The translations under genes and the position numbers were made by a program. From a virus (taxonomy: Duplodnaviria > Caudoviricetes), in the IMG/VR virus record IMGVR_UViG_3300046779_001715, positions 1 to 56,968 of that record: 56,968 nucleotides of DNA. One strand, given 5' to 3'. Under the pieces are notes generated by a model, which saw only the letters and a list, made by a program, of their open reading frames with translations, made no database searches and was not told the DNA's origin. Positions 1 to 56,968 of this stretch are shown here, one piece after another (positions within the stretch are counted from its first letter, which is position 1; each line of letters opens with the position of its first letter).

Positions 1-868
1 CACGTAGGTATTGTTCTGCTTTTAACTTAGGCAAATTACCAACGTCAATATAAAAAATGCGGCGCTCAGGAGCACGTGAAATACGATAGATAACAGTTGC
101 ATCTTCAATCATCCTTAATTGATTAAGGGGTTTGATTGCTTTGTGTAGATATGATAACACAACGGCACGGCGTGCATCCATCAAACCAGAAACAACTGAT
201 ATGATAGAGTCAGTAGTGATACGAACACCAACTGGACCATAGTTGGAAGAAGAACCTGATACTACCTTATCGTTGTAGATGTAGTATTCGTTGACTGTGT
301 TAACTAAATCAACACCTGTTCTTTCGTCTTTTTGTTTTTTAATCTCACGTACCTTACGCAATTTGCGTGGATCAATGTATCGTAATTCTTTGATACCAGC
401 AGTTGGGTTTGTTTTGTCTATAATCATATGGTAGTAAAGTCTACCATCAATATAGTATCTACGGAAAACATCTTGTGCCATATTTCCATAGTTTAATAGA
501 CTCAAAACATTTTGAAATTCTGCTTTGATTGCCTTTTTAATTTTTTCTGGTTGTTCCAGATTATCTAAAACGATTTCTGTAATTTTACCGTCATCGTCTT
601 GTACGATTGCTTCATTAACAATATCATCTATTGCAGATTCAATTTCAGGTTGCATAGCCATTTCACGGTAACGAGAAATGAGTTCAACTTCATTCTTTGC
701 AGTACCGTCTAGGTCAACATATGTTCCATAATATGCAGCAGATTGTATTGTTAATGCGCCGTCATCAGAAGCTGGAGGCGAAAAAGATTGCTGAACGGAT
801 TTCTCCTGTTCAGTTTCGTCACGTGATATAGTAAATCCGAAAAGCGAAAATTTATTTGTATTTGCCAT
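1..868 (-). CDS. gp20: Portal vertex protein (T4 gp20 family), 3' end outside the window
   Basis: Not in the ORF track; translated by hand from ATG at 868: MANTNKFSLFGF...RYREMAMQPEIESAIDDIVNEAIV...YIDGRLYYH...LRYIDPRK...SYLHKAIKPLNQLRMIEDATVIYRISRAPERRIFYIDVGNLPK. These are gp20 motifs, and the gene follows gp19. Confidence 0.97.
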   Translation of the reverse strand, partial: MANTNKFSLFGFTISRDETEQEKSVQQSFSPPASDDGALTIQSAAYYGTYVDLDGTAKNEVELISRYREMAMQPEIESAIDDIVNEAIVQDDDGKITEIVLDNLEQPEKIKKAIKAEFQNVLSLLNYGNMAQDVFRRYYIDGRLYYHMIIDKTNPTAGIKELRYIDPRKLRKVREIKKQKDERTGVDLVNTVNEYYIYNDKVVSGSSSNYGPVGVRITTDSIISVVSGLMDARRAVVLSYLHKAIKPLNQLRMIEDATVIYRISRAPERRIFYIDVGNLPKLKAEQYLR

Positions 869-892
869 ATTTGTTTTTCATTTCAAAGTCAA

Positions 893-923
893 TAAAACAT
901 AATAGGAGGGCCGAAGCCCTCCT
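893..923 (-). terminator. Intrinsic terminator / C(UUCG)G hairpin after the tail tube gene
   Basis: Minus strand reads AGGAGGGC-TTCG-GCCCTCCT (perfect 8-bp stem, 904-923) followed by a U-rich tail (ATTATGTTTTA). UUCG hairpins are typical of T4 intergenic regions. Confidence 0.85.
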
Positions 924-930
924 TAAAGTA

Positions 931-1473
931 TCAAGTAGTTGTTTGTGATTCCCACCATTGATATGCGAATGTAACTGAAAATTCTTCAATTGCATCGTTA
1001 GAACCCCAATCTAAATCAATTGGTGCCAAATCAATAGGGAACATACCAACAAACTTATATTTCTTCAATGATTCACCAGTCTTACTAAATTGTGTAACTT
1101 CAGCATCAACTGAATAGTTTGATGGACGAGCTGCGCCTGTGTTACGAATATTTGAGTAGTGACTGTTGATGGAATTCATCCAATTTTCCATTGCATTTCT
1201 GATAACGAAATCTTCGTCATTGATAATCTGCAATGTCCAGTCGGCAAATGTTCTGTTACCGGCAAATTTCATTTCACGACCAAAGTAATAAACTGGTACA
1301 GTTCCAATGGTTGAACCTGGTAACTGTGCAGTTTTAGCCATGAATGTTACTTTTTGACCAGCAGCTGTTCCGTTTTGCACAATAGATGGAAAAATTAAAG
1401 AAACAGAGAATAGATTAGGACGGGCACCGTCTCCAATCATATTTGCTCTAAATTCTGTTACATTAAATGCCAT
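931..1473 (-). CDS. gp19: Tail tube protein
   Basis: GARPNLF, AQLPGSTIG, GRE.KFAGNRTFADW, INDEDF, IDLDW and IEEFSVTF.YQWW motifs; lies between gp18 and gp20. Confidence 0.96.
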   Translation of the reverse strand: MAFNVTEFRANMIGDGARPNLFSVSLIFPSIVQNGTAAGQKVTFMAKTAQLPGSTIGTVPVYYFGREMKFAGNRTFADWTLQIINDEDFVIRNAMENWMNSINSHYSNIRNTGAARPSNYSVDAEVTQFSKTGESLKKYKFVGMFPIDLAPIDLDWGSNDAIEEFSVTFAYQWWESQTTT

Positions 1474-1494
1474 TATTTTCTCCTGTTATAGTTT

Positions 1495-1502
1495 TATTTA
1501 TT
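1495..1502 (-). promoter_or_regulatory. Putative T4-type late promoter (AATAAATA) upstream of gp19
   Basis: TAAATA core overlapping the gp18 stop codon, followed by AGGAG RBS. Confidence 0.55.
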
Positions 1503-3186
1503 AAGCTGCACCAACGACAGTCACGAAGTCAACGCCGGTAGCAACAGCAACAAAGTTCAACTGAATGTAGTTAACAGAACGTGCAGGTTTAATATAGATA
1601 TCACCAACGAATTGGTTACCATCAATCACTTGCTGTGTGTTATTTGTGTTGTCACAGATAACTTTAAAGTCTGTTATACCACGGCGACCTTGAATGTCAC
1701 GCAAGAATGGTGTTACAAGTGCCACAAATTGAGCACGTGTGAATTCATCATTCAATTCAAACAAAGAGAACTTAGCAGCTTGTGAGATTGCTTTTTCTAA
1801 CGTAATAAACAATCTACGAACATTGATACGGTCAAATGCGGAAGGTTTATTAACCAATGTTTTGTCTCCAAATAGAACGATACCTTGTCCTGGGAATGAC
1901 ACAACAGAATTTACACCAGCTGCATACAATGAATCTCTATCCGTTTTAGATGGATTCCATGCAAGCTTGATTGCATTTTTAATTTGACCACGGTTGAAAC
2001 CTGCTGGTGAGAACCATGGATCACGCACTGTGTCTGTTGTAACACATAGACCAGCAATGTCAGAGTTCAAAGGAATCCAACGATATACGTTATTGTATTT
2101 GTCAAATTGGTATTTCCAACCAGAATCAGCAACAACATAATCGCTAGAGCGAGCTAGAGTTGCCAACCAGTTTGTGATATTGTCTGATTCAGAACCAGCT
2201 TGATTAACAACATCAGCTTGACGAGGAGAAATAAATGCCACACAGTCTTTACGAACGTTAACGATATTGTCAATTACATATTGTTGAACTGTAGCGTTTG
2301 CATTACCAGTTATTACCAATGAAATGTCTGTTGAATCTTTATTATTGAACAAATCCCAGCAGGCTGTCAAATCGCCATTTGCTGGAGTAGAATCTGCACC
2401 ATCTGATAAAGATACTAGAATGTTCTCTGTTGGGTTTGCAAATTCAACACCAGCAGCTGGTGAACCCCATGTAGCAGATGTGTCTGCATAAGAAACAGGG
2501 TCAACTGCATAAATGTATTTTGAGTTATTGAAGATTACCTGTTTGTAGTAATTTGATGTTCCATTAATCTGTGCGTCAGATGCAGCAGAAACAAAAGCAA
2601 AAGTTTCTAAAACAGTACCAGCAGAACCAGTGAATAAACCTCCACGGTCGATAACTATGATGTGCATTTCATCGTTGGAACCATCAGCATTTGAAACATA
2701 ATCAGAAGTACCAGGAGCACTTGTGAAATAACCTTTGTAAGCCCAACTAGAAAACTGATCCGCAGCTGCACAAACAGCAACGTCAATTGAATTGCCTAAT
2801 GCACCAGGGTATCTTGCAATGAACGCACCATAGTCATTAGAGTTGTCACCATTTAAAAGTGTATAACTGAAATCATCTTCATTCTTAACCAACACTGTAT
2901 CTAAATCACCAGCGTTTAAGGCAGAAGTACCTACTGCACGTACCAATTGTAAGTTGTTTGCGTATGCCAAGAAATTAGATGCTGCAAAGAAAGATACCGC
3001 TGTAGTACTATCTGGTTTGCCAAATGTTGATACTAAAGAAAGTTCATTGTCAATAGTTTTGATTTTTTCCGCTGGGCCCCATTTAAATGTTCCAGCAAAA
3101 GCACCAGCGGTAGTTTGTAGTGAAGGTACAACTGTGGTTGCATCTACTTCTGTTACAGTTACGCCTGGAGAGATTTGAAACGCCAT
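1501..3186 (-). CDS. gp18: Contractile tail sheath protein
   Basis: N-terminal SPGV...E.D, F.WGP, PWFSPAGFNRG, LFGDKTL, SAFDRINVRRLF and IYIKPARSVNYIQLNFVA motifs. Confidence 0.97.
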   Translation of the reverse strand: MAFQISPGVTVTEVDATTVVPSLQTTAGAFAGTFKWGPAEKIKTIDNELSLVSTFGKPDSTTAVSFFAASNFLAYANNLQLVRAVGTSALNAGDLDTVLVKNEDDFSYTLLNGDNSNDYGAFIARYPGALGNSIDVAVCAAADQFSSWAYKGYFTSAPGTSDYVSNADGSNDEMHIIVIDRGGLFTGSAGTVLETFAFVSAASDAQINGTSNYYKQVIFNNSKYIYAVDPVSYADTSATWGSPAAGVEFANPTENILVSLSDGADSTPANGDLTACWDLFNNKDSTDISLVITGNANATVQQYVIDNIVNVRKDCVAFISPRQADVVNQAGSESDNITNWLATLARSSDYVVADSGWKYQFDKYNNVYRWIPLNSDIAGLCVTTDTVRDPWFSPAGFNRGQIKNAIKLAWNPSKTDRDSLYAAGVNSVVSFPGQGIVLFGDKTLVNKPSAFDRINVRRLFITLEKAISQAAKFSLFELNDEFTRAQFVALVTPFLRDIQGRRGITDFKVICDNTNNTQQVIDGNQFVGDIYIKPARSVNYIQLNFVAVATGVDFVTVVGAA

Positions 3187-3239
3187 TTTATTCTCCTTGA
3201 ATTATTATGTGTTCTTGTGGTAAAAGATACCATAAAAGA

Positions 3240-3247
3240 TATTTATG
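3240..3247 (-). promoter_or_regulatory. Putative late promoter (CATAAATA) upstream of gp18
   Basis: One mismatch to T4 TATAAATA in the gp17-gp18 spacer; strong AAGGAG RBS downstream. Confidence 0.65.
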
Positions 3248-3258
3248 AAACAACGGAT

Positions 3259-4962
3259 TTACAACCTGTTCTGCAAATCACGTATGAACTTGGAATATGT
3301 CTCATTACCGTCTGCAACTTCCCACAAATCTCCACCCATCATTTCAAACTCATGTTCCAGTCCATCTTCAATAATAGGTGCTGGCAACATATCATCGTCC
3401 ACCTGATTCATGGTCTCTAATTGAATTTGTTTGCGAATGTCGTGATTGACGATTTCTTTGAAATATTGTTGTGTAGATACCCATCCAAAAATAACTAATG
3501 ACATAACCAAGTCATCATTTGCACCCAGAGCCGCAGCAAAAGAGTTCTTTTGTTGTTCAAAGGTGGTCAATTCTGAATATGTATCAAAGTCATTAATCGT
3601 TAATTTGTCACCTTCAATCAAAGTTTTAAGGTTGGAACAACCAATCGCCTTGACTTGTGGTGACATTTTCAAACCCATTTGAATGCCACGGGCAAATCCG
3701 GCACTCAATTGTTGTGGTTTCTTATTGCCTGTAAATACTTTCCATAGGTTTTCATACTCAAAATCTGTGTGTAAAGAGTCTGCAACCTGTGGGTTGTTGT
3801 TAATTTCTACCAAAACATATGCGTCATTATAGTATCTGGCTGCATTGTAGATAACGGTAGGGAATAGAATAGGTGTGATTGACGAACTGGCATATGTTGC
3901 CACTTGTTTGTATGGTGTTTCTGAGATATCAATAACTTGAAATGCTGAACTGTCTAAGTTTTTACCCTCAGATACGTCAACACATATACAATACAGGTGG
4001 TCTCTTTTAGAACCATTGATACCTTCTTTGACCGGATGTTCATAGATTCTCAGCAAATCATGTTGGGCAATCGGGTCACGATATGCAATGGTCTGCAACT
4101 TGTAACCAGATACCAATGTATTTGATGAACCCAAGAACTCGGTTTCAAACTCTTGTCTGAACTGACGTTCACTGGTGTTGCGGATTGTTTCTTCTTTCCA
4201 AGCCTCATCACGACCTGGTACCATAGACCAATGAATTTCAAATGTCTTATAGTTGTTCTTCTTGTTGATTGCATCCATCCATAACTTGTAGAACAGATTC
4301 ATACCGTTAGGTGTAGATACAATAATAATCTTGGAAGTTTTACCAGATGAAATAACAGGATAAACAGAGTTAAAGAATTCTTCGGCGATATTATTTGGAA
4401 CGAACGCAAATTCATCCAAGAATACTAGGTTGAAAGAACCACCACGAACCGCAGAACTTGATGTAGATGCTGCAACAATCTTGGATCCATTTTCTAGTTC
4501 AACGTTACCTTTGTTCCACACCACAATACCTTGTTGTAACCACATAGGCAAGTTTTCATATGCCAGTTGGTATTTGCCAAGAATGTCACGTGCAAGTGAA
4601 CCTTTGTTGGCTAGAACAGCAACGTTTTGTGTATCTGTAAACAATGTCAACCAAAGAAGATATGCAACCGAGGTGGTAGTTTTACCAACCTGACGAGGAC
4701 ATTTTGTGATTGAGAAACGATTGTTGTGATATGTGCGGATCATTTCTTTCTGAAATGGCCACATCTTAAACTTCATTAGACCTACGTCAACGTTGACAAT
4801 CGTTACATAGTTTTCTGCAAAGTATACAGGATCTTTTGCACACTTTTTATATTCTTCAACAGTTTCTTTAGTCCACTCTACCTTAACACCAACTTTTTTA
4901 AGTAAAGGGTTGTCTCTATACGAGTCTTTATTTTCTAAAACATAATCATCATCATCAATCAT
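3259..4962 (-). CDS. gp17: Terminase large subunit
   Basis: Walker A PRQVGKTT, Walker B VFLDEFAF, coupling motif IIVSTPNG, FRQEFE, nuclease acidic motifs VDVSEG and NDDLVMSLV. Confidence 0.98.
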   Translation of the reverse strand: MIDDDDYVLENKDSYRDNPLLKKVGVKVEWTKETVEEYKKCAKDPVYFAENYVTIVNVDVGLMKFKMWPFQKEMIRTYHNNRFSITKCPRQVGKTTTSVAYLLWLTLFTDTQNVAVLANKGSLARDILGKYQLAYENLPMWLQQGIVVWNKGNVELENGSKIVAASTSSSAVRGGSFNLVFLDEFAFVPNNIAEEFFNSVYPVISSGKTSKIIIVSTPNGMNLFYKLWMDAINKKNNYKTFEIHWSMVPGRDEAWKEETIRNTSERQFRQEFETEFLGSSNTLVSGYKLQTIAYRDPIAQHDLLRIYEHPVKEGINGSKRDHLYCICVDVSEGKNLDSSAFQVIDISETPYKQVATYASSSITPILFPTVIYNAARYYNDAYVLVEINNNPQVADSLHTDFEYENLWKVFTGNKKPQQLSAGFARGIQMGLKMSPQVKAIGCSNLKTLIEGDKLTINDFDTYSELTTFEQQKNSFAAALGANDDLVMSLVIFGWVSTQQYFKEIVNHDIRKQIQLETMNQVDDDMLPAPIIEDGLEHEFEMMGGDLWEVADGNETYSKFIRDLQNRL

Positions 4963-5381
4963 TCTTGACCTTTTAGGAGTTTATTCAACTCTGCGGTAGA
5001 ACCAACAAAAATGGCTTTGTCAATCTTGGTATCGCCTTCACCTTTTTTCTTACCATCCATATCTCGTATAGTTTTTTGGATGTTTAGAAGTTCTTTATTT
5101 GCATCTACCATGTTCTTTAATAAAGTACCATAGACCTCAAAGGCTCTTGGGTGTTGACCTGCCTTGGCAATTTGTAGAATTTCATCCATTGCTTCTTTGC
5201 CTTGGTCGATAATTTCTTGCAAGTTTTCTTTTGACTGTTGGTATGCATCAGTCAAATCTTGTTTCATATCTGGATCATTATAATTTACTGTAACAACCTC
5301 TGAAGATTTTTTTGTTTTTTCTTCAGGCACAATTGGTGTCACATCAAATATTTTTTCCATATTTTTATCAAAAGTGTTCAT
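4959..5381 (-). CDS. gp16: Terminase small subunit
   Basis: HPRAFEV and AIFVGST.EL.KLL motifs of T4-like gp16; overlaps the gp17 start. Confidence 0.93.
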   Translation of the reverse strand: MNTFDKNMEKIFDVTPIVPEEKTKKSSEVVTVNYNDPDMKQDLTDAYQQSKENLQEIIDQGKEAMDEILQIAKAGQHPRAFEVYGTLLKNMVDANKELLNIQKTIRDMDGKKKGEGDTKIDKAIFVGSTAELNKLLKGQE

Positions 5382-5396
5382 AGTTTAAATTGTTGA

Positions 5397-5642
5397 TTAG
5401 ACAATACGATTATTTGCTGTGTTAGCCAATTGAAAAGCACTTTGTGCCAAAACATAGGCTGCATTAGCCTTGTCAAATGCTGCTTGCATTGAGATTGTTA
5501 AAGCAGCAATTGCAGGTGTATGTGCCGCAGCTGTTGAATATAATTCTGTAAAATTGTTATTGGTTTTACCAAAAGAAACTCTAATGGTATCTCCTGATCC
5601 ATCGTTTGCTCTTGTTCCAACATTGATTGTTTGTTTAGCCAT
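5397..5642 (-). CDS. Small structural protein: gp9/gp10-like N-terminal motif plus short Ala-rich coiled coil
   Basis: MAKQTINVG..ANDGSGD.IR..F.K.N.NF.ELY resembles the T4 gp9/gp10 N-terminus, followed by AAFDKANAAY heptads. Confidence 0.7.
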   Translation of the reverse strand: MAKQTINVGTRANDGSGDTIRVSFGKTNNNFTELYSTAAAHTPAIAALTISMQAAFDKANAAYVLAQSAFQLANTANNRIV

Positions 5643-6651
5643 TTGGTGTCTCGATAATTGTTGTGATTAATTTGTCGGTATTGTCTACTGTAATATCCGA
5701 ATCTACAGTTTCTATATTATCAGAAGCATCAATATTTGTATTAACATTAATTTCCACAAATTTATGTGGTTGTAAATTGTATGATGTAAACCTATAACTG
5801 GTCAAAGTATTAACACCGTATATAGGCATAGTGGAAATAAAGTCACCATTGATTTCAGTCAATTTTAATTTGTTGTTTGACCATCCAATCACTTTTGCCA
5901 TTGCTGTCGATGATTTAAAAGAATAACCTTGATAAACAATTTCACCGATGCGGTAGTCACCTGCACCTGATGTTTCATCAATTGAAAATTCTATAACATC
6001 ATCAGATGTAATTTTATTGTAAATGTTTGTAATTGAATGTGTAATTACATTGACATCCGTTTTCTTACCAAAGATATATCCTTTGACAGTGAAGTTTAAT
6101 GTCCAAATAACCATACGGGTATCTTTGTCTCTGTTGCCTTCATATTGAATGTCTTGATTGCAACTGTTCAATATGATAGGCACTTCTTTGATTACACCCA
6201 TTTCAGGAACCATATTGATTTTAACTGTATAGTCTGGTGTAAAGTATGGTAAAATGTGTTCGATAATTTGTGTACCATCTTCAATGTTACGAACATAAAG
6301 ATACAAATTGAAATCAAAATTATATGGAACAGGATTGTATTGTGCGGTTATACCATTATTTGTCTGAGCAAAGTTTTTTATATTTGTGTTTTGTTTTCTT
6401 GTGGCATCATATGATAGACCCATCATTTCAAACGACAACCTAGGTAGAGTAATTTGAGTTTTTTTGTCCAATGCCATATCTTCTTCAAGGCGCATAACAT
6501 ATGATTCTTTAGCCGCATATGCAATTGGTACCAAAACTCTGTGAGCTTCAGTATTATCTTGGTTGTAACGAACTAGGCTGATGTTGTCAAACAGGTTGCC
6601 AAATGCTACAACTAATTTTCTAATTGAACGATTGTAATAAGGTGTAGACAT
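5635..6651 (-). CDS. gp15: Tail sheath stabiliser / tail completion protein
   Basis: SIRK.VVAFG.LF, VPIAY, TLPRLSFEM, PVPYN, QIIEHILPYFTP and WTLNFTVKG motifs; carries a C-terminal extension. Confidence 0.93.
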   Translation of the reverse strand: MSTPYYNRSIRKLVVAFGNLFDNISLVRYNQDNTEAHRVLVPIAYAAKESYVMRLEEDMALDKKTQITLPRLSFEMMGLSYDATRKQNTNIKNFAQTNNGITAQYNPVPYNFDFNLYLYVRNIEDGTQIIEHILPYFTPDYTVKINMVPEMGVIKEVPIILNSCNQDIQYEGNRDKDTRMVIWTLNFTVKGYIFGKKTDVNVITHSITNIYNKITSDDVIEFSIDETSGAGDYRIGEIVYQGYSFKSSTAMAKVIGWSNNKLKLTEINGDFISTMPIYGVNTLTSYRFTSYNLQPHKFVEINVNTNIDASDNIETVDSDITVDNTDKLITTIIETPNG

Positions 6652-7532
6652 TATAGGTTTCCAAATGGATTAGTTTCACTAAAATCTATGATGGTATTGG
6701 ATTGATTATCCATATAATTATTATCATAAACTTCATTTCTTACGTTATCTGCTAATGGATCATACAGACGCAATGTTCTTTGTGTGCCCGATTCTTGGCC
6801 AATTACAGAAATACTACCGATAAATTCACCGGAAATATTCATAACTGTTAATGTGTTTGCTAATTGATTCCAACTTTGAACTACAGCAACAGCAAAAGCA
6901 TTACCATATGTATTGTCCATGGATTGAAAAACAATTTCTTTTTCTGTGTAGTTACCTGAACCACCATCAAACAATAAATCAATACTGTATGCAGACTGTG
7001 TTGCCACATCATCAATTTCATATACACCAGTGTCGATAACTTCTTGTGAATATTTGAATTTCTCAAGTTCCAATTCATAGAAGAATGGAATCTTACGACC
7101 CAACATGAAGAAGTCTTTAGTGTGATTTGTGAATTTAATTTCAAACAACTCACCGGTACCATTTAAGAAAGGTACATAAATCAAATCACCTTCTCTTGGT
7201 CTCTCAAAATTATTTTGTGGTACTCGTTGAGAGAATGAACGCTTAGATATAATAATGGTGATATTGTTTTTGATTTCTAAACCAAACTTAGAGAAGAACT
7301 CTCTTTCACCACCATATTCTAGTGCATTTGATAAGTAGAACTCAACTGGAAATGCCGCACTGAAACGTTTGATTGGGTCTTCACCATAAAGAATGTCTCG
7401 GTCTTCTTCATTCTCAATTGGGCAATAGTATGCATCAAAACCCATAATCTTAATGGACTCTGTGATGAGGTCTTCTACAACTCTTTGTTCAGCCAAAGAA
7501 TTGTAGTTATTGAAGTAGACTGAGGTTGCCAT
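6651..7532 (-). CDS. gp14: Neck protein
   Basis: EQ..VEDLI.ESIKI.G, FSKFGLEI, RPREGDLIY.P and DFSE.NPFG motifs. Confidence 0.94.
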   Translation of the reverse strand: MATSVYFNNYNSLAEQRVVEDLITESIKIMGFDAYYCPIENEEDRDILYGEDPIKRFSAAFPVEFYLSNALEYGGEREFFSKFGLEIKNNITIIISKRSFSQRVPQNNFERPREGDLIYVPFLNGTGELFEIKFTNHTKDFFMLGRKIPFFYELELEKFKYSQEVIDTGVYEIDDVATQSAYSIDLLFDGGSGNYTEKEIVFQSMDNTYGNAFAVAVVQSWNQLANTLTVMNISGEFIGSISVIGQESGTQRTLRLYDPLADNVRNEVYDNNYMDNQSNTIIDFSETNPFGNL

Positions 7533-7533
7533 A

Positions 7534-8307
7534 TTAGTTCATCATAAATTCTAATGGTGCGCCGTACTTGTCACCAATTTCAGCATGTAGTGCATCTATT
7601 TCTGCTTTTGCTTCATCATAGATTTTATCACCATTTAATGTTACACCACCAGGTAACTGTATGCCATTAAACTTTTTAAGGTTGTTACCCCAAGAACGTT
7701 TGATTAATGCTGTTGCATATTCTTTTAACCAACGGTCATTCCATGCTTGTGTGTAAACATCAGGATCAATCGTGGCATAACATTCGGCAACTACAACTGT
7801 ACCAATTGGTGCCTGAGATTGTCCCCAAGACCAATCTATGTGTAGTCTTTGCATATGTCTTTGATATCTGATAGGAACTTCACCAGTGAACAGTTGTTCC
7901 AACATGCGTAGATGTTGTAGTGTCATGGTGTAGTTGATGTAAGATGCAGAGGTGAAGTCATACAACTCATTTAGACGGAGTTGGTATCTCAAGTCAAACA
8001 TGGTGATAGTTGCCTGAGAGTCATACAATGGAAATATTCTGGTAACACCAGTAATCTCTAAACGATTGTTGGCTTCATCTAATGTATTTGAAAAATCTAT
8101 GTAACGATTATCAATATCTGTTTGGTCCACACGTTTAACATAATATATTTTTTGCAAACCATCAAAGTGATAATCTTGCCAGTATTGTAATGCATCATCA
8201 ATACGGTCTTCTACCTGGTCGTCATCAACGTTGATTTCGATAACTGGAAATCCTAATCTACGCAGGCAGTATTCTTTGAATTTTTCTCTTGATGTTATTG
8301 TGGCCAT
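7534..8307 (-). CDS. gp13: Neck protein
   Basis: YCLRRLG.PVIEINV.DDQ..DRIDDALQ, WLKEYATALIK..WG.NL.KF.G.QLPGGVTLNG motifs. Confidence 0.95.
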   Translation of the reverse strand: MATITSREKFKEYCLRRLGFPVIEINVDDDQVEDRIDDALQYWQDYHFDGLQKIYYVKRVDQTDIDNRYIDFSNTLDEANNRLEITGVTRIFPLYDSQATITMFDLRYQLRLNELYDFTSASYINYTMTLQHLRMLEQLFTGEVPIRYQRHMQRLHIDWSWGQSQAPIGTVVVAECYATIDPDVYTQAWNDRWLKEYATALIKRSWGNNLKKFNGIQLPGGVTLNGDKIYDEAKAEIDALHAEIGDKYGAPLEFMMN

Positions 8308-8324
8308 GTTTTCCCCCTATAGGG

Positions 8325-8332
8325 TATTTATT
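8325..8332 (-). promoter_or_regulatory. Putative late promoter (AATAAATA) upstream of gp13
   Basis: TAAATA core overlapping the upstream stop codon; GGGGG RBS follows. Confidence 0.55.
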
Positions 8333-8747
8333 ATACTTCTGGTTCCGTTGGTTCCACATATTCGACCCAAGAAAGGGTTTCTTCATCCCAAGTCCAAGAA
8401 CCTTGTTCAGGATAAGGTGTAGGAGGTATGATGTTATAATTTTCATAATCTATTGTCCATGATGAGTAGGGACAAGATGCAACTAAATCTGCAATTTTTT
8501 GTTGACGTTCTTCATCAGAAATTTTATTAATTGTCCATACATCATAACAAACACCATCAATAATTTTGTATTCTGGTCCTTCAATAACTTCATCCCATTT
8601 AGGAAATGGTTTCTCAACACGAACAAATTTACAATATTTTTCAGGTAAGTTTTGAAAATCTATACCAGGATAAATCATTTCCAAATTGGATTGTTGGATT
8701 GGATGATTGATTGGATTGCCTTCACAAATTTCAATACATAAATTCAT
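8331..8747 (-). CDS. Hypothetical protein, possible fibre/adhesin assembly chaperone
   Basis: Acidic, Trp/Pro-rich C-terminus (PPTPYP...WTWDEETLSW); directly downstream of a Gly-rich adhesin; AAGGA RBS. Confidence 0.55.
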   Translation of the reverse strand: MNLCIEICEGNPINHPIQQSNLEMIYPGIDFQNLPEKYCKFVRVEKPFPKWDEVIEGPEYKIIDGVCYDVWTINKISDEERQQKIADLVASCPYSSWTIDYENYNIIPPTPYPEQGSWTWDEETLSWVEYVEPTEPEV

Positions 8748-8760
8748 AGTTTTTCCTTAA

Positions 8761-10845
8761 TTAAACATCTGTTGTAGGTGCGGGATACTTGTGTCTAGCA
8801 CCCCAAGTTATTCTTACACCACCAACACCACCATTTGCTCGACCAGCAGTGTAGTTGTTACCTGAACCACCCCCGCCGCCACCGAACTGACCGCCTTGGC
8901 CAGTGCCTCCTGGAGCGGCACCGTCTTGTCCTCCGCTGCCTGCAACACCACCAGCATTAAGTGCTGATGATACTTGGCCAGTATCTTGTCCAGGTTCTTT
9001 ACCTGTGCCATATATTCCTGTACCACCACCGCCGGCACCCATCGCACCTGCGGCACCACCATTACGACCACTCGATGAACCACCCGTCATTGAAACTCTA
9101 TTAGCTACATATGGCGTTGGATAGTTTCCGTTTAGAGCTGAAGATGAATTTCTTCCGGCACCACCTGCCGTGCCTTGATATCCTCCTGCGCCACCACCGC
9201 TGCCACCAAAAGCAGTTGTCGATGAGTTACTTGTTCCACCAGCACCACCACTCATGCCTCCACTACTTTTAGCGACCGAATCTACTGAGTATGATCCGCC
9301 TGCCGGTGTACCACCGCCAACAGCTAATGCTGCACCGCCTCCGCCGGCCGTTAATAATACATGTATACCAGTAAATGTAATTGGTGAATCTAATGATCCA
9401 GCTGTTCGTGAACTTGTTATTCCATAAGTTCCTTCTTTACCATACTCACCTGTTTTAAATGAATTTATTTGAACCGCTGATACGCCTGTAGCTGATATAG
9501 TTATTCCATTTGTTATTAATCCTGAAATAACTTCGGTAATGTATAAATCTGTTCCTGATACAAAACCTTTAAATGAAACATTTCTATAAAGAACGCTAGG
9601 TTCACCTCTTGTTGCAGTGTTTAATGCTGTTGATTGTCCAGCAGCTCCTACCTCAACAGTAAATGATTCTCCGGGTTCACATCTGAAATTCGCCCACGCT
9701 AAAGCACCACCGCCACCGCTGCCTTTTCCTGTTGTAGTGGTGCCTTGCATACCTGCACCGCCACCACCTATAGCACATATTGAAAATTCTCTAACACCTG
9801 CTGGAACAGTCCATGTATATGTTCCTGGCGTAAAATAATTTTGTTGACTACTTGTTACAGCAGTTGAACCATAGTAGTCACCTGTGTTGGTTGATGGATA
9901 TCCTCTGCCTTCTCCCCACATTATTCTCACACAACCTCTTGCACCGAAACCGGAACCTGTACCTGGGTTTGCGTTTAATCCCCCGCCGCCACCGCCGCCA
10001 AATAAACCGGCATTTGGTGACCAACTTGAGGCACTCCAAGCTGATGCGATAGATTGTGCAGGTGGACTCTCAAAACTTGCGGCCGGCAGGCCACCTGAAC
10101 CGCCTACGCCAGCCCAACCACCTGTTGTTGAAGCGGCTGATCCGCTAGTGCCTTGACCCCAAGGTCCTGTTCCACCACCAGCACCTCCAGTGTCAGATGT
10201 AATACCTCCAGAACCACCACCGCCACCTCCGCTAGTACCTGATGTATATCCTGTATTATTAGGTCCACCAATTCCGCCTGTGATTGTTCCAATGTTTGCA
10301 ATCGAGGCATACCCTGCAGCTCCACCACCACCAGAACATCTCTCACTTGATGCTGCACTGGTTACATATGAAGGACCGCCATGGCTATAAGATGCGTCAG
10401 TTAAACCATATACACTATTTGTTCCACTAACTGATGTTGAAGTTGTACTTTGATTTGTACCTGCTAATGTTGTTCCACCACCTGGACCACCAGCAGCACT
10501 TAATAATCTTGTGGCACCTCTTGCGATATAAGATTCACCACCTGATCCACCACTTATAGCACTACCAATTGCGTTGCCACCACCACCCCCAACCACTACG
10601 GTAATTGATTCTCCTGGTTTTACTGGTATTTTATTACCCCATGCTAACGAACCACCATAACCACCGCCAGCTGGTGCAGTAGCGTGAGCTCCGCCACCGC
10701 CACCGCCGCCAATACAACAAACATGAATTTCATAAACACCTCTAGGTACAATCCAAGTAAACGTACCTGAACTGGATGTCCATTCTTCTTGACCCGCTAA
10801 TGCTATGTAATTCACTGCATTATTAATAAACATGACACCTGACAT
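8761..10845 (-). CDS. Glycine-rich adhesin-like protein with two tandem polyglycine domains
   Basis: Two units start T(F/Y)TW.VP.GV.E.....IGGGG and end G.VRI.WG; many GGG runs, reminiscent of gp38-type polyglycine-II sandwiches. Confidence 0.7.
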   Translation of the reverse strand: MSGVMFINNAVNYIALAGQEEWTSSSGTFTWIVPRGVYEIHVCCIGGGGGGGAHATAPAGGGYGGSLAWGNKIPVKPGESITVVVGGGGGNAIGSAISGGSGGESYIARGATRLLSAAGGPGGGTTLAGTNQSTTSTSVSGTNSVYGLTDASYSHGGPSYVTSAASSERCSGGGGAAGYASIANIGTITGGIGGPNNTGYTSGTSGGGGGGSGGITSDTGGAGGGTGPWGQGTSGSAASTTGGWAGVGGSGGLPAASFESPPAQSIASAWSASSWSPNAGLFGGGGGGGLNANPGTGSGFGARGCVRIMWGEGRGYPSTNTGDYYGSTAVTSSQQNYFTPGTYTWTVPAGVREFSICAIGGGGAGMQGTTTTGKGSGGGGALAWANFRCEPGESFTVEVGAAGQSTALNTATRGEPSVLYRNVSFKGFVSGTDLYITEVISGLITNGITISATGVSAVQINSFKTGEYGKEGTYGITSSRTAGSLDSPITFTGIHVLLTAGGGGAALAVGGGTPAGGSYSVDSVAKSSGGMSGGAGGTSNSSTTAFGGSGGGAGGYQGTAGGAGRNSSSALNGNYPTPYVANRVSMTGGSSSGRNGGAAGAMGAGGGGTGIYGTGKEPGQDTGQVSSALNAGGVAGSGGQDGAAPGGTGQGGQFGGGGGGSGNNYTAGRANGGVGGVRITWGARHKYPAPTTDV

Positions 10846-10846
10846 A

Positions 10847-11722
10847 TTAATCCGTATAATAAAGAGTTATCTTCAAACCTTTTGCGCCTGTGCCAGCAGC
10901 AAGAATGTCAACACTAATTTCTGCATCATCAGCTACTGATGTTGTCGAATATGATGTTGCTGTTAGAGCAGTTGTGCTTGTTTTTTCTGTTGCATCTATT
11001 GTTAATTTATTTGAACCAAGTATTGTTGTTCCTGCTACCTTAATATCAACGTTAACTATACCAGATGTTGAAGCAACATTCAGTGATGCTCTAGGTAGAG
11101 CCGTTAATGTCATTGCAGAAGGTGCTCTGAATGATGCTCTAGCAGAACTAACTGTAATGTTTGATGTATCGTCTGTTACTGCAAAAATTATAATTTCTGA
11201 ATTTGCTTTTGTAAAGGCGGCATTAGCCTGAGCTCTTGCCCATGTATCTTCACCTCCACCGCCACCACCAGTATTCGCTTGAGCATATGCCGCATTAGCG
11301 TGAGCAAAGGCTGCATTAGCATATTGTGATGCACCAGCCGCATCGTTAGTGGCTGTATTTGCCTGAATAAAAGCACCATTGGCATATAAAGAAGCACCAG
11401 CTGCATCGTTGGTCGCAGTATTTGCTTGAATGAAGGCACCATTTGCATATAGAGAAGCACCAGCCGCATTATTGGTTGCTGTATTTGCCTGTATAAAGGC
11501 ACCGTTGGCATATAAGGATGCAGAGTTGGCTGTATCACGTGCAACAGCATCTGCACCTCCACCACCTCCACCAGTATTTGCTTGTGCAAACGCCGCATTA
11601 GCCTGAATGAATGCTGCATTGGCATAGAAGGCCGCACTGTTTGCCTGGTCGAAGGCTGCTGGTACCAAAGATGAAAAGTCTTTGGTTGAATCTAATCGTG
11701 ATGGTGGTACTTTTGTTGGCAT
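10847..11722 (-). CDS. Fibre connector protein: Ala/Asn heptad repeats plus C-terminal beta domain
   Basis: 21-aa repeats ASLYANGAFIQANTATNDAAG bounded by poly-Gly hinges; about 115-aa beta-rich C-terminal domain. Confidence 0.65.
   Translation of the reverse strand: MPTKVPPSRLDSTKDFSSLVPAAFDQANSAAFYANAAFIQANAAFAQANTGGGGGGADAVARDTANSASLYANGAFIQANTATNNAAGASLYANGAFIQANTATNDAAGASLYANGAFIQANTATNDAAGASQYANAAFAHANAAYAQANTGGGGGGEDTWARAQANAAFTKANSEIIIFAVTDDTSNITVSSARASFRAPSAMTLTALPRASLNVASTSGIVNVDIKVAGTTILGSNKLTIDATEKTSTTALTATSYSTTSVADDAEISVDILAAGTGAKGLKITLYYTD
11325..11525 (-). repeat. 63-bp (21-aa) coding tandem repeat, about 3 copies
   Basis: ASLYANGAFIQANTATN(N/D)AAG occurs three times in the translation with matching DNA periodicity. 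Confidence 0.9.
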
Positions 11723-11743
11723 TCTATCTAACCTTTTTCACCT

Positions 11744-11751
11744 TATTTATT
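11744..11751 (-). promoter_or_regulatory. Putative late promoter (AATAAATA)
   Basis: TAAATA core in the short spacer upstream of the 291-aa ORF. Confidence 0.45.
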
Positions 11752-11754
11752 TCG

Positions 11755-12138
11755 TTAAATATCAATCTTGTTGACGTTTTCCCAATAATTATCACGTGTT
11801 GGTTTGCTTGATTTTGGATCATGTTGTTCACCAAATATATCTTCGATAACTTCACCATCAATATTTCTAAGAGCAAACACACAATAGTAATTTACATCAT
11901 CAGTCAAAGCAGTTATTATGTGTTTAGATTCTTTACGAATAACAATAAATGTTGGTGCAGTAAATGTTTTAGGTTCTTCACCATCAACACTAACACTCAC
12001 AGAACCACTTGTCAATAATGTAACGTGGTCGAAATAATGTTTGTGTCCTGAGTGAAAATCACCAGCATTTTCTATAATATTCTGTCTGACCCATATGTTT
12101 CCAAAGAAACCTAAATCAATATGCTTATGATTATTCAT
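11755..12138 (-). CDS. Cupin-fold protein
   Basis: GH.H.FDH.TLL.SGSV.V..DG (cupin motif 1) and I.I.....H.I.A (motif 2). Confidence 0.75.
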   Translation of the reverse strand: MNNHKHIDLGFFGNIWVRQNIIENAGDFHSGHKHYFDHVTLLTSGSVSVSVDGEEPKTFTAPTFIVIRKESKHIITALTDDVNYYCVFALRNIDGEVIEDIFGEQHDPKSSKPTRDNYWENVNKIDI

Positions 12139-15100
12139 TAGAATTTAGTGTGTGATGTTGTTGGTGGTGTTGTATTAGAGGTATATCGTGCATATCTACT
12201 AATTCTCAAATCTGTCATGTTACCTGTAATGTGAGTTGAACCTGCACCATCTTTACCTATGTAAAGGTATCGGTTACCCCAATTTTTAGTGTCACTATAT
12301 GTTGCACCTACTCTTGATCCATTTAAATATAAAGTGCTGATACCAGAAGAACGCACCAATGCAATATGATTCCATGCACCAAAAATAGGTGCGCCGCCAT
12401 TGATTGCTGCTCCAATGGTTGGTGAAATATAATATGTGATGTTACTGCCACTATAATATAGTAATAATCTATTAGTACCATCATTTGAATCTAACCAATC
12501 TTGTCTTGCGTTGACAGTTGGATAAGTCCAAAATTCGATTGTGAAATCACCTGTACCAAATGCATAATTTGGAGTTGATACTTGATACAAGTAATCACCA
12601 CTACCATCAAATAACATACTGCTCTTTTTGGTAGTATTTTTTGTGACAAAAGGCTGGAATGGTGTTACTTTTGTGTCACCAGTTCTTGTGAGTGTAAACG
12701 CATTAGTTGATTTATCAATAAATCTGTTTGACTGACAGGTTAACAAGCTAGTGTTTGCTATTGCAGTTAATGTTGAAGTAGGTGGTGTGGTGTTTGCAGT
12801 GTACAATGCAGTGCCACTCAACACTCTTAAGTTACTAATATAACCGTTAAAATAATCTAGTGGAGTGTTTGGATAGTATCCAATTCTTGCATTGGTTTGA
12901 AATATTGAATTTGTCCAATTTGCTGATGATACATCAATTACACCATTCAAAAATATTCTAAGTGTATTACTTGCATCTCTAGTTACTGCAATATGATTCC
13001 ATTGATATGGTGGTACTGTTGTTGCACCAGTGATGTTACCTGAAGGGTGTGTAATTGTTAATTTGTTGGATGTGTTTATATTAATAGTAAATCTATTAGA
13101 ATCGGATGTGTTATACTGAGAGTATATCATCTGATTGGTGGAAGTATTAACTTTGTTGGTGTATATCCATGCTTCAATTGTGAATTGACCAGTACTTGGT
13201 ACGGGTATTCCAGTAACATCCAAATAGTCACCAGTGCCATCAAAGTAATTACTATAGTTTTCATAATAAGGACTATTTGATGTTGTCGATTTTACTTGAC
13301 CAAGAGTTTCAAGGCTGCCAGTCATTGAATAATCTGGAATTCCAGGTGCATTATTAATTAATAAAACATCATTAACTGTTGTTGTTGGTGCCGCTGGTGG
13401 ATAGAAAGTTGATGTATATAATCCGGTACCTTTTACAACACGAACATTGCTCATAAATCCAGTAACAACTGTTGTACCACCACCATCTTTACCAATATAC
13501 ACTGGTTGATTAGTAGAAAAATTATTACTGTCTGCATATGTGCTACCAACTTGTGTTCCATTTATAAACAACCTAGTTGATCCAGAAACACGACAAAGAG
13601 CAATGTGTTGCCATGCAGCTAATGCCATGGTAGAACCAGTAATTGCAGTTGTGGAACCTACAAAGTAATTGATATTTGTGCCATCATAATAAATTAGTAA
13701 CCTGGTACCGCCGCCATTACAATCAAACCAATCTTGTCTTGCGTTAACAGTTGGATAAGCCCAAAATTCAATAGTAAAATCACCTGTACCAAATGCAAAT
13801 GCTGAGCTTGATGAAACAGTTAAATAATCTCCTGTGCCATCAAAGTAAACACTACCACCATATTTGGTTGTGTCCCAAGGTTGTGCGCCGCTTGTTGTGT
13901 AATTATAAAATGGGTTTGCAGTCTTGGTTGTAACAGTTGCGGTGATTGTTGCTGTATTTGCTTTGTTGACTGATAAATCTTCAAAAATATTTGATGATGT
14001 TAGGGATAGATAACTTGTACCGTTTGCAAATGGACTGAATGAATTAGTACCAGCAGCACCACCGGCCGCAGTTATGGTAAATACATTATTACTTCTATCA
14101 ACAATTGATGTAGATTGAGCAATCAACAACTGTGTATTTGCAATTGCTGTTAATGGGCTTGTAGGTGTTGAGGTGTTTGCTGTATATAATCCAGTACCTT
14201 TTAAGATTCTGATATTACTCATATAACCGGTAACAACAGTTGAACCGCTGCCATCTTTTCCAACATAAACCGGTTGATTACTAGAATAGTTTGTAGTATC
14301 TGTATATGTGCTGCCAACTTGTGTTCCATTTATAAACAACTTAGTTGATCCGGATACACGAGACACAGCAATGTGTTGCCATGTATTTAATGCCATGGCA
14401 GGACCAGTAATTCTATCTGAGTTACTTGCATTATAAACAATATTAGTACCATTATAATAAACCAATAATCTAGGACCAGTGCCGTTATTTACATCAATCC
14501 AGTCTTGTCTATTGTTTACTGTAGGGTATGCCCAAAACTCAACAGTGAAGTCTCCTGTACCAAACGCAAAGGCTGCATTTGATGGAACAGTTAAATAATC
14601 ACCAGTACCATCAAAGAAAACAGAACCACCATATACAGGTATTTCTGGTATTGCAGCAATGTTTGTTCCTGCACTTTGTGTTACAGTCAATTTCGATGTT
14701 GGTGGTGTAAAGTTTCCTGTGTATACGCCAATATTTCTAACGATACGTAAATTACTGATGCTGCCATTAAATTCAGATGTTGAATAACCTGGACTATCAC
14801 CAACACTACCTATTGTTAATGTGTTGGTGCCACCAAAATCATCATTCGTTGTATATGTAGAACCAACTTGTGTTCCATTGATATACAATTTAGTTGATCC
14901 TGCAATTTTAACTATGGCCGCATGATACCATTTGTTTGTGGTAACCACACCTGTTCCTGTGATTACTCCAGTATTTCCAATATTATAAACCACATTTGAA
15001 CCAGTGGTAAATAACATAGGTCTAGCATATGAACCACCAGAACCACTGTATCTAAGGTCCCAAATCCAATTGTTTTCTGTATTTGTAACAAAGAACCAAC

Positions 15101-18100
15101 ACTCAATTGTGAAATCGTTTGTGCCTAATCCAAATATTGGTGTTACACCTGCAGCTGATGGAATAATTGCATAACCAGAACCATTGAAAAGAGCACTATA
15201 AGTTGAAGGTGTCACAGTAACATTATTGAATGGACTATATTTTTGAACTGATGCGTCAGCAACTTTTGTTATTGAAAGATTATTTGGACTGTTATCGACA
15301 AAAGAATTTGATTGACAGGTCAATACGGTTGTATTAGCAACTGCTGTTAGTGGTGATGTGCTCGGTGTAAATGCTGAATCGTATAAAGATGTTCCTTTTA
15401 CAAAACGAACATTGCTTATGTAACCATAAAATATAGAGTTGGTATCAGATGCACTTCCACCAATGTTTAATGTATTTGTCGTTGCAGTTAATGATGCACT
15501 GGATGTAAATGTATGTACTTGTGTACCATTTAAGAATACTCTAAATGTTGAACCACTTCTAGTATAAGCTAAATGATACCATTGGTTGACTGCTACTGTA
15601 CCTAATGCTACCTGATTTGCCAAATTCCAAGAACCGTTATCAGAACTTGCATATAATTTTAAAGCACCACTACCTTCTATCCAAAACAAATATGGTACAA
15701 CACTAGCAAGCCTGTGAGATATAATGTATTGAGCACCAGAACCACTGGTGCCTGTAAGTACCATTGTATTGAACCATAGTTCTAGTGTAAAGTCTGATGT
15801 TCCTAATGTACCATGTTCAGTTGAAGATGCTACGGTCAAATAATCTCCAGTACCATCAAAGTAAGCACTCCAATTACTTCCATATGGATTTAGACTATTT
15901 AATGATGCGTTACCACTTCTAGTAATAAGGTTTTTAAACGAACTATTGTCAACAATCAAACTATTTGTACTTGATTGTTTTGTTTGACACATTAATAAAG
16001 CAGTATTTGGAGAATCACCTGAAGATGCTGGTAAATAAGGTGCAGTGAAAGCACTACTATAAAGGCCTGTTCCTTTTATGATTCTGAAATTAGACAAATA
16101 AAATAGTGCTGCACCACCAGCATTTGGTCCGATTGGACGAGCTGGGCTGGCAGAGTAATTATTTGTATCTGTTATAGAAAATACCTCAACACCATTTAAG
16201 AAACCTTTTGTTACACCTGAAACTCGACTAACTGCAATATGTGACCATGCATTAATTGGTATAATACCCGTTGCGCTAGTTCCAATATTTGAACCATTAA
16301 AACCCCAAATAATTCCACTATTATAATGTATAAGGTACCAGGTATTTGTTAATGTAGTTGGTCTAGAAATATTATGACCAGTGGTTGTACCGGCATTAGT
16401 TGCCCACAACCAACAATCAACAGTAAAGTCACCGGTTCCAAATATTTGTCCTGCACTATTAGCAGTGCCTTGCATACCTACCAAATAATCAGATGTTGTG
16501 GGGAAGTATGTTGAACCTTCATTACCGGAAAGTGTTAAGGTTTGATTATTTGCGGTAATTGATGTTACATTTGTTAAGAATGGGTTGACTTGAGAAATGG
16601 TGGTATCACCATTCTTTGTAATAGTAATTACATTGTTTGAGTTGTCAATGAATCTATTTGATTGACATGTTAGTAAACTTGTATTTGCAACTGTTGTTAG
16701 TTGTGATGTTGGTGGAGTGAATGCTGAAGTGTATACTGCTGTGCCTTTGATGACACGAAGGTTGGAAATATATCCGGTAGTGTGACCTTGGGATGATTGT
16801 CCACCTATAGTAAAACCAGTTTGAGTATAATTTGTGCTTACTGCTCCCGAAGTTAATAAAACACCATTTTTAAAAATGTAGGCGGTGCCACTTTTTCTAG
16901 TTATTGCATAATGATTCCAAGAATTAATGGTTTCAGTAGATGTTGCAGTTAGGTCACTAGCAGTATTAAATCTTGCCAATTGAATTGCTGTACTGGTAAT
17001 ATAAATTGACAAATAAGTTGTTGTTCCACCAGTTGCATAAGTAGCAGTATAGAAGACATTTCCTGGTGTGCTTGCTCCTGGAGCAGCAGTCCAATATGCC
17101 CAAAATTCGATTGTGAAATCTTCTGTGCCTATAGCTAAATTAGTATTGCTAGCACCACTTAAATAATCCCCAGTACCATCAAAATAGTTACTGTAGTAAC
17201 CTTCTGTGTATGGATTCATTGAACTAACGACTGGTGCACCTGTTGCCACCATATCAATATAATTAATGCTTGCATCACTATCAAAAGGCGTTGCAAGCGA
17301 ATCACTATTTAACAATAAATTATTGTATTTGAAATAAAAGTCATTAAGAGAAATCGTCCAACCTACATATCTTACAGCACTTCTTCCTGTTGTCGCTGCG
17401 GTTGCAGTCAGTGTTGTGTAAATTGTTTCAGATGTATTTGGTGTACCATAGATTGTACTACCACTGATAAACACATTTGCAGGTAAAGTATTTGCTGTAT
17501 ATGTGATGCCATAACCTGCTGCACTTGTAGCAGACAAAGTTACGTTACTCATTGGTGCATTGCCAACTAATTCATATAAATTATTATTTTCTGGTGAACT
17601 CCATGTTACAACATCGGTGTTAATTGTTAACGTGAATGCTCTAGTTGTATTTTGATTTTCACTATCTATTGCATCAACAGTAAATGAATATGTTGTACTT
17701 GAGTTATCTACTGGTGCGGTGCCTGAAATTAAACCATTGGCTGATAGTGTTGATCCAGAAGGCAAAGAACCTGATAACAATGAATATGTAATTGAACTAT
17801 CGCTTGTTGCAATGATTGATTCATTGATTGATGTGGTTTCATAGAATGAACCAATGCTTCCGGCAGGTGTTAAGTATGTTGGAAATCCAGAGTATACTAA
17901 ACCTGGTACCAAAATGCCTGTACCACCACCAGAATTTGTAACAAAAACAGTATAACTACCAGACGATAGTGCTGGTGCAATGAAGGATAATCTATTTTGA
18001 TCCAAGAATGTTACTACTGATATTGTAGTACTACCAACAAGAACGGTTGCACCAGGTGCAAAACCTGAACCATTAATAATGATGGTTTGACCACCAGCTG

Positions 18101-18260
18101 GATCAACAGTCGTATCGTCTAATGGAACATAAGAAACATCTGTGACTGTAAAGGAGTTAACTGTTGGTATTAGAAAAGTTTGTTGATTGAAGTGTTCACC
18201 AAGACCTATTAATCCTATACCATCACGTGCTCTTTTACCTCTAGAACCGGAATTAAACAT
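12138..18260 (-). CDS. Large virion adhesin: IPT/TIG and Ig-like domains followed by about 8 LamG/concanavalin-A-like domains
   Basis: N-terminal GGQTI.I.GSGF..GATV (IPT-like) and SGSLP.G.TL...G.ISGT (Ig-like), then 8 modules with FDGTGDYL...GTGDFTIE.W...W.HIA..R......F.NG...GYISNLR. Confidence 0.85.
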   Translation of the reverse strand: MFNSGSRGKRARDGIGLIGLGEHFNQQTFLIPTVNSFTVTDVSYVPLDDTTVDPAGGQTIIINGSGFAPGATVLVGSTTISVVTFLDQNRLSFIAPALSSGSYTVFVTNSGGGTGILVPGLVYSGFPTYLTPAGSIGSFYETTSINESIIATSDSSITYSLLSGSLPSGSTLSANGLISGTAPVDNSSTTYSFTVDAIDSENQNTTRAFTLTINTDVVTWSSPENNNLYELVGNAPMSNVTLSATSAAGYGITYTANTLPANVFISGSTIYGTPNTSETIYTTLTATAATTGRSAVRYVGWTISLNDFYFKYNNLLLNSDSLATPFDSDASINYIDMVATGAPVVSSMNPYTEGYYSNYFDGTGDYLSGASNTNLAIGTEDFTIEFWAYWTAAPGASTPGNVFYTATYATGGTTTYLSIYITSTAIQLARFNTASDLTATSTETINSWNHYAITRKSGTAYIFKNGVLLTSGAVSTNYTQTGFTIGGQSSQGHTTGYISNLRVIKGTAVYTSAFTPPTSQLTTVANTSLLTCQSNRFIDNSNNVITITKNGDTTISQVNPFLTNVTSITANNQTLTLSGNEGSTYFPTTSDYLVGMQGTANSAGQIFGTGDFTVDCWLWATNAGTTTGHNISRPTTLTNTWYLIHYNSGIIWGFNGSNIGTSATGIIPINAWSHIAVSRVSGVTKGFLNGVEVFSITDTNNYSASPARPIGPNAGGAALFYLSNFRIIKGTGLYSSAFTAPYLPASSGDSPNTALLMCQTKQSSTNSLIVDNSSFKNLITRSGNASLNSLNPYGSNWSAYFDGTGDYLTVASSTEHGTLGTSDFTLELWFNTMVLTGTSGSGAQYIISHRLASVVPYLFWIEGSGALKLYASSDNGSWNLANQVALGTVAVNQWYHLAYTRSGSTFRVFLNGTQVHTFTSSASLTATTNTLNIGGSASDTNSIFYGYISNVRFVKGTSLYDSAFTPSTSPLTAVANTTVLTCQSNSFVDNSPNNLSITKVADASVQKYSPFNNVTVTPSTYSALFNGSGYAIIPSAAGVTPIFGLGTNDFTIECWFFVTNTENNWIWDLRYSGSGGSYARPMLFTTGSNVVYNIGNTGVITGTGVVTTNKWYHAAIVKIAGSTKLYINGTQVGSTYTTNDDFGGTNTLTIGSVGDSPGYSTSEFNGSISNLRIVRNIGVYTGNFTPPTSKLTVTQSAGTNIAAIPEIPVYGGSVFFDGTGDYLTVPSNAAFAFGTGDFTVEFWAYPTVNNRQDWIDVNNGTGPRLLVYYNGTNIVYNASNSDRITGPAMALNTWQHIAVSRVSGSTKLFINGTQVGSTYTDTTNYSSNQPVYVGKDGSGSTVVTGYMSNIRILKGTGLYTANTSTPTSPLTAIANTQLLIAQSTSIVDRSNNVFTITAAGGAAGTNSFSPFANGTSYLSLTSSNIFEDLSVNKANTATITATVTTKTANPFYNYTTSGAQPWDTTKYGGSVYFDGTGDYLTVSSSSAFAFGTGDFTIEFWAYPTVNARQDWFDCNGGGTRLLIYYDGTNINYFVGSTTAITGSTMALAAWQHIALCRVSGSTRLFINGTQVGSTYADSNNFSTNQPVYIGKDGGGTTVVTGFMSNVRVVKGTGLYTSTFYPPAAPTTTVNDVLLINNAPGIPDYSMTGSLETLGQVKSTTSNSPYYENYSNYFDGTGDYLDVTGIPVPSTGQFTIEAWIYTNKVNTSTNQMIYSQYNTSDSNRFTININTSNKLTITHPSGNITGATTVPPYQWNHIAVTRDASNTLRIFLNGVIDVSSANWTNSIFQTNARIGYYPNTPLDYFNGYISNLRVLSGTALYTANTTPPTSTLTAIANTSLLTCQSNRFIDKSTNAFTLTRTGDTKVTPFQPFVTKNTTKKSSMLFDGSGDYLYQVSTPNYAFGTGDFTIEFWTYPTVNARQDWLDSNDGTNRLLLYYSGSNITYYISPTIGAAINGGAPIFGAWNHIALVRSSGISTLYLNGSRVGATYSDTKNWGNRYLYIGKDGAGSTHITGNMTDLRISRYARYTSNTTPPTTSHTKF

Positions 18261-18619
18261 TAAGAAATTTCCTCAAAAGAACAAACACCTTGCAGTCTAC
18301 TATTGTTTCCTGCTGTCAATCTTAATGCATCACCCTCCATCAAATATAAAGAAAGTGTTTTATCTATCGCAGTGAATGATGTATCAGCCAATACAGAAAC
18401 TGTACTTACGATTTTATAAGCGGTTGTGTTTCTATACAAATCCACAGTAATATCTGATGCATTTGTACCATCAATATTGGAAATAATTAAAGTATTTATT
18501 TTATAAACTTTACCACTTGCTGATGGATTTTCAACAATTGCTGTTGCAGATGTGGTTATAGATTGTACTGCTGTGTTTCCAATAATTGTTGTTACATTGA
18601 CTATGTTTGGATTTGCCAT
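18260..18619 (-). CDS. Small beta-rich hypothetical structural/adaptor protein
   Basis: 119-aa ORF with AGGA RBS; similar to the 108-aa ORF at 19258-19584 (I.NI...A....V, L..GD.L...A/S motifs). Confidence 0.65.
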   Translation of the reverse strand: MANPNIVNVTTIIGNTAVQSITTSATAIVENPSASGKVYKINTLIISNIDGTNASDITVDLYRNTTAYKIVSTVSVLADTSFTAIDKTLSLYLMEGDALRLTAGNNSRLQGVCSFEEIS

Positions 18620-18629
18620 TTTTTATTCC

Positions 18630-19256
18630 TTAAATGCCAAATATTATTGACATTGCAATAGATTTTCCCGTGGAAACTCCGCCACTTGTTACAGTATTTA
18701 TTACTGTATTTCCACTTAATGTAGTTACTTCAACCTTTGCACCATTTTCAAATGTTGAATCGAATGTGATTATATTATTTGTTACTGTATAAGTACTTCT
18801 TAACTGTATAATACCATCAACAACAGCAGTGACAAAATTTTCATCTGGTGGGTTTGCACTTAAAGTAAAGGTTGTAGTTAAACCATTTGCTGTGAATTGG
18901 TCTGTGTATACTGTTAATGCAGTATTTGAAGATGTGTTTGCTTTGTCAAAGGCAGCATTAGCGGTGTCTCTAGCATACGCATCTGTTGAACTTCCACCAG
19001 TATTTGCTTGAGCAAATGCCGCATTGGCTTGTATAAAGGCTGCATTGGCATATTGCGATGCGGCCGCAGCATTATCTGTAGCAGTGTTGGCTTGTGCATA
19101 GGCAGAATTAGCATATGCACCAGTTGTATTTTGTGAATCATAGGCTGAGTTTGCTTTAACAAACGCAGAGTTTCCAGTCAGGTATGCCGAGTTGGCATAA
19201 GAACCTGCCGTTCTTACTTCTTTGTTTGATTGGTCACCTATGTAAGTAAACTTCAT
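18630..19256 (-). CDS. Fibre connector: Ala/Asn heptads, about 60-aa beta module, hydrophobic C-terminal tail
   Basis: ANSAY repeats, then FTANGLTTTFTL...VDGIIQ...ITF module, ending TGKSIAMSIIFGI. Confidence 0.65.
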   Translation of the reverse strand: MKFTYIGDQSNKEVRTAGSYANSAYLTGNSAFVKANSAYDSQNTTGAYANSAYAQANTATDNAAAASQYANAAFIQANAAFAQANTGGSSTDAYARDTANAAFDKANTSSNTALTVYTDQFTANGLTTTFTLSANPPDENFVTAVVDGIIQLRSTYTVTNNIITFDSTFENGAKVEVTTLSGNTVINTVTSGGVSTGKSIAMSIIFGI

Positions 19257-19257
19257 A

Positions 19258-19584
19258 TCAGGTTATTTCTAATAAACTCACAATAACGTCAGCTGCTGAT
19301 GCATCACTGGTAGAAACTTTTAAAATATCTCCAGCTTCTAAAACTAATTTCTGTTCACCACCTATCGTGATTAGAGAATTGCCTGGATCAATTGATGCCA
19401 TTTTTACCAAATAATAATCTGAAGCACCAGACGTTACAATAACATTTGCAGTTATTGAATTGTTCAGTATGTTTGCGATTGTCATACCAATAACTGTGGT
19501 TGATACACCTACACCTGCTGTGTAAATGGTAGTTGGTGATGTTCCGACTGCTGCTTGTAGTTGATTTTTAAAAGTATTTGCCAT
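19258..19584 (-). CDS. Small beta-rich hypothetical structural/adaptor protein
   Basis: MANTFKN...VIGMTIANI...KLVLEAGD.LKV...DVIVSLLEIT; AAGGA RBS. Confidence 0.7.
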   Translation of the reverse strand: MANTFKNQLQAAVGTSPTTIYTAGVGVSTTVIGMTIANILNNSITANVIVTSGASDYYLVKMASIDPGNSLITIGGEQKLVLEAGDILKVSTSDASAADVIVSLLEIT

Positions 19585-19603
19585 TTAAATTTCCTTAATC
19601 CTC

Positions 19604-19611
19604 TATTTATT
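19604..19611 (-). promoter_or_regulatory. Putative late promoter (AATAAATA)
   Basis: TAAATA core in the spacer upstream of the 108-aa ORF. Confidence 0.5.
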
Positions 19612-19614
19612 TTA

Positions 19615-20634
19615 TCAACTAAAGGCGATTGTGAAAGCAATAATTTCAGAGTTTACATCTAGTGCAGTTGTTCCTGTATTTGCTTTTGCGAATGCTGCTT
19701 CAGCATGTGTATATGCAACATTAGAGTTTGCGAATGCTGCGTTAGCCTGAATGAAGGCACCATTTGCATATAGAGAAGCACCAGCTGCATTGTTGGTTGC
19801 TGTGTTGGCCTGAAGGTAAGCTGAGTTTGCATAAGAACCGGCTGAATTGGCAAAAGAAAATGCCACATTCGCATATGTTCCTGTAGTGTTTTGGGAACCA
19901 TATGCAGAGTTTGCTGCAATGAATGCCGCATTTGCATAAAGTCCTGCTGAATTTGCAGCCTCAAAAGCAGCTGCAGCACTTGCTCTTGCGGTCGTGTCTG
20001 TTGTACCGCCACCACCAGATAATAAATCACTACCGACACCCGCTGATGCAGCAGTCAGGTCAATGTAAGCACCTCTAGCAGAACCACCTTGTTCAAAGAA
20101 TCTTAATCTGTTTTGCCATACATCAATTGTTACACCTGTGCCACTCAAAGTCGTGTTGCTAACAGCTTTACCTAAAAGAATTTCACCGCCTTCATCACCA
20201 CCAACTGCCAATACTGTTAATTTACCACCACTACCAATTAAGAATTCGCCATCAAATGTTGTTCCACTTGTATTTGCAAGTGCGTTGTTTGCTTTATTGT
20301 ATGCTGAGTTTGCTTTATCAAATGCGTAACTAGGATCACCACCTGATGTTGCATTGATTGTGATTGTTTTTGTGGTGGTATTAGTGCTGATTGTTATATT
20401 ATCACCAGCAACAAAAGAAAGTGTATCTGATACACCACCAGCCAATATCAATGAGTTATTGGAATTGATTGTGTCAAACGAGAATTGGTTGGAGATGTAT
20501 GATGTTCCACCAAGACTGTTTTTATAATACAGTTTACCATCGGCGTAGTTGAGAGCAACCTCACCAAATGCAAGACCTGATGGTGTATTTCCTGTTACGC
20601 CTGATTTCTTTAACTGTATTGAGGTGTTTGACAT
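19615..20634 (-). CDS. Fibre protein with Mtd/hyaluronidase-like N-terminal module and Ala/Asn heptads
   Basis: IQLKKS....P..L..GE.A.N..DGKLY N-terminus; ANSA repeats; hydrophobic end EIIAFTIAFS. Confidence 0.65.
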   Translation of the reverse strand: MSNTSIQLKKSGVTGNTPSGLAFGEVALNYADGKLYYKNSLGGTSYISNQFSFDTINSNNSLILAGGVSDTLSFVAGDNITISTNTTTKTITINATSGGDPSYAFDKANSAYNKANNALANTSGTTFDGEFLIGSGGKLTVLAVGGDEGGEILLGKAVSNTTLSGTGVTIDVWQNRLRFFEQGGSARGAYIDLTAASAGVGSDLLSGGGGTTDTTARASAAAAFEAANSAGLYANAAFIAANSAYGSQNTTGTYANVAFSFANSAGSYANSAYLQANTATNNAAGASLYANGAFIQANAAFANSNVAYTHAEAAFAKANTGTTALDVNSEIIAFTIAFS

Positions 20635-20640
20635 TTACTT

Positions 20641-21255
20641 TTAAAAACTTCCGCCATCTTTGATGATACCTAAGTCCGTGACTGTATTTGCAGTCTCGTC
20701 TGTTTTATTTAACACATCAATTTTTTTACGTTTGGCAGGAGGTAATTGTAAATATTCAATCTTTGAATTTAGTTCTTCAATTTGTTGTTTTAATATATCA
20801 ACATTTTTTTTATGTTGTGAACTAATATCAATAATTTTTTTCTCATATTCATTACGAACCGACATGGTTTCTTCTCTGGCTTTAATTAACTCACCTTTGA
20901 ATGTGTCAACGTGAGTTGCCTGATTTTTGATACTATCATAATCTCGGTATGTGTTTTGCAAACTGGATAAATCGGTATTTAATTTCTGTATCGTTTGTTC
21001 GTGTTCAGAAATTTTGTCCTTTAAATCCTTAATTAGATTACTCTCTGTAATACTATTACTATTTCTAGCTTCAATCAGAGCAGTTTCTAACTCTATTTTA
21101 ACTTCATTCAATTCTTCAAGTTTTTTAGAAAGGTCTCCGATAACATCATCAGAGACCTTTGCATTTGCTTGCATAGAAACATTACGAATAACACAATCAG
21201 TCAACGAACTTGTCAGTGTTTCAATATAATGATTCAAATATTTTTCATTACCCAT
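20641..21255 (-). CDS. Coiled-coil hypothetical protein ending in DGGSF
   Basis: E/K/L/I-rich heptads over most of the length; AGGAG RBS. Confidence 0.7.
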   Translation of the reverse strand: MGNEKYLNHYIETLTSSLTDCVIRNVSMQANAKVSDDVIGDLSKKLEELNEVKIELETALIEARNSNSITESNLIKDLKDKISEHEQTIQKLNTDLSSLQNTYRDYDSIKNQATHVDTFKGELIKAREETMSVRNEYEKKIIDISSQHKKNVDILKQQIEELNSKIEYLQLPPAKRKKIDVLNKTDETANTVTDLGIIKDGGSF

Positions 21256-21297
21256 TTCAAACTCCTATCATGTAGAATAATTAATTATATAGTCAAG

Positions 21298-23145
21298 TTA
21301 GAATTGACCTCCATCTAGTGTTGTTGTCCACACTGGAACACCTGCATTGGTTGTTGTAAGAATCTGGTTAGACCATGTTTGGTCGGATGTACCTGCTGCA
21401 GCAGTAACTGCCATTGCATTTGTGCCATCGCCATATACAATACCCTTTGCGGTGAATGTAGAAGCACCTGTACCTCCTTGTGCAACAGTCAATCCAGAAA
21501 TGTCAGCAGCAGTAGCAGCAGTCACACGACCATATGCATCTACTGTCAACGATGTGATTGTCTTAGCAGCACCAAGTGTACCTGTCAAGGTGTATGTGGC
21601 ATTTGCAAGTGTAGAAATTGCACCTGTTCCTGAACCAACCAACAATGCACCATTGGTGAATGTAGAAGCACCAGTACCACCTTGTGCAACTGATAGACCA
21701 GAAATGTCTGCGGCTGTTGCGGCTGTTACACGACCATAGTCATCAACAGTCAAAGATGTAATTGTTTTTGCTGCGCCTAATGTGCCTGTTAATGTATAAC
21801 CTGCATTAGCAATTTGTTTCAATCCGTTGGTACCATCACCAACAACGATTTGACCAGCAGTAAATGTAGATGCACCAGTACCACCTTGGCCAACTGTTAG
21901 ACCAGAGATTGCACTGAATGTTGCAGCAGTTAATCTGCCATACGCATCAACTGTCAATGATGAAACTGTGTTATTTGCAGCACCAGAACCTGTTGCAGTA
22001 TATGTACTGTTTGCTAGTGTTGTCAATGCACCTGTACCAGCACCAACAATAATTGCACCATTTGTAAATGAACTTGCGCCAGTACCACCTTGTGATACTG
22101 CTAGGTCTGTAGTTAATTGCAACTCAGCAATTTTTGCAACAGTAGAAACTTCTAATGTGGATGTTGTGATTGCTGTAGCAAGGATGTTTGCATGTAAGTT
22201 TGCAACATGGAAACCATTGCTAGTAATGTCAATGACGTTGTTGTCTGGTTCAACATTGTAACTATCAAAAATGTAGAAGTCTTTATTACCAGCATGACGA
22301 ATCATACCAGCATGTAAGTTAGCAGAACCATTGTTATAGTTTGCTACCCAACCAATATCAACTACATCAGATACGTAGTTATTACCTGCTAAGTATAGTA
22401 GTGGGTCAGAGACTTCAAGTGTGTCAACATTAATGACTGTTTCTGTACCAAGAACACTCAAGTTACCACTGATAATAACATCACCATCAATAGTTTGAAT
22501 TAAACTTGGAGTATTTGCACGAACAACTGTTGTATCAACACTAAAAGAAACTGCGTTGTCAGATACTGTTGATGTGATACCTTCACCACCAATAAGTGTA
22601 AGTGTATCAGATGCAAGATTAACTGTGTCTGTACCAGTATCACCAGCAATGCTCAATGCAGTAGAGATTGAACTTGAATTTGCGATGGCCATGATACGGC
22701 CGTTTGCAGCAACAGTAACAATAGGAACAACTGATGCACCACCGTATGTGCCAGCAGATAAACCAGAAACTGTATTAAGAGAAGCATTTAATGTAACAGC
22801 AGCAGTACCATCAAAACCAACTGCTGAGGCAGTAATATCACCACCTGAAATGTCGAAGTTTCTTGAGTTTAGTAATTTAGTTGAACTGTTTGCATTACCA
22901 TATAAAGCACCAAAGAAACCGTTATTCTCATCACGTTTGACTAACGTGGATGCAACGTTTGCTGCGGTAGCTGAGTCAACAGTGGAGGTATAGAATTGAC
23001 CACCAATATTAAATGCACCAGTACCATCAGCAGTACCAAAGAATAACGTATTTGATTGATATGAATACGCTAATTCACCTGCTTTCAGTGAACTAGGACG
23101 TCCTGTACTACTAGAACGTTTGATTAAAATTGATGTATTTGCCAT
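21298..23145 (-). CDS. Tail fibre-like protein: Mtd-like N-terminal module, 68-aa repeats, C-terminal DGGQF
   Basis: MANTSILIKRSS..G.P.SL..GELAYS N-terminus; repeated L.V.QGGTGASTFT...LTVD.YGR.TAAT units. Confidence 0.75.
   Translation of the reverse strand: MANTSILIKRSSSTGRPSSLKAGELAYSYQSNTLFFGTADGTGAFNIGGQFYTSTVDSATAANVASTLVKRDENNGFFGALYGNANSSTKLLNSRNFDISGGDITASAVGFDGTAAVTLNASLNTVSGLSAGTYGGASVVPIVTVAANGRIMAIANSSSISTALSIAGDTGTDTVNLASDTLTLIGGEGITSTVSDNAVSFSVDTTVVRANTPSLIQTIDGDVIISGNLSVLGTETVINVDTLEVSDPLLYLAGNNYVSDVVDIGWVANYNNGSANLHAGMIRHAGNKDFYIFDSYNVEPDNNVIDITSNGFHVANLHANILATAITTSTLEVSTVAKIAELQLTTDLAVSQGGTGASSFTNGAIIVGAGTGALTTLANSTYTATGSGAANNTVSSLTVDAYGRLTAATFSAISGLTVGQGGTGASTFTAGQIVVGDGTNGLKQIANAGYTLTGTLGAAKTITSLTVDDYGRVTAATAADISGLSVAQGGTGASTFTNGALLVGSGTGAISTLANATYTLTGTLGAAKTITSLTVDAYGRVTAATAADISGLTVAQGGTGASTFTAKGIVYGDGTNAMAVTAAAGTSDQTWSNQILTTTNAGVPVWTTTLDGGQF
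21450..22105 (-). repeat. 204-bp (68-aa) coding tandem repeat, 3 full copies plus a partial copy
   Basis: The QGG-coding motif recurs at 22085, 21881, 21677 and 21473, an exact 204-bp period. Confidence 0.9.
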
Positions 23146-23184
23146 TTCTCTTCCTTATAAGGTTTAGATTTTATAATTATCCTG

Positions 23185-23192
23185 TATTTATT
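23185..23192 (-). promoter_or_regulatory. Putative late promoter (AATAAATA)
   Basis: Overlaps the stop of the 69-aa ORF, upstream of the 615-aa fibre gene with AAGGA RBS. Confidence 0.55.
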
Positions 23193-23400
23193 AAAAACTG
23201 CCACCGTCAAATTCTACCGGTAATGTTTCTGTAACCACTTGTGTGATGTATCCATTACCTGCAACAGGTATGACAGCATTATTGCTGTTACCGATGAAAA
23301 GTTGATTTGATACGAAAGAATATGCCAACTCACCGTCAGCCAAACTTAATGGTGCCGTGTTAGCATAAGACCTTAATATCTGAATCGTTGTATTTGCCAT
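23191..23400 (-). CDS. Minimal 69-aa protein: Mtd-like N-terminal module plus DGGSF tail
   Basis: MANTTIQILRS...P.SL.DGELAYSF.SN.LFIG is paralogous to the N-terminus of the 615-aa ORF; start overlaps the upstream stop (TAATG). Confidence 0.75.
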   Translation of the reverse strand: MANTTIQILRSYANTAPLSLADGELAYSFVSNQLFIGNSNNAVIPVAGNGYITQVVTETLPVEFDGGSF

Positions 23401-23933
23401 TAAAAGAACCCTGAATCTGAACCAGTAAAGGCAACATAAGATACTGAATTTGATATAACTTGTTGCAATACAACCGGGTTCAATACACCATCAGTTGTGT
23501 TTGCGGTTGTAATACCACCTTGTTGTGTGATAACAATTGCTGTTGGATGAGGAACATCAATTGAAGTTGGTGGTACAAATGCAATAGAACCTGATGTTGC
23601 GTCAGCCTTAATTGCCATTGTTCCAAGAGTGATTGTGTTACCACTTAGAAACAAAGACTTGAAACGCATATCTGGTGCACCTAAATCATACAGTTCATTT
23701 TCAGATGGAACTAAATCACCATTTATTTTTGGTGTTGGTGTGACTTGAAACCCACTGGTATTAGCATCATATGTAACAAAATCACCAGTGCGAGAAAATG
23801 GTGGTATTCTTAAGTCGGAAGCATCTGATAATTTAGTTGTTCCGTAATTGATTGATTGTACCTTTGTGGTTGTCTGTTGACTACCAGTACGTACTTTGAT
23901 TGTCGTAGGCGTATTTACTGTTACTCTAGTCAT
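23400..23933 (-). CDS. Hypothetical fibre-associated protein ending in DSGFF
   Basis: Contains KLSDASD and G.LVP.....YDLG....RFKSLFL fibre-shaft-like motifs; tightly packed in the operon. Confidence 0.65.
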   Translation of the reverse strand: MTRVTVNTPTTIKVRTGSQQTTTKVQSINYGTTKLSDASDLRIPPFSRTGDFVTYDANTSGFQVTPTPKINGDLVPSENELYDLGAPDMRFKSLFLSGNTITLGTMAIKADATSGSIAFVPPTSIDVPHPTAIVITQQGGITTANTTDGVLNPVVLQQVISNSVSYVAFTGSDSGFF

Positions 23934-23942
23934 AGTAGACCC

Positions 23943-24287
23943 TTAAAATACAGTAACTCTAGGCAAAACGTTTACAATTCCTTCTAAAACTCTAGTCACA
24001 TTATTTGATGAACTTTTAATCGCAACATCATACACATATCGTCCTGCTGGTATATTTGCTGTGTTAGCAGAATTAATAGTTAAAGATATTGTTCCGTCTG
24101 TTTCTGGTTCAACAATAGTAATTATAAATTCACCGGTTGTATTAGTGGAATAATATGATTTTCTGATTTGGCCTTTAGCAACGAAATCAGTTAAGTCAAA
24201 AGGATTACCGTTTGCATCATCCAATGTTATTGATGTGACAAAATCGGTACCTTGTTCCAAAAATAATTCTTGATATCCAGCTGCCAT
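23943..24287 (-). CDS. Putative virion structural protein
   Basis: L.LEQG.DF...DLT...A..QIRK.Y...I.L.....T..I..GRYVYDV...RVLEG.V.V.P.VT, a pattern I recognise from T4-like phage structural regions. Confidence 0.7.
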   Translation of the reverse strand: MAAGYQELFLEQGTDFVTSITLDDANGNPFDLTDFVAKGQIRKSYYSTNTTGEFIITIVEPETDGTISLTINSANTANIPAGRYVYDVAIKSSSNNVTRVLEGIVNVLPRVTVF

Positions 24288-24316
24288 GGTTTTTTACTGT
24301 TAAAATTGTTATCCAT

Positions 24317-24324
24317 TATTTAGT
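24317..24324 (-). promoter_or_regulatory. Putative late promoter (ACTAAATA)
   Basis: TAAATA core in the 53-bp spacer upstream of the 114-aa ORF. Confidence 0.55.
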
Positions 24325-24340
24325 AATAATGGAATAGAGT

Positions 24341-25501
24341 TTACCACTCAACGAATACGCCACCACCGCCACCACCACCGCCACCACCAGCAACACCAGT
24401 ATTTGGTGCGACTGACAATGTTTGTCCATTTCCGCCAGCACCTCCAGAGATACCACCACCTGCACCACCGTTTGCATTATTTGCTGTTGAACTTGAACCT
24501 GCAAATCCTAATCCGCAAGTAATTGTGCCACCTAAATTTGTTAATGTGCCATTGCCAGTTCCACCAGCACCACCACCGGAAAGTCCGCCACCTCCAGCAC
24601 CGCCAGCGCCCAGTTGAATATCTACACTGCCAACAGTACCTTCTCCAATTGGTGAGAATTTAGATAATAGTACAGCACCAGTAACATAAACATCACCATT
24701 TGATGGTAATGGTAAATTGCTTGAACTACGGAATGTACCACCGACACCACCAGATGCAACAACATAATTACCAAATGAACTGGATTCACCATTGTAACCT
24801 TGGATTCTACCTGCACTAGACGCATAACCACCACCACCGCCGGCACCAACTGTGACATTTATGGTTGATCCTGGTGTAAGACCAGATACGATTGCTTGGC
24901 CTGCACCACCATTACCACCATTGCCGCCATAACGTGTGTCGCCAGCACCATATGTACCACCGCCACCACCGCCACCGCCACCCCAAAGAGTAACTTTAAC
25001 ACTTGAAACACCAGCAGGTACAGTAAAAATTCCACCTGATTGAAATAATTGGTAACGTGGACCTGAGTAACTTCCACCACCATCTGCTGATATTGGTGTA
25101 TAACCTAAAGCACTGATAATATCAGTGTTACTTAAAGCAACATTTGCAGCACTTGTAATGCGACCTTGCTGGTCTACAGTTACAACAGATACTTTACCTG
25201 AACCGCCATATGTTCCTGGTGTTACTGCTGTGTTTGCCAACTGACTTGATGAAATATTGCCAGTTAATTTAGTTGTAGCAACACTTGCGATTTGTGCATT
25301 TGTAATCAAACCACTGATACTTGTATTTGAAAGTGTCAGAGAAGCATTAGCTGCATATGTCAATCTACCCTGTTGGTCTACTGTAATTACTGGTGCAACA
25401 CCAACACCACCATATGTTCCTGGTGTTACTATTGTGTTTGCAATTTGTTCGGCAGATACATTACCTGTCAAATAAGAGAAGTCTAACTGATTAAATGACA
25501 T
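24341..25501 (-). CDS. Fibre protein with GTYGG..TVDQQGR repeats and a C-terminal glycine-rich domain
   Basis: Two VTPGTYGG...TVDQQGR.T.AAN units, then FTVPAGVSSVKVTLWGGGGGGG...GGVFVEW. Confidence 0.7.
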   Translation of the reverse strand: MSFNQLDFSYLTGNVSAEQIANTIVTPGTYGGVGVAPVITVDQQGRLTYAANASLTLSNTSISGLITNAQIASVATTKLTGNISSSQLANTAVTPGTYGGSGKVSVVTVDQQGRITSAANVALSNTDIISALGYTPISADGGGSYSGPRYQLFQSGGIFTVPAGVSSVKVTLWGGGGGGGGGTYGAGDTRYGGNGGNGGAGQAIVSGLTPGSTINVTVGAGGGGGYASSAGRIQGYNGESSSFGNYVVASGGVGGTFRSSSNLPLPSNGDVYVTGAVLLSKFSPIGEGTVGSVDIQLGAGGAGGGGLSGGGAGGTGNGTLTNLGGTITCGLGFAGSSSTANNANGGAGGGISGGAGGNGQTLSVAPNTGVAGGGGGGGGGGVFVEW

Positions 25502-26856
25502 TACATTTTTCCTTTAATTTCTGCAATTTCTGCTTTCAATTCTCTGATGGCTTCAAATGCTAACGCACACAATTTTTCATAATCAACTGCGAGTGTACCA
25601 TCTGGTTTTGTTCTTACGGCAATTGGAAATGCTGCCTGTACATCATTCGCAATAACACCAAAATCTTCTCTGCGAACAAAGTAACCATCTTCACCTCCAC
25701 GATTGTTAATATATTCATCAGTCCAATCAAATAACTTACCACCAATCGCATCAACTGTATCTAGTGCATTTGGAATAGAACGAACATTCTGTTTGAATTT
25801 AATATCAGAAGTGTAGTAAGCAGTGATATCGTTTGTTGCACGAATTTCACCAGCAGTACCAGATGCAGCAGTGCCAACACCTAAAGAATTAACTTGATAA
25901 TTGTTAGTTGTATTTAATCCATTTGCTGTTGTTGCAGTAGTTGCTGTTGTTGCACTGCCAGCCGTAGTAGCAGTAGCTGCTGAACCAGCACTTGTGGCAT
26001 ATGAAGAATTTGCCACAAACATGGAAGTTTGTGCAGTCCAAATTGGAGCACCTGCGCCACCGCTAGTCAATACAAAACCTGCTGTTCCAACTGTTGTGAA
26101 TCCAGTTTGGTCAGTGGCTTTTTGGTATAATACAGTACCAGTTGCACCACCAATAATATTTCCGGATAGTGATGAAGCAGTATTTGCTTTGTTGAATGCT
26201 AGTTGTGCTTTGGCATCAGCTGCAACACCTTTATCATATGCAGTTTTAACTGAGTTTGGTGCTGCTGCACGACCATCTGAAACGCTGGATGTATCTGAAA
26301 TACTATCTATAAGTGCAACAGCACCAGGTTGTATAACATATTCAATAACCACATTGTTTGCACCAGCTGGTGGTGGAGAACTGAATGTTAATTGTGCGCC
26401 TGTAGCTGTAAATATAGTTGGATATTGTTTAATACCATTTACATAAACACCAACTGTATTCGCACCAGAAACGGAACGAGATAAGTTATAGATTGTTTGT
26501 GAACCAGTACCATTGAAGTATTGATATTCTAGTGTAACACCAAAAGTTGTTTGATTGGTAACTGTTGTAACAGTTTGTGTTGTAACACCAGTGATACGAC
26601 CTTGGCCATCAACCGAAATAACTGGATAAGCAGTTGGTGAACCATAAGAACCTGCTGTTACGGTTGTGTTTGCTAATTGTGTTCCAATAATTTTGCCAGT
26701 AATTTGAGTATTAGCAATACTTGGTGTGGCATTTGCTGCATATGTCAACCTACCTTGTTGGTCTACAGTAACAACTGGTATGACAGTTGCGCCACCATAT
26801 GTACCTCTTGCCACGGCCGTATTGGCCAACATTGAAGGTGTTACTTTTGTTGTCAT
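25501..26856 (-). CDS. Tail fibre/spike with C-terminal intramolecular chaperone (peptidase S74-like)
   Basis: YTSDIKFKQNV..I.NAL...G..FDW...GVIA.DV...P.AV...LAVDYEKL..L..EAI.EL is the autocleaving chaperone signature. Confidence 0.85.
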   Translation of the reverse strand: MTTKVTPSMLANTAVARGTYGGATVIPVVTVDQQGRLTYAANATPSIANTQITGKIIGTQLANTTVTAGSYGSPTAYPVISVDGQGRITGVTTQTVTTVTNQTTFGVTLEYQYFNGTGSQTIYNLSRSVSGANTVGVYVNGIKQYPTIFTATGAQLTFSSPPPAGANNVVIEYVIQPGAVALIDSISDTSSVSDGRAAAPNSVKTAYDKGVAADAKAQLAFNKANTASSLSGNIIGGATGTVLYQKATDQTGFTTVGTAGFVLTSGGAGAPIWTAQTSMFVANSSYATSAGSAATATTAGSATTATTATTANGLNTTNNYQVNSLGVGTAASGTAGEIRATNDITAYYTSDIKFKQNVRSIPNALDTVDAIGGKLFDWTDEYINNRGGEDGYFVRREDFGVIANDVQAAFPIAVRTKPDGTLAVDYEKLCALAFEAIRELKAEIAEIKGKM

Positions 26857-26859
26857 TTA

Positions 26860-29800
26860 TTATTTTCCTTTGGTCAATTCTTCAATCTTGGCTTCTAGTT
26901 CTACAATTTTTTGTGCCATTTTAACACATGCGGCCAATGCAGCATTACCATACGCAACAGAAAGATTGCCTTCTGCATCAGACATAACTGCTTCTGGCAT
27001 AAGTTTTTGTAATGATTGAGCACCAACACCAACTTGAGTTTCACCAGTATCAATTCTATCGTAAGTGCCAGATTTAACTTTAGCAAGTTCTTCTACAAAA
27101 TTAACTGGCAATTCACGCCAGTTGGATTTCATGCGTTCATCGGAGTATGCTGTTACATTACCTCTAGCAACGAAATTACCAGAAGTATCAGAAGTGAATC
27201 TGTAAACAGATGAACCATCATTACCACCACCTAAACGGAACACATTGTCACTGTCTAGACCCATATTCAATGTGTATGTACCATTTCTATAAAAAGATAT
27301 GGTAGCACCTGTTGTTGAAGTGCCATAAGCAATAAGATTACTTGACTGTGTTGTTGATCCTACAGATAAACCTGATGAGAAATAAAATGGATTTGTAAGT
27401 GATGCGCCAGTTGTGTATACACCGTTAGTTACTGTATCTGCATTACCAGCTGTTGCAGCATTACCAGAAATGCTAATACCCCATGTACCGGAATTGGTAA
27501 TAACTTGTGTTCCATTTACATAAAGACTTGCACCTGGCATAACATAATTTGTGCCATCAAACCTTAAGAATTTAGTTCTATCACCAAAGAAAACAGTGCC
27601 TGTTGTTGATGATGTTGTTGAAGTTAATTCTTTGACAGTTGTATTTGCAAATTGAACATCTTGTGTTGTTCCTAATCTTGCAGCACTCAATGTTCCTGTT
27701 GCAATGTTAGATGCGTTTGTTGTATCGGTTGTTGCGGATGCAGCCAAACCAGAAACAGCAGAAGAAGAAATTGCAATTGCAATACTATTTGCAGATGTTA
27801 AACGACCTTGTGCATCAACTGTGAAACGAGAAACATGAGTTGCAGAACCATTCGATGCTGCTGTTACAGTTGTTGATGCTAATTGTGATGCAGAAATTGT
27901 ACCACTAAGTTTACTGGTTGCAAGTGAAGTTAACCAGGTTGGATTTGCATAAGAAACATTGTTATAAAGACCATTGGTTACTGTACCTGCATTACCAGCA
28001 GTATTGATATCAAATGTAAATCCAGAATTTAATAAGTTATTAACAAAAGCTGTGGTCGCAAATGTAGTATCATCTGTAGTTGTTGCTGCTGTTAAACCAT
28101 AAACTGCACCAGTAAATTCAGCGCCACCCAGTGAAGCTTTTCTAGTTTCTAAGTCTTGAATTGCCAACTGAATAGTATTAGCAGAACCAATAATGTCACC
28201 GAAAGGTGCAGTAAATGTAATGTTGTTTGCATAATATGGATTGTTAATGTATCCATCAACTTCAAGCAATATTTCATCACCAGGATCTGGCGCTTCACTA
28301 AAGATGATAGTTGAGTTTGCACTATTAGCAGAATAACTGTCTTCAAACTGACGCAAACCATTAATGTATGCTCTCAATTGTGTTGAGTTATTGAATGTTG
28401 GTGTGGTGAATTTTGTATTTGCATCATCACCGTAGTATGTCAATCGTGTAGAATTGATTGTTGTTCCAGGTGTTGCACCTCCACCACCACCTTCCGCTGG
28501 TGCAGCCCAAGAGAAGTTGCCTGGACCACCAGTTGTTAGAACATAACCAGCAGTTGTACCTGTTGGTAATAAGTTTGTTAAAGCGTCAGATGCTGACCTT
28601 GCACCAGTACCACCTTGATTAATAGGCAATGCATTACTTAATTGCAACCTAGAAAATGTTACGTTTGCAGTTGATTGTAAGTCTTGTGGTGTGCTGATTG
28701 CAAAATTGTTAGCACTCGTTGCAACAACAGTAATACCATTGTTACTTGTAAAAGATATTACACCACTGTTTGGATTAATAAATCCACTTGTTCCAACGAA
28801 TGTATTAGATGAAGTGTTGGCTCTTGCATATGCAGAATTTGCCTTAGAAAATGCTGGTGCAATTTGTGGACCAACATTGTTTGCAGCATCGAATGCTGAA
28901 TTGGCATGAAGAAATGCTGAGTTAGCGTAACGACCAGCAACAACGACCGCAGATTGTAAGAAAGTATTTGCTGCGGTGATAATATCATTCAAGTTGTTAG
29001 CAGCACTGGCTGTTGCAACTGATGTAGTACTTGTAGATGTTAATGAAGAATCAAAATGTTCATCTGTAAGAATTCTGTAATATGTACCGCTTGTTACATT
29101 TTTAATATCAAAATACTTTGACGATTCTTTCCAACGAATGGCAGCATCTGTACCGGTATTTCCACGGTCCACTGTGTACTCAGCATCAGCGGCCTGAGAT
29201 ACCTGAGAATTCAATGCAAATGTATCTGAGGTATAAACTGTTGTTCCTCTAACAACAAAATTACCTCCAATAGAGAATTCACCTTCTGATGTTATGTTGT
29301 TTACAAACAAATTAGCATTGTTTGCATCAATCAACTCTGTGATTGTAATTTTTGGTGTAGTTACAACTGTATTGGCAGTGATATCTGATCCAATAATAGT
29401 TGGTGAACTGATAACATTATTAGCTCTTATGGTCTTGGTTGCAATTTCATTAGAAACGGAAAGAATTGCTGTGTTAACTGATGTATTTGCTTGCAATACA
29501 TTAGTATAAGTAGTGCCTGTTATAGAAGCATTACCAGTATTGGTAGATGTATTTGCCTGTAATACAGCTGCATAAATTTTATCAGAACTATTTAAATTGT
29601 CTGTTGAAATATATGGTGAATCAATAGATGTATTGGATACTAATGTATCAGAATTAATTGCACCAGTAGCTGTCAACGCAACAGTATTTACAATTGAATT
29701 TGCTTGCAACACATTGGTGTAAGTAGTGCCAGAGATAGAAGCATTACCTGTACTTGTTGATGAGTTTGCTTGTAAAACATCAGTGTATGTTGTACCAGTT

Positions 29801-30585
29801 ATAGAAGCAGTTGCTGTATTAACAGATGTATTTGATTGCAATACATTTGTAAAAGAATTGCCTGTTACAGATAAAGATGCAGTATTAACAGATGTATTTG
29901 ATTGTAATATATTTGTATAAACTGTACCAGTTATAGAAGCATTACCTGTATTGGTAGATGTATTTGCTTGCAATAAATTGGTGTAAGTAGTACCAGTTAT
30001 TGAAGCATTAGCAGTATTTGTAGAGTTGTTGGCTTGTAAAATTGCTGTATGTGTTACATATGAAACAGAAATTCTAGGAGAACTAATATGTGAATTTGCT
30101 TCTAATGTGTTTGTGTATACATTACCAGTTACTGATAAGTTTTCGGTGTTAACAGTTGAATTTGCTTGTAAGTTATTAGTAATTGTGTTGTATCGTATTG
30201 TGGTATTACCACCAACATAAGCATTATTTGCAACTGATAAACCTATGCCACTTCCCTGTGCAACCAATAAACCATTAATGTTGGCTTGACCTGCATTGGT
30301 CAAACCCAATTCAGTGTTGGAGAAATATACTTGGCCTTCAACAGTTAAGTTATTTTCGATTGTTGCAGATGAACCAACACCTTGAACCGACAATTCTTTT
30401 TGTATGACAACCGAACCTGTTGTTTGTAGTGCAGCTGCTGTCGATTCGTTAAGGTAAAGTGTACCAGAATCTTTGGTGTAATTGCCTGATGCAAGGATGT
30501 TGTTCTCGTTAATGAGAGCATCCGTTGCAACCACCCAATCACCAAATGTATTGGCATAACTTAATGAGGAAACTGTATTAGCCAT
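26860..30585 (-). CDS. Long tail fibre with 22-aa repeats and C-terminal intramolecular chaperone (peptidase S74-like)
   Basis: N-terminal NTF.DW...T..L motif; Asn/Thr/Ser-rich repeats; AYSDERMKSN...GVGAQ.LQ..MPEAV...LSVAYG...EL C-terminus. Confidence 0.85.
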   Translation of the reverse strand: MANTVSSLSYANTFGDWVVATDALINENNILASGNYTKDSGTLYLNESTAAALQTTGSVVIQKELSVQGVGSSATIENNLTVEGQVYFSNTELGLTNAGQANINGLLVAQGSGIGLSVANNAYVGGNTTIRYNTITNNLQANSTVNTENLSVTGNVYTNTLEANSHISSPRISVSYVTHTAILQANNSTNTANASITGTTYTNLLQANTSTNTGNASITGTVYTNILQSNTSVNTASLSVTGNSFTNVLQSNTSVNTATASITGTTYTDVLQANSSTSTGNASISGTTYTNVLQANSIVNTVALTATGAINSDTLVSNTSIDSPYISTDNLNSSDKIYAAVLQANTSTNTGNASITGTTYTNVLQANTSVNTAILSVSNEIATKTIRANNVISSPTIIGSDITANTVVTTPKITITELIDANNANLFVNNITSEGEFSIGGNFVVRGTTVYTSDTFALNSQVSQAADAEYTVDRGNTGTDAAIRWKESSKYFDIKNVTSGTYYRILTDEHFDSSLTSTSTTSVATASAANNLNDIITAANTFLQSAVVVAGRYANSAFLHANSAFDAANNVGPQIAPAFSKANSAYARANTSSNTFVGTSGFINPNSGVISFTSNNGITVVATSANNFAISTPQDLQSTANVTFSRLQLSNALPINQGGTGARSASDALTNLLPTGTTAGYVLTTGGPGNFSWAAPAEGGGGGATPGTTINSTRLTYYGDDANTKFTTPTFNNSTQLRAYINGLRQFEDSYSANSANSTIIFSEAPDPGDEILLEVDGYINNPYYANNITFTAPFGDIIGSANTIQLAIQDLETRKASLGGAEFTGAVYGLTAATTTDDTTFATTAFVNNLLNSGFTFDINTAGNAGTVTNGLYNNVSYANPTWLTSLATSKLSGTISASQLASTTVTAASNGSATHVSRFTVDAQGRLTSANSIAIAISSSAVSGLAASATTDTTNASNIATGTLSAARLGTTQDVQFANTTVKELTSTTSSTTGTVFFGDRTKFLRFDGTNYVMPGASLYVNGTQVITNSGTWGISISGNAATAGNADTVTNGVYTTGASLTNPFYFSSGLSVGSTTQSSNLIAYGTSTTGATISFYRNGTYTLNMGLDSDNVFRLGGGNDGSSVYRFTSDTSGNFVARGNVTAYSDERMKSNWRELPVNFVEELAKVKSGTYDRIDTGETQVGVGAQSLQKLMPEAVMSDAEGNLSVAYGNAALAACVKMAQKIVELEAKIEELTKGK
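29440..30180 (-). repeat. 66-bp (22-aa) degenerate coding repeat region
   Basis: LQ(A/S)NTS(T/V)NT.NASITGT.YTNV units; the LQ-coding motif recurs near 29968, 29902, 29836, 29770 and 29704. Confidence 0.85.
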
Positions 30586-30805
30586 TTGAACCTTTATCCA
30601 TTAGTTGTAACAACAGAGATTTGATTTCAGATACATCATTCTTGATGCTTTCCACTTCTGTCTTTACTTTATTTATTTCGTCTTTTTGTGATTTCATCAT
30701 ACGGACTTTATTATAATAATCATTTCTCGCATGGTCATCATTATTAATGAGTCCCATACTGTTGCTATCTCTAACAAAAGGAGTGCCTGTAACTTTAACC
30801 AACAT
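30578..30805 (-). CDS. Small coiled-coil hypothetical protein (75 aa)
   Basis: Likely start MLVKVTG..FVRD at 30805, just after the upstream stop; C-terminal K.EVESIKNDVSEIKSLL heptads. Confidence 0.75.
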   Translation of the reverse strand: MLVKVTGTPFVRDSNSMGLINNDDHARNDYYNKVRMMKSQKDEINKVKTEVESIKNDVSEIKSLLLQLMDKGSNG

Positions 30806-30806
30806 A

Positions 30807-32996
30807 TCAAATGCCTGTTCCAGCTGGTAATGCCAATGCACGAATGTCTGTTATTATAGGAATAATAGTACTATCAGTAGAAGACATTACAACTTTGATT
30901 GCAAACTGACTGAATTGACTATATGTTTCACCAGTTTCACTTGTGTAAGAAATGAAATTATCAGCCTTACCTAAAGTTCCTGGCGCACATTCAAACTCAA
31001 TTAAATTTGTTTTTGATTGTGAGTATGCGTTTTGATTTCCAACTTGAGTCATCAAGTTCCAATTTGCATCATCAAAATCTTGTGTGTCGTTACGATTTAG
31101 AATTTTGTAATACACATCGACTCTTGTTCCTAAAGGCTTGTATGCAGTATAGAATACTCTCAAATCGCCAGAATCATTTTCTGGAGTCAACACAACTTTC
31201 TTAGTGAAGTATTTTGCAAATGAGTTACCACCTTTAGGTGATGTTTCACCAAATACAACCGCAGTAGCTTGTGTTGTATTCGCACCAGAAATGGTAATTG
31301 TTGGTGATGTAATATAACCAGAACCTGGATGTACAACATAAACAGAAGAAACAACATTTGATGTTCCATTGTTTGCAACAGTTACACCCAATGTTGCTTG
31401 GTCTGTACCAATATCAGGTGCAGAAATTTCTGCTATTGTATTTGCTGCATCATCATATCCTGCACCGACTTCAACCAATGAAATTACGTTATTTTGTATT
31501 TCCATATTGTTAATAATGTAACGAATGTTGTATACAGATACACCATCATCTGAAATGATTGGAGTTACACTGTCATCAGTTGATGATAGTGATGCTGACA
31601 TTTTAAATGAAGTATTACTTTCTTTCAAGAATACCCTTTGTCCTTGGCCATCATCAAAATCTATGTTTTCAGGTGTTGGTGAACCTAATTTTCCAGGAGA
31701 TACCTCATAAGGACCAACAACAATATTACCTTCTGCGAGTGTTGCCGAGTAACTATAGTTAATGCCTGTCGCAGCAGGTGTAAAATCTGTTGTGGTCAAA
31801 TTAACTGCGTCAGACCAAGTAGTATCAGAGAAATTGCCATGCAAATTGCTGACATTATTTGCATCCAACAAATGTTGAATGTCATTTGAACCAATTTTTC
31901 TATATGGTAAACCTTTTTGTAAAGTGAAATCAATTGTTGGATTTTTAGATGTATCGAATACACATCTATCAATAACAAACATCATATTTTTTGTTTGGTC
32001 AGCAGTCCATGTTATTGAGTTTTGTGATTCAAATAATGCACCAACATATGGTGAAGCACCAATTTTTGTTGGGTTTGTTGGATTTGCATCAGATGGTTTC
32101 TCTTTTGCTGTTGACAAAACAGCTGTTGAATTTTGTTGTGCATAGTAAACTTGGTAATCAGGTGAACTGGTTTCCAACATAAATGCATACAATATACCAG
32201 GTTGAATGTATACTGGTGCTTCAAAAACAAACTCAGTATATGTGGAAGAATCCAAATAATGTGGAGTTCTAGATGTAACAACTTGACTTGCACTTAATAC
32301 AACTGTTGAATGATCCAATCTTTGTCCGTTAGGATAACCATTCAACGTATTAACAATAGATAACTTAACTGGTACATCTGTTGCTGGTTTAGAATAGAAA
32401 AATACTTTGATTGATTTAAGGAAAAGACCATTTGGGAAATTGTCTTTTTGTATAATGAAAGACTGTGCAACAGGATCTCCAGGAAGTTGCCTTGTAATCA
32501 CTGTTGTGCTTATTAATTGATTGTTTCTTTGACCAACTTGCGTAAAAGAAGATGCAGCAGAATCAATTGATGGTGAAAATTCTAATTTTTGAGAAGTTGT
32601 TGAAAGTCCAGATGCAGTAAATGTTGCTTCTGCATAAGTCGTTGCAGTTGTTGGTTGAGCTGGAACACTTCTATTATCTACACGAAATACTCTTTGTCCT
32701 GTTTGAAATACACCCGATGGTACATTAAAGATACCAACAAAATTACCACCCTCATCTGTAGATAATTGAGGTAATCCTGTTCCACTTTTAATAGCACTAG
32801 AGACATTCGTGATGTTACCAATTAAACTGTATTCTGAGGTTAAGTCACCAACAGATTCATTGTGACCTAGTGATATATTCACACCTCTGTCGAGTGTGAC
32901 TATACCAGTATCTGCATCGTAAGCTGTTACATTAGCTGTGTAGGTTGAAACACTTTGAATAATTTGTGCTGGTGATATTTTGTATGTATATGCCAT
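30807..32996 (-). CDS. C-terminal part of a DUF4815/VrlC-like virion structural protein
   Basis: G.F..P...FQTG.R.FR, DPVAQSF, G.FL.SI.VFF..K, T.F.F..PVY, GALF.SQN..TWT.DQ, Y.TK.V.L and F.QFAIK.V motifs. Confidence 0.75.
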   Translation of the reverse strand: MAYTYKISPAQIIQSVSTYTANVTAYDADTGIVTLDRGVNISLGHNESVGDLTSEYSLIGNITNVSSAIKSGTGLPQLSTDEGGNFVGIFNVPSGVFQTGQRVFRVDNRSVPAQPTTATTYAEATFTASGLSTTSQKLEFSPSIDSAASSFTQVGQRNNQLISTTVITRQLPGDPVAQSFIIQKDNFPNGLFLKSIKVFFYSKPATDVPVKLSIVNTLNGYPNGQRLDHSTVVLSASQVVTSRTPHYLDSSTYTEFVFEAPVYIQPGILYAFMLETSSPDYQVYYAQQNSTAVLSTAKEKPSDANPTNPTKIGASPYVGALFESQNSITWTADQTKNMMFVIDRCVFDTSKNPTIDFTLQKGLPYRKIGSNDIQHLLDANNVSNLHGNFSDTTWSDAVNLTTTDFTPAATGINYSYSATLAEGNIVVGPYEVSPGKLGSPTPENIDFDDGQGQRVFLKESNTSFKMSASLSSTDDSVTPIISDDGVSVYNIRYIINNMEIQNNVISLVEVGAGYDDAANTIAEISAPDIGTDQATLGVTVANNGTSNVVSSVYVVHPGSGYITSPTITISGANTTQATAVVFGETSPKGGNSFAKYFTKKVVLTPENDSGDLRVFYTAYKPLGTRVDVYYKILNRNDTQDFDDANWNLMTQVGNQNAYSQSKTNLIEFECAPGTLGKADNFISYTSETGETYSQFSQFAIKVVMSSTDSTIIPIITDIRALALPAGTGI

Positions 32997-33017
32997 TTAT
33001 TTTTTCCAAGTAATCTA

Positions 33018-36000
33018 TTATTTATTGTTGATAATACAAGCAATTTTTCCAACCAGTTTAAATATTGTCATCACAGTTTTTCGTGTGTTTGGACTTGTAT
33101 CATCTTTGAATGCTTTGACCAGTAAATTATTCACAAGACTGACATTCAATTTGCCGAATGTGTTGTTTATTAGATAAGCACCATATGATGTATCTTTTCC
33201 GGCAGAAATACATGTGTTCAATACCGTTTCGACAATATCGTTAGTCACAACTTCTTTTTCTAACATCAATCTCAACACCCCACCATCACCAATGATTGTT
33301 GTTGTTCCATATCCATTAACTGTATATGTTCCATCACCATCGGTCCATAGGTTATAAACCATTTTGCCTTCTGACGGAGAAACTTTCACTGGATCAATTT
33401 TTTCCATTTTACCTAACCATGGATAATAATTTTCTACCACCTTAGGATCAACAGCAGACAATTTACCATCAATATACAAAGGATGTTCGATAGTCGCAAA
33501 CGGTTCAAAATCTTTTGATGGTGTGTACAGTGAACCAAAATTTGTATCCAAAGCTTTTTCGACAAAAGTAACTGTATTCAATTCAGTTTTGTTTTTGTTC
33601 CACACTTTATCGCCAATTTTAATATCAACAATTTTCTTTTTACCAGTTATGGTATCAACAATAGTTTCTGATGTAAAGCAATTTGAACCGCCGCCACCTC
33701 CACCACCAGATGCTTTAGGTGCAACATATGTGGCTGTTTCGGTAATATATTCTTGTATGAATTTACTTGTTATACTGATTTTTGCACCAACATAATAATC
33801 ATCAATGTTTGTTGCTCGTGAATCTAATTTCAATCTAGTCACACCAGTAAACCAAGCACCACCTTGAGGCAAAATAATTTCCTGTGCAACTGAATCATAA
33901 TTTAAATTTGGAGGATTTGTTGACTGGAATACAATTTTGCCATTTGGATCTTTAATAACCAAAGCAAATCCAGAAGAGCCTGTATTTGAACCAGTAACAG
34001 TCCAAGACAATGTTCTAGTATTCAAATTAGTAATATTTAACGTTGCAGTAGTTACAGTTTTTGGATCGCTAGATGTAACAATTGTGGTTGTATTAGATTT
34101 AACAGTTGCTGATCCTGTTGAAGAACATTGAATTGTATATGTTCCTGTTTCTAATGGTGCATATACAAATGAAGCTGAATAACTTGCAGTGTGTTTTAAA
34201 TCACCCCAAACACCATATTGATTTAAGAATGTACCCCAATCATGACTGTTTTTTACTCTATAGATTTGTAAATTAGGCTCATTGTTAGCAGTGTAACTTC
34301 CACCAATACCAGTAATTAAACCAGATGTTGATAGAGGAATAACAGTATCATCAATTGTACCATTTGCGGTTGTACCACTATAAACACCGTTTGCATCAAA
34401 TGTAGCATTTCTAATTGAATTTGTCGGTGAATAATTTGGTGCACCAAGTAAGTTAGCAACATACAATCTAACTTTTGTTGTGTTTGGATATTTGTATGTT
34501 GAAACTACACGAGCTGTTGGATAGAATTTATTTGTGTAAAAGAATCCAACAATATCATCTTCATTGAATGTACCAGTAACATCTTTCAACTCAATTGTAT
34601 TTGGTGTTTGAATGTATTGGCTAACATCTTGACCATCAAAGTATGCGTTTACTGGAGTGTTAACCAATAAGCCTTTAGATTTGAAAACAATTTGTTGTGC
34701 TCTGATATATGGAAGAACGGCAATATTGGTCAGATAACCATTCTCACTTCCAATAGTAGAAGAAACTTGTGAATAACTTCCTGAAGTAATATTTCTCAGT
34801 TGGTCAGCATAATTTTTTGTGGTAGTTGTTACTGTTCGTCCACTTGTAGATGAACTTGATGATGAACTAGAAGTTCCTGGAATTGTTGCAAAATCTCCAG
34901 CATTTAAAATGTTTACACCATTTGTTTCTTGGTATACTTCGATAGAAGGATCAACTACAACAATGGCTGGTGCTTGAGTATTATCAACCCAATTGTCCAT
35001 TGGTGGATTAAGTTTAGCAACACCTTCATAAACGGCAACACCAAATGGATTCAAACTAACTGTGCTTGATGCTAGTTGTTGAATAACAACATTTGAACTC
35101 GTATATGGTAGAGTAAATACATTTGTGTTAGTGCCAGAAATGCTTGAAATTGCAAAGTTGTTTGTTTTCTTTAATGTTCCTAAAGAATTCAACACAGTTG
35201 GGTTTTGCAATTGGAAGTTGTCAACCAAAGTCAATGGTGTAAGTTGTTTAGTTCTTACATTAATTTTAGCAGCATAGTCTGCATTTTCTGTATCGGCTGT
35301 TGAGTATGATGAGAAGTCATCAACAAGAATACCGTTCTTGAAACGATTCAAACCATTAACATCCGGTACTTGTAATGATTGTGCATTAGATTCCAACAAA
35401 CTCAATGATGAATAATATTCAAGGTTATTAACTCTGGACTGCAAATCAGTAATGTCTCGTTTGACCCAGTTTTTGTGAAGTACTTTCTCAATAGACAAGT
35501 CTGAGTTGATTTGTCCACTAATTTCACCTGGAATAAATGCAGTGTATGGATTGTGGTCTAATTTTGCCAACACCAATGAACCATCAGGTTCTGTTGGATA
35601 TACTGGCGTTACAGAAGGTGTGCCACTAATAATTTTAAATGAACGATCCTTGGTCAAAACTAATTTATCTTTTCTACCAAGATAGTAACTATAATCACTA
35701 ACATATTCATTCAAGTTTTGTGGTAACATAATACCAGAACTATCAACAGCTGGGTTTCCTGTGTATCTGTATGTTAAAGTTGATACAGCATTTTTTCTAA
35801 CTGGTCTGAAATCAACACAGTCGGATAATTTATATTTGGTTCCTCGTCTACTTGTGAAAGTAGGTATTTCTTGATAAACTTCTGGAGAAGAAGAATTTGG
35901 TGACAAATAAGATTTGATACTGAAGTAACCATCACCACCAGAGTGTGAGTAGAAATCATATATGACCAATAAGTTACCTTTTGGAAGATTTGCACCAGAA

Positions 36001-38408
36001 ACTAATTTAACCGATGCATGGTCATAATAATTATCTCTTTGACCATTATCCAATGTGAATAGATTCGTCACATCATAAGATGAATCAGACAACATTGCAG
36101 CTGTTGGATTCACTGTAGGATCTTTTGTGTCAATAATTTTAACAATTTGTTTAACATCAGACACATATAAACTGGTTGTTTTAGTTATGCCAGCTCTTTT
36201 GATATATGTTTGACCGTTGGTTAAATCGACATAGAAATTTGTATTTACAAGTGTGCCGTTGATGTGAACACCACCTGTGTTACCTTCAACTAGGTTTTTA
36301 ATTTTCAAAATACTGCTTGTGTTATCAGCATTTGAAACATTCAAATCACAAATAACGTCTACATTATAACCTGAATAAGTACTTGATGCAAATGTTGCTG
36401 TCTTTTTATCTGATGAAAGAGAAATTGTATTTCCACTGGAAATAAAATCTAAAATTTGGCCCGATGTTCTATCAATAACAATAAAGTTTTGTTTGATAAC
36501 ATCAGATGATAATGCACCAGAAGTACCTAAGAATGTATATGGTGTTCCTGATGATATTGAAATTACTAATTCACCACCGGTGATGGTTTGGTCACGATAT
36601 ACTTTTGTGGAAACATAGTTACTATTGGATACATTAGCTATGTATGAGTACCCAATAGGAAATACCAACTCAGGTGCGTTTGGATTTTCTAGAATCGTAT
36701 CACCAGTAACAAGTCCATTTCTTTTACCTGACAAATCAATGTTTGCAGTTGAAACAATAACATTACTTGAATTTCTATAAACAATAGATTCTATTGTTGA
36801 GGTAGAAAATGATATTGTAAAAGTGCTTGAATTTGTTGGATTAATTGTAAACGCTGAATCAACAGTGGCAACTCTAGTTGTACCGTTATATGCAGTAATT
36901 TTTCTAGTATCTATTGTACCAGATGTATTGACTGTGATAGATGCACCATAATATGCATCAGTTACGGTAGAGAATTGTGCAGTAACTGGCAATGAAATGG
37001 TTGTTGCAGTACCAGTCACAGCAGTACCAGTTAATGTTGTTGTGTTAACATCGGAGATGTATGCTCTGTAAACATATGTTGCGGTATTACTATCAGAGGT
37101 GCTACTTACATATTGTAAGTTTCTAATATTAGCAGAACCAACCAATGTCGAATTATATGTTGTTGTATTTGCCGTAGAGATACCTGAGTTACCAACACAA
37201 TGCAAATCAATTTTTGGCATTGTAGTAACATCAAAAGTACCTTTTACACTATTGACGGTCAAATAACTACCATAATCAATAAAGATGGCATTGTTTAAAA
37301 TATTATCTGTTGTTCTGGCTCTGTCATTTGTAAGAACAAGATTTGATTGATTTTCAATTCTATAACCGTGTACATATGCAAGGCCTTTTCCAACACCCAA
37401 ATCATATGTTGAAGAATTGATTGTGTTTGTTGATGGTGTAAGTTTGAATTCATTAACAATATAGTCACCATTGGATTCATAATCACGTTTTGCAAAGTAA
37501 TCGTCAATTACGGAGTATACTGTACCATCAACTTGTTTAACAATCTTGCCATTATCAATACGAACCAACTCAATGAATTGGTCATCATTACCAACTGTTA
37601 ATGGTAATGCAGTCAATATTAAATTGATTTGATATCTGTCTGCACCTGGTGCTTGGTAGTTTGATGCACCGACCGCAGGATCTAATAATGATGAATCGTC
37701 AACATAGTCTACAATTGTTTCATAAATTTGTAAACCAATACGGAATGAAGGCGTATTACTGTACTTGCTTAGAATGGTTGTCTGTGGTTGAACAGAAACA
37801 AAGTTACCAATAGAATACTTGCTGAATGTTCCATCTTCATTTTGTGTAGGAGATGTATAATAACCGTTTCTAACGTAGAAAACACCTTCTGAAATGGATG
37901 ATACTGATGATAAACCGGTGCATGTTGTTTCACCATCAACACCAATTGTTGTTGCAGTGTAATTAGAATCATCAGTTGTATAGATAGTCATGTTGTCTGT
38001 GAACTGAACACCAGACAGATAGTTAACAATCAAAGTTGGTGGTTCAGTAGAAGAAACATCTGTGCCAATTGATTCAGCAGTTGCAACAACCTTTGCAAGA
38101 ATAGTACCACTAGCATCTTGAATCAATTTATTCTTAAAATCTGCCGCAACAATATCAATATTGTTTTGTTGTTTGTTTAACTTAATATAACTACAATTTA
38201 AGTTTGTTGTAACTTTACCACCAGTTACTGGTGTATTTTGTGAGAAAATATTGTCAGCAAATTTTGAAATTTGACTTTGTAGTATTGTTTGTGACTGTGT
38301 TAATTCACGAGCCTGAACAGCAGAACCTGGTTTGAATAGAATCCTGTGGAAGTTTTTTGAAGGATCAAAATCATCGTGATATGGTTTAACATTAAAATTG
38401 AGAGACAT
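33018..38408 (-). CDS. N-terminal part of a DUF4815/VrlC-like virion structural protein with a C-terminal Hint domain
   Basis: N..PY.DDFD..KNFHRILFKPG.AVQARELTQ.Q.ILQ.Q, APGADR, R.Y.E.GDY.V, NLEYY.SLSLLE and RFKNG.LVDDF motifs; then G7-SN/CFT...TIEHP...VYNL. Confidence 0.8.
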   Translation of the reverse strand: MSLNFNVKPYHDDFDPSKNFHRILFKPGSAVQARELTQSQTILQSQISKFADNIFSQNTPVTGGKVTTNLNCSYIKLNKQQNNIDIVAADFKNKLIQDASGTILAKVVATAESIGTDVSSTEPPTLIVNYLSGVQFTDNMTIYTTDDSNYTATTIGVDGETTCTGLSSVSSISEGVFYVRNGYYTSPTQNEDGTFSKYSIGNFVSVQPQTTILSKYSNTPSFRIGLQIYETIVDYVDDSSLLDPAVGASNYQAPGADRYQINLILTALPLTVGNDDQFIELVRIDNGKIVKQVDGTVYSVIDDYFAKRDYESNGDYIVNEFKLTPSTNTINSSTYDLGVGKGLAYVHGYRIENQSNLVLTNDRARTTDNILNNAIFIDYGSYLTVNSVKGTFDVTTMPKIDLHCVGNSGISTANTTTYNSTLVGSANIRNLQYVSSTSDSNTATYVYRAYISDVNTTTLTGTAVTGTATTISLPVTAQFSTVTDAYYGASITVNTSGTIDTRKITAYNGTTRVATVDSAFTINPTNSSTFTISFSTSTIESIVYRNSSNVIVSTANIDLSGKRNGLVTGDTILENPNAPELVFPIGYSYIANVSNSNYVSTKVYRDQTITGGELVISISSGTPYTFLGTSGALSSDVIKQNFIVIDRTSGQILDFISSGNTISLSSDKKTATFASSTYSGYNVDVICDLNVSNADNTSSILKIKNLVEGNTGGVHINGTLVNTNFYVDLTNGQTYIKRAGITKTTSLYVSDVKQIVKIIDTKDPTVNPTAAMLSDSSYDVTNLFTLDNGQRDNYYDHASVKLVSGANLPKGNLLVIYDFYSHSGGDGYFSIKSYLSPNSSSPEVYQEIPTFTSRRGTKYKLSDCVDFRPVRKNAVSTLTYRYTGNPAVDSSGIMLPQNLNEYVSDYSYYLGRKDKLVLTKDRSFKIISGTPSVTPVYPTEPDGSLVLAKLDHNPYTAFIPGEISGQINSDLSIEKVLHKNWVKRDITDLQSRVNNLEYYSSLSLLESNAQSLQVPDVNGLNRFKNGILVDDFSSYSTADTENADYAAKINVRTKQLTPLTLVDNFQLQNPTVLNSLGTLKKTNNFAISSISGTNTNVFTLPYTSSNVVIQQLASSTVSLNPFGVAVYEGVAKLNPPMDNWVDNTQAPAIVVVDPSIEVYQETNGVNILNAGDFATIPGTSSSSSSSSTSGRTVTTTTKNYADQLRNITSGSYSQVSSTIGSENGYLTNIAVLPYIRAQQIVFKSKGLLVNTPVNAYFDGQDVSQYIQTPNTIELKDVTGTFNEDDIVGFFYTNKFYPTARVVSTYKYPNTTKVRLYVANLLGAPNYSPTNSIRNATFDANGVYSGTTANGTIDDTVIPLSTSGLITGIGGSYTANNEPNLQIYRVKNSHDWGTFLNQYGVWGDLKHTASYSASFVYAPLETGTYTIQCSSTGSATVKSNTTTIVTSSDPKTVTTATLNITNLNTRTLSWTVTGSNTGSSGFALVIKDPNGKIVFQSTNPPNLNYDSVAQEIILPQGGAWFTGVTRLKLDSRATNIDDYYVGAKISITSKFIQEYITETATYVAPKASGGGGGGGSNCFTSETIVDTITGKKKIVDIKIGDKVWNKNKTELNTVTFVEKALDTNFGSLYTPSKDFEPFATIEHPLYIDGKLSAVDPKVVENYYPWLGKMEKIDPVKVSPSEGKMVYNLWTDGDGTYTVNGYGTTTIIGDGGVLRLMLEKEVVTNDIVETVLNTCISAGKDTSYGAYLINNTFGKLNVSLVNNLLVKAFKDDTSPNTRKTVMTIFKLVGKIACIINNK
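33019..33026 (-). promoter_or_regulatory. Putative late promoter (AATAAATA) for the second DUF4815 half
   Basis: TAAATA core overlapping the stop codon of the 1796-aa ORF. Confidence 0.45.
33297..33680 (-). other. Hint (Hedgehog/intein) autoprocessing domain, about 128 aa, without C-terminal His-Asn
   Basis: Block A CFTSETIV.T..G.K.I.DIKIGDKV (Cys codon 33678-33680), block B ATIEHPLY (TxxH), block F VYNL...DGTY.VNG; terminal motif is YGTTT rather than xxVHN. Confidence 0.85.
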
Positions 38409-38418
38409 TTTTTTCCTT

Positions 38419-39819
38419 TTAGTATCCTAATACAAATCTAATTTGTTCTATTCCGTCAGCACTTCTTACAACGCCTGTCCTATTTTCAATAAACGAAATA
38501 TATCCTGAGAGTATTGTAAAATTCGGTTCACTAGATGTTAGTAATGTTCTTGTTGTTTTTGATACGTTACTAAACAGAGGCGCATTTGTGATTGGACTTC
38601 CTACTATATTTATCAACTTAACCACGTTGCTTGCAGCATCAAAACTCAAAACTCTTGCTGTAAATGAAGATGTTTCTGGTGTTAATCCACCTTGATAGAC
38701 GAACTCATCACTAACATAAGTTCCAAAACCAGGTGCAACAATCACATCTGTTGTTGTCTTATATATATCGCCATTTGCCGGGTAAGGTGTTGGTGACAAA
38801 TCATTCTTGGCTTCCAAGTACATACTCTGTGTTGTTGGGTTAATTAGTAGACCGAGTTGGTGAAAATCTATATCAGTTGGTATAGAACCATTCTCATCAC
38901 CCTCAAATTGACAAGTATACATGACATGAGCACAACCCAATTCGGAAATTGGATCAAACCCGTGGCCACCAATAGGAGAAGAATTGGCCTGCAACACGGC
39001 ACCAGAACCATTAGTTGAACTAATTTCTGCTGTGGTATATGTATAGTTGGTACCTGGATTCGTTATCAAAATATCCTGTATCACTCCATCAGATATGTCT
39101 GCCACGGCTCTTGCACCTGTTCCGTCACCAGTTATGACAACTGTAATAACGGAGTTACCTGGATCGTATCCTGACCCACCATCAATGACATTAATACTGT
39201 CGATACTACCTGCACCTGCACTGGTAACTAATGGGTTTGGTGTATTAGAACCAACAGGAACTGGCAACCATTCTGTGTCCATGAATTTGACTTTTTGGCC
39301 AGCATCAATCGTATAGATATATTTCCACTTATAACCATCTGAACCCTTGAACACGTTATTTGTGTCATAAGAACCAGGTTCAAAATATGGTTCATCAGTT
39401 GAAGGTTGTGTGTTGTTATTCCACAAACATTTGAACACTTGGTCATAAGAGTTCTTGACATAAAAATGATATCTTAAATAACCATTTACATCTTTCTCCA
39501 AAATGTCAATGTCATCACGGTAAATATCGTATGTTGTGCCTGTGGTCCAATCAATGCGTTGAATGACTGGAGAAATATCGTTCGACTTAATTTTCTTGGC
39601 AACAAATATATTTTTAAAGATTTGTTTGATTGCCTTTTGGTCTGTAGTTGGTACAGGTGGATTTTCTTCATCCTCCCAAGGTTCTGCTTTAGACAAAAAA
39701 CAATATGTTGTTGTCACTGGTATTGTAGTTGAAGGAGGAATCACAGAAACAGGTCCGTAATAGACCTGTTCTATTTGTGATACCTTGGCACCGTATGTGA
39801 TAATATTTTTATTTGACAT
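38419..39819 (-). CDS. gp8: Baseplate wedge subunit
   Basis: V..RIDW..GT.YD.Y, FYV.N....V.KCL.N, ST.EP, DGYKWKY.YTI, P.GGHG.D...EL and Y..NR....R..D..E.I..V motifs. Confidence 0.9.
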   Translation of the reverse strand: MSNKNIITYGAKVSQIEQVYYGPVSVIPPSTTIPVTTTYCFLSKAEPWEDEENPPVPTTDQKAIKQIFKNIFVAKKIKSNDISPVIQRIDWTTGTTYDIYRDDIDILEKDVNGYLRYHFYVKNSYDQVFKCLWNNNTQPSTDEPYFEPGSYDTNNVFKGSDGYKWKYIYTIDAGQKVKFMDTEWLPVPVGSNTPNPLVTSAGAGSIDSINVIDGGSGYDPGNSVITVVITGDGTGARAVADISDGVIQDILITNPGTNYTYTTAEISSTNGSGAVLQANSSPIGGHGFDPISELGCAHVMYTCQFEGDENGSIPTDIDFHQLGLLINPTTQSMYLEAKNDLSPTPYPANGDIYKTTTDVIVAPGFGTYVSDEFVYQGGLTPETSSFTARVLSFDAASNVVKLINIVGSPITNAPLFSNVSKTTRTLLTSSEPNFTILSGYISFIENRTGVVRSADGIEQIRFVLGY

Positions 39820-39823
39820 GGTT

Positions 39824-39831
39824 TATTTATT
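39824..39831 (-). promoter_or_regulatory. Putative late promoter (AATAAATA) upstream of gp8
   Basis: Overlaps the upstream stop, 4 nt before the gp8 ATG with no obvious RBS; possibly a near-leaderless mRNA. Confidence 0.5.
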
Positions 39832-41860
39832 ATGCGTATGTTACTGCAACGAAAGTATTTGCTTGGTCACCATCAATACTAAAATATTTTAGATAAACTG
39901 AACGACCGGATGCAATTGACAATGAAGTTGCGCCAATAGTCGAGTTGTTTGCCAAACATCCGTGTACAACTGTTTGTCCGTTACCTGCTGTGTTTGTCAA
40001 CCACATTTCAACAATTTTGCCTGCAACATAATTTGATAATGTGTTTGTTACTGTTGCACCAAATGTTGCACGAATCATTGAGTCGGTTGCAAAGTCAATT
40101 GTAATCGCAGTCTGGTCACCTGATAAAATTCTAGGAGTATATGAAAAACCTTTTTGTGGATTTACCGTACCTGTAATTGTAACTGTGTTTGCATTGAACG
40201 ATGCAATTTGTGTTAATGTATTTGAACCTTCTTGCACATTATAAAATTTAATTGCTGTGCCTCTGGCTGTGTCGGTGTGATTTTCTGTTGCAATAAAATC
40301 TATTCTAGCAGTACCACCAGATTGATATGATGTTGCACCAAAACCACTTGCACCAATTCGTGTTAGAACATCACCTGTTTGAACCGCAGATGGATTTGTT
40401 ACGTTGCCTCTTGCTGCACGACCACCAAACAACGGGAAAACAAGTTGTCCGTTAGCACCAAAAGAATCGGATACCACTCTGACTGGAACATTATGTTTAC
40501 CAGTCATGTGTAGTACATAACCATCACCACCAGTTGGTTGAGTTGCACCGGTATTTGATGCACTGATTGTAACCAAACCTTGTGTTGATGTGAATGTTGC
40601 ATTTGCAAATTTGATTGTTCCATTAACATTCAAATTTTCTGTAATTGCCAAAGTACCAGCAAATGTGCCAGTTGTATTTTGTAATGCCCCTTCACCCCAT
40701 GTGTATGCTTGTTGTGCGATTGGAGTAATTATTGCTAATTGACCGTTTGCGGATGTTGCAACAGTATATGCGGAATTGGCCTTAACGTAGGCTGAATTTG
40801 CATAGTTAAATCCAGTGTTAGCATACTGTGAAGCTCCTGCGGCATTATTGGTTGCAGTGTTTGCCTGTTCATATGCAGAATTGGCATAAGTTCCAGTTGT
40901 ATTCTGACTGCCATATGCAGAATTTGCCTTTAGGAAGGCCGCATTAGATTGTAAGAATGCTGCATCAGCAGAACTAGAATATGCTAGGTTTGCCTTTTCA
41001 AAAGCAGAGTTAGCATGAATGAATGCTGCATTTGACTGAACAAAAGAACCATTTGCATACAAGGCCGCAGAATTGGCCACATGATTTGGTGTATTTGCTT
41101 GTAAGAATGCTGCGTTTGCCTGAATAAAAGCACCGTTGGCATACAATGATGCAGAGTTTGAAGATGCATATGCTGAGTTCGCATATGTTCCTGTAGTGTT
41201 CTGTGAAGAATAGGATGCGTTTGCTTTTATAAACGCTGAGTTTGCAGATAAACCTGCGGCCGCCGGTGATGTGACTTGTACTGTGCCATCAGAGAACGTG
41301 ATTCCATGGTCGTTTACCAAATAAAAACCACCATGTTTAATTTTTGCAATAACATTTTCTGATGCACCGCCACCAGCAATGAATTTAATTTCTGTGTTTG
41401 ATACGGTTGTACCGATTGTTAGATTGCCACCGAGATGACCTTCACTACCTTGTACGTAGATATAACCATCTAATGGATAAATTGCAGTGCCTAAACTATT
41501 GTATTCAGAACCTGGTACAAAATCCTTGTTTGCATAACCCGTATCTAAAAAGTATGTTGTGTCTGATCCTGTGTTTGCCGTAACAACAATATCTGCTGTA
41601 CCACCGTCATTAGTATTAACAAGGTTGGTTTGAATGTATGAGTTACCTGATGCTGCAAACTGTGCTGCGGTGTTTGGCAGTGTTAACTCACGATTGCCAA
41701 CATTCAAAACTTCATTGGCATAAAGGTCACGAGCCAGTGTTCTTGCTGTAAATTTACCTGTAATGCCTGTTGGAATATCCACACCCATTAACAATGTGTT
41801 GGATGTGTTTGCACGAATTGATGGAATAGGTGCTAATTGTGAAATTTTTACTGTTGACAT
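39830..41860 (-). CDS. Baseplate-associated fibre protein with Ala/Asn heptad stalk
   Basis: MSTVKISQL N-terminus, about 170 aa of ANSA(Y/F)..AN heptads, beta-rich C-terminal domains; inserted between gp7 and gp8. Confidence 0.65.
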   Translation of the reverse strand: MSTVKISQLAPIPSIRANTSNTLLMGVDIPTGITGKFTARTLARDLYANEVLNVGNRELTLPNTAAQFAASGNSYIQTNLVNTNDGGTADIVVTANTGSDTTYFLDTGYANKDFVPGSEYNSLGTAIYPLDGYIYVQGSEGHLGGNLTIGTTVSNTEIKFIAGGGASENVIAKIKHGGFYLVNDHGITFSDGTVQVTSPAAAGLSANSAFIKANASYSSQNTTGTYANSAYASSNSASLYANGAFIQANAAFLQANTPNHVANSAALYANGSFVQSNAAFIHANSAFEKANLAYSSSADAAFLQSNAAFLKANSAYGSQNTTGTYANSAYEQANTATNNAAGASQYANTGFNYANSAYVKANSAYTVATSANGQLAIITPIAQQAYTWGEGALQNTTGTFAGTLAITENLNVNGTIKFANATFTSTQGLVTISASNTGATQPTGGDGYVLHMTGKHNVPVRVVSDSFGANGQLVFPLFGGRAARGNVTNPSAVQTGDVLTRIGASGFGATSYQSGGTARIDFIATENHTDTARGTAIKFYNVQEGSNTLTQIASFNANTVTITGTVNPQKGFSYTPRILSGDQTAITIDFATDSMIRATFGATVTNTLSNYVAGKIVEMWLTNTAGNGQTVVHGCLANNSTIGATSLSIASGRSVYLKYFSIDGDQANTFVAVTYA

Positions 41861-41863
41861 TGT

Positions 41864-44644
41864 TTACCCCAATAGGATGATTCTGTTATCTTCTGTTGTT
41901 AATGACTCACCATTTTCTGTGATGAGTTCTGGAATATATTGTATACCAATTGGACCATATATTTTTACATCTCTTGCTTCAAATGTTCTGTTTACGGACA
42001 AATAAGAATTTGCATTTGATGTTAGGTTAGTTGTTAAAGTAATTATACCATTTACATAGTCAACTGATTTAACTTTTTTGCTGGTGTTATTGGCAATTAG
42101 AACACTATCTCCAGCATATACAATATCTTTCAATGGATAATCGGTGTTACTAAAGGCTCCATTGTTAATGATATTATAAGCATCAGTCAATGATGTTATA
42201 TTTATAGTGTTTGAATTAGCTTGTGCTGTTGCAGTTGCCACATTTGCATATGTCAACCAAGGAGTTTCAGTAACTGAAATTTCATTATTTGAAATAACTC
42301 TTAAGACTGTTGTGCTGATAGTATTATTATTGGCATTTGTCATGGTGATTGTATCACCATTGAATATAAAAGTAGTAATATCAGCGTCAGCCAAATCTTC
42401 AAACGTAACTTTATTGTTACTCTTGGTTGTAAAGTCTGTTTTGATTACTGCTTTAGATGCAGGATAACCAGTATAATAAGCTAGAGTATGACCTTGTTTT
42501 ACCGCTTCTAGTCCATGCAAGTCAAATTTATTTTTAGATTTTAGTGCATATCGACCCAAGACTTTCATGCCTGTTGGATGTAACAAGTTCAATAATACTT
42601 CTCTATACTTGGCAATCTCTTTTTCAACTGTAATTTGGTACGTAAAGTTATTGTAAACATCATCTTGCAATACATCAAATGAACTTGGTTGTCCTTGCAG
42701 TGATAGATATTGTCCTTGGCCAACAACTAAACCATTTAAGAAGGTTGCATTTGCTCTAGCGGTACCATCACCATATGTTTTGACACCATTTTTATTGTAA
42801 CTGTTATCGAAATTAGTATTTGCAGGAATTAAATTGATATTTTTATCTGCAATTTTCAATTCTATACTTGTATTAGGTAAAGAAGTATAATCAAACACAC
42901 GTAAATTGTACAAAGAGGAACTTGGTTCTGCATTGGCCGACAATATGTAACTTGAATCTACTTTTGCAAGATATATTGAGTTGTTTGGATCATCACCTTG
43001 ATATATCACATCACCTTTCACAGGTGGTGTTGCAATAAACACATTGGATACAACAATATCTTGTACCTTTAAAGACACATTTGGTGTTGAGATGTAATCT
43101 TCACCAGTTTCCAAGACCTTAATTGTTGTAACTGCTCCAACACGGTCAAGAAACACATCAAAATCGGCACCAGTTCCTAAAATACCCGATACATATAGTG
43201 ATGCATTTGCGGCTCCACCATTTACAGAATTAGCAGTTACACCAGGTAAATATTGATTACTATAACCCATACCGCCTGTTGGATAAAAACCGTCACTGTA
43301 GTACGTTACTTTTGTAATTGCACCACTTCCATTTACAGTTTCCACTTTGGCTTTGGCACCACGACCAGTGCCGCCAGTGAATATTATCTCATCATTTGCA
43401 GCGTAACCTGTGCCACCATTTTGAATCAATATTGGACCTAGTACACCTAAGGTAGATAGTTCAGAAGTACTATAAAGTTCATTAGTATAATTAGAATGTG
43501 CAGTGATTGTTGGTACTTCTGTAATGCCGCCACCAGAATTCATAATAAGTACAGATGAAATTGGCGCAGTGTAAAAAGAAGTGAACGTAAATGCATCAGA
43601 CAACTTAGTATTTGCATTTGCACTTGCTAAATTATCAAAATTATAAGAAGTATTTCCTATTGTAATGTATCTTTTCAATTGAATTGTATCAGTCGGAATG
43701 TTTGCAACATTCATTGCTGATGGTGAATCTGGTCCGTTGATAGAACCAACAATAACATTTGCGCCAGAATCACCTGTAATTGCCAAGTTTGTGTTTGGTG
43801 ATAGTGTATAACCAACACCACCATTAATAACTTCAATTTTTCTTATTGATCCTCTAGTTGCTTCATTGACCACCGCAGTAGCACTGGTACTATTTGCATA
43901 GTTTAAACCACCAGTAACAACAACTGGGTCTCCGGCTTTGTAAAGTAAACCACGATGGTTAGGATCAATCTTGATTTGACTAATTTGACCAACAATTTTT
44001 GCTCTAAGTGGTTGTCCATTCACTAAATGGTCTTGGTTTTGTGAATCAACTACACGAACAAACTCACCTGATTGAAACAGTCGTTCGATGTTTGAGATGA
44101 AAACTTCTGTCTTTGTGCCAGCCAATACCGAAGATTCAATCGTTGCAATTGATTTGGTGGTTTCACCAAACAATCTTAGATTTTTTATGTTTCTAAAATT
44201 AACATCACTTGTTGATAACTTTAAACTCTTTGGTATGTACCACGCACCAGATGATGCCCTCATTACCGCATCTTTGGTGTAGAAAATATCTACATCTGAA
44301 TTAAAAAGAACTCTGAATAAAAACTTGTATGATGCAGGTGTACCTTTTGATTGATACAATTCACGAGCAACTTTAATTGTTTCTTCTTTACTTAACAGTG
44401 TTTCTTTTGGAAAATAAGGCAAGAATTGATTTGTGAAGTAATCCAAAAATTCATTTGTTGTGGTATCAATGTCTTTATAATTTAATAAATTTTTACTTCT
44501 GTTTAAGACCTTATTGTTTTGTTCCATCCACTCATAGTAAGCTTCAAGAAACAAAACAAAATTGGAATACTCAGGGTTGTCACGAATGTACTCTGGTAAT
44601 TGTGACTTTATGAGTAGAGATGTTTTTTGGTTATCTGCTATCAT
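41864..44644 (-). CDS. gp7: Baseplate wedge initiator (gp7-like)
   Basis: I.SQLPE.IR, F..FLEAYYEWME, Y..KGT..SYK.LFR.LF, LQD..Y..F.Y and L.HP.GMK..G motifs; lies between gp6 and gp8. Confidence 0.75.
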   Translation of the reverse strand: MIADNQKTSLLIKSQLPEYIRDNPEYSNFVLFLEAYYEWMEQNNKVLNRSKNLLNYKDIDTTTNEFLDYFTNQFLPYFPKETLLSKEETIKVARELYQSKGTPASYKFLFRVLFNSDVDIFYTKDAVMRASSGAWYIPKSLKLSTSDVNFRNIKNLRLFGETTKSIATIESSVLAGTKTEVFISNIERLFQSGEFVRVVDSQNQDHLVNGQPLRAKIVGQISQIKIDPNHRGLLYKAGDPVVVTGGLNYANSTSATAVVNEATRGSIRKIEVINGGVGYTLSPNTNLAITGDSGANVIVGSINGPDSPSAMNVANIPTDTIQLKRYITIGNTSYNFDNLASANANTKLSDAFTFTSFYTAPISSVLIMNSGGGITEVPTITAHSNYTNELYSTSELSTLGVLGPILIQNGGTGYAANDEIIFTGGTGRGAKAKVETVNGSGAITKVTYYSDGFYPTGGMGYSNQYLPGVTANSVNGGAANASLYVSGILGTGADFDVFLDRVGAVTTIKVLETGEDYISTPNVSLKVQDIVVSNVFIATPPVKGDVIYQGDDPNNSIYLAKVDSSYILSANAEPSSSLYNLRVFDYTSLPNTSIELKIADKNINLIPANTNFDNSYNKNGVKTYGDGTARANATFLNGLVVGQGQYLSLQGQPSSFDVLQDDVYNNFTYQITVEKEIAKYREVLLNLLHPTGMKVLGRYALKSKNKFDLHGLEAVKQGHTLAYYTGYPASKAVIKTDFTTKSNNKVTFEDLADADITTFIFNGDTITMTNANNNTISTTVLRVISNNEISVTETPWLTYANVATATAQANSNTINITSLTDAYNIINNGAFSNTDYPLKDIVYAGDSVLIANNTSKKVKSVDYVNGIITLTTNLTSNANSYLSVNRTFEARDVKIYGPIGIQYIPELITENGESLTTEDNRIILLG

Positions 44645-44646
44645 TT

Positions 44647-46728
44647 TTATTTTGCAGTTACGTTAACAATAATTGCATTTGAATCAAAAGGATCCACTGT
44701 TATAATTCTATTGTATGAAGAAGATAATATCGTTGTCGCTGGGTTAACAGAAACAGTTAATTGTCCCAAATCATTATCAACACCAAGTGGTGCAAAAGAA
44801 TTCAATGTTAAGATACCTTCTTGGTAATCTATAGTGCCAGCATTTAAATTCAATAATGTTTTTACATTTTGAGTGTTGTTATAGTATGTTCTTATTGTTC
44901 CATAACGACCTTGCAATGTAACCACTGCTGCACCAAGTGAACCTGTTGTGTCACTAGATGAATTGGTAATCTTTACAATCGCACTGGTGTATCCTGTACC
45001 TGCATTTGTTACATTGATAGACTCGATTGAACCTTTACCGTCCAATGTTACTGTTGCAGTAGCACCAGTTCCGTCACCCAAAATTGTTGCTGTTGGTGGT
45101 GAAGTTAAAGAATAACCAAAACCTGGATTCAAAACAGTGATTGATTCCACACCACCTGTTTGTGCTGGCATTTCATCAAGGTAAACGTTGTCAATTGTTA
45201 AATCTATATTACTTGGATTTCTAAAACTGACAGATGGAAAACTATTGACACCACTTAAATTGATACCTCTTTTGAGTTCTGCACCATAATATAAGTTGTA
45301 TGTCGTTGCATTAGTTAAAATTGGTAAAAATTTCTTTTGCAGTTGTAAACTGATTTCGTTTGTAATGATTGATTTGTCTACGTTGTTGATTGCATTATTG
45401 AAATCAGCAGCTTTAAATGTTGAATTAAAAGTGTTCAATGAAGACGCAGCCAAATTAGAAATTGCGGTCTTAACTAATGATTGAATTTGACCAGATGTAT
45501 ATGTGGTTTTCTTGGCATCATACAAAACATTTGCTGTAATTTGTATGTAAGTATAGTCTGGATCAACCAAAGTAGGTTCAACCGTCATCACAGAAATTGG
45601 TTTGATGATATCATTAATCATCTTTTGTTTCTGTGTGTCTGTTAATGTATATGCACCAGATGGTTTAACAGAAATGAATACCTGACCATAAACTGGTGTT
45701 GAATTTTCTTGGCCACCCCAAACATTGACCGCATCAAAAGAATAACCTAATTTGTTTTGCTGAATTGCGGTGATGTAATCTTCTTTGGTAACTGCACGTT
45801 TCTGTGCTGCATAGGACTTAGGTGCATGAAACTTAATAGAATCAATTGATTCTTTTGCTGAGCCTTGTGTGGCCGCCGTAATTGATTGAGTGATGGTATT
45901 TGAGTAACCATTAATAGAATCCATCAGTACAAAACTATTGGCCTGATATGCTGATGTACCGGAAGTGGTCAAATAAGTTAATCTGACAATGTTTCCGTTA
46001 GTTAGTTTTTTACCCAATACACCATTACCAAAATAGATTTCATAATAATTATTCATTCCCTCTTGCAAGAAATAAACAGTAGAATCATTTTCGACCGTCA
46101 AATAATTTGATGCCAAGTCATATATTTGATATGAATTATCTGTAGCTGAAGTCTGCACACCAACTTGTAGAGTGGTTGTATCAATGTTTGTATTCGGTAT
46201 TCTGAATGTGTATGATGGATTGGTTGAAGAATCGACAACATAGGACATTGAAGTTGGTGTGCCTTGTCTGATTGCAACGTTACTGAAAACTGCTCGGTTG
46301 TTTACAACATTTACTGTTTCTGCATCGGTTGTTACAAAAGTGTAGTTCACACCGTCAACTGCTTCTGACATGAAACTGGTGAATTTTGGCATAGTCAATG
46401 ACGAATCAGTAACTTGGTTTACTGTCAAAGTAACTGTGGCAGTCGGTGCGATTGCACTTTTTGGCACATAATTCAACAACTTAGCTTGTGAAACCACAGA
46501 ATTTCTTTGGATTGCAGTGTCCAAAAACATTTCGTTGCCAATCATATTCAAGTAATATGCATTGTACTGTGTATTATATGCCAAAACATCTAAAAGGACA
46601 GATAATGCAGAACCATCGTAGTTGTAATCTTTTAGAGTGTCTTGTGATTGTAAATATGTTTTCAGATTGTTCTTTATTGCATTAAAGTCCAATTCTGTCA
46701 TTTGAATGTTTGAATTAGCACCAGCCAT
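44647..46728 (-). CDS. gp6: Baseplate wedge subunit
   Basis: LDF..IK.NLK.YL, DY..DGS.LS.LLDVLAYNT.YNA, E.FLD.A..R.SVVS.AK.L.Y.P, ESI.SIKF.AP, Q.RAVT.EDY and YG.VFIS.KP motifs. Confidence 0.95.
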   Translation of the reverse strand: MAGANSNIQMTELDFNAIKNNLKTYLQSQDTLKDYNYDGSALSVLLDVLAYNTQYNAYYLNMIGNEMFLDTAIQRNSVVSQAKLLNYVPKSAIAPTATVTLTVNQVTDSSLTMPKFTSFMSEAVDGVNYTFVTTDAETVNVVNNRAVFSNVAIRQGTPTSMSYVVDSSTNPSYTFRIPNTNIDTTTLQVGVQTSATDNSYQIYDLASNYLTVENDSTVYFLQEGMNNYYEIYFGNGVLGKKLTNGNIVRLTYLTTSGTSAYQANSFVLMDSINGYSNTITQSITAATQGSAKESIDSIKFHAPKSYAAQKRAVTKEDYITAIQQNKLGYSFDAVNVWGGQENSTPVYGQVFISVKPSGAYTLTDTQKQKMINDIIKPISVMTVEPTLVDPDYTYIQITANVLYDAKKTTYTSGQIQSLVKTAISNLAASSLNTFNSTFKAADFNNAINNVDKSIITNEISLQLQKKFLPILTNATTYNLYYGAELKRGINLSGVNSFPSVSFRNPSNIDLTIDNVYLDEMPAQTGGVESITVLNPGFGYSLTSPPTATILGDGTGATATVTLDGKGSIESINVTNAGTGYTSAIVKITNSSSDTTGSLGAAVVTLQGRYGTIRTYYNNTQNVKTLLNLNAGTIDYQEGILTLNSFAPLGVDNDLGQLTVSVNPATTILSSSYNRIITVDPFDSNAIIVNVTAK

Positions 46729-46729
46729 T

Positions 46730-47122
46730 TTATCTGTTTCTCTCTAAAAGAATTGTTATCGTTGTTGGAATCGTTGCATTTTCCAGGTAATAAGTTATAG
46801 ATATACTGTATGAATTTTCATCTGGTTTAGGTGTTACAACTACACTTTTTAAATTTACTCTAGGTTCATACTTGTCAATCATTTCACTAACTTCATTTTC
46901 CAAAGAAGTTTTTGAAGAAGGTGAAATTGGTTCAAACAATATAGTTTCAATATTTGAACCTAAATCTGGGTTCCAAAGTCTTTCATAGTGTTTACAAGAC
47001 AATAAATTTCTTATAGACCTTGCTACGGCCTGTGCATCATAACTAAGTGCGATATCATTCGACACCGGTTTTCTGGTGAAGGTGAAGTCTATGTCAGAGT
47101 ATATTTTAGTTAAGGTTGCCAT
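46730..47122 (-). CDS. gp25: Baseplate wedge subunit / sheath initiator
   Basis: YSDID.F...P...D, AV..SIRNL....YER...P..GS....LFEP and I..YEPRV motifs. Confidence 0.93.
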   Translation of the reverse strand: MATLTKIYSDIDFTFTRKPVSNDIALSYDAQAVARSIRNLLSCKHYERLWNPDLGSNIETILFEPISPSSKTSLENEVSEMIDKYEPRVNLKSVVVTPKPDENSYSISITYYLENATIPTTITILLERNR

Positions 47123-47126
47123 TCTT

Positions 47127-47134
47127 TATTTATC
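47127..47134 (-). promoter_or_regulatory. Putative late promoter (GATAAATA) upstream of gp25
   Basis: One mismatch to TATAAATA, 4 nt before the gp25 ATG. Confidence 0.55.
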
Positions 47135-47218
47135 GTAGGAGTAAAACGCTTTTTTGGAATCTTGAAGCTGTCGGAGAAAATTCTTGGGCCGGAACGCAAA
47201 AAATCGAAATTTGGGATT
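47135..47218. other. Non-coding spacer with inverted repeat and A/T tracts, function unknown
   Basis: CGCTTTTTTG (47147-47156) is 9/10 complementary to CAAAAAATCG (47197-47206); CpG-rich compared with other spacers. Confidence 0.45.
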
Positions 47219-48061
47219 TCATGAGTTTAACCTTTGTTTAATCTTGTCAGAACCGATGGCGTTCATTATCATGTCGGTTTCAGATTGACCAAGTTTTGAA
47301 AAGTCTCTAACTTTATTGAAATCTTCTAGTACTGCTTTGGAATTTTGATAAAATGTATTATCTTGATTTCTATAATTAACCATGGTTTGATTTAATGCAG
47401 AAACACTATCGTACATACTTTGTGCCTGTGATAAACTCAAACTTGAATCTCTGTCAATCACTGTATTTCCATCAACCAACCTTTGAGTGATGGTTATACT
47501 ATTATTTAATGTGACAGCCCAATCATCTACAGTTATTTTTTGTTGCGTTAGTGTATTGGATGTGTATAGACTTGTGAAATTGCCCATAATTGGCGAATTA
47601 TTTTGTATACCGTCAGATTGATTGACAATGTATACCATAATTTTACCAGTACCAATTGCTGTTTGATAATGTACTTCATCCATATTAGTATCTGGTGCTA
47701 TCACATTTGATAATCTATTTGTGTGATACAGGAAACCTGGTGCCGTACTCTCAATAATTGTATTAGATAAATTAGCTGTATTTCTTATTAAAAGTGTTAT
47801 AGCATTCGTTGATCCAGATACTCCTCCAGCAATCCTCAGCATATTGTTTGCAGTTGTTGTAATATAAGATATGATGTTGGCGACTGGATTTACATAATAT
47901 CCTGAAGTATTGGATGTTGCAATATCTTCAATTTGCCAAGGTGTTAGTAAATTAGGCAACATGTTTAATTGCACTTTAACATTTGCTGATAACTCTTGTG
48001 TTGTGGAATTGGTTAATGTATCGGATGAATTGAAACCAAGTCTTGCGTATATACCACTCAT
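47219..48061 (-). CDS. Hypothetical protein downstream of gp5
   Basis: 280-aa ORF co-oriented and tightly packed; no motif recognised. Confidence 0.75.
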   Translation of the reverse strand: MSGIYARLGFNSSDTLTNSTTQELSANVKVQLNMLPNLLTPWQIEDIATSNTSGYYVNPVANIISYITTTANNMLRIAGGVSGSTNAITLLIRNTANLSNTIIESTAPGFLYHTNRLSNVIAPDTNMDEVHYQTAIGTGKIMVYIVNQSDGIQNNSPIMGNFTSLYTSNTLTQQKITVDDWAVTLNNSITITQRLVDGNTVIDRDSSLSLSQAQSMYDSVSALNQTMVNYRNQDNTFYQNSKAVLEDFNKVRDFSKLGQSETDMIMNAIGSDKIKQRLNS

Positions 48062-48062
48062 A

Positions 48063-48908
48063 TTATGCCTTCAATTCTTTCTGGAATGGTGAACCTGTTA
48101 CACCTTCTGGTGCTGGATGATTGTGAAATGAACGGATTGTTTCGTTTACAATATCACCAGCAAGAATTGCACCCATGATACCAAAACTTCCGTATGGTGC
48201 TGACATACTGACAAGTGAATTGATTGGTCCAGCACAATTAATTTGCAAAGGAATTGCAATTGGCAAACCTACAGATAAACCACCAGTCACAGTTACAAAT
48301 CCTAATTTACCAGCTCTTACTCCTGTGCCTGCATCAATTCTTGTTATAGATGTTATCTTATCGGCTTTGGCTTCACCAGAAACACTCAAATCACCATTAA
48401 TACGAACATGGTCTGGCACATTAATAGTTAATTTTCCTGCAACACCCGAACCTGCAAATATCCGCATATCACCTAAAGAAGAAACGGTACTAATACCATT
48501 TATTGTTTGTGTATAGTTGCCTTTTACATGTTGTTCAAAATTACCATCAATTTCTTCAATCTTATCACCTTTGACATTGAAGTATGCATCACCATAAACG
48601 GTAATATTTAATTTTTTGGCAAGTTTACCGTCATCGACACCGATTGCAATATTATGGTCACCTAAGGTAATTGTATAACCATCACCAATGATTTTATGCA
48701 CCTCATCACCATTAGGATGCATTTCCAAGAATGTTCCTTTACCGTGTTGTATACGTACACGTTCTCTTGTGGGAGTATCGTCCATCTCAAACGAATGTCC
48801 ACCATCGGTTTGAGTAACGTTATTGTATGGATATACTGGTTGGTAATTTGTATTCGCAGCGGATTCTGGTTCGGTCCATGCGGTAACAAAACTCGGTTTA
48901 GTTGTCAT
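48063..48908 (-). CDS. gp5: gp5 C-terminal spike (beta-helix) part with HxH tip
   Basis: YPYN.V..T..GH..E.DDTP..ER....H..GTF.E.HP.G, V.GD/GN beta-helix repeats, C-terminal FHNH. Confidence 0.85.
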   Translation of the reverse strand: MTTKPSFVTAWTEPESAANTNYQPVYPYNNVTQTDGGHSFEMDDTPTRERVRIQHGKGTFLEMHPNGDEVHKIIGDGYTITLGDHNIAIGVDDGKLAKKLNITVYGDAYFNVKGDKIEEIDGNFEQHVKGNYTQTINGISTVSSLGDMRIFAGSGVAGKLTINVPDHVRINGDLSVSGEAKADKITSITRIDAGTGVRAGKLGFVTVTGGLSVGLPIAIPLQINCAGPINSLVSMSAPYGSFGIMGAILAGDIVNETIRSFHNHPAPEGVTGSPFQKELKA

Positions 48909-48910
48909 AA

Positions 48911-49819
48911 TTATGGTGATTGCGAAGTTGAGAATTGATAAGAAGTCGTATTTGATGTAAGACTATCTGCACTAGGTGTGGAATCAATTATATAGTTATT
49001 GATTAAACCAATATGTTCAGGATCCGTTGTACCCTTACTCAACGCCATTGAAACTGCTGGTGGTATGTCTGAATTAGTCTGTGATTCTGTGACAGAAGTT
49101 AATAGTAAATTTGATGCTTGTGTGAATTCGTTGGCAATTGATTGTGTTTGCGCTTCAGTCAAACTTGCAATTTGTTCTGGTATAGAACCAATACTTGTTG
49201 CAACTTGTTGAATTGAATTTGTAAAATTTTTAATACAATCTGCTAACAATGCTTTTAATTTATCTGGTAAACTCAAAACCCATTCAACCAATTCTTTGAT
49301 TTGTTGTGCCAAGAATACCCATTCCAAAACGATTTCAACTTGCTCTGCAATAAACTCTATAATTTCATTGGCTTTTCTCACCAAGTCTTTACCTAATGAC
49401 CAATAATAGGATATCTCACCACTTGGATCAAACCCTAAAACAGAAATAATTGCATCTATTGCTTTTCTAAAAGCTTGAACTCCATTCTGCACTAAACTTC
49501 TTAATCTATTTGCTGCTTTCAGTTTTGCATTTTTGATTGCTTTTTGTAAAGCGTCAACAGGACTTAACAACCCTAGGCCAAAATTGCCTTGAATGTCGAA
49601 AATAAATTTGAAATCGCACACATGAGTTAAATTGTTGTTTAACAATTCAATTGAAGAACCAGGTAAATAACCTCTGGCCAATTGTGGTGTTGTCTGTACA
49701 TCTGGTCTTTTTGACAATGATGCAAAAGGTGAATTTGGTGGAAATTTCTCAATTAATTTGTTGTTGAAAATTTCAAAACCACCTAAATTTACTGATGATG
49801 TATATGTATTTGTTGCCAT
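48911..49819 (-). CDS. Helical hypothetical protein between the two gp5 parts
   Basis: Probable start MATNTY at 49819 with GAGG RBS; TP.LARG motif, then amphipathic helices; no lysozyme motif seen. Confidence 0.7.
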   Translation of the reverse strand: MATNTYTSSVNLGGFEIFNNKLIEKFPPNSPFASLSKRPDVQTTPQLARGYLPGSSIELLNNNLTHVCDFKFIFDIQGNFGLGLLSPVDALQKAIKNAKLKAANRLRSLVQNGVQAFRKAIDAIISVLGFDPSGEISYYWSLGKDLVRKANEIIEFIAEQVEIVLEWVFLAQQIKELVEWVLSLPDKLKALLADCIKNFTNSIQQVATSIGSIPEQIASLTEAQTQSIANEFTQASNLLLTSVTESQTNSDIPPAVSMALSKGTTDPEHIGLINNYIIDSTPSADSLTSNTTSYQFSTSQSP

Positions 49820-49826
49820 TTTATCC

Positions 49827-50144
49827 TCAATTTTCTGTGTTTGGATTGAACGCAGGTAATACACCCATCATAACTGGAAATTGTCCTGCTTCACCATCAA
49901 AGAAAAAACCAACTACCCAGTCACCAACTAAAGGAGAAGAAAAATTATTTCTGCTGTTTAGTGGCATCAATGGCATCGCCCAAGGCAAATCTTCAACCCT
50001 TATTTCCATTTTGGATTCTTCAGAACCATCTGTATGCCAACCAAAGATACGAACCTTGCAACGGCCTAATCCTAATGGATCCATACGATCCACTATTTCT
50101 CCCACCCACCATATAAAATTATCTTTTCCTAAAAAGTTTTGCAT
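49827..50144 (-). CDS. gp5: gp5 N-terminal OB-fold domain as a stand-alone gene
   Basis: F.WW.G.I.DR.DP..LGR.KVRI.G.H...DLPWA..L.P...G.WV.GFF.DG...Q.P..MG..P. Confidence 0.9.
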   Translation of the reverse strand: MQNFLGKDNFIWWVGEIVDRMDPLGLGRCKVRIFGWHTDGSEESKMEIRVEDLPWAMPLMPLNSRNNFSSPLVGDWVVGFFFDGEAGQFPVMMGVLPAFNPNTEN

Positions 50145-50151
50145 CTTCTAA

Positions 50152-51453
50152 TCATCCTAAGGGGTTGTTTGCTACAATTCTATTTGCTTCACTATCTTTT
50201 GCTATTTCTAATATGGATTCAGAACCACCTTCTGACCTTATAATATGTCGTAATGCAGTCACCAAATATCTACCAGAATAAGTCATATCCAATTCTTTAC
50301 TGGAGATGGATGGTAATTGGAAGTTAACTACATCACCCACTTTTAAACCTGGGTCACAAGGTATTTTTATTTTGACTAATGTGTAATTTGCCAAACTTAG
50401 TTGTGCTGTTCTATTTGGCACAATTGTCTCAATAAAAATATCAGGCGGCACGCTGTTATTTTCTACATTTTTGGCCCAAGGTTTCTTTCTTTGTTCAGAA
50501 TTTGATATTGCAAGTTTAAGTTTTCCTTTGACTTCTTGACTTCGTGTTTTGCCTAATCTGTTTTGTTCTTCTGTCAAAACACTACCATCATTCAATTTTT
50601 TACCTTTATATTCATTATATTTGAAATCTTTGATATCTATTTTTCTTGTAAGTGGATCTAAAGTAATCAATCTATTTGCAAAAGTTCCTGATTCAACATC
50701 TTCTAACGAATTGAACGCTTTAATGAATTCAAAATCCAAAACGGTAATAGATTTTTCGTTTAAACTTGTTTCACTCAAGTTTTGTTGTTGATATTTGTAT
50801 GTTCTATATGCTGGTTGTTGATATAAGTTACTTAAAGATTTGAAATAGAAACCTTCTTTGTTTTCATATAACAACATATCTGCACCAACCAAATCGTTGT
50901 TTGCTGGTCGTGCATAGGTTGACAACCAACTAATTGCTTCAAAAGGTTTCAATGTTGGTACGTTAAAGTTGTAAGTTCCTGTTGTGGAGTCTATGAATAA
51001 AGTTTTTTGAATCTTTAATTTTTCACTCAATATGTTTCTAACAATATTGGATATTTCTGTTGAATATGCTTTTGTTACTTTTGTTTGTTCAGATAACAAC
51101 AATTCCTCAGAACAAAAATATAATTTGATAAATTCACTGTTCATCGGCCCAACAGGTTTTCTACTAGGAATAGTATAGAGTTTGAAATACTGTTTCTTTC
51201 GTGTACCAGTACTTGAGGTGTCAAAAGATAAAGATATTGTTTCGTTTCCGGACAAATTTAGGTTTTCAATAATACCTGTGGCATCTCTTAATTTTACATA
51301 ACCAGAAACTGCAAAACTGTAAATGTCCTCAAAGTACGACAAATCAACCAAAAGTGATTTAATATTTTGTGGTTGTTTATTTGCCGGATATATGGTTAAG
51401 TCATTAACACTTATCGACTGGGGAAATATATTTTTATCTGAATCTGTTGCCAT
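50152..51453 (-). CDS. Putative baseplate hub protein (gp27-like)
   Basis: Y.EDI......G...L.D, L.G.E.I, P...PF.AI.WL, FYFKSL..L and SGRYLVTALRH motifs; lies between gp53 and gp5. Confidence 0.6.
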   Translation of the reverse strand: MATDSDKNIFPQSISVNDLTIYPANKQPQNIKSLLVDLSYFEDIYSFAVSGYVKLRDATGIIENLNLSGNETISLSFDTSSTGTRKKQYFKLYTIPSRKPVGPMNSEFIKLYFCSEELLLSEQTKVTKAYSTEISNIVRNILSEKLKIQKTLFIDSTTGTYNFNVPTLKPFEAISWLSTYARPANNDLVGADMLLYENKEGFYFKSLSNLYQQPAYRTYKYQQQNLSETSLNEKSITVLDFEFIKAFNSLEDVESGTFANRLITLDPLTRKIDIKDFKYNEYKGKKLNDGSVLTEEQNRLGKTRSQEVKGKLKLAISNSEQRKKPWAKNVENNSVPPDIFIETIVPNRTAQLSLANYTLVKIKIPCDPGLKVGDVVNFQLPSISSKELDMTYSGRYLVTALRHIIRSEGGSESILEIAKDSEANRIVANNPLG

Positions 51454-51454
51454 C

Positions 51455-52048
51455 TTATTTACTCATCAAATTGAACAATTCACTTTCAATTTCTTGAACG
51501 TAATTTGTATTCAATAATTTTATATTTCTTTTAGATTCATTCAATTCAACTTCATATTCATAATTGTTTACAATTTTTTTGGTTGTTTTAACAGTTACAC
51601 TTCCTGAAGGTAAAGTGTGTGTTGTAGTTGTTTCAAGTAAATTGGTATATGATTCTAAATCAATAGTAATCTTTTCAGTTGTGGTGGTATCACTTGAATT
51701 GTCTGTTTTAGTGAATATTTTTTCATAGTGGTGAACATCCTCTAATTCACCTGATGAATATTTACTTGTAAGGTATTCATTAAACACTCTACTTTCAAGT
51801 GGCCAATTCCATTGTGGATCAAATATTTGATTCACCAGTAGAACAATCCAATATCTATCAATATCATCGTAGTATTTGTGAGCAATTATTTCAGGAGTAT
51901 CCGATTCTTGAATATCATATGTATAGAACAACAACGGGTTGTTTATCAGACCTTGAATGACATTTGTTCTTGCCAAAAGGTTTGTATATATCTTAGATAC
52001 TTTATTTTCGGTAACGACTATTTTTGGTAATGTTTCAAAGTATTTCAT
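51455..52048 (-). CDS. gp53: Baseplate wedge subunit (LysM-like)
   Basis: Start MKYF..LP at 52048; Y.I...DTPE.IA.KYY.D....W.VLL.N...DP...WP, HHYE and NY.YE..LNE.KR.I.LL motifs. Confidence 0.9.
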   Translation of the reverse strand: MKYFETLPKIVVTENKVSKIYTNLLARTNVIQGLINNPLLFYTYDIQESDTPEIIAHKYYDDIDRYWIVLLVNQIFDPQWNWPLESRVFNEYLTSKYSSGELEDVHHYEKIFTKTDNSSDTTTTEKITIDLESYTNLLETTTTHTLPSGSVTVKTTKKIVNNYEYEVELNESKRNIKLLNTNYVQEIESELFNLMSK

Positions 52049-52049
52049 T

Positions 52050-53069
52050 TTAGTATCCGCTATCAATCGCTGCTTTATCTACCAGTTCAATTTCTTTGAA
52101 TTGTAGTGTTAATGTTGTTTGTACTGGTGCACCATCATCATGTGCAGACCATCCGTTTGGTGCATAATTAACATCAATATTTTGCAATACACTTTTTTTC
52201 AATTTGTTTATGTTTGTGTTTTCTTGTCCTTGGTTGAGAAAACTTATTTGAAAAACTGCTGGAGGTGTCATAAAGAAACCTGCTGATTTTGTAATCAACT
52301 CTGGTGCAGCATATTTTCTGAAATTCTTGATGATGTTCCTAACTTCATCTGCTTCTTGTTGTGAGTAAGGTGTAAATGTAAAAGACATATTGTATGTTCT
52401 AAAATCTATACCTTCAAACAATACCTGTTCTTGTGGGTTAAAAACATAACCTGCATAGTTTAAACCTAATTTTACTGCACCTCTATTCAAAACGGAAGTT
52501 ATCGCAGAAGCAATTCCAGATACTGATTCTGCAGCAGTTGCCAAACTTAAATTATTATATTGTGCAGCATAATTGAATTCAAGTGTTTCTGGCATATAAA
52601 GTGTAATTGCTCCAACAGCTGTCTTTGATACATTCTTTTTCACTTTACCCACAATAGAGCCTAATGTTTTACTTGCATCTGTTCCCAAAGTGCCAGCTGG
52701 ATCATCTGATGTTGATATTTTTTTAGCGTAATCTGCTGCCGCATTGGCTGCTTGTTCAGCCGCATCCCAAACTTTAGTAAAAGTCTCGGCAACTTCCTCT
52801 CCTGATGTAGGTAAAGTAGGTAAATTCAACCCTTGGTTGAGAAATTCTTTTCCTGCACTCAAGTCCATTGGTAATGATTCATAGATATCAAACCTTACAG
52901 AATGTCCTTTAGATGAAGAATCTAAATCTCTTGGATATTTTAAATTGAATGTATTGTACTTACTTTTATATAAAGCTGAAGTTGGACCTTGAGTTACTGC
53001 ATAAAGAATACTTGCATTTGTATTTTTTACCATATCTTGGCCAGATTCAACTAATTTTGGTGTTGCCAT
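52050..53069 (-). CDS. gp48: Baseplate tail tube cap
   Basis: LKYP.D, I.LYMP, NP....LFEG..FR.....F.F.P.S..EA..V..II..F, VNY.P.G and L.L.FKE.E motifs. Confidence 0.8.
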   Translation of the reverse strand: MATPKLVESGQDMVKNTNASILYAVTQGPTSALYKSKYNTFNLKYPRDLDSSSKGHSVRFDIYESLPMDLSAGKEFLNQGLNLPTLPTSGEEVAETFTKVWDAAEQAANAAADYAKKISTSDDPAGTLGTDASKTLGSIVGKVKKNVSKTAVGAITLYMPETLEFNYAAQYNNLSLATAAESVSGIASAITSVLNRGAVKLGLNYAGYVFNPQEQVLFEGIDFRTYNMSFTFTPYSQQEADEVRNIIKNFRKYAAPELITKSAGFFMTPPAVFQISFLNQGQENTNINKLKKSVLQNIDVNYAPNGWSAHDDGAPVQTTLTLQFKEIELVDKAAIDSGY

Positions 53070-53090
53070 TTTTTCCCTGTCGAAAAAAGT

Positions 53091-53107
53091 TATATATAGT
53101 ATTTATG
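53091..53107. promoter_or_regulatory. Overlapping divergent late promoter region between gp48 and gp4
   Basis: Minus-strand CATAAATA (53100-53107) overlaps the gp4 ATG; palindromic TATATATA at 53091-53098. Confidence 0.5.
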
Positions 53108-53539
53108 GCATATTCAGGAACGTTCAGACCTACAAACCCACAAAAATATGTTGGGGATTATAAAAATATCATTTATCGCTCAAGTTGGGAGGCTAGAGTG
53201 ATGAATTGGCTCGACAAAAATCCAAATATTGTGTCTTGGGCTTCAGAGGAAATTATCATTCCATACATTTCTCCAGTTGATGGTCGTTGGCACAGATACT
53301 TTCCAGATTTTGTTGTTAAAGTTAAAGACAAGAACGGTCAACTTAGAACCATGATGCTTGAGGTCAAACCAAAGAAACAAACGCAAGCACCAATACCACA
53401 AAGGCGAGTTACTAAAAGATACATCACAGAAGTTGCTACATGGGGTGTCAATCAGGCCAAATTCAAGGCGGCAACAGAATATTGTTTAGACCGTGGTTGG
53501 GAATTCAAAGTTATCACGGAAGACCACCTAGGTCTGTAA
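53105..53539 (+). CDS. gp4: Head completion nuclease
   Basis: Start MAYSG.F.P.NP.KY.GD...I.YRSSWE...W.SEE..IPY.SP.D...HRYFPDF...EVKP.KQT...NQAK..AA...C...GW.F...TE; PD-(D/E)xK fold. Confidence 0.93.
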   Translation: MAYSGTFRPTNPQKYVGDYKNIIYRSSWEARVMNWLDKNPNIVSWASEEIIIPYISPVDGRWHRYFPDFVVKVKDKNGQLRTMMLEVKPKKQTQAPIPQRRVTKRYITEVATWGVNQAKFKAATEYCLDRGWEFKVITEDHLGL

Positions 53540-53546
53540 CTAAATA
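53539..53546 (+). promoter_or_regulatory. Putative late promoter (ACTAAATA) upstream of gp2
   Basis: TAAATA core 4 nt before the ATG at 53551. Confidence 0.55.
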
Positions 53547-53550
53547 CACC

Positions 53551-54171
53551 ATGACAACAAAAACATCTATACTTACAAGCCTGGCCGGGGAAAAATCTGC
53601 AAAAGATATGCAGACGATGAGCCGTGAATCTGCACTATGGTTGACCAAAAAAGTTGCTGAATTACGTAATCCAACCCGTTTGATTGTTCCTATAACCAAA
53701 GAAAAGACTAGATTTACAAGACCGTCTGACCGTCAGAAGTTTTTAATGGGTGGTTTATATTATTTTGTATATGACCCACAAGGAAAAAATGAATTGCCAT
53801 ATTATGACCGTTTTCCATTGGTGATGCCATTGAAAAGAGAGGCTGATGGTTTTCTTGGTTTAAACTTACATTATCTACCAATCAAATATAGAGTGAATTT
53901 TTTGCGTAAGTTATTACCATTAGCATTGTATAATGATGAAGATGAAATCAAAAGAATTCGTATTACATATCCAATTTTGAACGCATCCAGTAGATACAGA
54001 GAATTCAGACCTTGTATTAAAAAGTATTTGTACACACATATAAAATCAAGAATTCTTGCGGTTCAACCAAACGAATGGGACATTGCAACATACTTGCCAG
54101 TACAACAATTTAGAAAAACAACGGTCAATCAAGTCTGGAAAGAGTCGGTTGGAGAAATAAGGAAATATTAA
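53551..54171 (+). CDS. gp2: DNA end protector protein
   Basis: G.LY.F.YDP..K..LPYYD.FPLV, GFLGLNLHYLP...R, PCIK.YL..H..S and W......P..QF.K motifs. Confidence 0.92.
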   Translation: MTTKTSILTSLAGEKSAKDMQTMSRESALWLTKKVAELRNPTRLIVPITKEKTRFTRPSDRQKFLMGGLYYFVYDPQGKNELPYYDRFPLVMPLKREADGFLGLNLHYLPIKYRVNFLRKLLPLALYNDEDEIKRIRITYPILNASSRYREFRPCIKKYLYTHIKSRILAVQPNEWDIATYLPVQQFRKTTVNQVWKESVGEIRKY

Positions 54172-54686
54172 TGTTCAAGAGTTTAGAAAATTTTAAATCA
54201 AGTTTCCGAACAGAACTATCAAGACCTAATCGTTTTGATGTTTATTTGTTTCCACCACCAGGATTGTATTCCGAATACAATATGGTTCAATTGGCCTATC
54301 GTTGTGAGGCTGCTCAACTTCCAGGTCGCACCTTTGCTACAACAGACCAAAGAACATATGGTCCAGTTGAAAAGTTTCCATATCTTACCACATACAATGA
54401 CTTAGATTTGACTTTTATTGTTAGTGGTGACATGGAAGAAAAGTATTTTTTCGATAATTGGTTTGAATATATCAATCCAAAAAGTACTAACAATTACAAA
54501 TATAAAGAAGATTATTCAACTGATTTGTTGATTAATCAATACGATTTGAGTAATAGATTGACATACTCAGCTCGTATTATTCAAGCTTACCCAATATCTA
54601 TCAATCAACTTGATTTGGATTGGAGTACCGATGGTTACCATAAGTTGATTGTGACATTCGCATACACACGATGGGAACAAAACTGA
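54171..54686 (+). CDS. gp54: Tail tube initiator (gp19-family paralogue, gp54-like)
   Basis: SRPNRF.V, CE.A.LPGR, YGP..K.PY, EK.FFD.W and AYP..I....L.W...V.F.Y..W motifs. Confidence 0.7.
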   Translation: MFKSLENFKSSFRTELSRPNRFDVYLFPPPGLYSEYNMVQLAYRCEAAQLPGRTFATTDQRTYGPVEKFPYLTTYNDLDLTFIVSGDMEEKYFFDNWFEYINPKSTNNYKYKEDYSTDLLINQYDLSNRLTYSARIIQAYPISINQLDLDWSTDGYHKLIVTFAYTRWEQN

Positions 54687-54706
54687 TTTTACTATAAGGA
54701 GTTATT

Positions 54707-55432
54707 ATGGCTTTACCAAAAATTGATGTGCCAACATATGAATTGGATTTACCAGTTTCAAAGAAGAAAATTAAATTTCGTCCGTTTCTAGTTAAAGAAC
54801 AAAGAAACCTTTTAATGGCAATGGAATCTTCTGATTCCGGTTCAGTACACAATGCAATTAGTGATATTCTGAATAATTGTACATTGACTGAGAATGTAGA
54901 CATTGCTAAATTACCAATTATTGATGTTGAGTATTACTTTATTAACTTGAGAGCCAAATCTATTGGCGAAATCATAGATTCAAAATATCGTTGTAACAAT
55001 GAAGTTGACGATAAAGAATGTGGTAACACAATGGAATCTAAACTTGATTTGACAAAGATTGAAGTTCAGATGGATAATAATATTTCACCTGACATTCAGT
55101 TGACAGAAAATCTTTCAATTAAAATGAAGTATCCTGAATTTGGTATTGTCAAAGATTCAGTCAATATTGAAGATGAAACAGAAATTACATTTAATATGTT
55201 GGCTCGTAGTATAGAATACATCTATGATGGTGAACAGTTTTATTATGCACATGAAACACCAATTGAAGAAATGGTAGAATTTGTTGAGGGTTTGAATCAA
55301 CAACAGTTTGAAAATATTGAAAAGTTCTTTAATAACTTACCTAAGTTAAAAGAAAAAGTTGAAATGACTTGCAGTAAATGTGGTTTTCACCATGAAATTA
55401 ATGTAGAAGGCCTAGAAAGTTTTTTCGGATAA
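54707..55432 (+). CDS. gp26: Baseplate hub subunit / assembly chaperone
   Basis: MALPKI.VP.YEL.LP....IKFRPFLVKE...LL.A, D.EY.F..LRAKSIGE, MKYP, FF...PKL, CSKC and EGL.SFF end; AAGGAG RBS. Confidence 0.92.
   Translation: MALPKIDVPTYELDLPVSKKKIKFRPFLVKEQRNLLMAMESSDSGSVHNAISDILNNCTLTENVDIAKLPIIDVEYYFINLRAKSIGEIIDSKYRCNNEVDDKECGNTMESKLDLTKIEVQMDNNISPDIQLTENLSIKMKYPEFGIVKDSVNIEDETEITFNMLARSIEYIYDGEQFYYAHETPIEEMVEFVEGLNQQQFENIEKFFNNLPKLKEKVEMTCSKCGFHHEINVEGLESFFG
55420..55426 (+). promoter_or_regulatory. Putative -1 programmed ribosomal frameshift heptamer T TTT TTC
   Basis: X XXY YYZ pattern in the gp26 frame, one sense codon before the stop; the -1 frame is the gp51 frame. Confidence 0.7.
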
Positions 55433-55614
55433 CCTTTCGCCATGACAATTTGAGAAATTATTATGTAACGAATTTCTCATTGATGCAACACCATAAGTAT
55501 AGTTTGTTTGAATTAGACAATATGATACCATGGGAAAGGGACATTTATGTTGCAATGTTGATACAATATATTGAGGAAGAAAACCAAAAGATAAAAGAAC
55601 GAATGAAAAAGTAA
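55423..55614 (+). CDS. gp51: Baseplate hub assembly catalyst (gp51-like), probably a frameshift extension of gp26
   Basis: Not in the ORF track; reads (F)RITFRHDNLRNYYVTNFSLMQHHKYSLFELDNMIPWERDIYVAMLIQYIEEENQKIKERMKK*. First ATG is at 55483. Confidence 0.85.
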   Translation, partial: FRITFRHDNLRNYYVTNFSLMQHHKYSLFELDNMIPWERDIYVAMLIQYIEEENQKIKERMKK

Positions 55615-55615
55615 A

Positions 55616-56968
55616 ATGGCAAAACCATCAGACGAAACAAAAAGTACCGTTAGTAGAATGGCATTAAGTGGTGCCAAGCTTGCCTTTACTGGTGTTAAAA
55701 AATCTTATTCGGCCGTTAAGAAACTTCTTACTAAGACACCATCATCTGAATTTATTGTTGATGAAAAAGAAACATCAGTACAAGTTTTAGGTAAAATCTA
55801 CAAGATGATGAAAGTAATGGAAGAGGACAAGAGACTCAACCATGAAATGGCCAACAGTCATTTGGAAGCAGAAAAATTACAAAAAGATAAAAGAAACAAA
55901 GAAATCATTAAAGCATTAACTGGTAGAAAAAAGTTAAAACAAGCTGCGCCGAAAAAACGCAAAGCAAAAACAACTCCAAGTATTCCAATTGGTTATGTGC
56001 CAAGAGGTGGTGTACCAAGTACACCAAAAGGTGGTACACCAAATGTACCAACAAAACCCGTAGATGTACCAAAACCCGTAGAATTACCAAAAACAAAACC
56101 AGTTGAAACACCTGGACCTACTGGTAGACCAACAAATGCCAACGAAATTCGATTAAAACAAGAAAAAGCAACAGAGGCCTCAGAAGATGCTGCAAGTCGT
56201 CAAGCTGAAATTTTAAGAAGGCAACAAAAAGCACCAGAAACACCAAAACCAGCAGAAACACCAAAACCAGCAGAAATACCAAAAGTTGAAACAAAACCTG
56301 GATCAGGAAAATTTGAACCTATAAAACCTGAACCGGGTGATTCTAAAATGTCTAAAGACGCTATCGAAAATGCTAATAAAATTACGGAGCGTATAAACAG
56401 AGAAGTTGCTGAAATGGTGGCAAAGCGTGAAGCAGAACTGGCCAGAAGGGCAAAATTACCCGAAGAAGCTAGAAAAGCTGCAGAAGCTGCAGATGCGGCC
56501 AAGCGTTTAAAATTAAAAGAAGAACAAAAACAAATCATGCAACGCTTCAGAGACATGTCTCAAGGTGCAAAAAGAGACAGAGAAGCAGCTGAAGCTGCAA
56601 AACCTAAACCTTCTGCAACACCTACCAAAGTTGAAACTAAACCTTCTGCATCACTTAAATCTGAAACAAAAAAACCAAGTGCTGAAAAAACTACAACAAC
56701 CGTTATGATTCAAGGAAATAAATTACTTCTACCTGCTGATGAAAGAGTAGCACAAGCGATTGATAATGCTTCAACTCTTACTGGTGTACGTAAGTCATTG
56801 TTGTATGCTATGGCAAGTCAAGAAAGTAGATTTGATCCAAATATAGTTCCTCCAATAGATCCAAAAACAGGTAAACCAGGTACTTCAGCAAAAGGATTAT
56901 TTCAATTTTTAGATTCTACTTGGAATGATATGGTGAAAAATTATGGTAAAAAATATCCAATTTTATAC
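55616..56968 (+). CDS. Tail-associated protein with lytic transglycosylase (SLT) domain in the tape-measure position; runs off the window
   Basis: Hand translation from ATG 55616: helical N-terminus, Pro/Lys/Glu-rich linker, then AI..AS..TGV...LL.AMA.QESRFDPN...SAKGLFQFLDSTW (catalytic ES and GLxQ motifs). Confidence 0.8.
   Translation, partial: MAKPSDETKSTVSRMALSGAKLAFTGVKKSYSAVKKLLTKTPSSEFIVDEKETSVQVLGKIYKMMKVMEEDKRLNHEMANSHLEAEKLQKDKRNKEIIKALTGRKKLKQAAPKKRKAKTTPSIPIGYVPRGGVPSTPKGGTPNVPTKPVDVPKPVELPKTKPVETPGPTGRPTNANEIRLKQEKATEASEDAASRQAEILRRQQKAPETPKPAETPKPAEIPKVETKPGSGKFEPIKPEPGDSKMSKDAIENANKITERINREVAEMVAKREAELARRAKLPEEARKAAEAADAAKRLKLKEEQKQIMQRFRDMSQGAKRDREAAEAAKPKPSATPTKVETKPSASLKSETKKPSAEKTTTTVMIQGNKLLLPADERVAQAIDNASTLTGVRKSLLYAMASQESRFDPNIVPPIDPKTGKPGTSAKGLFQFLDSTWNDMVKNYGKKYPILY
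56235..56284 (+). repeat. 18-bp coding tandem repeat (ETPKPA), about 2.7 copies
   Basis: CAGAAACACCAAAACCAG twice, then CAGAAATACCAAAA. Confidence 0.85.

Follow-up and report, generated by a model that had tools for sequence, protein, structure and literature searches.

The window is the whole 56,968-nucleotide stretch of IMG/VR virus record IMGVR_UViG_3300046779_001715 (Caudoviricetes) that was analyzed. It contains four consecutive minus-strand genes whose products end in D[GS]GxF. This block had been described in the original prediction and was confirmed with a six-frame ORF scan and the gene list. A common N-terminal module, M(A/S)NT.I....S....P..L..GE.A, had also been described for proteins of 69, 615, and 339 aa. 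It was found in all three, and each of their genes directly follows a gene that ends in the terminal motif, here called the tag. The features of the block are as follows.

23943..24287 (-): LtfC-like beta-sandwich protein of 114 aa, gene just upstream of the proposed chain
23400..23933 (-): adaptor, the first tagged protein, 177 aa, without an N-module, ending DSGFF
23403..23417 (-): tag 1, DSGFF, last five codons of the 177-aa gene
23191..23400 (-): mini protein of 69 aa, with the N-module at residues 1-48, a short variable linker, and DGGSF
23194..23208 (-): tag 2, DGGSF, in the 69-aa gene
21298..23145 (-): fibre protein of 615 aa, with an N-module, a repeat-rich shaft, a conserved C-terminal 30 aa, and DGGQF
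22996-23145 (-): N-module of the 615-aa protein, about residues 1-50
21301..21315 (-): tag 3, DGGQF, in the 615-aa gene
20641..21255 (-): coiled-coil protein of 204 aa, ending DGGSF
20644..20658 (-): tag 4, DGGSF, in the 204-aa gene
19615..20634 (-): distal protein of 339 aa, without a tag, ending TIAFS
20485-20634 (-): N-module of the 339-aa protein, of the gp37-like 'KKSG..GE.ALNYADGKLYYK' subtype, followed by a conserved region at residues 50-95

The six-frame scan gave 857 stop-to-stop ORFs of at least 30 aa; the D[GS]G.F end was present in 4 of them, which were exactly the four genes of the block. A looser tag pattern added no further ORF among the same 857, and the N-module pattern was restricted to the 69-, 615-, and 339-aa proteins. 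The window therefore contains four tags versus three modules. The DGGQF of the 615-aa protein precedes the coiled-coil gene and not an N-module gene. The 177- and 69-aa genes overlap as TAATG, and the gap between the 204- and 339-aa genes is 6 nt.

The 114-aa protein matched Pfam family PF23926 (LtfC) over residues 6-106 with 30.2 bits, above the curated cut-off of 27. It also matched phrog_3304 ('L-shaped tail fiber protein assembly') with an E value of 1.4e-23. An LtfC-like gene lies upstream of the chain in related loci (66 members). Its product may serve the fibre as an anchor or collar.

The 177-aa adaptor belongs to a family in which 47 of 48 members end in D[ASM]G.F; the sole exception is a frameshifted fragment. 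The body occurs in a short (73-80 aa) and a long (177-179 aa) form, with an identical tag on both. It is unrelated to the body of T4 gp36 (hhalign Prob 0.1%), and tblastn against phage records gave a single weak match. The AF2 monomer was poor, with a mean pLDDT of 58.6 and values below 50 for the first 33 residues.

The 69-aa mini protein contains little beyond the module and the tag. Both are conserved in the family alignment (38 sequences) and the linker is variable; the tag is present in all 54 family members. The AF2 monomer contained four short strands, with a pLDDT of 81-87 at residues 11-50, and its tail was disordered. The 615-aa fibre protein matched phrog_15769. Its relatives with both module and tag comprised 70 full-length proteins, which formed 46 clusters at 95% identity and 14 at 60%. 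The gene after the DGGQF-type tag encodes the coiled coil in all relatives.

The 204-aa coiled-coil protein gave weak coiled-coil-type Pfam matches below the cut-offs, and tblastn against phage records returned no match. Its family contains a conserved YLQL[PT]PAKRKKID motif, a hypervariable linker of about 20-25 aa, and then an invariant tag, [KER]DGG.F, with D200, G201, G202, and F204 invariant in the alignment. The tag was present in 76/76 complete members. Its position after a hypervariable linker is as expected of a tethered docking peptide. The body of the distal protein is very variable in length in relatives (97-1431 aa), and the 339-aa protein is probably receptor-binding.

We recovered 78 related loci from IMG/VR with the 615-aa protein as the seed, and the identity of the 615-aa homologue was 40-88%. 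The recurrent gene order was LtfC-like, tagged adaptor, optional mini, fibre of about 600 aa, coiled coil, and variable distal protein. The mini gene was missing from 10 of the 78 loci. The predicted adjacency of tag and module was borne out in this survey, with a tag-ending gene upstream of all 124 distinct N-module genes. Mini-type modules were preceded by D[A/M/S]G tags in 36/36 distinct pairs and distal-type modules by DGG tags in 44/44. Fibre-type modules were preceded by DGG in 37 distinct pairs, DAG in 6, and DCG in 1. Tag flavour thus matches module subtype across the 124 distinct pairs of the 78 loci, a covariation that is confounded by shared ancestry because each flavour belongs to one gene family.

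The tag was present on 280 of 754 complete genes in these loci. Eleven of the tags were found among the 484 genes that the patterns did not class as preceding an N-module or coiled-coil gene. By inspection, 10 of these were pattern misses and one was in a disrupted locus (L055). The next gene after the pattern misses encoded an N-module variant in 6 cases, a coiled-coil variant in 3, and a mis-started truncated mini protein in 2 (counts as reported). The exceptional tags are nearly all pattern misses, and therefore background use of the tag among the 754 genes is essentially nil. The N-module pattern lay within 7 residues of the start in 197 of 199 matches; the other 2 had alternative start codons. 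Fused tag-module forms were absent from the 78 loci.

Every position of the tag showed synonymous variation (GAT/GAC, GGA/GGT/GGC/GGG, and TTT/TTC), and the preferred codons differed between families. Selection therefore operates at the level of the peptide rather than the DNA. A blastn search of the region against 50,697 phage records gave no match.

Adjacent tags and modules were also found in unrelated phages, namely Pelagibacter phage Mosig, Limnohabitans phage DC31, Synechococcus siphophage S-CBS2, P-SSM2, and AG-345-E02. Five of 10 MAG-contig loci contained the same arrangement, and the other 5 module genes had no tag upstream. The coiled-coil gene of Mosig and P-SSM2 has no tag. One N-module gene of Mosig sits two genes past the nearest tag. 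A 617-aa module gene of P-SSM2 has no upstream tag and is preceded by an HNH-like gene. In S-CBS2, tag/module pairs were present and no LtfC-like gene was annotated in the stretches examined. For Pakpunavirus P7-1, the available part of the source has the fibres attached to triplex loops, which does not help with the DC31 block.

The module was found in 10,415 cluster representatives at an E value of 0.001 or less. It lay at residues 1-5 in 149 of the best 150 of these. The exception, P0175, is a natural fusion in which a tag-like peptide, SYGHL, stands two residues ahead of the internal module.

The module shares homology with the N-terminus of phage T4 gp37. An hhalign comparison of 13 modules with gp37 residues 1-70 gave a Prob of 95.8% and an E value of 7e-9 over 43 columns, and the homologous stretch is residues 5-50 of gp37. 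In BLASTP, the N-terminus of the 339-aa protein was 38% identical to that of gp37 over 40 aa (E value, 2e-7). Gp37 was the sole match of the module profile in the whole T4 genome (E value, 1.7e-9). T4 gp36, encoded directly before gp37, ends in DFGYY. A D-[FY]-G-x-[YF] end was present in 118 of the 120 gp36 relatives among the matches listed (316 found). None of the four tagged proteins matched PF03903 (Phage_T4_gp36) at an E value of 0.01 or less; this model covers gp36 residues 56-195 and stops short of the DFGYY tail. The available part of one review (PMC3004832) describes binding of trimeric gp36 to the gp37 N-terminal region. In that of a second (PMC9603124), gp36 binds with its C-terminal end to the N-terminal end of gp37.

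The copy of the PDB used contained no solved structure over gp36 or over gp37 residues 1-97, and therefore the T4 joint lacks an atomic-level description. A PDB sequence search with gp37 residues 1-140 matched only a gp34 repeat, and gp36 gave none. In literature text outside subscription papers, we found no description of the DFGYY motif or of a terminal motif in papers on gp36 and gp37. Searches of the same scope for DGGxF, DGGSF, DGGTF, and DGGQF gave no phage paper among the matches listed.

Comparisons of the module with solved folds gave weak matches. Fold searches with the 69-aa monomer model returned nothing significant (best Foldseek E value, 0.21), and the best match of the module profile in a PDB sequence search was unrelated (E value, 0.053). 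The model aligned with residues 5-49 of the Bordetella phage BPP-1 major tropism determinant (Mtd) with a Z of 3.1 and an rmsd of 2.5 A over 42 residues, tied with unrelated rows. It aligned with the collagen XV trimerisation domain with a nonsignificant Z of 3.2. None of the window's proteins matched PF18454 (Mtd_N; cut-off, 26.3 bits) at an E value of 0.01 or less. Two of the 13 modules matched it weakly (E value, 0.051), and the Mosig module scored 12.1 bits. BPP-1 Mtd and an S-IOM18 protein exceed the cut-off. The module profile found nothing in BPP-1 at an E value of 10 or less. The gene preceding mtd ends in DLGGIA, which is loosely tag-like.

The original prediction treated the tag as a plug and the module as its socket. 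Structure prediction of a trimeric module with a tag was run on the 339/204-aa pair, with three copies of residues 1-95 of the 339-aa protein and three copies of residues 140-204 of the 204-aa protein. The runs scored 0.52, 0.51, and 0.52, and the best of 3 controls scored 0.00; in the calibration, a pass at the 0.52 level is more often wrong than right unless the pairing is likely beforehand. At least 40% of the contacts agreed between runs, and the pLDDT of the partner was 41-60 (threshold, 40). Of 157 solved complexes, 116 reached the mark, as did 2 of 215 mismatched pairs. Passing scores of 0.60 or less came from only 18 of the 157 solved complexes and from both of the passing mismatches. 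The modelled complex used custom alignments and 3+3 chains, unlike the calibration set. The verdict for binding of this pair was weak support, and the output contained no interface.

The window probably encodes a segmented T4-like myophage fibre (or whisker) made of separate trimeric pieces with repeated joints of the gp36-gp37 type. The tag and cap pair is the same as at gp36/gp37, and the fibre is therefore likely to be a series of separate proteins linked end to end. One half of each joint would be the C-terminal D-[G/A/S]-G-x-F-COOH peptide of the proximal protein. The other half would be the first 45 or so residues of the protein encoded next, folded as a small beta domain. We infer that the two are in physical contact and that the pieces are trimers. 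The assembly order would follow the gene order, from the LtfC-like anchor through the 177-aa adaptor, the 69-aa connector, the 615-aa shaft, and the 204-aa coiled coil to the 339-aa distal protein. D[ASM]G tags would pair with the mini type of module and DGG tags with the fibre and distal types. Such matching of flavour and subtype would fix the order of assembly.

Head-to-tail docking, as originally proposed, is partly supported, with evidence from the gp37 homology, the gp36-family end, the reviews, the 124/124 adjacency, the unrelated phages, and P0175. The junction from the 615-aa to the 204-aa protein falls outside a simple chain. The suggestion that the 69-aa protein polymerises with itself is not favored. 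Mini-type modules follow D[A/M/S]G tags (36/36), and the protein's own tag is of the DGG type, the kind that precedes fibre-type modules.

Tag and module may instead be independent end-caps, one C-terminal and the other an N-terminal trimerisation or attachment domain. They would then co-occur as parts of fibre genes in one operon, and the pieces would attach separately, to the baseplate, the collar, or some other shared site, without forming a chain. The weak, nonsignificant resemblance of the module to trimerisation domains (collagen XV and Mtd 5-49) fits this reading, as do the lack of a module after the 615-aa tag, the module genes without an upstream tag (S-IOM18, P-SSM2, and the MAG loci), and a complex score at a level that is more often wrong than right absent prior likelihood. 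The immediate adjacency in all 124 distinct pairs and the matching of flavour with subtype speak against it, as do the controls of that complex, which scored 0.00 versus 0.52. In the 204-aa family, a hypervariable linker carries the tag well away from the coiled coil, which is not expected of a structural cap. Against it there are also the tag-like peptide beside the internal module of P0175 and the T4 precedent, in which gp36 binds the N-terminal region of gp37 (available parts of PMC3004832 and PMC9603124). We regard independent caps as unlikely. A single third partner for all tags is quite unlikely. That partner would be the LtfC-like collar, a chaperone, or a baseplate site, with the tag as a common address label. 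Four nearly identical tags versus three modules agree with this, and so does the LtfC-like gene just upstream of the set in related loci (66 members). LtfC of DT57C binds fibre termini by strand augmentation (available part of PMC10713586). The family-specific flavours argue against one receptor, however, and in S-CBS2 the stretches examined contain tag/module pairs but no annotated LtfC-like gene. T4 likewise has both halves, the tag on gp36 and the module on gp37, and gp37 is the partner known for gp36.

Conserved motifs of T-even gp37 have been proposed as recombination sites. The junctions here could be DNA-level linkers for swapping fibre cassettes, with conservation of the peptide as a by-product. 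Beyond the last joint, the distal protein differs extremely between relatives in length (97-1431 aa) and in its C-terminus, which shows frequent module exchange at that point. The tag codons nevertheless vary synonymously within families, with different preferred codons between families, and the peptide is conserved across phages without detectable DNA similarity. The DNA-linker reading was rejected on the synonymous variation and is very improbable.

Under the preferred reading of docked segments, the tag/module pair might be a general, specificity-coded connector system of tailed phages; this wider proposal is tentative and more doubtful than the fibre itself. The architecture and order of fibres could then be read from gene ends. 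The flavours D[ASM]GFF, [FV]DGGxF, KDGG[ST]F, DFGYY, and DYGTL would each fit one subtype of the 45-residue N-terminal cap. Mini proteins may be adaptors that turn one flavour into another. Distal receptor-binding pieces may be exchangeable between unrelated phage families if the cap is kept. If tag and module bind, multi-protein fibres could be reconstructed from sequence in many uncultured module-bearing phages. The structurally unsolved T4 gp36-gp37 joint would then gain a defined interface that can be tested, and host-range studies with laboratory phages would gain a natural connector for swaps of receptor-binding pieces.

The sequence pattern of the module resembles Mtd_N (PF18454), the beta-prism of BPP-1 Mtd and of cyanophage structural proteins. 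In the available part of PMC10743442, Mtd_N is a small beta domain that lies at the N-terminus of a trimeric receptor-binding protein and is thought to attach the protein to the fibre. The Mtd_N-type gene of S-IOM18 has no upstream tag, unlike the module genes of the window.

The block also resembles the LtfC-LtfA system of DT57C. As far as the accessible text of PMC10713586 goes, LtfC forms a dodecameric collar, on which LtfA is held by strand augmentation. Here the first fibre piece has an LtfC-like gene directly upstream, and in DT57C a terminal fibre peptide docks on LtfC. In that phage the N-terminus of LtfA docks on the collar of a siphophage tail tip, whereas here a C-terminal peptide would dock on an N-terminal domain in a myophage.

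The closest likeness is to T4. The N-modules are homologous, a tag gene lies immediately before a module gene, and the upstream product ends in D-x-G-x-aromatic. In both systems trimeric fibre pieces would join in gene order, with the trimers here presumed and those of T4 taken from the available parts of PMC3004832 and PMC9603124. None of the tagged proteins has a body related to gp36, and the second residue of the tag is G, A, or S here versus F or Y in gp36. The 69-aa protein, with little beyond the two halves of a joint, and the coiled-coil protein with its tag on a flexible linker are both unlike T4. T4 contains a single such joint, whereas the window encodes three module-bearing genes and four tags in series. 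Given the module homology, the gp36-type end, and the reviewed binding of gp36 to gp37, the T4 gp36-gp37 joint would thus be repeated in series in this fibre.

Five consecutive genes in the window carry a C-terminal tag of the D(G/S)GxF type, an N-terminal module of about 45-50 residues, or both. They encode the following proteins:

23400..23933, minus strand: adaptor, 177 aa, ending DSGFF
23191..23400, minus strand: mini protein, 69 aa, opening with the module and ending DGGSF
21298..23145, minus strand: fibre, 615 aa, opening with the module and ending DGGQF
20641..21255, minus strand: coiled coil, 204 aa, ending DGGSF
19615..20634, minus strand: distal protein, 339 aa, opening with the module and without a tag

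The original observation of four consecutive tagged genes was borne out. D[GS]G.F ends were found in 4 of 857 open reading frames (stop-to-stop, at least 30 aa, six frames), exactly the 177, 69, 615, and 204 aa genes. Gene translations confirmed that the 69, 615, and 339 aa proteins open with one and the same module. The claimed interleaving held in part. Four tags stand against three modules because the coiled-coil gene, which has no module, comes after the 615 aa tag. The genes stand close together: those of the 177 and 69 aa proteins share a TAATG overlap, and the gap between the 204 and 339 aa genes is 6 nt. No Pfam family was found for the 177, 69, 615, and 339 aa proteins, and the coiled-coil-type Pfam matches of the 204 aa protein were all subthreshold. 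Directly upstream of the 177 aa gene is an LtfC-like gene of 114 aa (PF23926, 30.2 bits; cut-off, 27). The 615, 386, and 451 aa proteins (21298-26856, minus strand) share the phrog_36881 repeat of about 45-60 aa. By eye, it reads ..QGGTGA..F......VD..GR.T.., and the shaft of the 615 aa protein has several copies in tandem. Two fibres upstream, of 451 and 1,241 aa, have S74 intramolecular chaperone domains at their C termini.

The record for this genome is 56,968 bases in whole. PHROG scans recognised a T4-like myophage structural module with baseplate wedge and hub, gp13/14/15-like neck proteins, two terminase subunits, sheath, and tube. The large terminase shares no more than 55% identity with Kyanoviridae cyanomyophage terminases. 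A nucleotide search found no DNA match to the region among 50,697 phage records, and therefore a close cultured relative is absent from them. The tag and module genes lie within a long, entirely minus-strand block of fibre genes with baseplate genes on one side and neck genes on the other. A single copy of the T4 late-promoter consensus TATAAATA is present in the window (42199, minus strand) versus 5.3 expected from shuffles. A 2,040 aa protein (12138-18260, minus strand) contains eight domain repeats, each about 170-290 aa long. Eight stretches of it match several PHROG families annotated as "baseplate wedge" or as virion structural (E down to 8.5e-173).

IMG/VR was scanned with the 615 aa protein, and 78 related loci were retrieved at 40-88% identity. 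Their shared gene order begins with an LtfC-like gene and a small or medium protein ending D[AGSM]G.F. It continues with a mini protein of 65-88 aa made of module and tag (missing from 10 loci), a fibre of about 600 aa with the module and the end [LIM]DGG.F, and a coiled-coil protein of 150-250 aa ending [KER]DGG.F. The last is a module protein whose length varies widely (97-1431 aa). The 177 aa family carries the tag in 47 of 48 members (the sole exception is a frameshifted fragment), the mini proteins in 54/54, and the complete coiled-coil proteins in 76/76. Full-length fibre homologues with module and tag numbered 70, forming 46 clusters at 95% identity, 28 at 80%, and 14 at 60%. In one locus (L017, 4519-4994), the 177 aa gene is split by a frameshift. 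In two others (L069 and L071), the open reading frame at the mini-gene position begins inside the module (MAYSF..); it is a truncated gene or has a mis-called start.

In the coiled-coil family, a hypervariable linker of about 20-25 residues separates the tag from a conserved YLQL[PT]PAKRKKID. By its sequence, this linker-borne tag has the layout of a tethered docking peptide. The YLQL[PT]PAKRKKID motif of the family (204 aa gene, 20641-21255, minus strand) is basic and nearly invariant.

A tag lies upstream of the module in 124/124 distinct pairs of upstream tail and module from the related loci. The tag before mini-type modules is D[A/M/S]G in 36/36 pairs. Fibre-type modules follow DGG in 37, DAG in 6, and DCG in 1, and distal-type modules follow DGG in 44/44. 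Tag flavour tracks module subtype, a covariation confounded by ancestry, each flavour being one gene family. A one-step connector is the best reading of the 69 aa protein: modules of its type come after D[A/M/S]G, and its own tag is of the DGG type, which precedes fibre-type modules. For the same reason, the self-polymerising extender that had been proposed for it is not favoured.

Tag-module adjacency was also found outside the clade of 78 loci; proteins are listed here in gene order. Pelagibacter phage Mosig encodes an 82 aa protein (NAGAF), a 569 aa module protein (DGGSF), an untagged 69 aa coiled coil, and a 126 aa module protein. Limnohabitans phage DC31 encodes an LtfC-like protein, a 92 aa protein (ESGQY), a 589 aa module protein (DGGTY), and a 118 aa module protein. 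Synechococcus siphophage S-CBS2 contains four module genes; the preceding ends are SGGSF, DGGTF, SGGTFGSG, and DGGEIT. P-SSM2 and AG-345-E02 encode a 75 aa protein (NGGNF), a 527 aa module protein (DGGTF), an untagged coiled coil, and gp13. The expected adjacency fails at the second P-SSM2 module gene, which comes after an HNH-like gene, and at the S-IOM18 Mtd_N-type protein, which lacks an upstream tag. Among 10 MAG-contig loci, the upstream tag was present in 5 and absent in 5.

Among 1.84 billion cluster representatives, a 38-module profile retrieved 10,415 at E<=0.001 and 1,318 at E<=1e-10. Among the best 150 of the 10,415, the module is at residues 1-5 in 149, and 39 end in a strict tag. 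One representative, P0175 (1,740 aa), contains modules at the N terminus and at about residue 430, with a tag-like SYGHL two residues before the internal one. It reads as a natural fusion, with a tag-like element and module adjoining in one chain. It may be an unsplit version of the two-gene joint; it is known from its protein sequence alone and could be a sequencing artefact. In Bordetella phage BPP-1, the gene before mtd (major tropism determinant) ends DLGGIA, which is loosely tag-like; the module profile did not detect Mtd there.

A second end-to-start pattern was seen in 18260-20634 (minus strand), where a hydrophobic-tailed fibre protein precedes a paralogous protein of about 110 aa. The tails are ..IIAFTIAFS (339 aa) and ..AMSIIFGI (208 aa). 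The paralogues are 108 aa (start MANTFKNQ, end LLEIT) and 119 aa (start MANPNIVN, end FEEIS). The same pairing is seen again in the related loci, as well as in Mosig (126 aa, ..IVFGG, then 115 aa) and in MAG loci (118 aa, ..MAIALG). The pair may be gp37/gp38-like, a fibre tip with an adhesin or chaperone.

In the AlphaFold2 monomer of the 69 aa protein, residues 11-50 (pLDDT 81-87) form a small domain of four strands, and the tail is disordered. Nothing significant was retrieved with this model by Foldseek (best E, 0.21) or VIA-align (best Z, 3.2). Weak, tied fold matches were the collagen XV/XVIII trimerisation domains, HylP1, and Mtd residues 5-49 (Z 3.1, rmsd 2.5 A, 42 residues). The modules in the window fall below the Pfam Mtd_N cut-off. 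Binding was modelled with three copies each of 339 aa residues 1-95 and 204 aa residues 140-204, using family alignments for each. The complex scored 0.52 (runs of 0.52, 0.51, and 0.52) versus 0.00 for the best of three controls, which was graded as weak support. In the calibration, 116 of 157 solved complexes passed the score mark, as did 2 of 215 mismatched pairs; only 18 of the 157, but both passing mismatches, did so with scores of 0.60 or less, and a job of three plus three chains differs from the calibration. The runs share at least 40% of contacts, with pLDDT of 41-60 for the partner and 88-90 for the others; the output named no interface.

We infer, mainly from the T4 precedent and comparative genomics, that the tag would bind the module. 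The gene products likely form a segmented fibre in which gp36-gp37-type joints recur in series and link the pieces in gene order. Assembly would follow that order and give a linear or branched structure, for which the LtfC-like protein is a candidate anchor; its distal, probably receptor-binding piece would be the variable 339 aa protein. The docking chain first proposed gains from T4 and from the constant adjacency in the related loci, but the 615 aa tag does not stand before a module; perhaps it binds the conserved N terminus of the coiled-coil protein.

Tags and modules might instead be independent end-caps, or the tags might bind a shared third partner. The tag is on 280 of 754 complete genes of the related loci. 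It is on 11 of 484 genes that the patterns did not class as preceding a module or coiled-coil gene; on inspection, 10 of these were pattern misses and 1 was in a disrupted locus. The junctions might also be DNA recombination linkers. Every tag codon varies synonymously; selection therefore acts on the peptide, which argues against DNA linkers and is consistent with a peptide joint.

In T4, gp36 ends DFGYY, and the next gene, gp37, opens with the same module. An hhalign comparison of 13 modules with gp37 residues 1-70 gave a probability of 95.8% (E 7e-9, 43 columns). BLASTP aligned the 339 aa N terminus to gp37 at 38% identity over 40 residues (E 2e-7), and gp37 was the sole match of the module profile in the whole T4 genome (E 1.7e-9). 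The end D-[FY]-G-x-[YF] was present in 118 of 120 gp36 relatives, the 120 being taken from 316 found. Divergent ends of these relatives, such as LDYGIF and LDYGEF, approach the LDGGQF of the 615 aa protein. Passages of two reviews report that the N-terminal region of gp37 is a binding site of trimeric gp36 (PMC3004832) and that gp36 binds by its C-terminal end to the N-terminal end of gp37 (PMC9603124). A PDB search found no chain covering gp36 or gp37 residues 1-97, and passages of a 2026 preprint model the T4 distal rod at low resolution only.

In the literature searched, which lay outside subscription journals, we did not find the terminal peptide motif, a sequence rule that pairs it with the module, the serial use of the joint and its spread across phage families, a protein of little but two joint halves, or a tag on a flexible coiled-coil linker. 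The joint as such is already known from T4 genetics and biochemistry. Unlike in T4, the tagged proteins do not resemble gp36 in their bodies; the common element is the joint, not the proteins.

Follow-up and report, generated by a model that had tools for sequence, protein, structure and literature searches.

The large VrlC/DUF4815 baseplate protein of an uncultured T4-like phage is made as two chains, encoded on the minus strand of the stretch of DNA analysed here (56,968 nucleotides, hereafter the window), which confirms the split gene noted in a preliminary description. The explanation that we consider likely is that the two VrlC chains come together non-covalently by re-forming a small beta-module divided between them, and that the Hint-containing end of the first chain is an interchangeable cap that removes itself and does not link the halves.

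A VrlC gene encoded by two open reading frames

According to the ORF list and translation, chain 1 (P0001, 1796 aa) occupies 33018..38408 and chain 2 (P0002, 729 aa) 30807..32996, both on the minus strand and with the stop codon included. Pfam DUF4815 was found in chain 1 only (5.9e-54, 183.8 bits), and chain 2 gave no Pfam match. The PHROG 358 profile ran across both proteins, its positions 5-1275 aligning with residues 3-1318 of chain 1 (6.9e-226) and its positions 1278-1649 with residues 24-428 of chain 2 (3.5e-92). Chain 1 also aligned with residues 6-1391 of P-HM2 VrlC. The DUF4815-type C-terminal motifs earlier ascribed to chain 2 were thus not confirmed by Pfam, yet both PHROG 358 and unsplit homologues show this chain to be homologous to the last third of unsplit VrlC. 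Unsplit VrlC is a single ORF in HTVC008M (2001 aa), in P-HM2 (2222 aa) and in three IMG/VR relatives that are about 50% identical (L003-L005, 2170-2173 aa). Chain-2-like proteins formed 285 clusters at E ≤ 1e-10; among the 120 listed, nearly all measured 718-752 aa at 98-100% coverage, and four were longer (773-1086 aa). Between the window and its 96%-identical relative L002, codon differences were 122 synonymous and 45 nonsynonymous in chain 1, and 59 and 26 in chain 2. The split is real and functional.

Chain 1 ends with ...IINNK, followed by TAA TAG ATT ACT TGG AAA AAA TAA ATG, so that chain 2 begins in the frame of chain 1, 21 nt downstream and past three stops. The junction (32997..33026, minus strand) contains AATAAATA (33019-33026), TAA (33018-33020), TAG (33015-33017), GGAAAAAA (33000-33007) and TAA (32997-32999). 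The window has 15 copies of NATAAATA on the gene strand and none on the other. In 24 of the 45 split relatives an ATAAATA precedes the chain 2 start by 26-40 nt; TAAATG is present at the start in 40 and GGA[AG] in 39. The conservation of these signals bears out the proposal that chain 2 has start signals of its own; it would be translated using GGAAAAAA as a Shine-Dalgarno-like run, the TAAATG context and the late-promoter-like AATAAATA. Among the 20 split relatives listed, the frame offset between the chains was 0 in nine, 1 in four and 2 in seven, which rules out readthrough as a general mechanism.

The break lies in a predicted hairpin loop

An intact module was recognised inside chain 1 with a paralogous profile (36849..36959, minus strand; residues 484-520) as DAYYGASITV...TVDSAF with a short hairpin turn; in P0001 it reads DAYYGASITV...RKITAYNGTTRVATVDSAF. 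Alignment and co-folding placed the two parts of the split module on either side of the junction. The first part, GGAWFTGVTRLKLD...DDYYVGAKISITSK, would supply strands beta0 and beta1 (33762..33863, minus strand; chain 1 residues ~1516-1549), with DDYYVGAKISITSK at residues 1536-1549 (nt 33803-33762). The second part, TYTANVTAYDADTGIVTLDRGVNISLG...SEYSLIGNI, lies near the start of chain 2 (32811..32945, minus strand; residues 18-62), with TANVTAYDADTGIVTLD at residues 20-36. In pairwise alignments the first part paired with GLTSITLDAKASATNSFYVGSTIVLTS and the second with YTATITAYDGSTKVATLGTAVGISTG of the unsplit protein P0004; the half-modules are 47 and 43 residues apart within one chain of P0004 and P0005, respectively.

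Among the proteins of the window, BLASTP matched the internal module to the chain 2 N-terminus at a statistically weak E of 0.004 and did not match it to the half-module of chain 1. When profiles of both modules were built from 23 unsplit relatives, hhalign aligned them with a probability of 95.8% (E 6.6e-9), the alignment gap falling exactly between the halves. The recurrence of the module halves, weak inside the window protein alone, is thus strong once relatives are added. In the 23 unsplit relatives the length of the loop at the break site varies between about 5 and about 60 aa, and outlying unsplit relatives carry ..YVPPYPQFSGDGDG.. in it. The alignment of chain 1 is kept as far as ATYVPPP..PSGGGGG, beyond which the sequence varies by cassette type; in the window, the segment 33681..33761 (minus strand) aligns as a native loop remnant, FIQEYITETATYVAPKAS, and the Gly7-Ser-Asn linker up to the predicted cleavage site. 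Judging from these alignments, the break is in the hairpin loop of one beta-module of ~60 aa. The suggestion that the gene had been opened in a loop inside a single domain was thus upheld by the unsplit homologues and by the position of the hhalign gap.

Co-folding of chain 1 with chain 2 gave an ipSAE of 0.71, the best of three controls reaching 0.00, and interleaved the strands of both chains, as expected if the two chains re-form the module. Among solved complexes 58 of 80 reach the ipSAE mark, as do 2 of 110 mismatched pairs; these counts apply only roughly here because the co-fold used alignments of our own. The runs shared at least 61% of contacts, and the pLDDT of the partner was at least 47 (47-49), its own fold being uncertain. 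Chain 1 residues 1513-1528, 1532-1562 and 1564 were placed near chain 2 at low expected error, and the contacts on chain 2 involved residues 1-35, 37-49, 52 and 54-62; for example, I1544 was placed against residues 20-23, and V1523/T1524 against residues 34-40. By sequence, no similar complex underlies this result, since the chain 2 profile matched no solved chain and the sole PDB match to chain 1 lies elsewhere (residues 902-1144). The model suggests complementation of the half-modules: beta0 and beta1 would close chain 1, the other strands would open chain 2, and the module would re-form non-covalently during baseplate assembly.

Chain 1 ends in a Hint cassette

The C-terminus of chain 1 consists of a Gly7 linker and a 220-aa cassette. 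After the linker, GGGGGGGSN, comes Cys1, the first residue of the Hint domain (chain 1 residue 1577, nt 33680-33678). The domain starts with Cys-Phe and spans 33291..33680 (minus strand; residues 1577-1706), as delimited by AF2, Foldseek, profile and conservation; it is followed by a helical bundle predicted by AF2 (33021..33290, minus strand; residues 1707-1796), which always forms the protein end. With a 36-row alignment, AF2 modelled the cassette at a pLDDT of 95.5 and a pTM of 0.89, with a beta fold at module residues 1-130 and helices at 134-217, compared with a pLDDT of only 34.8 from the single sequence. Foldseek ranked the PDB matches to the Hint model as BIL2 6y75 (E 6e-6), Vint, the gp41-1 intein, BIL 2lwy and hedgehog 1at0, and hmmsearch of the family profile against PDB sequences gave 1.4e-5. 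Of 36 family members, 21 matched Pfam Hint PF01079; for the sequence in the window Pfam PT-HINT scored 24.6 bits, below the curated cutoff of 27.7. Counting only those family rows that have a residue there, C1 is conserved in 116/116, T63 in 128/140, H66 in 140/140 and D116 in 140/146. As predicted by these models, the first part of the cassette is a genuine Hint fold.

At the position of the last intein residues the family has T or H followed by S, Asn being present in only 7-8 of 145 rows; in the family alignment the Hint of chain 1 has neither a C-terminal Asn nor a downstream nucleophile, so its own N-terminus should be the only place where it can cut. From the fold and the conserved residues, it is most likely that the cap cuts itself off like Hedgehog and BIL domains. 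Cys1, Thr-x-x-His and Asp would serve an N-S acyl shift at the bond between Asn and Cys1, and cleavage, as in Hedgehog C-terminal domains and non-splicing BIL domains, would release the cap from a mature chain 1 ending in ...GGGGGGGSN. The residue preceding Cys1 is Asn in the window and Gly or Asp in most relatives. The helical tail matched no Pfam or NCBIfam family.

The cassette forms a large family of its own, with 200 representatives at E ≤ 0.001. Among 80 IMG/VR cassette loci, four (L037, L041, L057 and L084) have a module cut by the contig end; in each of the other 76 the ORF stops 138-241 aa past Cys1, and 196-241 aa past it in all but L085 and L086, the two weakest matches. The module was covered to query position 170 or beyond and ended at most 25 aa from the C-terminus in 101 of 150 representatives, the rest including fragments. 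At two other sites, too, VrlC chain 1 ends in this cassette, which also terminates many unrelated, non-VrlC proteins, including large fibre-like ones.

The split and the Hint are separable

Eighty IMG/VR loci were compared at the break site: 45 were split, 33 continuous and two in neither class. The end-modules of the split loci were the Hint (10), two kinds of Cys-led helical modules (22 in all: 13 IIC-type and 9 CCV-type), Peptidase_S74 (2) and a short tail (11). The Hint is thus missing from 35 of the 45, 24 of which carry unrelated cassettes and 11 only a short tail past the conserved motif. The Peptidase_S74 chaperone stands at exactly the break site in L145 (25.2 bits, cutoff 22) and L151. 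None of the 33 loci continuous across the site has a Hint inside the gene. The split and the Hint are therefore separable, and the idea that they are tied is not supported: the split occurs without the Hint, while independence in the other direction, a Hint in a continuous gene, was not seen among these loci.

On the chain 2 tree (FastTree, unrooted) the cassette states need 19 changes, the minimum possible being 6. With midpoint rooting, two all-unsplit groups (10 and 14 rows) fall outside the clade of split forms and nine unsplit rows inside it; because the tree is unrooted, the direction of change is only inferred and the numbers of gains and losses are provisional. As to the ancestral single gene proposed in the preliminary description, the unsplit forms in HTVC008M, P-HM2 and the two outlying groups speak for it, with the same reservation on direction. 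Between window positions 30900 and 38399 we counted 266 nucleotide differences from L002; chain 2 has 92 and the Hint and tail coding sequence none. A difference-free tract of 763 nt (32946..33709, minus strand), known from this one pair of contigs, covers the linker end, the whole cassette, the junction and the first 17 codons of chain 2; the next-longest such tracts measure 250, 231 and 223 nt. Together with the presence of the cassette at other sites and in other proteins, this tract suggests that end-modules are exchanged between phages by recombination.

Role of the cap

Chain 1 would thus be translated with a removable C-terminal cap (linker, Hint and bundle), one of several interchangeable end-modules at the loop, the others being the two Cys-led helical kinds, Peptidase_S74 or a short tail. 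This cap is most likely a self-removing passenger or an assembly aid. The two Cys-led types also start with a Cys after a poly-Gly run and may share the chemistry at that Cys, in which case "passenger" would be too weak a word. It is conceivable, if rather unlikely, that the cap is a functional analogue of Peptidase_S74, its bundle gathering chain 1 copies or holding the half-module until docking, before the Hint removes it. The position of Peptidase_S74 in L145 and L151 fits this role, as does the capping of many large fibre-like proteins. The PDB has structures of a DUF4815 protein in 15 entries (81 chains). At least one of these, 9tic, is cited by the paper on the phage 812 baseplate, which describes trimeric "tripod" proteins; the DUF4815 chain of 9tic is presumably the tripod protein. 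However, the short-tail relatives (11/45) assemble without such aid, and this reading departs from the main explanation in the role of the cap only, the chemistry being equal.

It was also proposed that the thioester could ligate chain 1 to the N-terminus of chain 2. More broadly, a specific nucleophile could attack it, whether the chain 2 N-terminus, a chain 2 side chain, another baseplate protein, or a small molecule chosen by the tail, as with cholesterol in Hedgehog or lysines in BIL-ubiquitin-like proteins. The best structural matches, BIL2 of the Tetrahymena BUBL locus and hedgehog HhC, both hand their thioester to a nucleophile, and a conserved bundle of ~85 aa follows the Hint, like the adduct-recognition region of Hog proteins. 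In the co-fold the N-terminal leader of chain 2 is placed against the end of the ordered part of chain 1, where a 14-residue linker could reach it. We nevertheless regard ligation or transfer as improbable. The split loci that lack the Hint indicate that ligation is unnecessary for function, and the cassette ends many proteins unrelated to VrlC. Chain 2 N-termini are of two flavours, each found with and without the Hint, and none of their Cys, Ser, Thr or Lys residues, nor any motif, is specific to Hint loci. The tail has no sequence or fold match hinting at an adduct.

Splicing of the VrlC parts by a true intein after stop readthrough, or in trans with an IntC on chain 2, is very improbable. 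The shared frame in the window and the Hint exactly at the break would fit it, as would P0129 and L012, which have four tandem mini-intein-like Hints ending in VHNK at this site. Against it stand the three stops in the 21-nt gap, the mixed offsets among relatives, and a Hint fold that is complete alone, rarely has a terminal Asn and is followed by a helical bundle. Moreover, chain 2 residues 1-22 match the host loop rather than intein blocks F and G, and no HN plus Cys/Ser/Thr occurs at the chain 2 start. A decaying gene or assembly artefact, with stops due to a pseudogene or a sequencing error, has stops in a gene continuous elsewhere as its only pointer. Its chance is negligible given that 45 of 80 independent IMG/VR loci share the split, that at least 120 clusters from several sources contain proteins the size of chain 2, that the start signals are conserved, and that there is an excess of synonymous over nonsynonymous changes in both chains.

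Comparison with known systems

The cap resembles Hog domains (Hint plus adduct-recognition region; PDB 1at0, 6tyy), in which the Hint likewise lies at the extreme C-terminus, starts with Cys-Phe, has TxxH and Asp, and is followed by an extra region, ~85 aa long here; cleavage only at its own N-terminus is expected here too. Unlike in Hog proteins, the tail has no detectable similarity to the sterol-recognition region, Asn takes the place of Gly before Cys1, and the host is a phage baseplate protein. BIL domains, non-splicing Hints of variable surface-type proteins, gave the best matches in both structure and profile (2lwy; Tetrahymena BUBL BIL2, 6y75 and 6tmm). The Hint family here is separate from them, lacking the C-terminal His-Asn, carrying a helical bundle and, in the window, falling below the PT-HINT cutoff. 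Peptidase_S74 chaperones of phage tailspikes and fibres are self-removing C-terminal modules of phage tail proteins, as proposed for the cap; absent from the window, they are unrelated to the Hint cap in fold and chemistry. Their chemistry is that of a serine-lysine dyad.

The fractured genes of Dassa et al. 2009 (PMC2677866), which come with split inteins and a homing endonuclease gene, likewise include a phage-type gene broken in two with a Hint-family sequence at the break; unlike these, VrlC has no IntC on chain 2 and no endonuclease gene in the 21-nt gap, and its Hint is undivided and unsuited to splicing. PMC7029224 describes VrlC as part of the baseplate core in pelagimyophages and cyanomyophages, and in PMC4621102 it was immunolocalised to the A511 baseplate. 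Single-chain VrlC (HTVC008M gp057, P-HM2 PHM2_088; DUF4815 chain of PDB 9euf) belongs to the same family, and its gene shares the synteny of the window, coming after gp6, a gp7-like gene and gp8; it is one chain without the cassette, unlike the capped, two-chain VrlC of the window.

The VrlC gene is in two pieces

The two minus-strand open reading frames encode a protein of 1796 amino acids (chain 1, P0001, 33018-38408, as called and translated) and a protein of 729 amino acids (chain 2, P0002, 30807-32996), which lies 21 nt beyond chain 1. They are in one frame with three stops between them, the junction reading AAA TAA TAG ATT ACT TGG AAA AAA TAA ATG. The elements reported in the preliminary description (two ORFs, their common frame, the three stops, the half-modules and a Hint domain) were all present. 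Chain 1 matched Pfam DUF4815 (PF16075) with 183.8 bits against a cutoff of 30, and a Pfam search with chain 2 by itself gave no match. The 2056-position profile PHROG 358 aligned with residues 3-1318 of chain 1 at positions 5-1275 (6.9e-226) and with residues 24-428 of chain 2 at positions 1278-1649 (3.5e-92), consecutive to the chain 1 part. Both chains are thus members of the VrlC family, by PHROG 358 for the two of them and by a profile match above the curated cutoff for chain 1. VrlC is a core baseplate protein according to passages of PMC7029224 and PMC4621102, and the phage 812 baseplate is described in a section of PMC13433997; PDB entries for the latter baseplate include a DUF4815 chain.

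The genes upstream of VrlC in the window matched the T4-type wedge families gp6, gp7-like and gp8, and those downstream matched tail-fibre families. P-HM2 and HTVC008M show the identical order, with VrlC after gp8 in a T4-like baseplate block. The nearest relatives of the window gp6, at about 40% identity, were those of the Pelagibacter phages HTVC008M and Mosig and of the Methylophilales phage Melnitz, and megablast of the 9-kb region gave no matches. The window is the entire IMG/VR record, a fragment of 56,968 bases whose completeness is given as 34. An unbroken VrlC ORF occurs in P-HM2 (2222 aa) and HTVC008M (6006 nt), and also in three relatives from IMG/VR (2170-2173 aa) that share about 50% identity with chain 2. 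L002, a relative at 96% identity, is split as in the window. A decayed pseudogene, and readthrough or recoding across the stops between the chains, were both considered as readings of the split and rejected.

The break falls within a loop of one small module

In order to map the break, we used alignments confined to each side of the loop. The unsplit VrlC proteins of two relatives (P0004 and P0005) carry FYVGSTI(V/T)(L/I)T(S/T) followed, 47 and 43 residues on, by YTATITAY(D/N)G(S/T)TKVATL. Chain 1 aligned with them as far as ...DDYYVGAKISITSKFIQEYITETATY, and the alignment of chain 2 began at ...STYTANVTAYDADTGIVTLD. The preliminary description had placed the break inside a single domain of which an intact copy occurs within chain 1 (residues 484-520). 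Within the protein alone the recurrence of this copy was weak or absent: BLASTP of the internal module gave an E value of 0.004 against the second half at the start of chain 2, and no match against the chain 1 half. It became clear with profiles built from columns cut out of the full alignment of 23 unsplit relatives, in which the internal and break-site modules aligned with Prob 95.8% and an E value of 6.6e-9. Among these 23 relatives, where the internal copy makes its tight turn with SGTSAGDxR, the break-site module has a loop whose length varies from about 5 to about 60 residues, so that the alignments place the break in a hairpin loop, hypervariable in length, inside one small module. The proposed break within a domain was thus borne out.

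Just ahead of the split module there is an extra, beta-rich insert of about 150 residues (SHDWGTFLNQYGVWGD..., chain 1 residues ~1385-1515, window ~33870-34280). It is found in the split clade, is missing in L003 and L004, unsplit relatives at ~50% identity, and overlaps a weak Pfam Y_Y_Y match at chain 1 residues 1402-1439. MAFFT --addfragments of both chains and semi-global pairwise alignment pushed this insert onto unrelated columns and were therefore dropped.

The two halves are predicted to fit together

We co-folded chain 1 residues 1377-1576, the cap being excluded, with chain 2 residues 1-172, using an alignment of its own for each. The pair scored 0.71 and the best of three controls 0.00; of 80 solved complexes 58 attained the mark concerned, as did 2 of 110 mismatched pairs, counts that hold only roughly because own alignments were used here. 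The runs shared at least 61% of contacts, and the partner pLDDT was at least 47, a level at which the partner fold as a whole is uncertain. The confident contacts were those expected, chain 1 V1540-S1548 against chain 2 residues 18-26 and 54-57, together with V1523/T1524 against residues 34-40. In searches against PDB sequences the chain 2 profile had no match and chain 1 matched a DUF4815 chain only, over residues 902-1144; judged by sequence, no solved complex of this kind appears to underlie the model. The co-fold supports, short of showing, strand complementation between the chains, as had been proposed from the two half-modules. Since the split form is conserved and widespread, the split VrlC is presumably still functional, and it would represent natural fragment complementation in the baseplate: a structural phage protein cut inside a domain that nevertheless works.

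Chain 1 ends in a Hint domain with a helical tail

After ...ATYVAPKAS-GGGGGGG-SN, chain 1 finishes in a 220-residue module beginning CFTSETIV, the one Hint copy of the window. From this sequence by itself, AF2 gave a pLDDT of 34.8 and phmmer against PDB sequences gave chance matches only; tblastn against cultured and GenBank phages gave no matches, and no cultured cassette-bearing relative was found among GenBank phages. A HMMER scan of 1.84 billion representatives retrieved 200 relatives of the cassette at E<=0.001 (137 at <=1e-10, 89 at <=1e-30), counted after clustering at 50% identity. With 36 relatives aligned, AF2 modelled the cassette with a pLDDT of 95.5 and a pTM of 0.89, as a beta domain (residues 1-130) followed by helices (residues 134-217). 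Foldseek of this model against the PDB ranked the Tetrahymena BUBL-locus domain BIL2 at the top (E 6e-6), ahead of a Vint domain, the gp41-1 intein, the BIL of C. thermocellum and the 17-kDa hedgehog fragment. There were 17 PDB matches at E<=0.001, and all among the matches listed were Hint domains; the sequence profile of the cassette recovered the same set. Pfam Hint matched 21 of the 36 family members and PT-HINT (PF07591, the BIL domains) six of them at E<=0.001, the window cassette itself scoring 24.6 bits, below the curated PT-HINT cutoff of 27.7.

The N-terminal nucleophile and the block B motif of the window Hint correspond to Cys1577 and Thr1639-Ile-Glu-His1642. Among family rows having a residue at the given position, Cys1 was conserved in 116/116, Phe2 in 115/116, Thr63 in 128/140 (the other 12 having Ser), His66 in 140/140 and Asp116 in 140/146. 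The beta fold, the N-terminal Cys and the block B Thr-x-x-His of the Hint superfamily were thus all found. Where an intein would end in His-Asn, family members carry Thr or His and after it Ser, Asn being present in 7-8 of 145 rows. Of 150 representatives, 101 have no more than 25 residues between the module and the C-terminus, the remainder including fragments; in IMG/VR, the module ends the protein at each of the 76 loci that no contig end truncates. Ahead of the module stands poly-Gly, a hydrophobic stretch or another Hint. By sequence and model, the cap is composed like the Hedgehog-type or BIL-type Hints, which cleave at their N-terminus without splicing. A Hint-processed end of chain 1, as suggested earlier, is made plausible by the fold and the conserved residues, from which we infer the cleavage itself.

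The literature searched contained no paper describing the Hint-plus-tail cap or a hot spot in the VrlC loop (supplements could hold annotations). On this search, Hint-plus-helical-tail is a large, undescribed Hint family with 200 representatives, and a compact N-cleaving tool for protein engineering might be made from the cap.

In many large fibre-like host proteins (P0135, P0139, P0140, P0147, P0160, P0172, P0175 and others), Cys1 directly follows a long, hydrophobic, Ala/Val-rich stretch resembling a membrane helix, and not poly-Gly. One relative (P0129, 2397 aa, L012:3-7166) has four tandem mini-intein-like Hints, each beginning CF and ending VHNK, at the same break site ahead of the terminal cassette. 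Comparable stacks occur in other host proteins (P0130, P0132, P0168).

The Hint is one of several endings at the same site

Of the 80 loci fetched from the chain 2 alignment, 45 have the split at this site and 33 run through it without interruption; 2 could be assigned to neither class. The Hint cap occurred in 10 of the 45 split loci and in none of the 33 continuous ones. The other 35 split loci share ...ATYVPPPP.PSGGGGG followed by one of four endings. Thirteen carry an IIC-type helical module of about 170-190 aa starting with (K)IIC(T/K)KL or the related RVICTHM (for example L094:6909-7508, L098, L106 and L113), and nine a CCV-type module of about 125-135 aa starting with C(C)V(V/I)AT (for example L093:6860-7459, L105, L108 and L141). 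Two end in a Peptidase_S74 chaperone (25.2 bits against a cutoff of 22 in L145), a profile without match in the window chain 1 tail, and 11 have just 24-90 further residues. The IIC-type and CCV-type modules finish in hydrophobic, membrane-helix-like stretches and have no family in Pfam or NCBIfam; they are two undescribed C-terminal modules at the same site after the poly-Gly run. The Hint is not tied to the split, contrary to what had been supposed. One locus scored as continuous, L156, has an ORF beginning only 374 in-frame residues upstream of the match, and its VrlC may be split elsewhere.

When all 81 rows of the chain 2 region were placed on a FastTree tree, two all-unsplit groups of 10 and 14 rows lay outside one 53-row clade (support 94). 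This clade held 43 of the 45 split loci and the window row, with cassette types intermingled, and 9 unsplit rows. A separate split group, next to the 10-row unsplit group, consisted of the short-tailed L153 and both S74 loci. Cassette states required 19 changes on the tree (possible minimum 6) and split versus unsplit required 6, directions and counts being provisional because the tree is unrooted and quick. L103, unsplit inside the split clade, reads ...ATYVPPPQLPSGGAGG-LTLSNGYRASLYTYSATITAY, the linker being kept and the cassette and stop both absent. Outlying unsplit relatives carry ...YVPPYPQFSGDGDG... within the native loop, which indicates that the linker derives from the loop itself.

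Expression of chain 2

The frame offset between the chains was 0 in 9, 1 in 4 and 2 in 7 of the 20 split relatives listed; the common frame in the window is therefore incidental. Chain 2 starts in a TAAATG context in 40 of the 45 split loci, with GGA(A/G) upstream in 39. A candidate late-promoter motif, NATAAATA, has 15 copies on the gene (minus) strand of the whole window and 0 on the other; its copies within 30-39 kb are at 38614, 33026 and 30677, and one copy overlaps the chain 1 stop. In 24 of the 45 split loci the chain 2 start is preceded, at a distance of 26-40 nt, by ATAAATA, which we take to be the late-promoter motif of T4-like marine phages.

Signs of recent exchange of the cassette

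The Hint and tail coding sequences of the window and L002 had 0 differences in 660 nt, compared with 92 in the 2187 nt of chain 2 and 175 in the first 1560 codons of chain 1. The longest identical tract was 763 nt (32946-33709), from the linker to chain 2 codon 17, the next being 250 nt, and its flanks differ by about 2-4%. With local differences at about 121 per 5,100 nt, simple arithmetic gives a chance of about 1e-6 for such a difference-free gap. The pattern points to a recent event of recombination or conversion that took in both the cassette and the junction.

There are two further sites at which VrlC chain 1 finishes in the Hint-plus-tail cassette. In P0004 numbering, these are ~1611-1627|1619, where chain 2 begins at a conserved DP(I/V)AQ(S/T)F motif near residue 1619, and ~1154-1167|1510, with the end of chain 1 at about 1154-1167 and chain 2 taking up again near 1510. 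These two break points were seen in L016, L018-L020, L024, L025, L033, L034, L046, L048, L050 and L055, and also in L058 and L075. In 43 of 80 Hint loci the protein is other than VrlC. A single VrlC loop takes at least four kinds of C-terminal module, with signs of recent exchange. Such a cassette-swapping hot spot bears on how phage tail proteins diversify.

Comparison with known systems

We considered whether, in phage particles, the cap might ligate proteins or transfer adducts by handing its thioester to a chosen nucleophile. Candidates would be the chain 2 N-terminus, another baseplate protein nearby, or a lipid or glycan that the helical bundle selects. Transfer to chain 2 would re-seal the opened module covalently. 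Were the cap such a device, some 200 protein clusters would use a Hedgehog- or BUBL-like reaction in assembling virions. We regard this as very improbable. Ligation of chain 1 to chain 2, raised in the preliminary description, found no support: chain 2 N-termini are of two flavours, each occurring with and without the Hint. A split intein was rejected as well, as the Hint fold is complete inside chain 1 and the first 22 residues of chain 2 match the host loop and contain no HN with a nucleophile. A canonical intein fails because chain 1 stops after the cassette, three stops precede chain 2, the frame offset varies among relatives, and the C-terminal (His-)Asn with Cys/Ser/Thr is missing, T or H then S standing there with a helical bundle after it.

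The cap as a terminal, presumably N-cleaving Hint can be set beside three known classes. Fractured genes, combining a split intein and a homing endonuclease, have a free-standing endonuclease gene between their halves, whereas the gap here is 21 nt. From BIL domains the window cassette differs in falling under the curated PT-HINT cutoff. Hog-type (Hedgehog-like) autoprocessing domains carry, after a terminal Hint, an adduct-recognition region that directs transfer to a nucleophile. The layout of the cap, a Hint followed by a tail of about 85 residues at the end of the protein, would suit such a domain, and Pfam, NCBIfam and Foldseek searches gave no similarity of the tail to known regions of this kind.

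Follow-up and report, generated by a model that had tools for sequence, protein, structure and literature searches.

A putative self-removing, non-splicing Hint module at the break of a split VrlC baseplate protein in an uncultured T4-like phage

Hint domains are known for the splicing of inteins, for the attachment of cholesterol to Hedgehog proteins and for the cleavage of their flanks in bacterial surface proteins, and the chemistry of the HINT superfamily is well established, consisting in an N-to-S acyl shift at the nucleophile in position 1. What, then, might such a domain be doing at the very end of a phage baseplate protein, precisely where the gene of that protein is broken in two? 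The question is raised by the DNA of an uncultured T4-like phage (IMG/VR record IMGVR_UViG_3300046779_001715; we call the window the whole stretch that was analysed, positions 1 to 56,968, hence 56,968 nucleotides), in which the large baseplate protein VrlC is encoded as two genes. The reading that we favour, with a probability of about 0.55, is that the domain would act as a self-removing, non-splicing Hint 'cap' on the N-half of this two-gene VrlC.

The first of the two genes (33018..38408, minus strand) is an open reading frame of 1796 residues. It contains DUF4815 (PF16075) at 183.8 bits for a Pfam cut-off of 30, and its residues 3-1318 match positions 5-1275 of the 2056 of the phrog_358 profile (E 6.9e-226). 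The second (30807..32996, minus strand), of 729 residues, takes up the same profile at positions 1278-1649. In an alignment with the 2045-residue VrlC of Pelagibacter phage Mosig, residues 1-1416 are covered by the N-half and residues 1427-2043 by the C-half. What the original prediction had called a giant virion protein is one half, the N-terminal one, of a VrlC baseplate protein that is split, and the next gene is its C-half. In Mosig and in 29 uncultured relatives the two halves form one chain, and the C-half is 46-61% identical to the C-terminal parts of these 29. Immediately upstream lies a gene for a gp8-like baseplate wedge subunit (38419..39819, minus strand; phrog_438, E 5.4e-78), an order that matches that of Mosig, where a baseplate Gp8 protein is followed by VrlC. 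The two loci have the same halves and a gp8-like gene upstream in common, whereas here the chain is broken in a linker and its first piece bears the Hint-tail cassette.

The layout of the first gene, all on the minus strand, may be followed from its start. The VrlC-homologous body (residues 1-1563; 33720..38408) includes a 'mid' region, residues 1267-1565, that is common to 96 proteins, among which 29 are unsplit, 28 end in the same Hint-tail module and 39 have other ends. A flexible linker, PKASGGGGGGGSN (residues 1564-1576; 33681..33719), leads to Asn1576, the last residue before the putative cleavage site. The last 220 residues are made of the Hint domain (residues 1577-1704; 33297..33680), recognized by profile, fold and conservation, and of a helical tail (residues 1705-1796; 33021..33296). 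A stop codon and a 21-nt spacer (32997..33020), read directly from the DNA, separate it from the C-half gene. In the unsplit relatives the exact position that the cassette occupies here is taken by a Gly-rich linker between the two halves. The window holds no second copy of the module, and in the literature searched we found no description of an N-half and C-half arranged in this way around a terminal Hint-tail.

The Hint domain starts with Cys1577-Phe-Thr, and its block B reads F-A-T-I-E-H-P, with Thr1639 and His1642; the domain further contains Glu1617, Asp1692 and Asn1698. Blocks F and G are contained in VYNLWTDGDGTYTVNGYGTTT (residues 1684-1704), after which 92 residues remain up to the stop, and block G reads G-T-T-T, Thr-Thr standing at the His-Asn positions of inteins, followed by Thr-Ile. 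Curated Pfam profiles stay below their gathering cut-offs: the best match, PT-HINT (PF07591; E 3.8e-5, profile positions 1-125 of 137), scores 24.4 bits for a cut-off of 27.7, Hint_2 17.3 for 28.4 and Hint (PF01079) 13.0 for 29.7. The structure speaks more plainly. An AlphaFold2 model of the 230-residue module, built on a 50-row alignment, has a pLDDT of 94.0 and a pTM of 0.88 and displays a beta-rich part followed by five helices. Foldseek retrieved 31 matches in the PDB at E <= 0.001, those listed all being Hint-fold proteins, with BIL2 of the Tetrahymena BUBL1 locus first (6y75; E 6e-7; best target TM-score about 0.6), then a Vint domain, the gp41-1 intein, the Clostridium thermocellum BIL (2lwy) and DnaB inteins; the Hedgehog structures 1at0 and 6tyy, at E 2-4e-4, are weaker matches than these BIL, Vint and intein structures. 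A profile of the module family searched against PDB sequences recovers the same proteins. At the level of the predicted fold, the module belongs to the HINT superfamily. A Hint domain at the end of the protein, a flexible linker in front of it, an intact Cys1 and block-B TxxH, and the lack of a terminal His-Asn had all been foreseen, and are all found; the comparison with Hint, BIL and Hog families is divided, the fold being matched while the curated profiles fall short.

Conservation points in the same direction. The module family comprises 292 clusters, found almost entirely on viral contigs. Among the 189 relatives that the profile matches from its first positions onwards, Cys1 and the block-B His are invariant (189/189 each), the block-B Thr is present in 179 and replaced by Ser in the other 10, Asp116 of the module is kept in 178, and Glu41, a nearly invariant acidic residue, in 164. 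The positions of the intein His-Asn read TS in 93 of these relatives, HS in 35, TT in 18, HN in 7 and other pairs in 36, with Asn at the second block-G position in 15. The module is always terminal, its match ending 0-44 residues from the end of the protein in 163 full-length cases, none of which is internal or N-terminal. At least four Gly are found within the 12 residues before Cys1 in 86 modules out of 160. As for the residue immediately before Cys1, Gly is the commonest in the family (68/160) and Asn is found here, a departure from the family type that we count against self-removal. The family appears to be absent from cultured phages, a tblastn search of 50,697 records with the 230-residue query giving no match at E <= 1e-3. 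Genomes of 185,579 species, explored with one search pattern, yielded 3 loci, all of them in metagenome-assembled genomes.

The original prediction of some 92 helical residues after the Hint domain holds good, with five helices at positions 144-227 of the 230-residue model, and the helical tail is kept across the module family, as a check on homologues was meant to establish. Modelled alone it retains a pLDDT of 86.3, and its highest 19-residue hydropathy, 1.08, is not that of a membrane-spanning segment. It has no detectable relative outside the module family: no match in the PDB at E <= 0.001 (best E 5.5), a best score of 0.89 in the ESM Atlas, under the lead level of 0.9, and no family in Pfam or NCBIfam. 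Pretoxin-HINT domains of polymorphic toxins, the best Pfam match, are likewise followed by a C-terminal domain; the downstream domain is conserved here, not polymorphic, and matches no toxin family. Because the tail is part of the cassette and not of VrlC, its function is probably generic, for example gating or completing the Hint reaction.

That we are dealing with a cassette follows from comparison with close relatives. For P0004, one of them, identity to the present protein is 88-95% over the VrlC body, falls sharply at the linker between body and cassette, and is 62% for the Hint domain and 54% for the tail. AU tests reject congruence of the body and cassette trees (p 1.6e-75 and 5e-7), with groups that were named after the identities had been seen. 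Across 10 loci, identities of the N-half and the C-half are correlated with a rho of 0.85, those of the cassette with the N-half at 0.31 and with the C-half at 0.54, values that are descriptive only because pairs of loci are not independent, the N segment of one locus (L009) being in addition offset by an extra Hint array. To judge from these sequences, the Hint-tail is an exchangeable cassette that close relatives have swapped by recombination. Other relatives have unrelated modules at the same VrlC break. The end module of P0223 is a CFI-box-CTERM domain (NF041770; 61.3 bits for a threshold of 40), of which the module of the window shows no match, and two further types have membrane-like segments. 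When the tail was compared with other end modules by hhalign, the probabilities were 1.7% for a 'CCVVAT'-type module, 5.3% for an 'IIC'-type module and, with the CFI-box module that ends P0223, 0.4%; no homology is shown by any of them.

The cassette is intact in independent samples. In metagenome run X3, a contig of 4133 nt extends from the C-half through the cassette into the N-half and differs from the window at 94 letters. In X5 and X6, parts of the cassette are matched by contigs that differ at 0-2 letters, the comparison being interpreted over the covered parts. The Gly-coding run of the linker varies in length among metagenome contigs, with insertions at 33699-33707. The RNA run X20 contributed no more than a contig of 258 nt (34066-34322) and a piece of 39 nt, which gives no evidence of transcription.

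How would such a module work? Splicing, which the original prediction had already set aside, is excluded because the block-G Asn is absent while the residues of the acyl shift are kept in a genuine Hint fold; the Thr-Thr at block G, the lack of a continuing C-extein and the three in-frame stops all agree with this. With inteins and split inteins the module has the fold and the residues of blocks A and B in common, but it lacks the His-Asn, the +1 nucleophile and a homing endonuclease, and its 'C-extein' is a separate gene past three stop codons: a block-G His-Asn with Cys, Ser or Thr at +1 of a continuing C-extein is lacking, and the downstream protein does not begin with a fragment of a C-intein, there being no His-Asn in the start of the C-half. 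N-terminal self-processing would be the expected chemistry of what is left. The first VrlC product would bear a catalytically competent Hint domain on a Gly-rich tether, packed against the five-helix domain. Most likely, a thioester would form at Asn1576/Cys1577, Cys1577 attacking the Asn1576-Cys1577 bond with the help of Thr1639 and His1642, and the module would then remove itself. This thioester cannot proceed to splicing, and would therefore be resolved mainly by water, releasing a mature N-half ending in GGGGGGGSN and a free Hint-tail fragment of 220 residues. The N-half and the separately translated C-half of 729 residues would finally associate non-covalently into a VrlC-like component of the baseplate.

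Peptidase S74 intramolecular chaperone domains, at the C-terminus of phage tailspikes and fibres, cleave themselves off after doing their job by means of a serine-lysine dyad; the analogy with a Hint cap is functional only, fold and Cys-thioester chemistry being unrelated. Closer in fold are the BIL domains, two of which (2lwy and 6y75) are among the best structural matches. PMC7765530 presents them as non-splicing Hint domains that cleave their flanks in variable, non-conserved proteins, type B having every intein motif except the C-terminal one and performing N-terminal cleavage. The motif pattern of the module appears to fit type B, all intein motifs but the C-terminal one being recognizable, and not type A, with its C-terminal His-Asn (TT here; HN in 7 of 189 relatives). 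It differs from BIL domains in forming a sequence family of its own (E 0.018 for its profile against 2lwy), in being always terminal, in its conserved helical tail and in its residence on viral contigs. Simple self-removal does not explain why a tail of 90 residues should be conserved, nor why unrelated, non-Hint modules should be present at the same break.

The cassette also lends itself to an evolutionary account, which seems to us possible while being clearly less probable. A largely selfish unit, made of Hint domain, tail, stop codon and new downstream start, would have split genes and spread by recombination, its targets being the flexible linkers of large tail proteins; self-cleavage would only render the insertion harmless, and this account would call for no chemistry other than that of the self-removing cap. 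It would fit the coexistence of split and unsplit forms among the 96 proteins, the presence of the module at three different VrlC break points at least and in many non-VrlC proteins, the incongruence of the trees together with the drop in identity at the linker, and the tandem arrays of Hint domains, with nothing in between, of some relatives. Contigs of three runs that match one side only of the linker region 33670-33726 are a weak hint in this direction, because loose ends occur elsewhere too. Against it, neither the cassette nor its surroundings contain a nuclease or any other function of mobility, GC content is flat (0.31-0.37 along the cassette, similar to its flanks), and the presence of non-Hint modules at this site speaks for the selection of an end function of some kind and against parasitism.

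It is more doubtful that the thioester is handed on instead of being hydrolysed. The Hint domain would then activate the Gly-rich C-terminus of the N-half for a nucleophile, either a lipid or small molecule in a Hedgehog-like manner, or an amine of another baseplate protein, the C-half included; in this latter case the split protein would be made whole again or the baseplate cross-linked. The best structural match, BIL2 of BUBL1, is a domain that conjugates ubiquitin-like domains to other proteins; Glu41 (164/189) would be a candidate general base; and a Gly-rich linker does bridge both halves of the unsplit relatives at the cassette position. [quoted passage not shown] That Hint and the following region stand at the extreme C-terminus is a likeness of architecture only. 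A Hog domain is marked by its specific motifs J, K and L (PMC2362128) and by a general base that activates the sterol. The module differs from Hog by its place in a phage baseplate protein, by the low score of the Pfam Hint profile (13 bits for 29.7) and by a tail that is similar to no known binding region in the PDB or the ESM Atlas. Nothing points to a sterol or other adduct, and the Hedgehog-type modification that had been proposed finds no pointer here. The same tail is found on very different host proteins and before very different downstream genes, and this speaks against an acceptor specific to one partner. The residue that follows Met in the C-halves is Ala, Ser, Pro, Gly, Thr or Lys, a position without a conserved nucleophile, and the cassette evolves independently of both halves. 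The particular form in which an amine of the C-half or of a neighbouring baseplate protein would resolve the poly-Gly thioester, the tail positioning the acceptor so that the split protein is re-joined or cross-linked, is more doubtful still; if true, phages would possess their own version of the Hint-mediated conjugation seen with Hedgehog or BUBL.

We consider it quite improbable that the Hint-tail simply stays in the virion as a structural or binding domain, its conserved Cys being otherwise used. The compact globular unit of the AlphaFold2 model could in principle decorate a baseplate, but the invariant residues are the exact catalytic set of the N-terminal acyl shift, none of the 163 full-length modules is internal or N-terminal, and the poly-Gly tether is of the kind present at the cleavage sites of related autoprocessing domains. 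As for a single VrlC chain restored by a split intein or by read-through, which two open reading frames that share a frame and are separated by only 21 nt might evoke, the sequence contradicts it: three stop codons intervene (in the upstream frame the spacer reads TAA, TAG, then TAA just before the next ATG), the two genes of relatives overlap or lie 19 to 46 nt apart, at distances that are not always divisible by three, a block-G His-Asn is absent, and the C-half does not begin with a nucleophile, its start aligning with unsplit VrlC relatives and therefore being no intein fragment.

If the module is indeed a self-removing cap, a compact domain that makes a C-terminal thioester after a Gly linker could serve protein engineering. 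The CFI-box-CTERM domain, uncharacterised and tied to the same position, would offer a handle on the function of C-terminal modules initiated by Cys. A large family of Hint domains, found almost entirely on viral contigs, that are terminal, do not splice, are followed by a tail resembling no solved structure and stand exactly at the breaks of giant baseplate genes would add a new setting to those in which Hint domains are known. It also suggests that gene fission in the host-recognition machinery of phages is tolerated, or exploited, via end modules that remove themselves.

The giant protein bearing the Hint module is encoded on the minus strand at 33018-38408 (1796 residues), and it is the first half of a split baseplate gene, a context that the original prediction omits. 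Its body is VrlC/DUF4815 (Pfam, 183.8 bits) and matches positions 5-1275 of the 2056 of phrog_358 (E 6.9e-226); the next ORF, at 30807-32996 on the same strand (729 aa), matches positions 1278-1649 of that family. VrlC of the cultured Pelagibacter phage Mosig is a single protein of 2045 residues, preceded as in the window by a gp8-like baseplate gene, with residues 1-1416 aligning to the N-half of the window and 1427-2043 to the 729-aa ORF. Passages in PMC7029224 and PMC12379486 describe VrlC as substituting for T4 gp7 in pelagimyophages and cyanomyophages and as adjoining a hypervariable host-recognition cluster, and a passage in PMC4621102 reports it as abundant in the PhiM12 proteome, its homologue in Listeria phage A511 being localized to the baseplate. 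Another minus-strand ORF (12138-18260, 2040 aa) contains eight repeated stretches and matches several PHROG families of baseplate wedge subunits or virion structural proteins; it is a further giant repetitive tail protein of the same phage. Between two baseplate wedge genes lies a 676-aa ORF (39830-41860, minus strand), for which PHROG gave no match at E <= 1e-5.

The split can be followed among 96 proteins that have residues 1267-1565 of the window protein in common, sorted by BLAST: 29 form a single unsplit chain (2161-2507 residues), this region continuing directly into a homologue of the 729-aa ORF, 28 have the Hint-tail module at their end and 39 have another ending. The linker, Hint domain, tail, stop codon, 21 nt and new ATG of the window correspond in P0230, one of the unsplit relatives, to a Gly-rich linker about 40 residues long. 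Read-through joining the two ORFs is ruled out, because three stop codons interrupt the upstream frame within the spacer and the spacing differs among relatives; a split intein is ruled out too, since the C-half aligns with unsplit VrlC from its first residues.

In the translated ORF we find the layout that had been proposed: a linker, PKASGGGGGGGSN (residues 1564-1576), a Hint domain starting with Cys1577-Phe-Thr, the block-B motif with Thr1639 and His1642, the block-F/G stretch VYNLWTDGDGTYTVNGYGTTT (residues 1684-1704), then a tail of 92 residues and a stop codon. Curated profiles recognize this domain only weakly: against the last 230 residues PT-HINT gives 24.4 bits, below its cut-off of 27.7 (E 3.8e-5, profile positions 1-125 of 137), Hint_2 gives 17.3 bits and Hint 13.0. 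An AlphaFold2 model of the module, built from 50 aligned relatives, shows five helices after a beta-rich part (pLDDT 94.0, pTM 0.88) and yields 31 Foldseek matches in the PDB at E <= 0.001. The best is the BIL2 domain of the Tetrahymena BUBL1 locus (E 6e-7), followed by a Tetrahymena Vint domain, the gp41-1 intein, a BIL domain of C. thermocellum and DnaB inteins, the Hedgehog autoprocessing domain ranking behind them (E 2-4e-4); as the alignments span only about 130-190 columns, the tail is left uncovered. The same PDB proteins are recovered when the family profile is compared with PDB sequences, and the fold is clear despite the weak scores of the curated profiles.

Searching with the module without a word index gave 292 clusters at E <= 1e-3, 100 of them at E <= 1e-30, and a length-restricted search gave 68 large proteins with the whole module at 36-70% identity. 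The module profile matches all 209 proteins stored from these searches, 163 of them in full, and each of the latter has 0-44 residues between the end of the match and its C-terminus. Residues were counted in the 189 proteins whose match begins at the first profile positions, numbering from Cys1: the N-terminal cleavage motifs are intact, as anticipated, with Cys at position 1 and the block-B His at position 66 in all 189, and Thr at position 63 in 179, Ser standing in the other 10; Asp116 (178/189), Asn122 (184/189) and Glu41 (164/189) are also widely conserved. The predicted lack of His-Asn is equally borne out, the window protein having TT at the equivalent positions, where the family has TS (93), HS (35), TT (18), HN (7) or other pairs (36); with Asn at the second position in 15 of the 189, the residue for C-terminal cleavage or splicing has been lost in most of the family and kept by a few distant members. 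Immediately ahead of Cys1 stands an Asn in the window protein and a Gly in 68 of 160 modules, the preceding stretch being Gly-rich in 86 of the 160 and hydrophobic in 18; in 23 proteins another, canonical Hint domain ending in VHNK comes immediately before Cys1.

No match to the module was found in 50,697 phage genome records. A prokaryote scan with one peptide pattern, in which each of 185,579 species was represented by one genome, gave three loci, all in metagenome-assembled genomes (Burkholderiales, Gammaproteobacteria and Erysipelotrichaceae; two contigs below 4 kb), which could represent prophages or binned phage DNA. Many proteins of similar structure, from uncultured phages and giant viruses, are labelled 'Hint domain containing' in the BFVD library; annotation of Hint domains on phage proteins thus already exists, and no characterized Hint protein was found among them.

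Modelled alone, the tail again forms five helices (pLDDT 86.3). Foldseek gave no structural relative for it in the PDB (best E 5.5), no ESM Atlas lead reached 0.9, and neither Pfam nor NCBIfam gave a match. With a highest 19-residue hydropathy of 1.08 it does not look membrane-spanning, and the complete model, with its high pTM, suggests packing of the tail onto the Hint domain.

The 39 other ends at the window-type break (equivalent to 33681-33719) follow the same Pro/Gly linker. Sixteen are modules of about 190 residues starting with I-I-C, 13 are modules of about 115 residues starting with CC/GC-V-V-A-T, one (P0223) is a CFI-box-CTERM end (NF041770, 61.3 bits, cut-off 40), four have almost nothing after the linker and five are of other kinds; these relatives lie within P0210-P0259. 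The three named modules start with Cys after the linker as well, and several of the first two have membrane-like segments (hydropathy 1.5-2.4); the Hint tail has no detectable kinship with any other end module compared. Four relatives, split and unsplit (P0238, P0239, P0241, P0242), have about 150 additional residues inserted at the linker, sharing an LGR(L/K)PE...YWT-like motif, so that the site accommodates in-frame domains in addition to terminal cassettes.

Among 80 viral contigs with the module, mapped on the unsplit relative P0273, the downstream ORF is the VrlC C-part in 29, at three break points: residues ~1560-1578 (11 loci, the window type), ~1695-1730 (13 loci) and ~1140 (5 loci). 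Eight more have a VrlC-like body followed by a small, unrelated ORF, two are cut by the contig end, and in 41 the VrlC reference matches neither host protein nor downstream ORF; Pfam on ten of these hosts gave one Gly_rich_2, one LRR with Ig and one array of six Hint stretches. Tandem arrays of canonical Hint domains (Hom_end_hint stretches) with almost no gaps, each ending in VHNK directly before the next Cys-Phe, were seen in two contigs: four at L009:4970-7012, ahead of the terminal Hint-tail module, and six at L027:1574-7084, placed ahead of that module by sequence inspection.

Identity between the window protein and the relative P0004 is 88-95% along the VrlC body and falls to 62% over the Hint domain and 54% over the tail. 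Trees of 23 relatives pair the body with that of P0004 (support 100) and group the cassette with those of P0002 and P0003 (support 98-99); the opposite groupings fail AU tests (p 1.6e-75 and 5e-7), values that overstate the case, as the groups were named after identities had been seen, the effect remaining large. These sequence comparisons indicate that the cassette evolves as a self-contained unit, exchanged by recombination. In public sequencing runs, a 4133-nt contig (X3, labelled marine) runs from the C-half through the cassette into the N-half and differs in 94 letters, and contigs from drinking water (X5) and an estuary (X6) contain cassette pieces with 0-2 differing letters. Contigs of two runs have small insertions at 33699-33707, within the poly-Gly-coding run, so that linker length varies in natural populations; several contigs match the window on a single side of the linker region, a weak hint only, as loose ends occur elsewhere too.

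Full-text searching of the published literature found no Hint domain described in VrlC/DUF4815, nor in cyano- or pelagimyophage structural proteins, and 'DUF4815' and 'CFI-box' were absent from the papers returned by one such search. The module is not an intein and falls below the cut-off of every curated Hint profile; in motif pattern BIL domains are closest, and its architecture resembles that of the Hog domain, in which, according to PMC2362128, a Hint domain is followed by a recognition region at the very C-terminus. Its own conserved tail is of no recognized kind. The module is predicted to act like a non-splicing Hint domain. A Hint fold with conserved residues for the N-to-S acyl shift stands terminally on a flexible Gly tether, the module has neither the Asn nor a continuing C-extein, and its host gene is split. 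Transfer of a thioester to a lipid, a small molecule or a protein amine, which takes in the Hedgehog-type modification of the original prediction as well as re-ligation of the two halves, is unsupported, and we hold it unlikely. We favour self-removal, at a probability of about 0.55, by analogy with the chemistry of the HINT superfamily as outlined in PMC7765530: Cys1577 and Asn1576 would form a thioester which, splicing being impossible, would be resolved, most simply by water, the 220-residue Hint-tail would depart, and the mature N-half would pair with the separately made C-half. The modules of other kinds at the same site hint at some shared end function.
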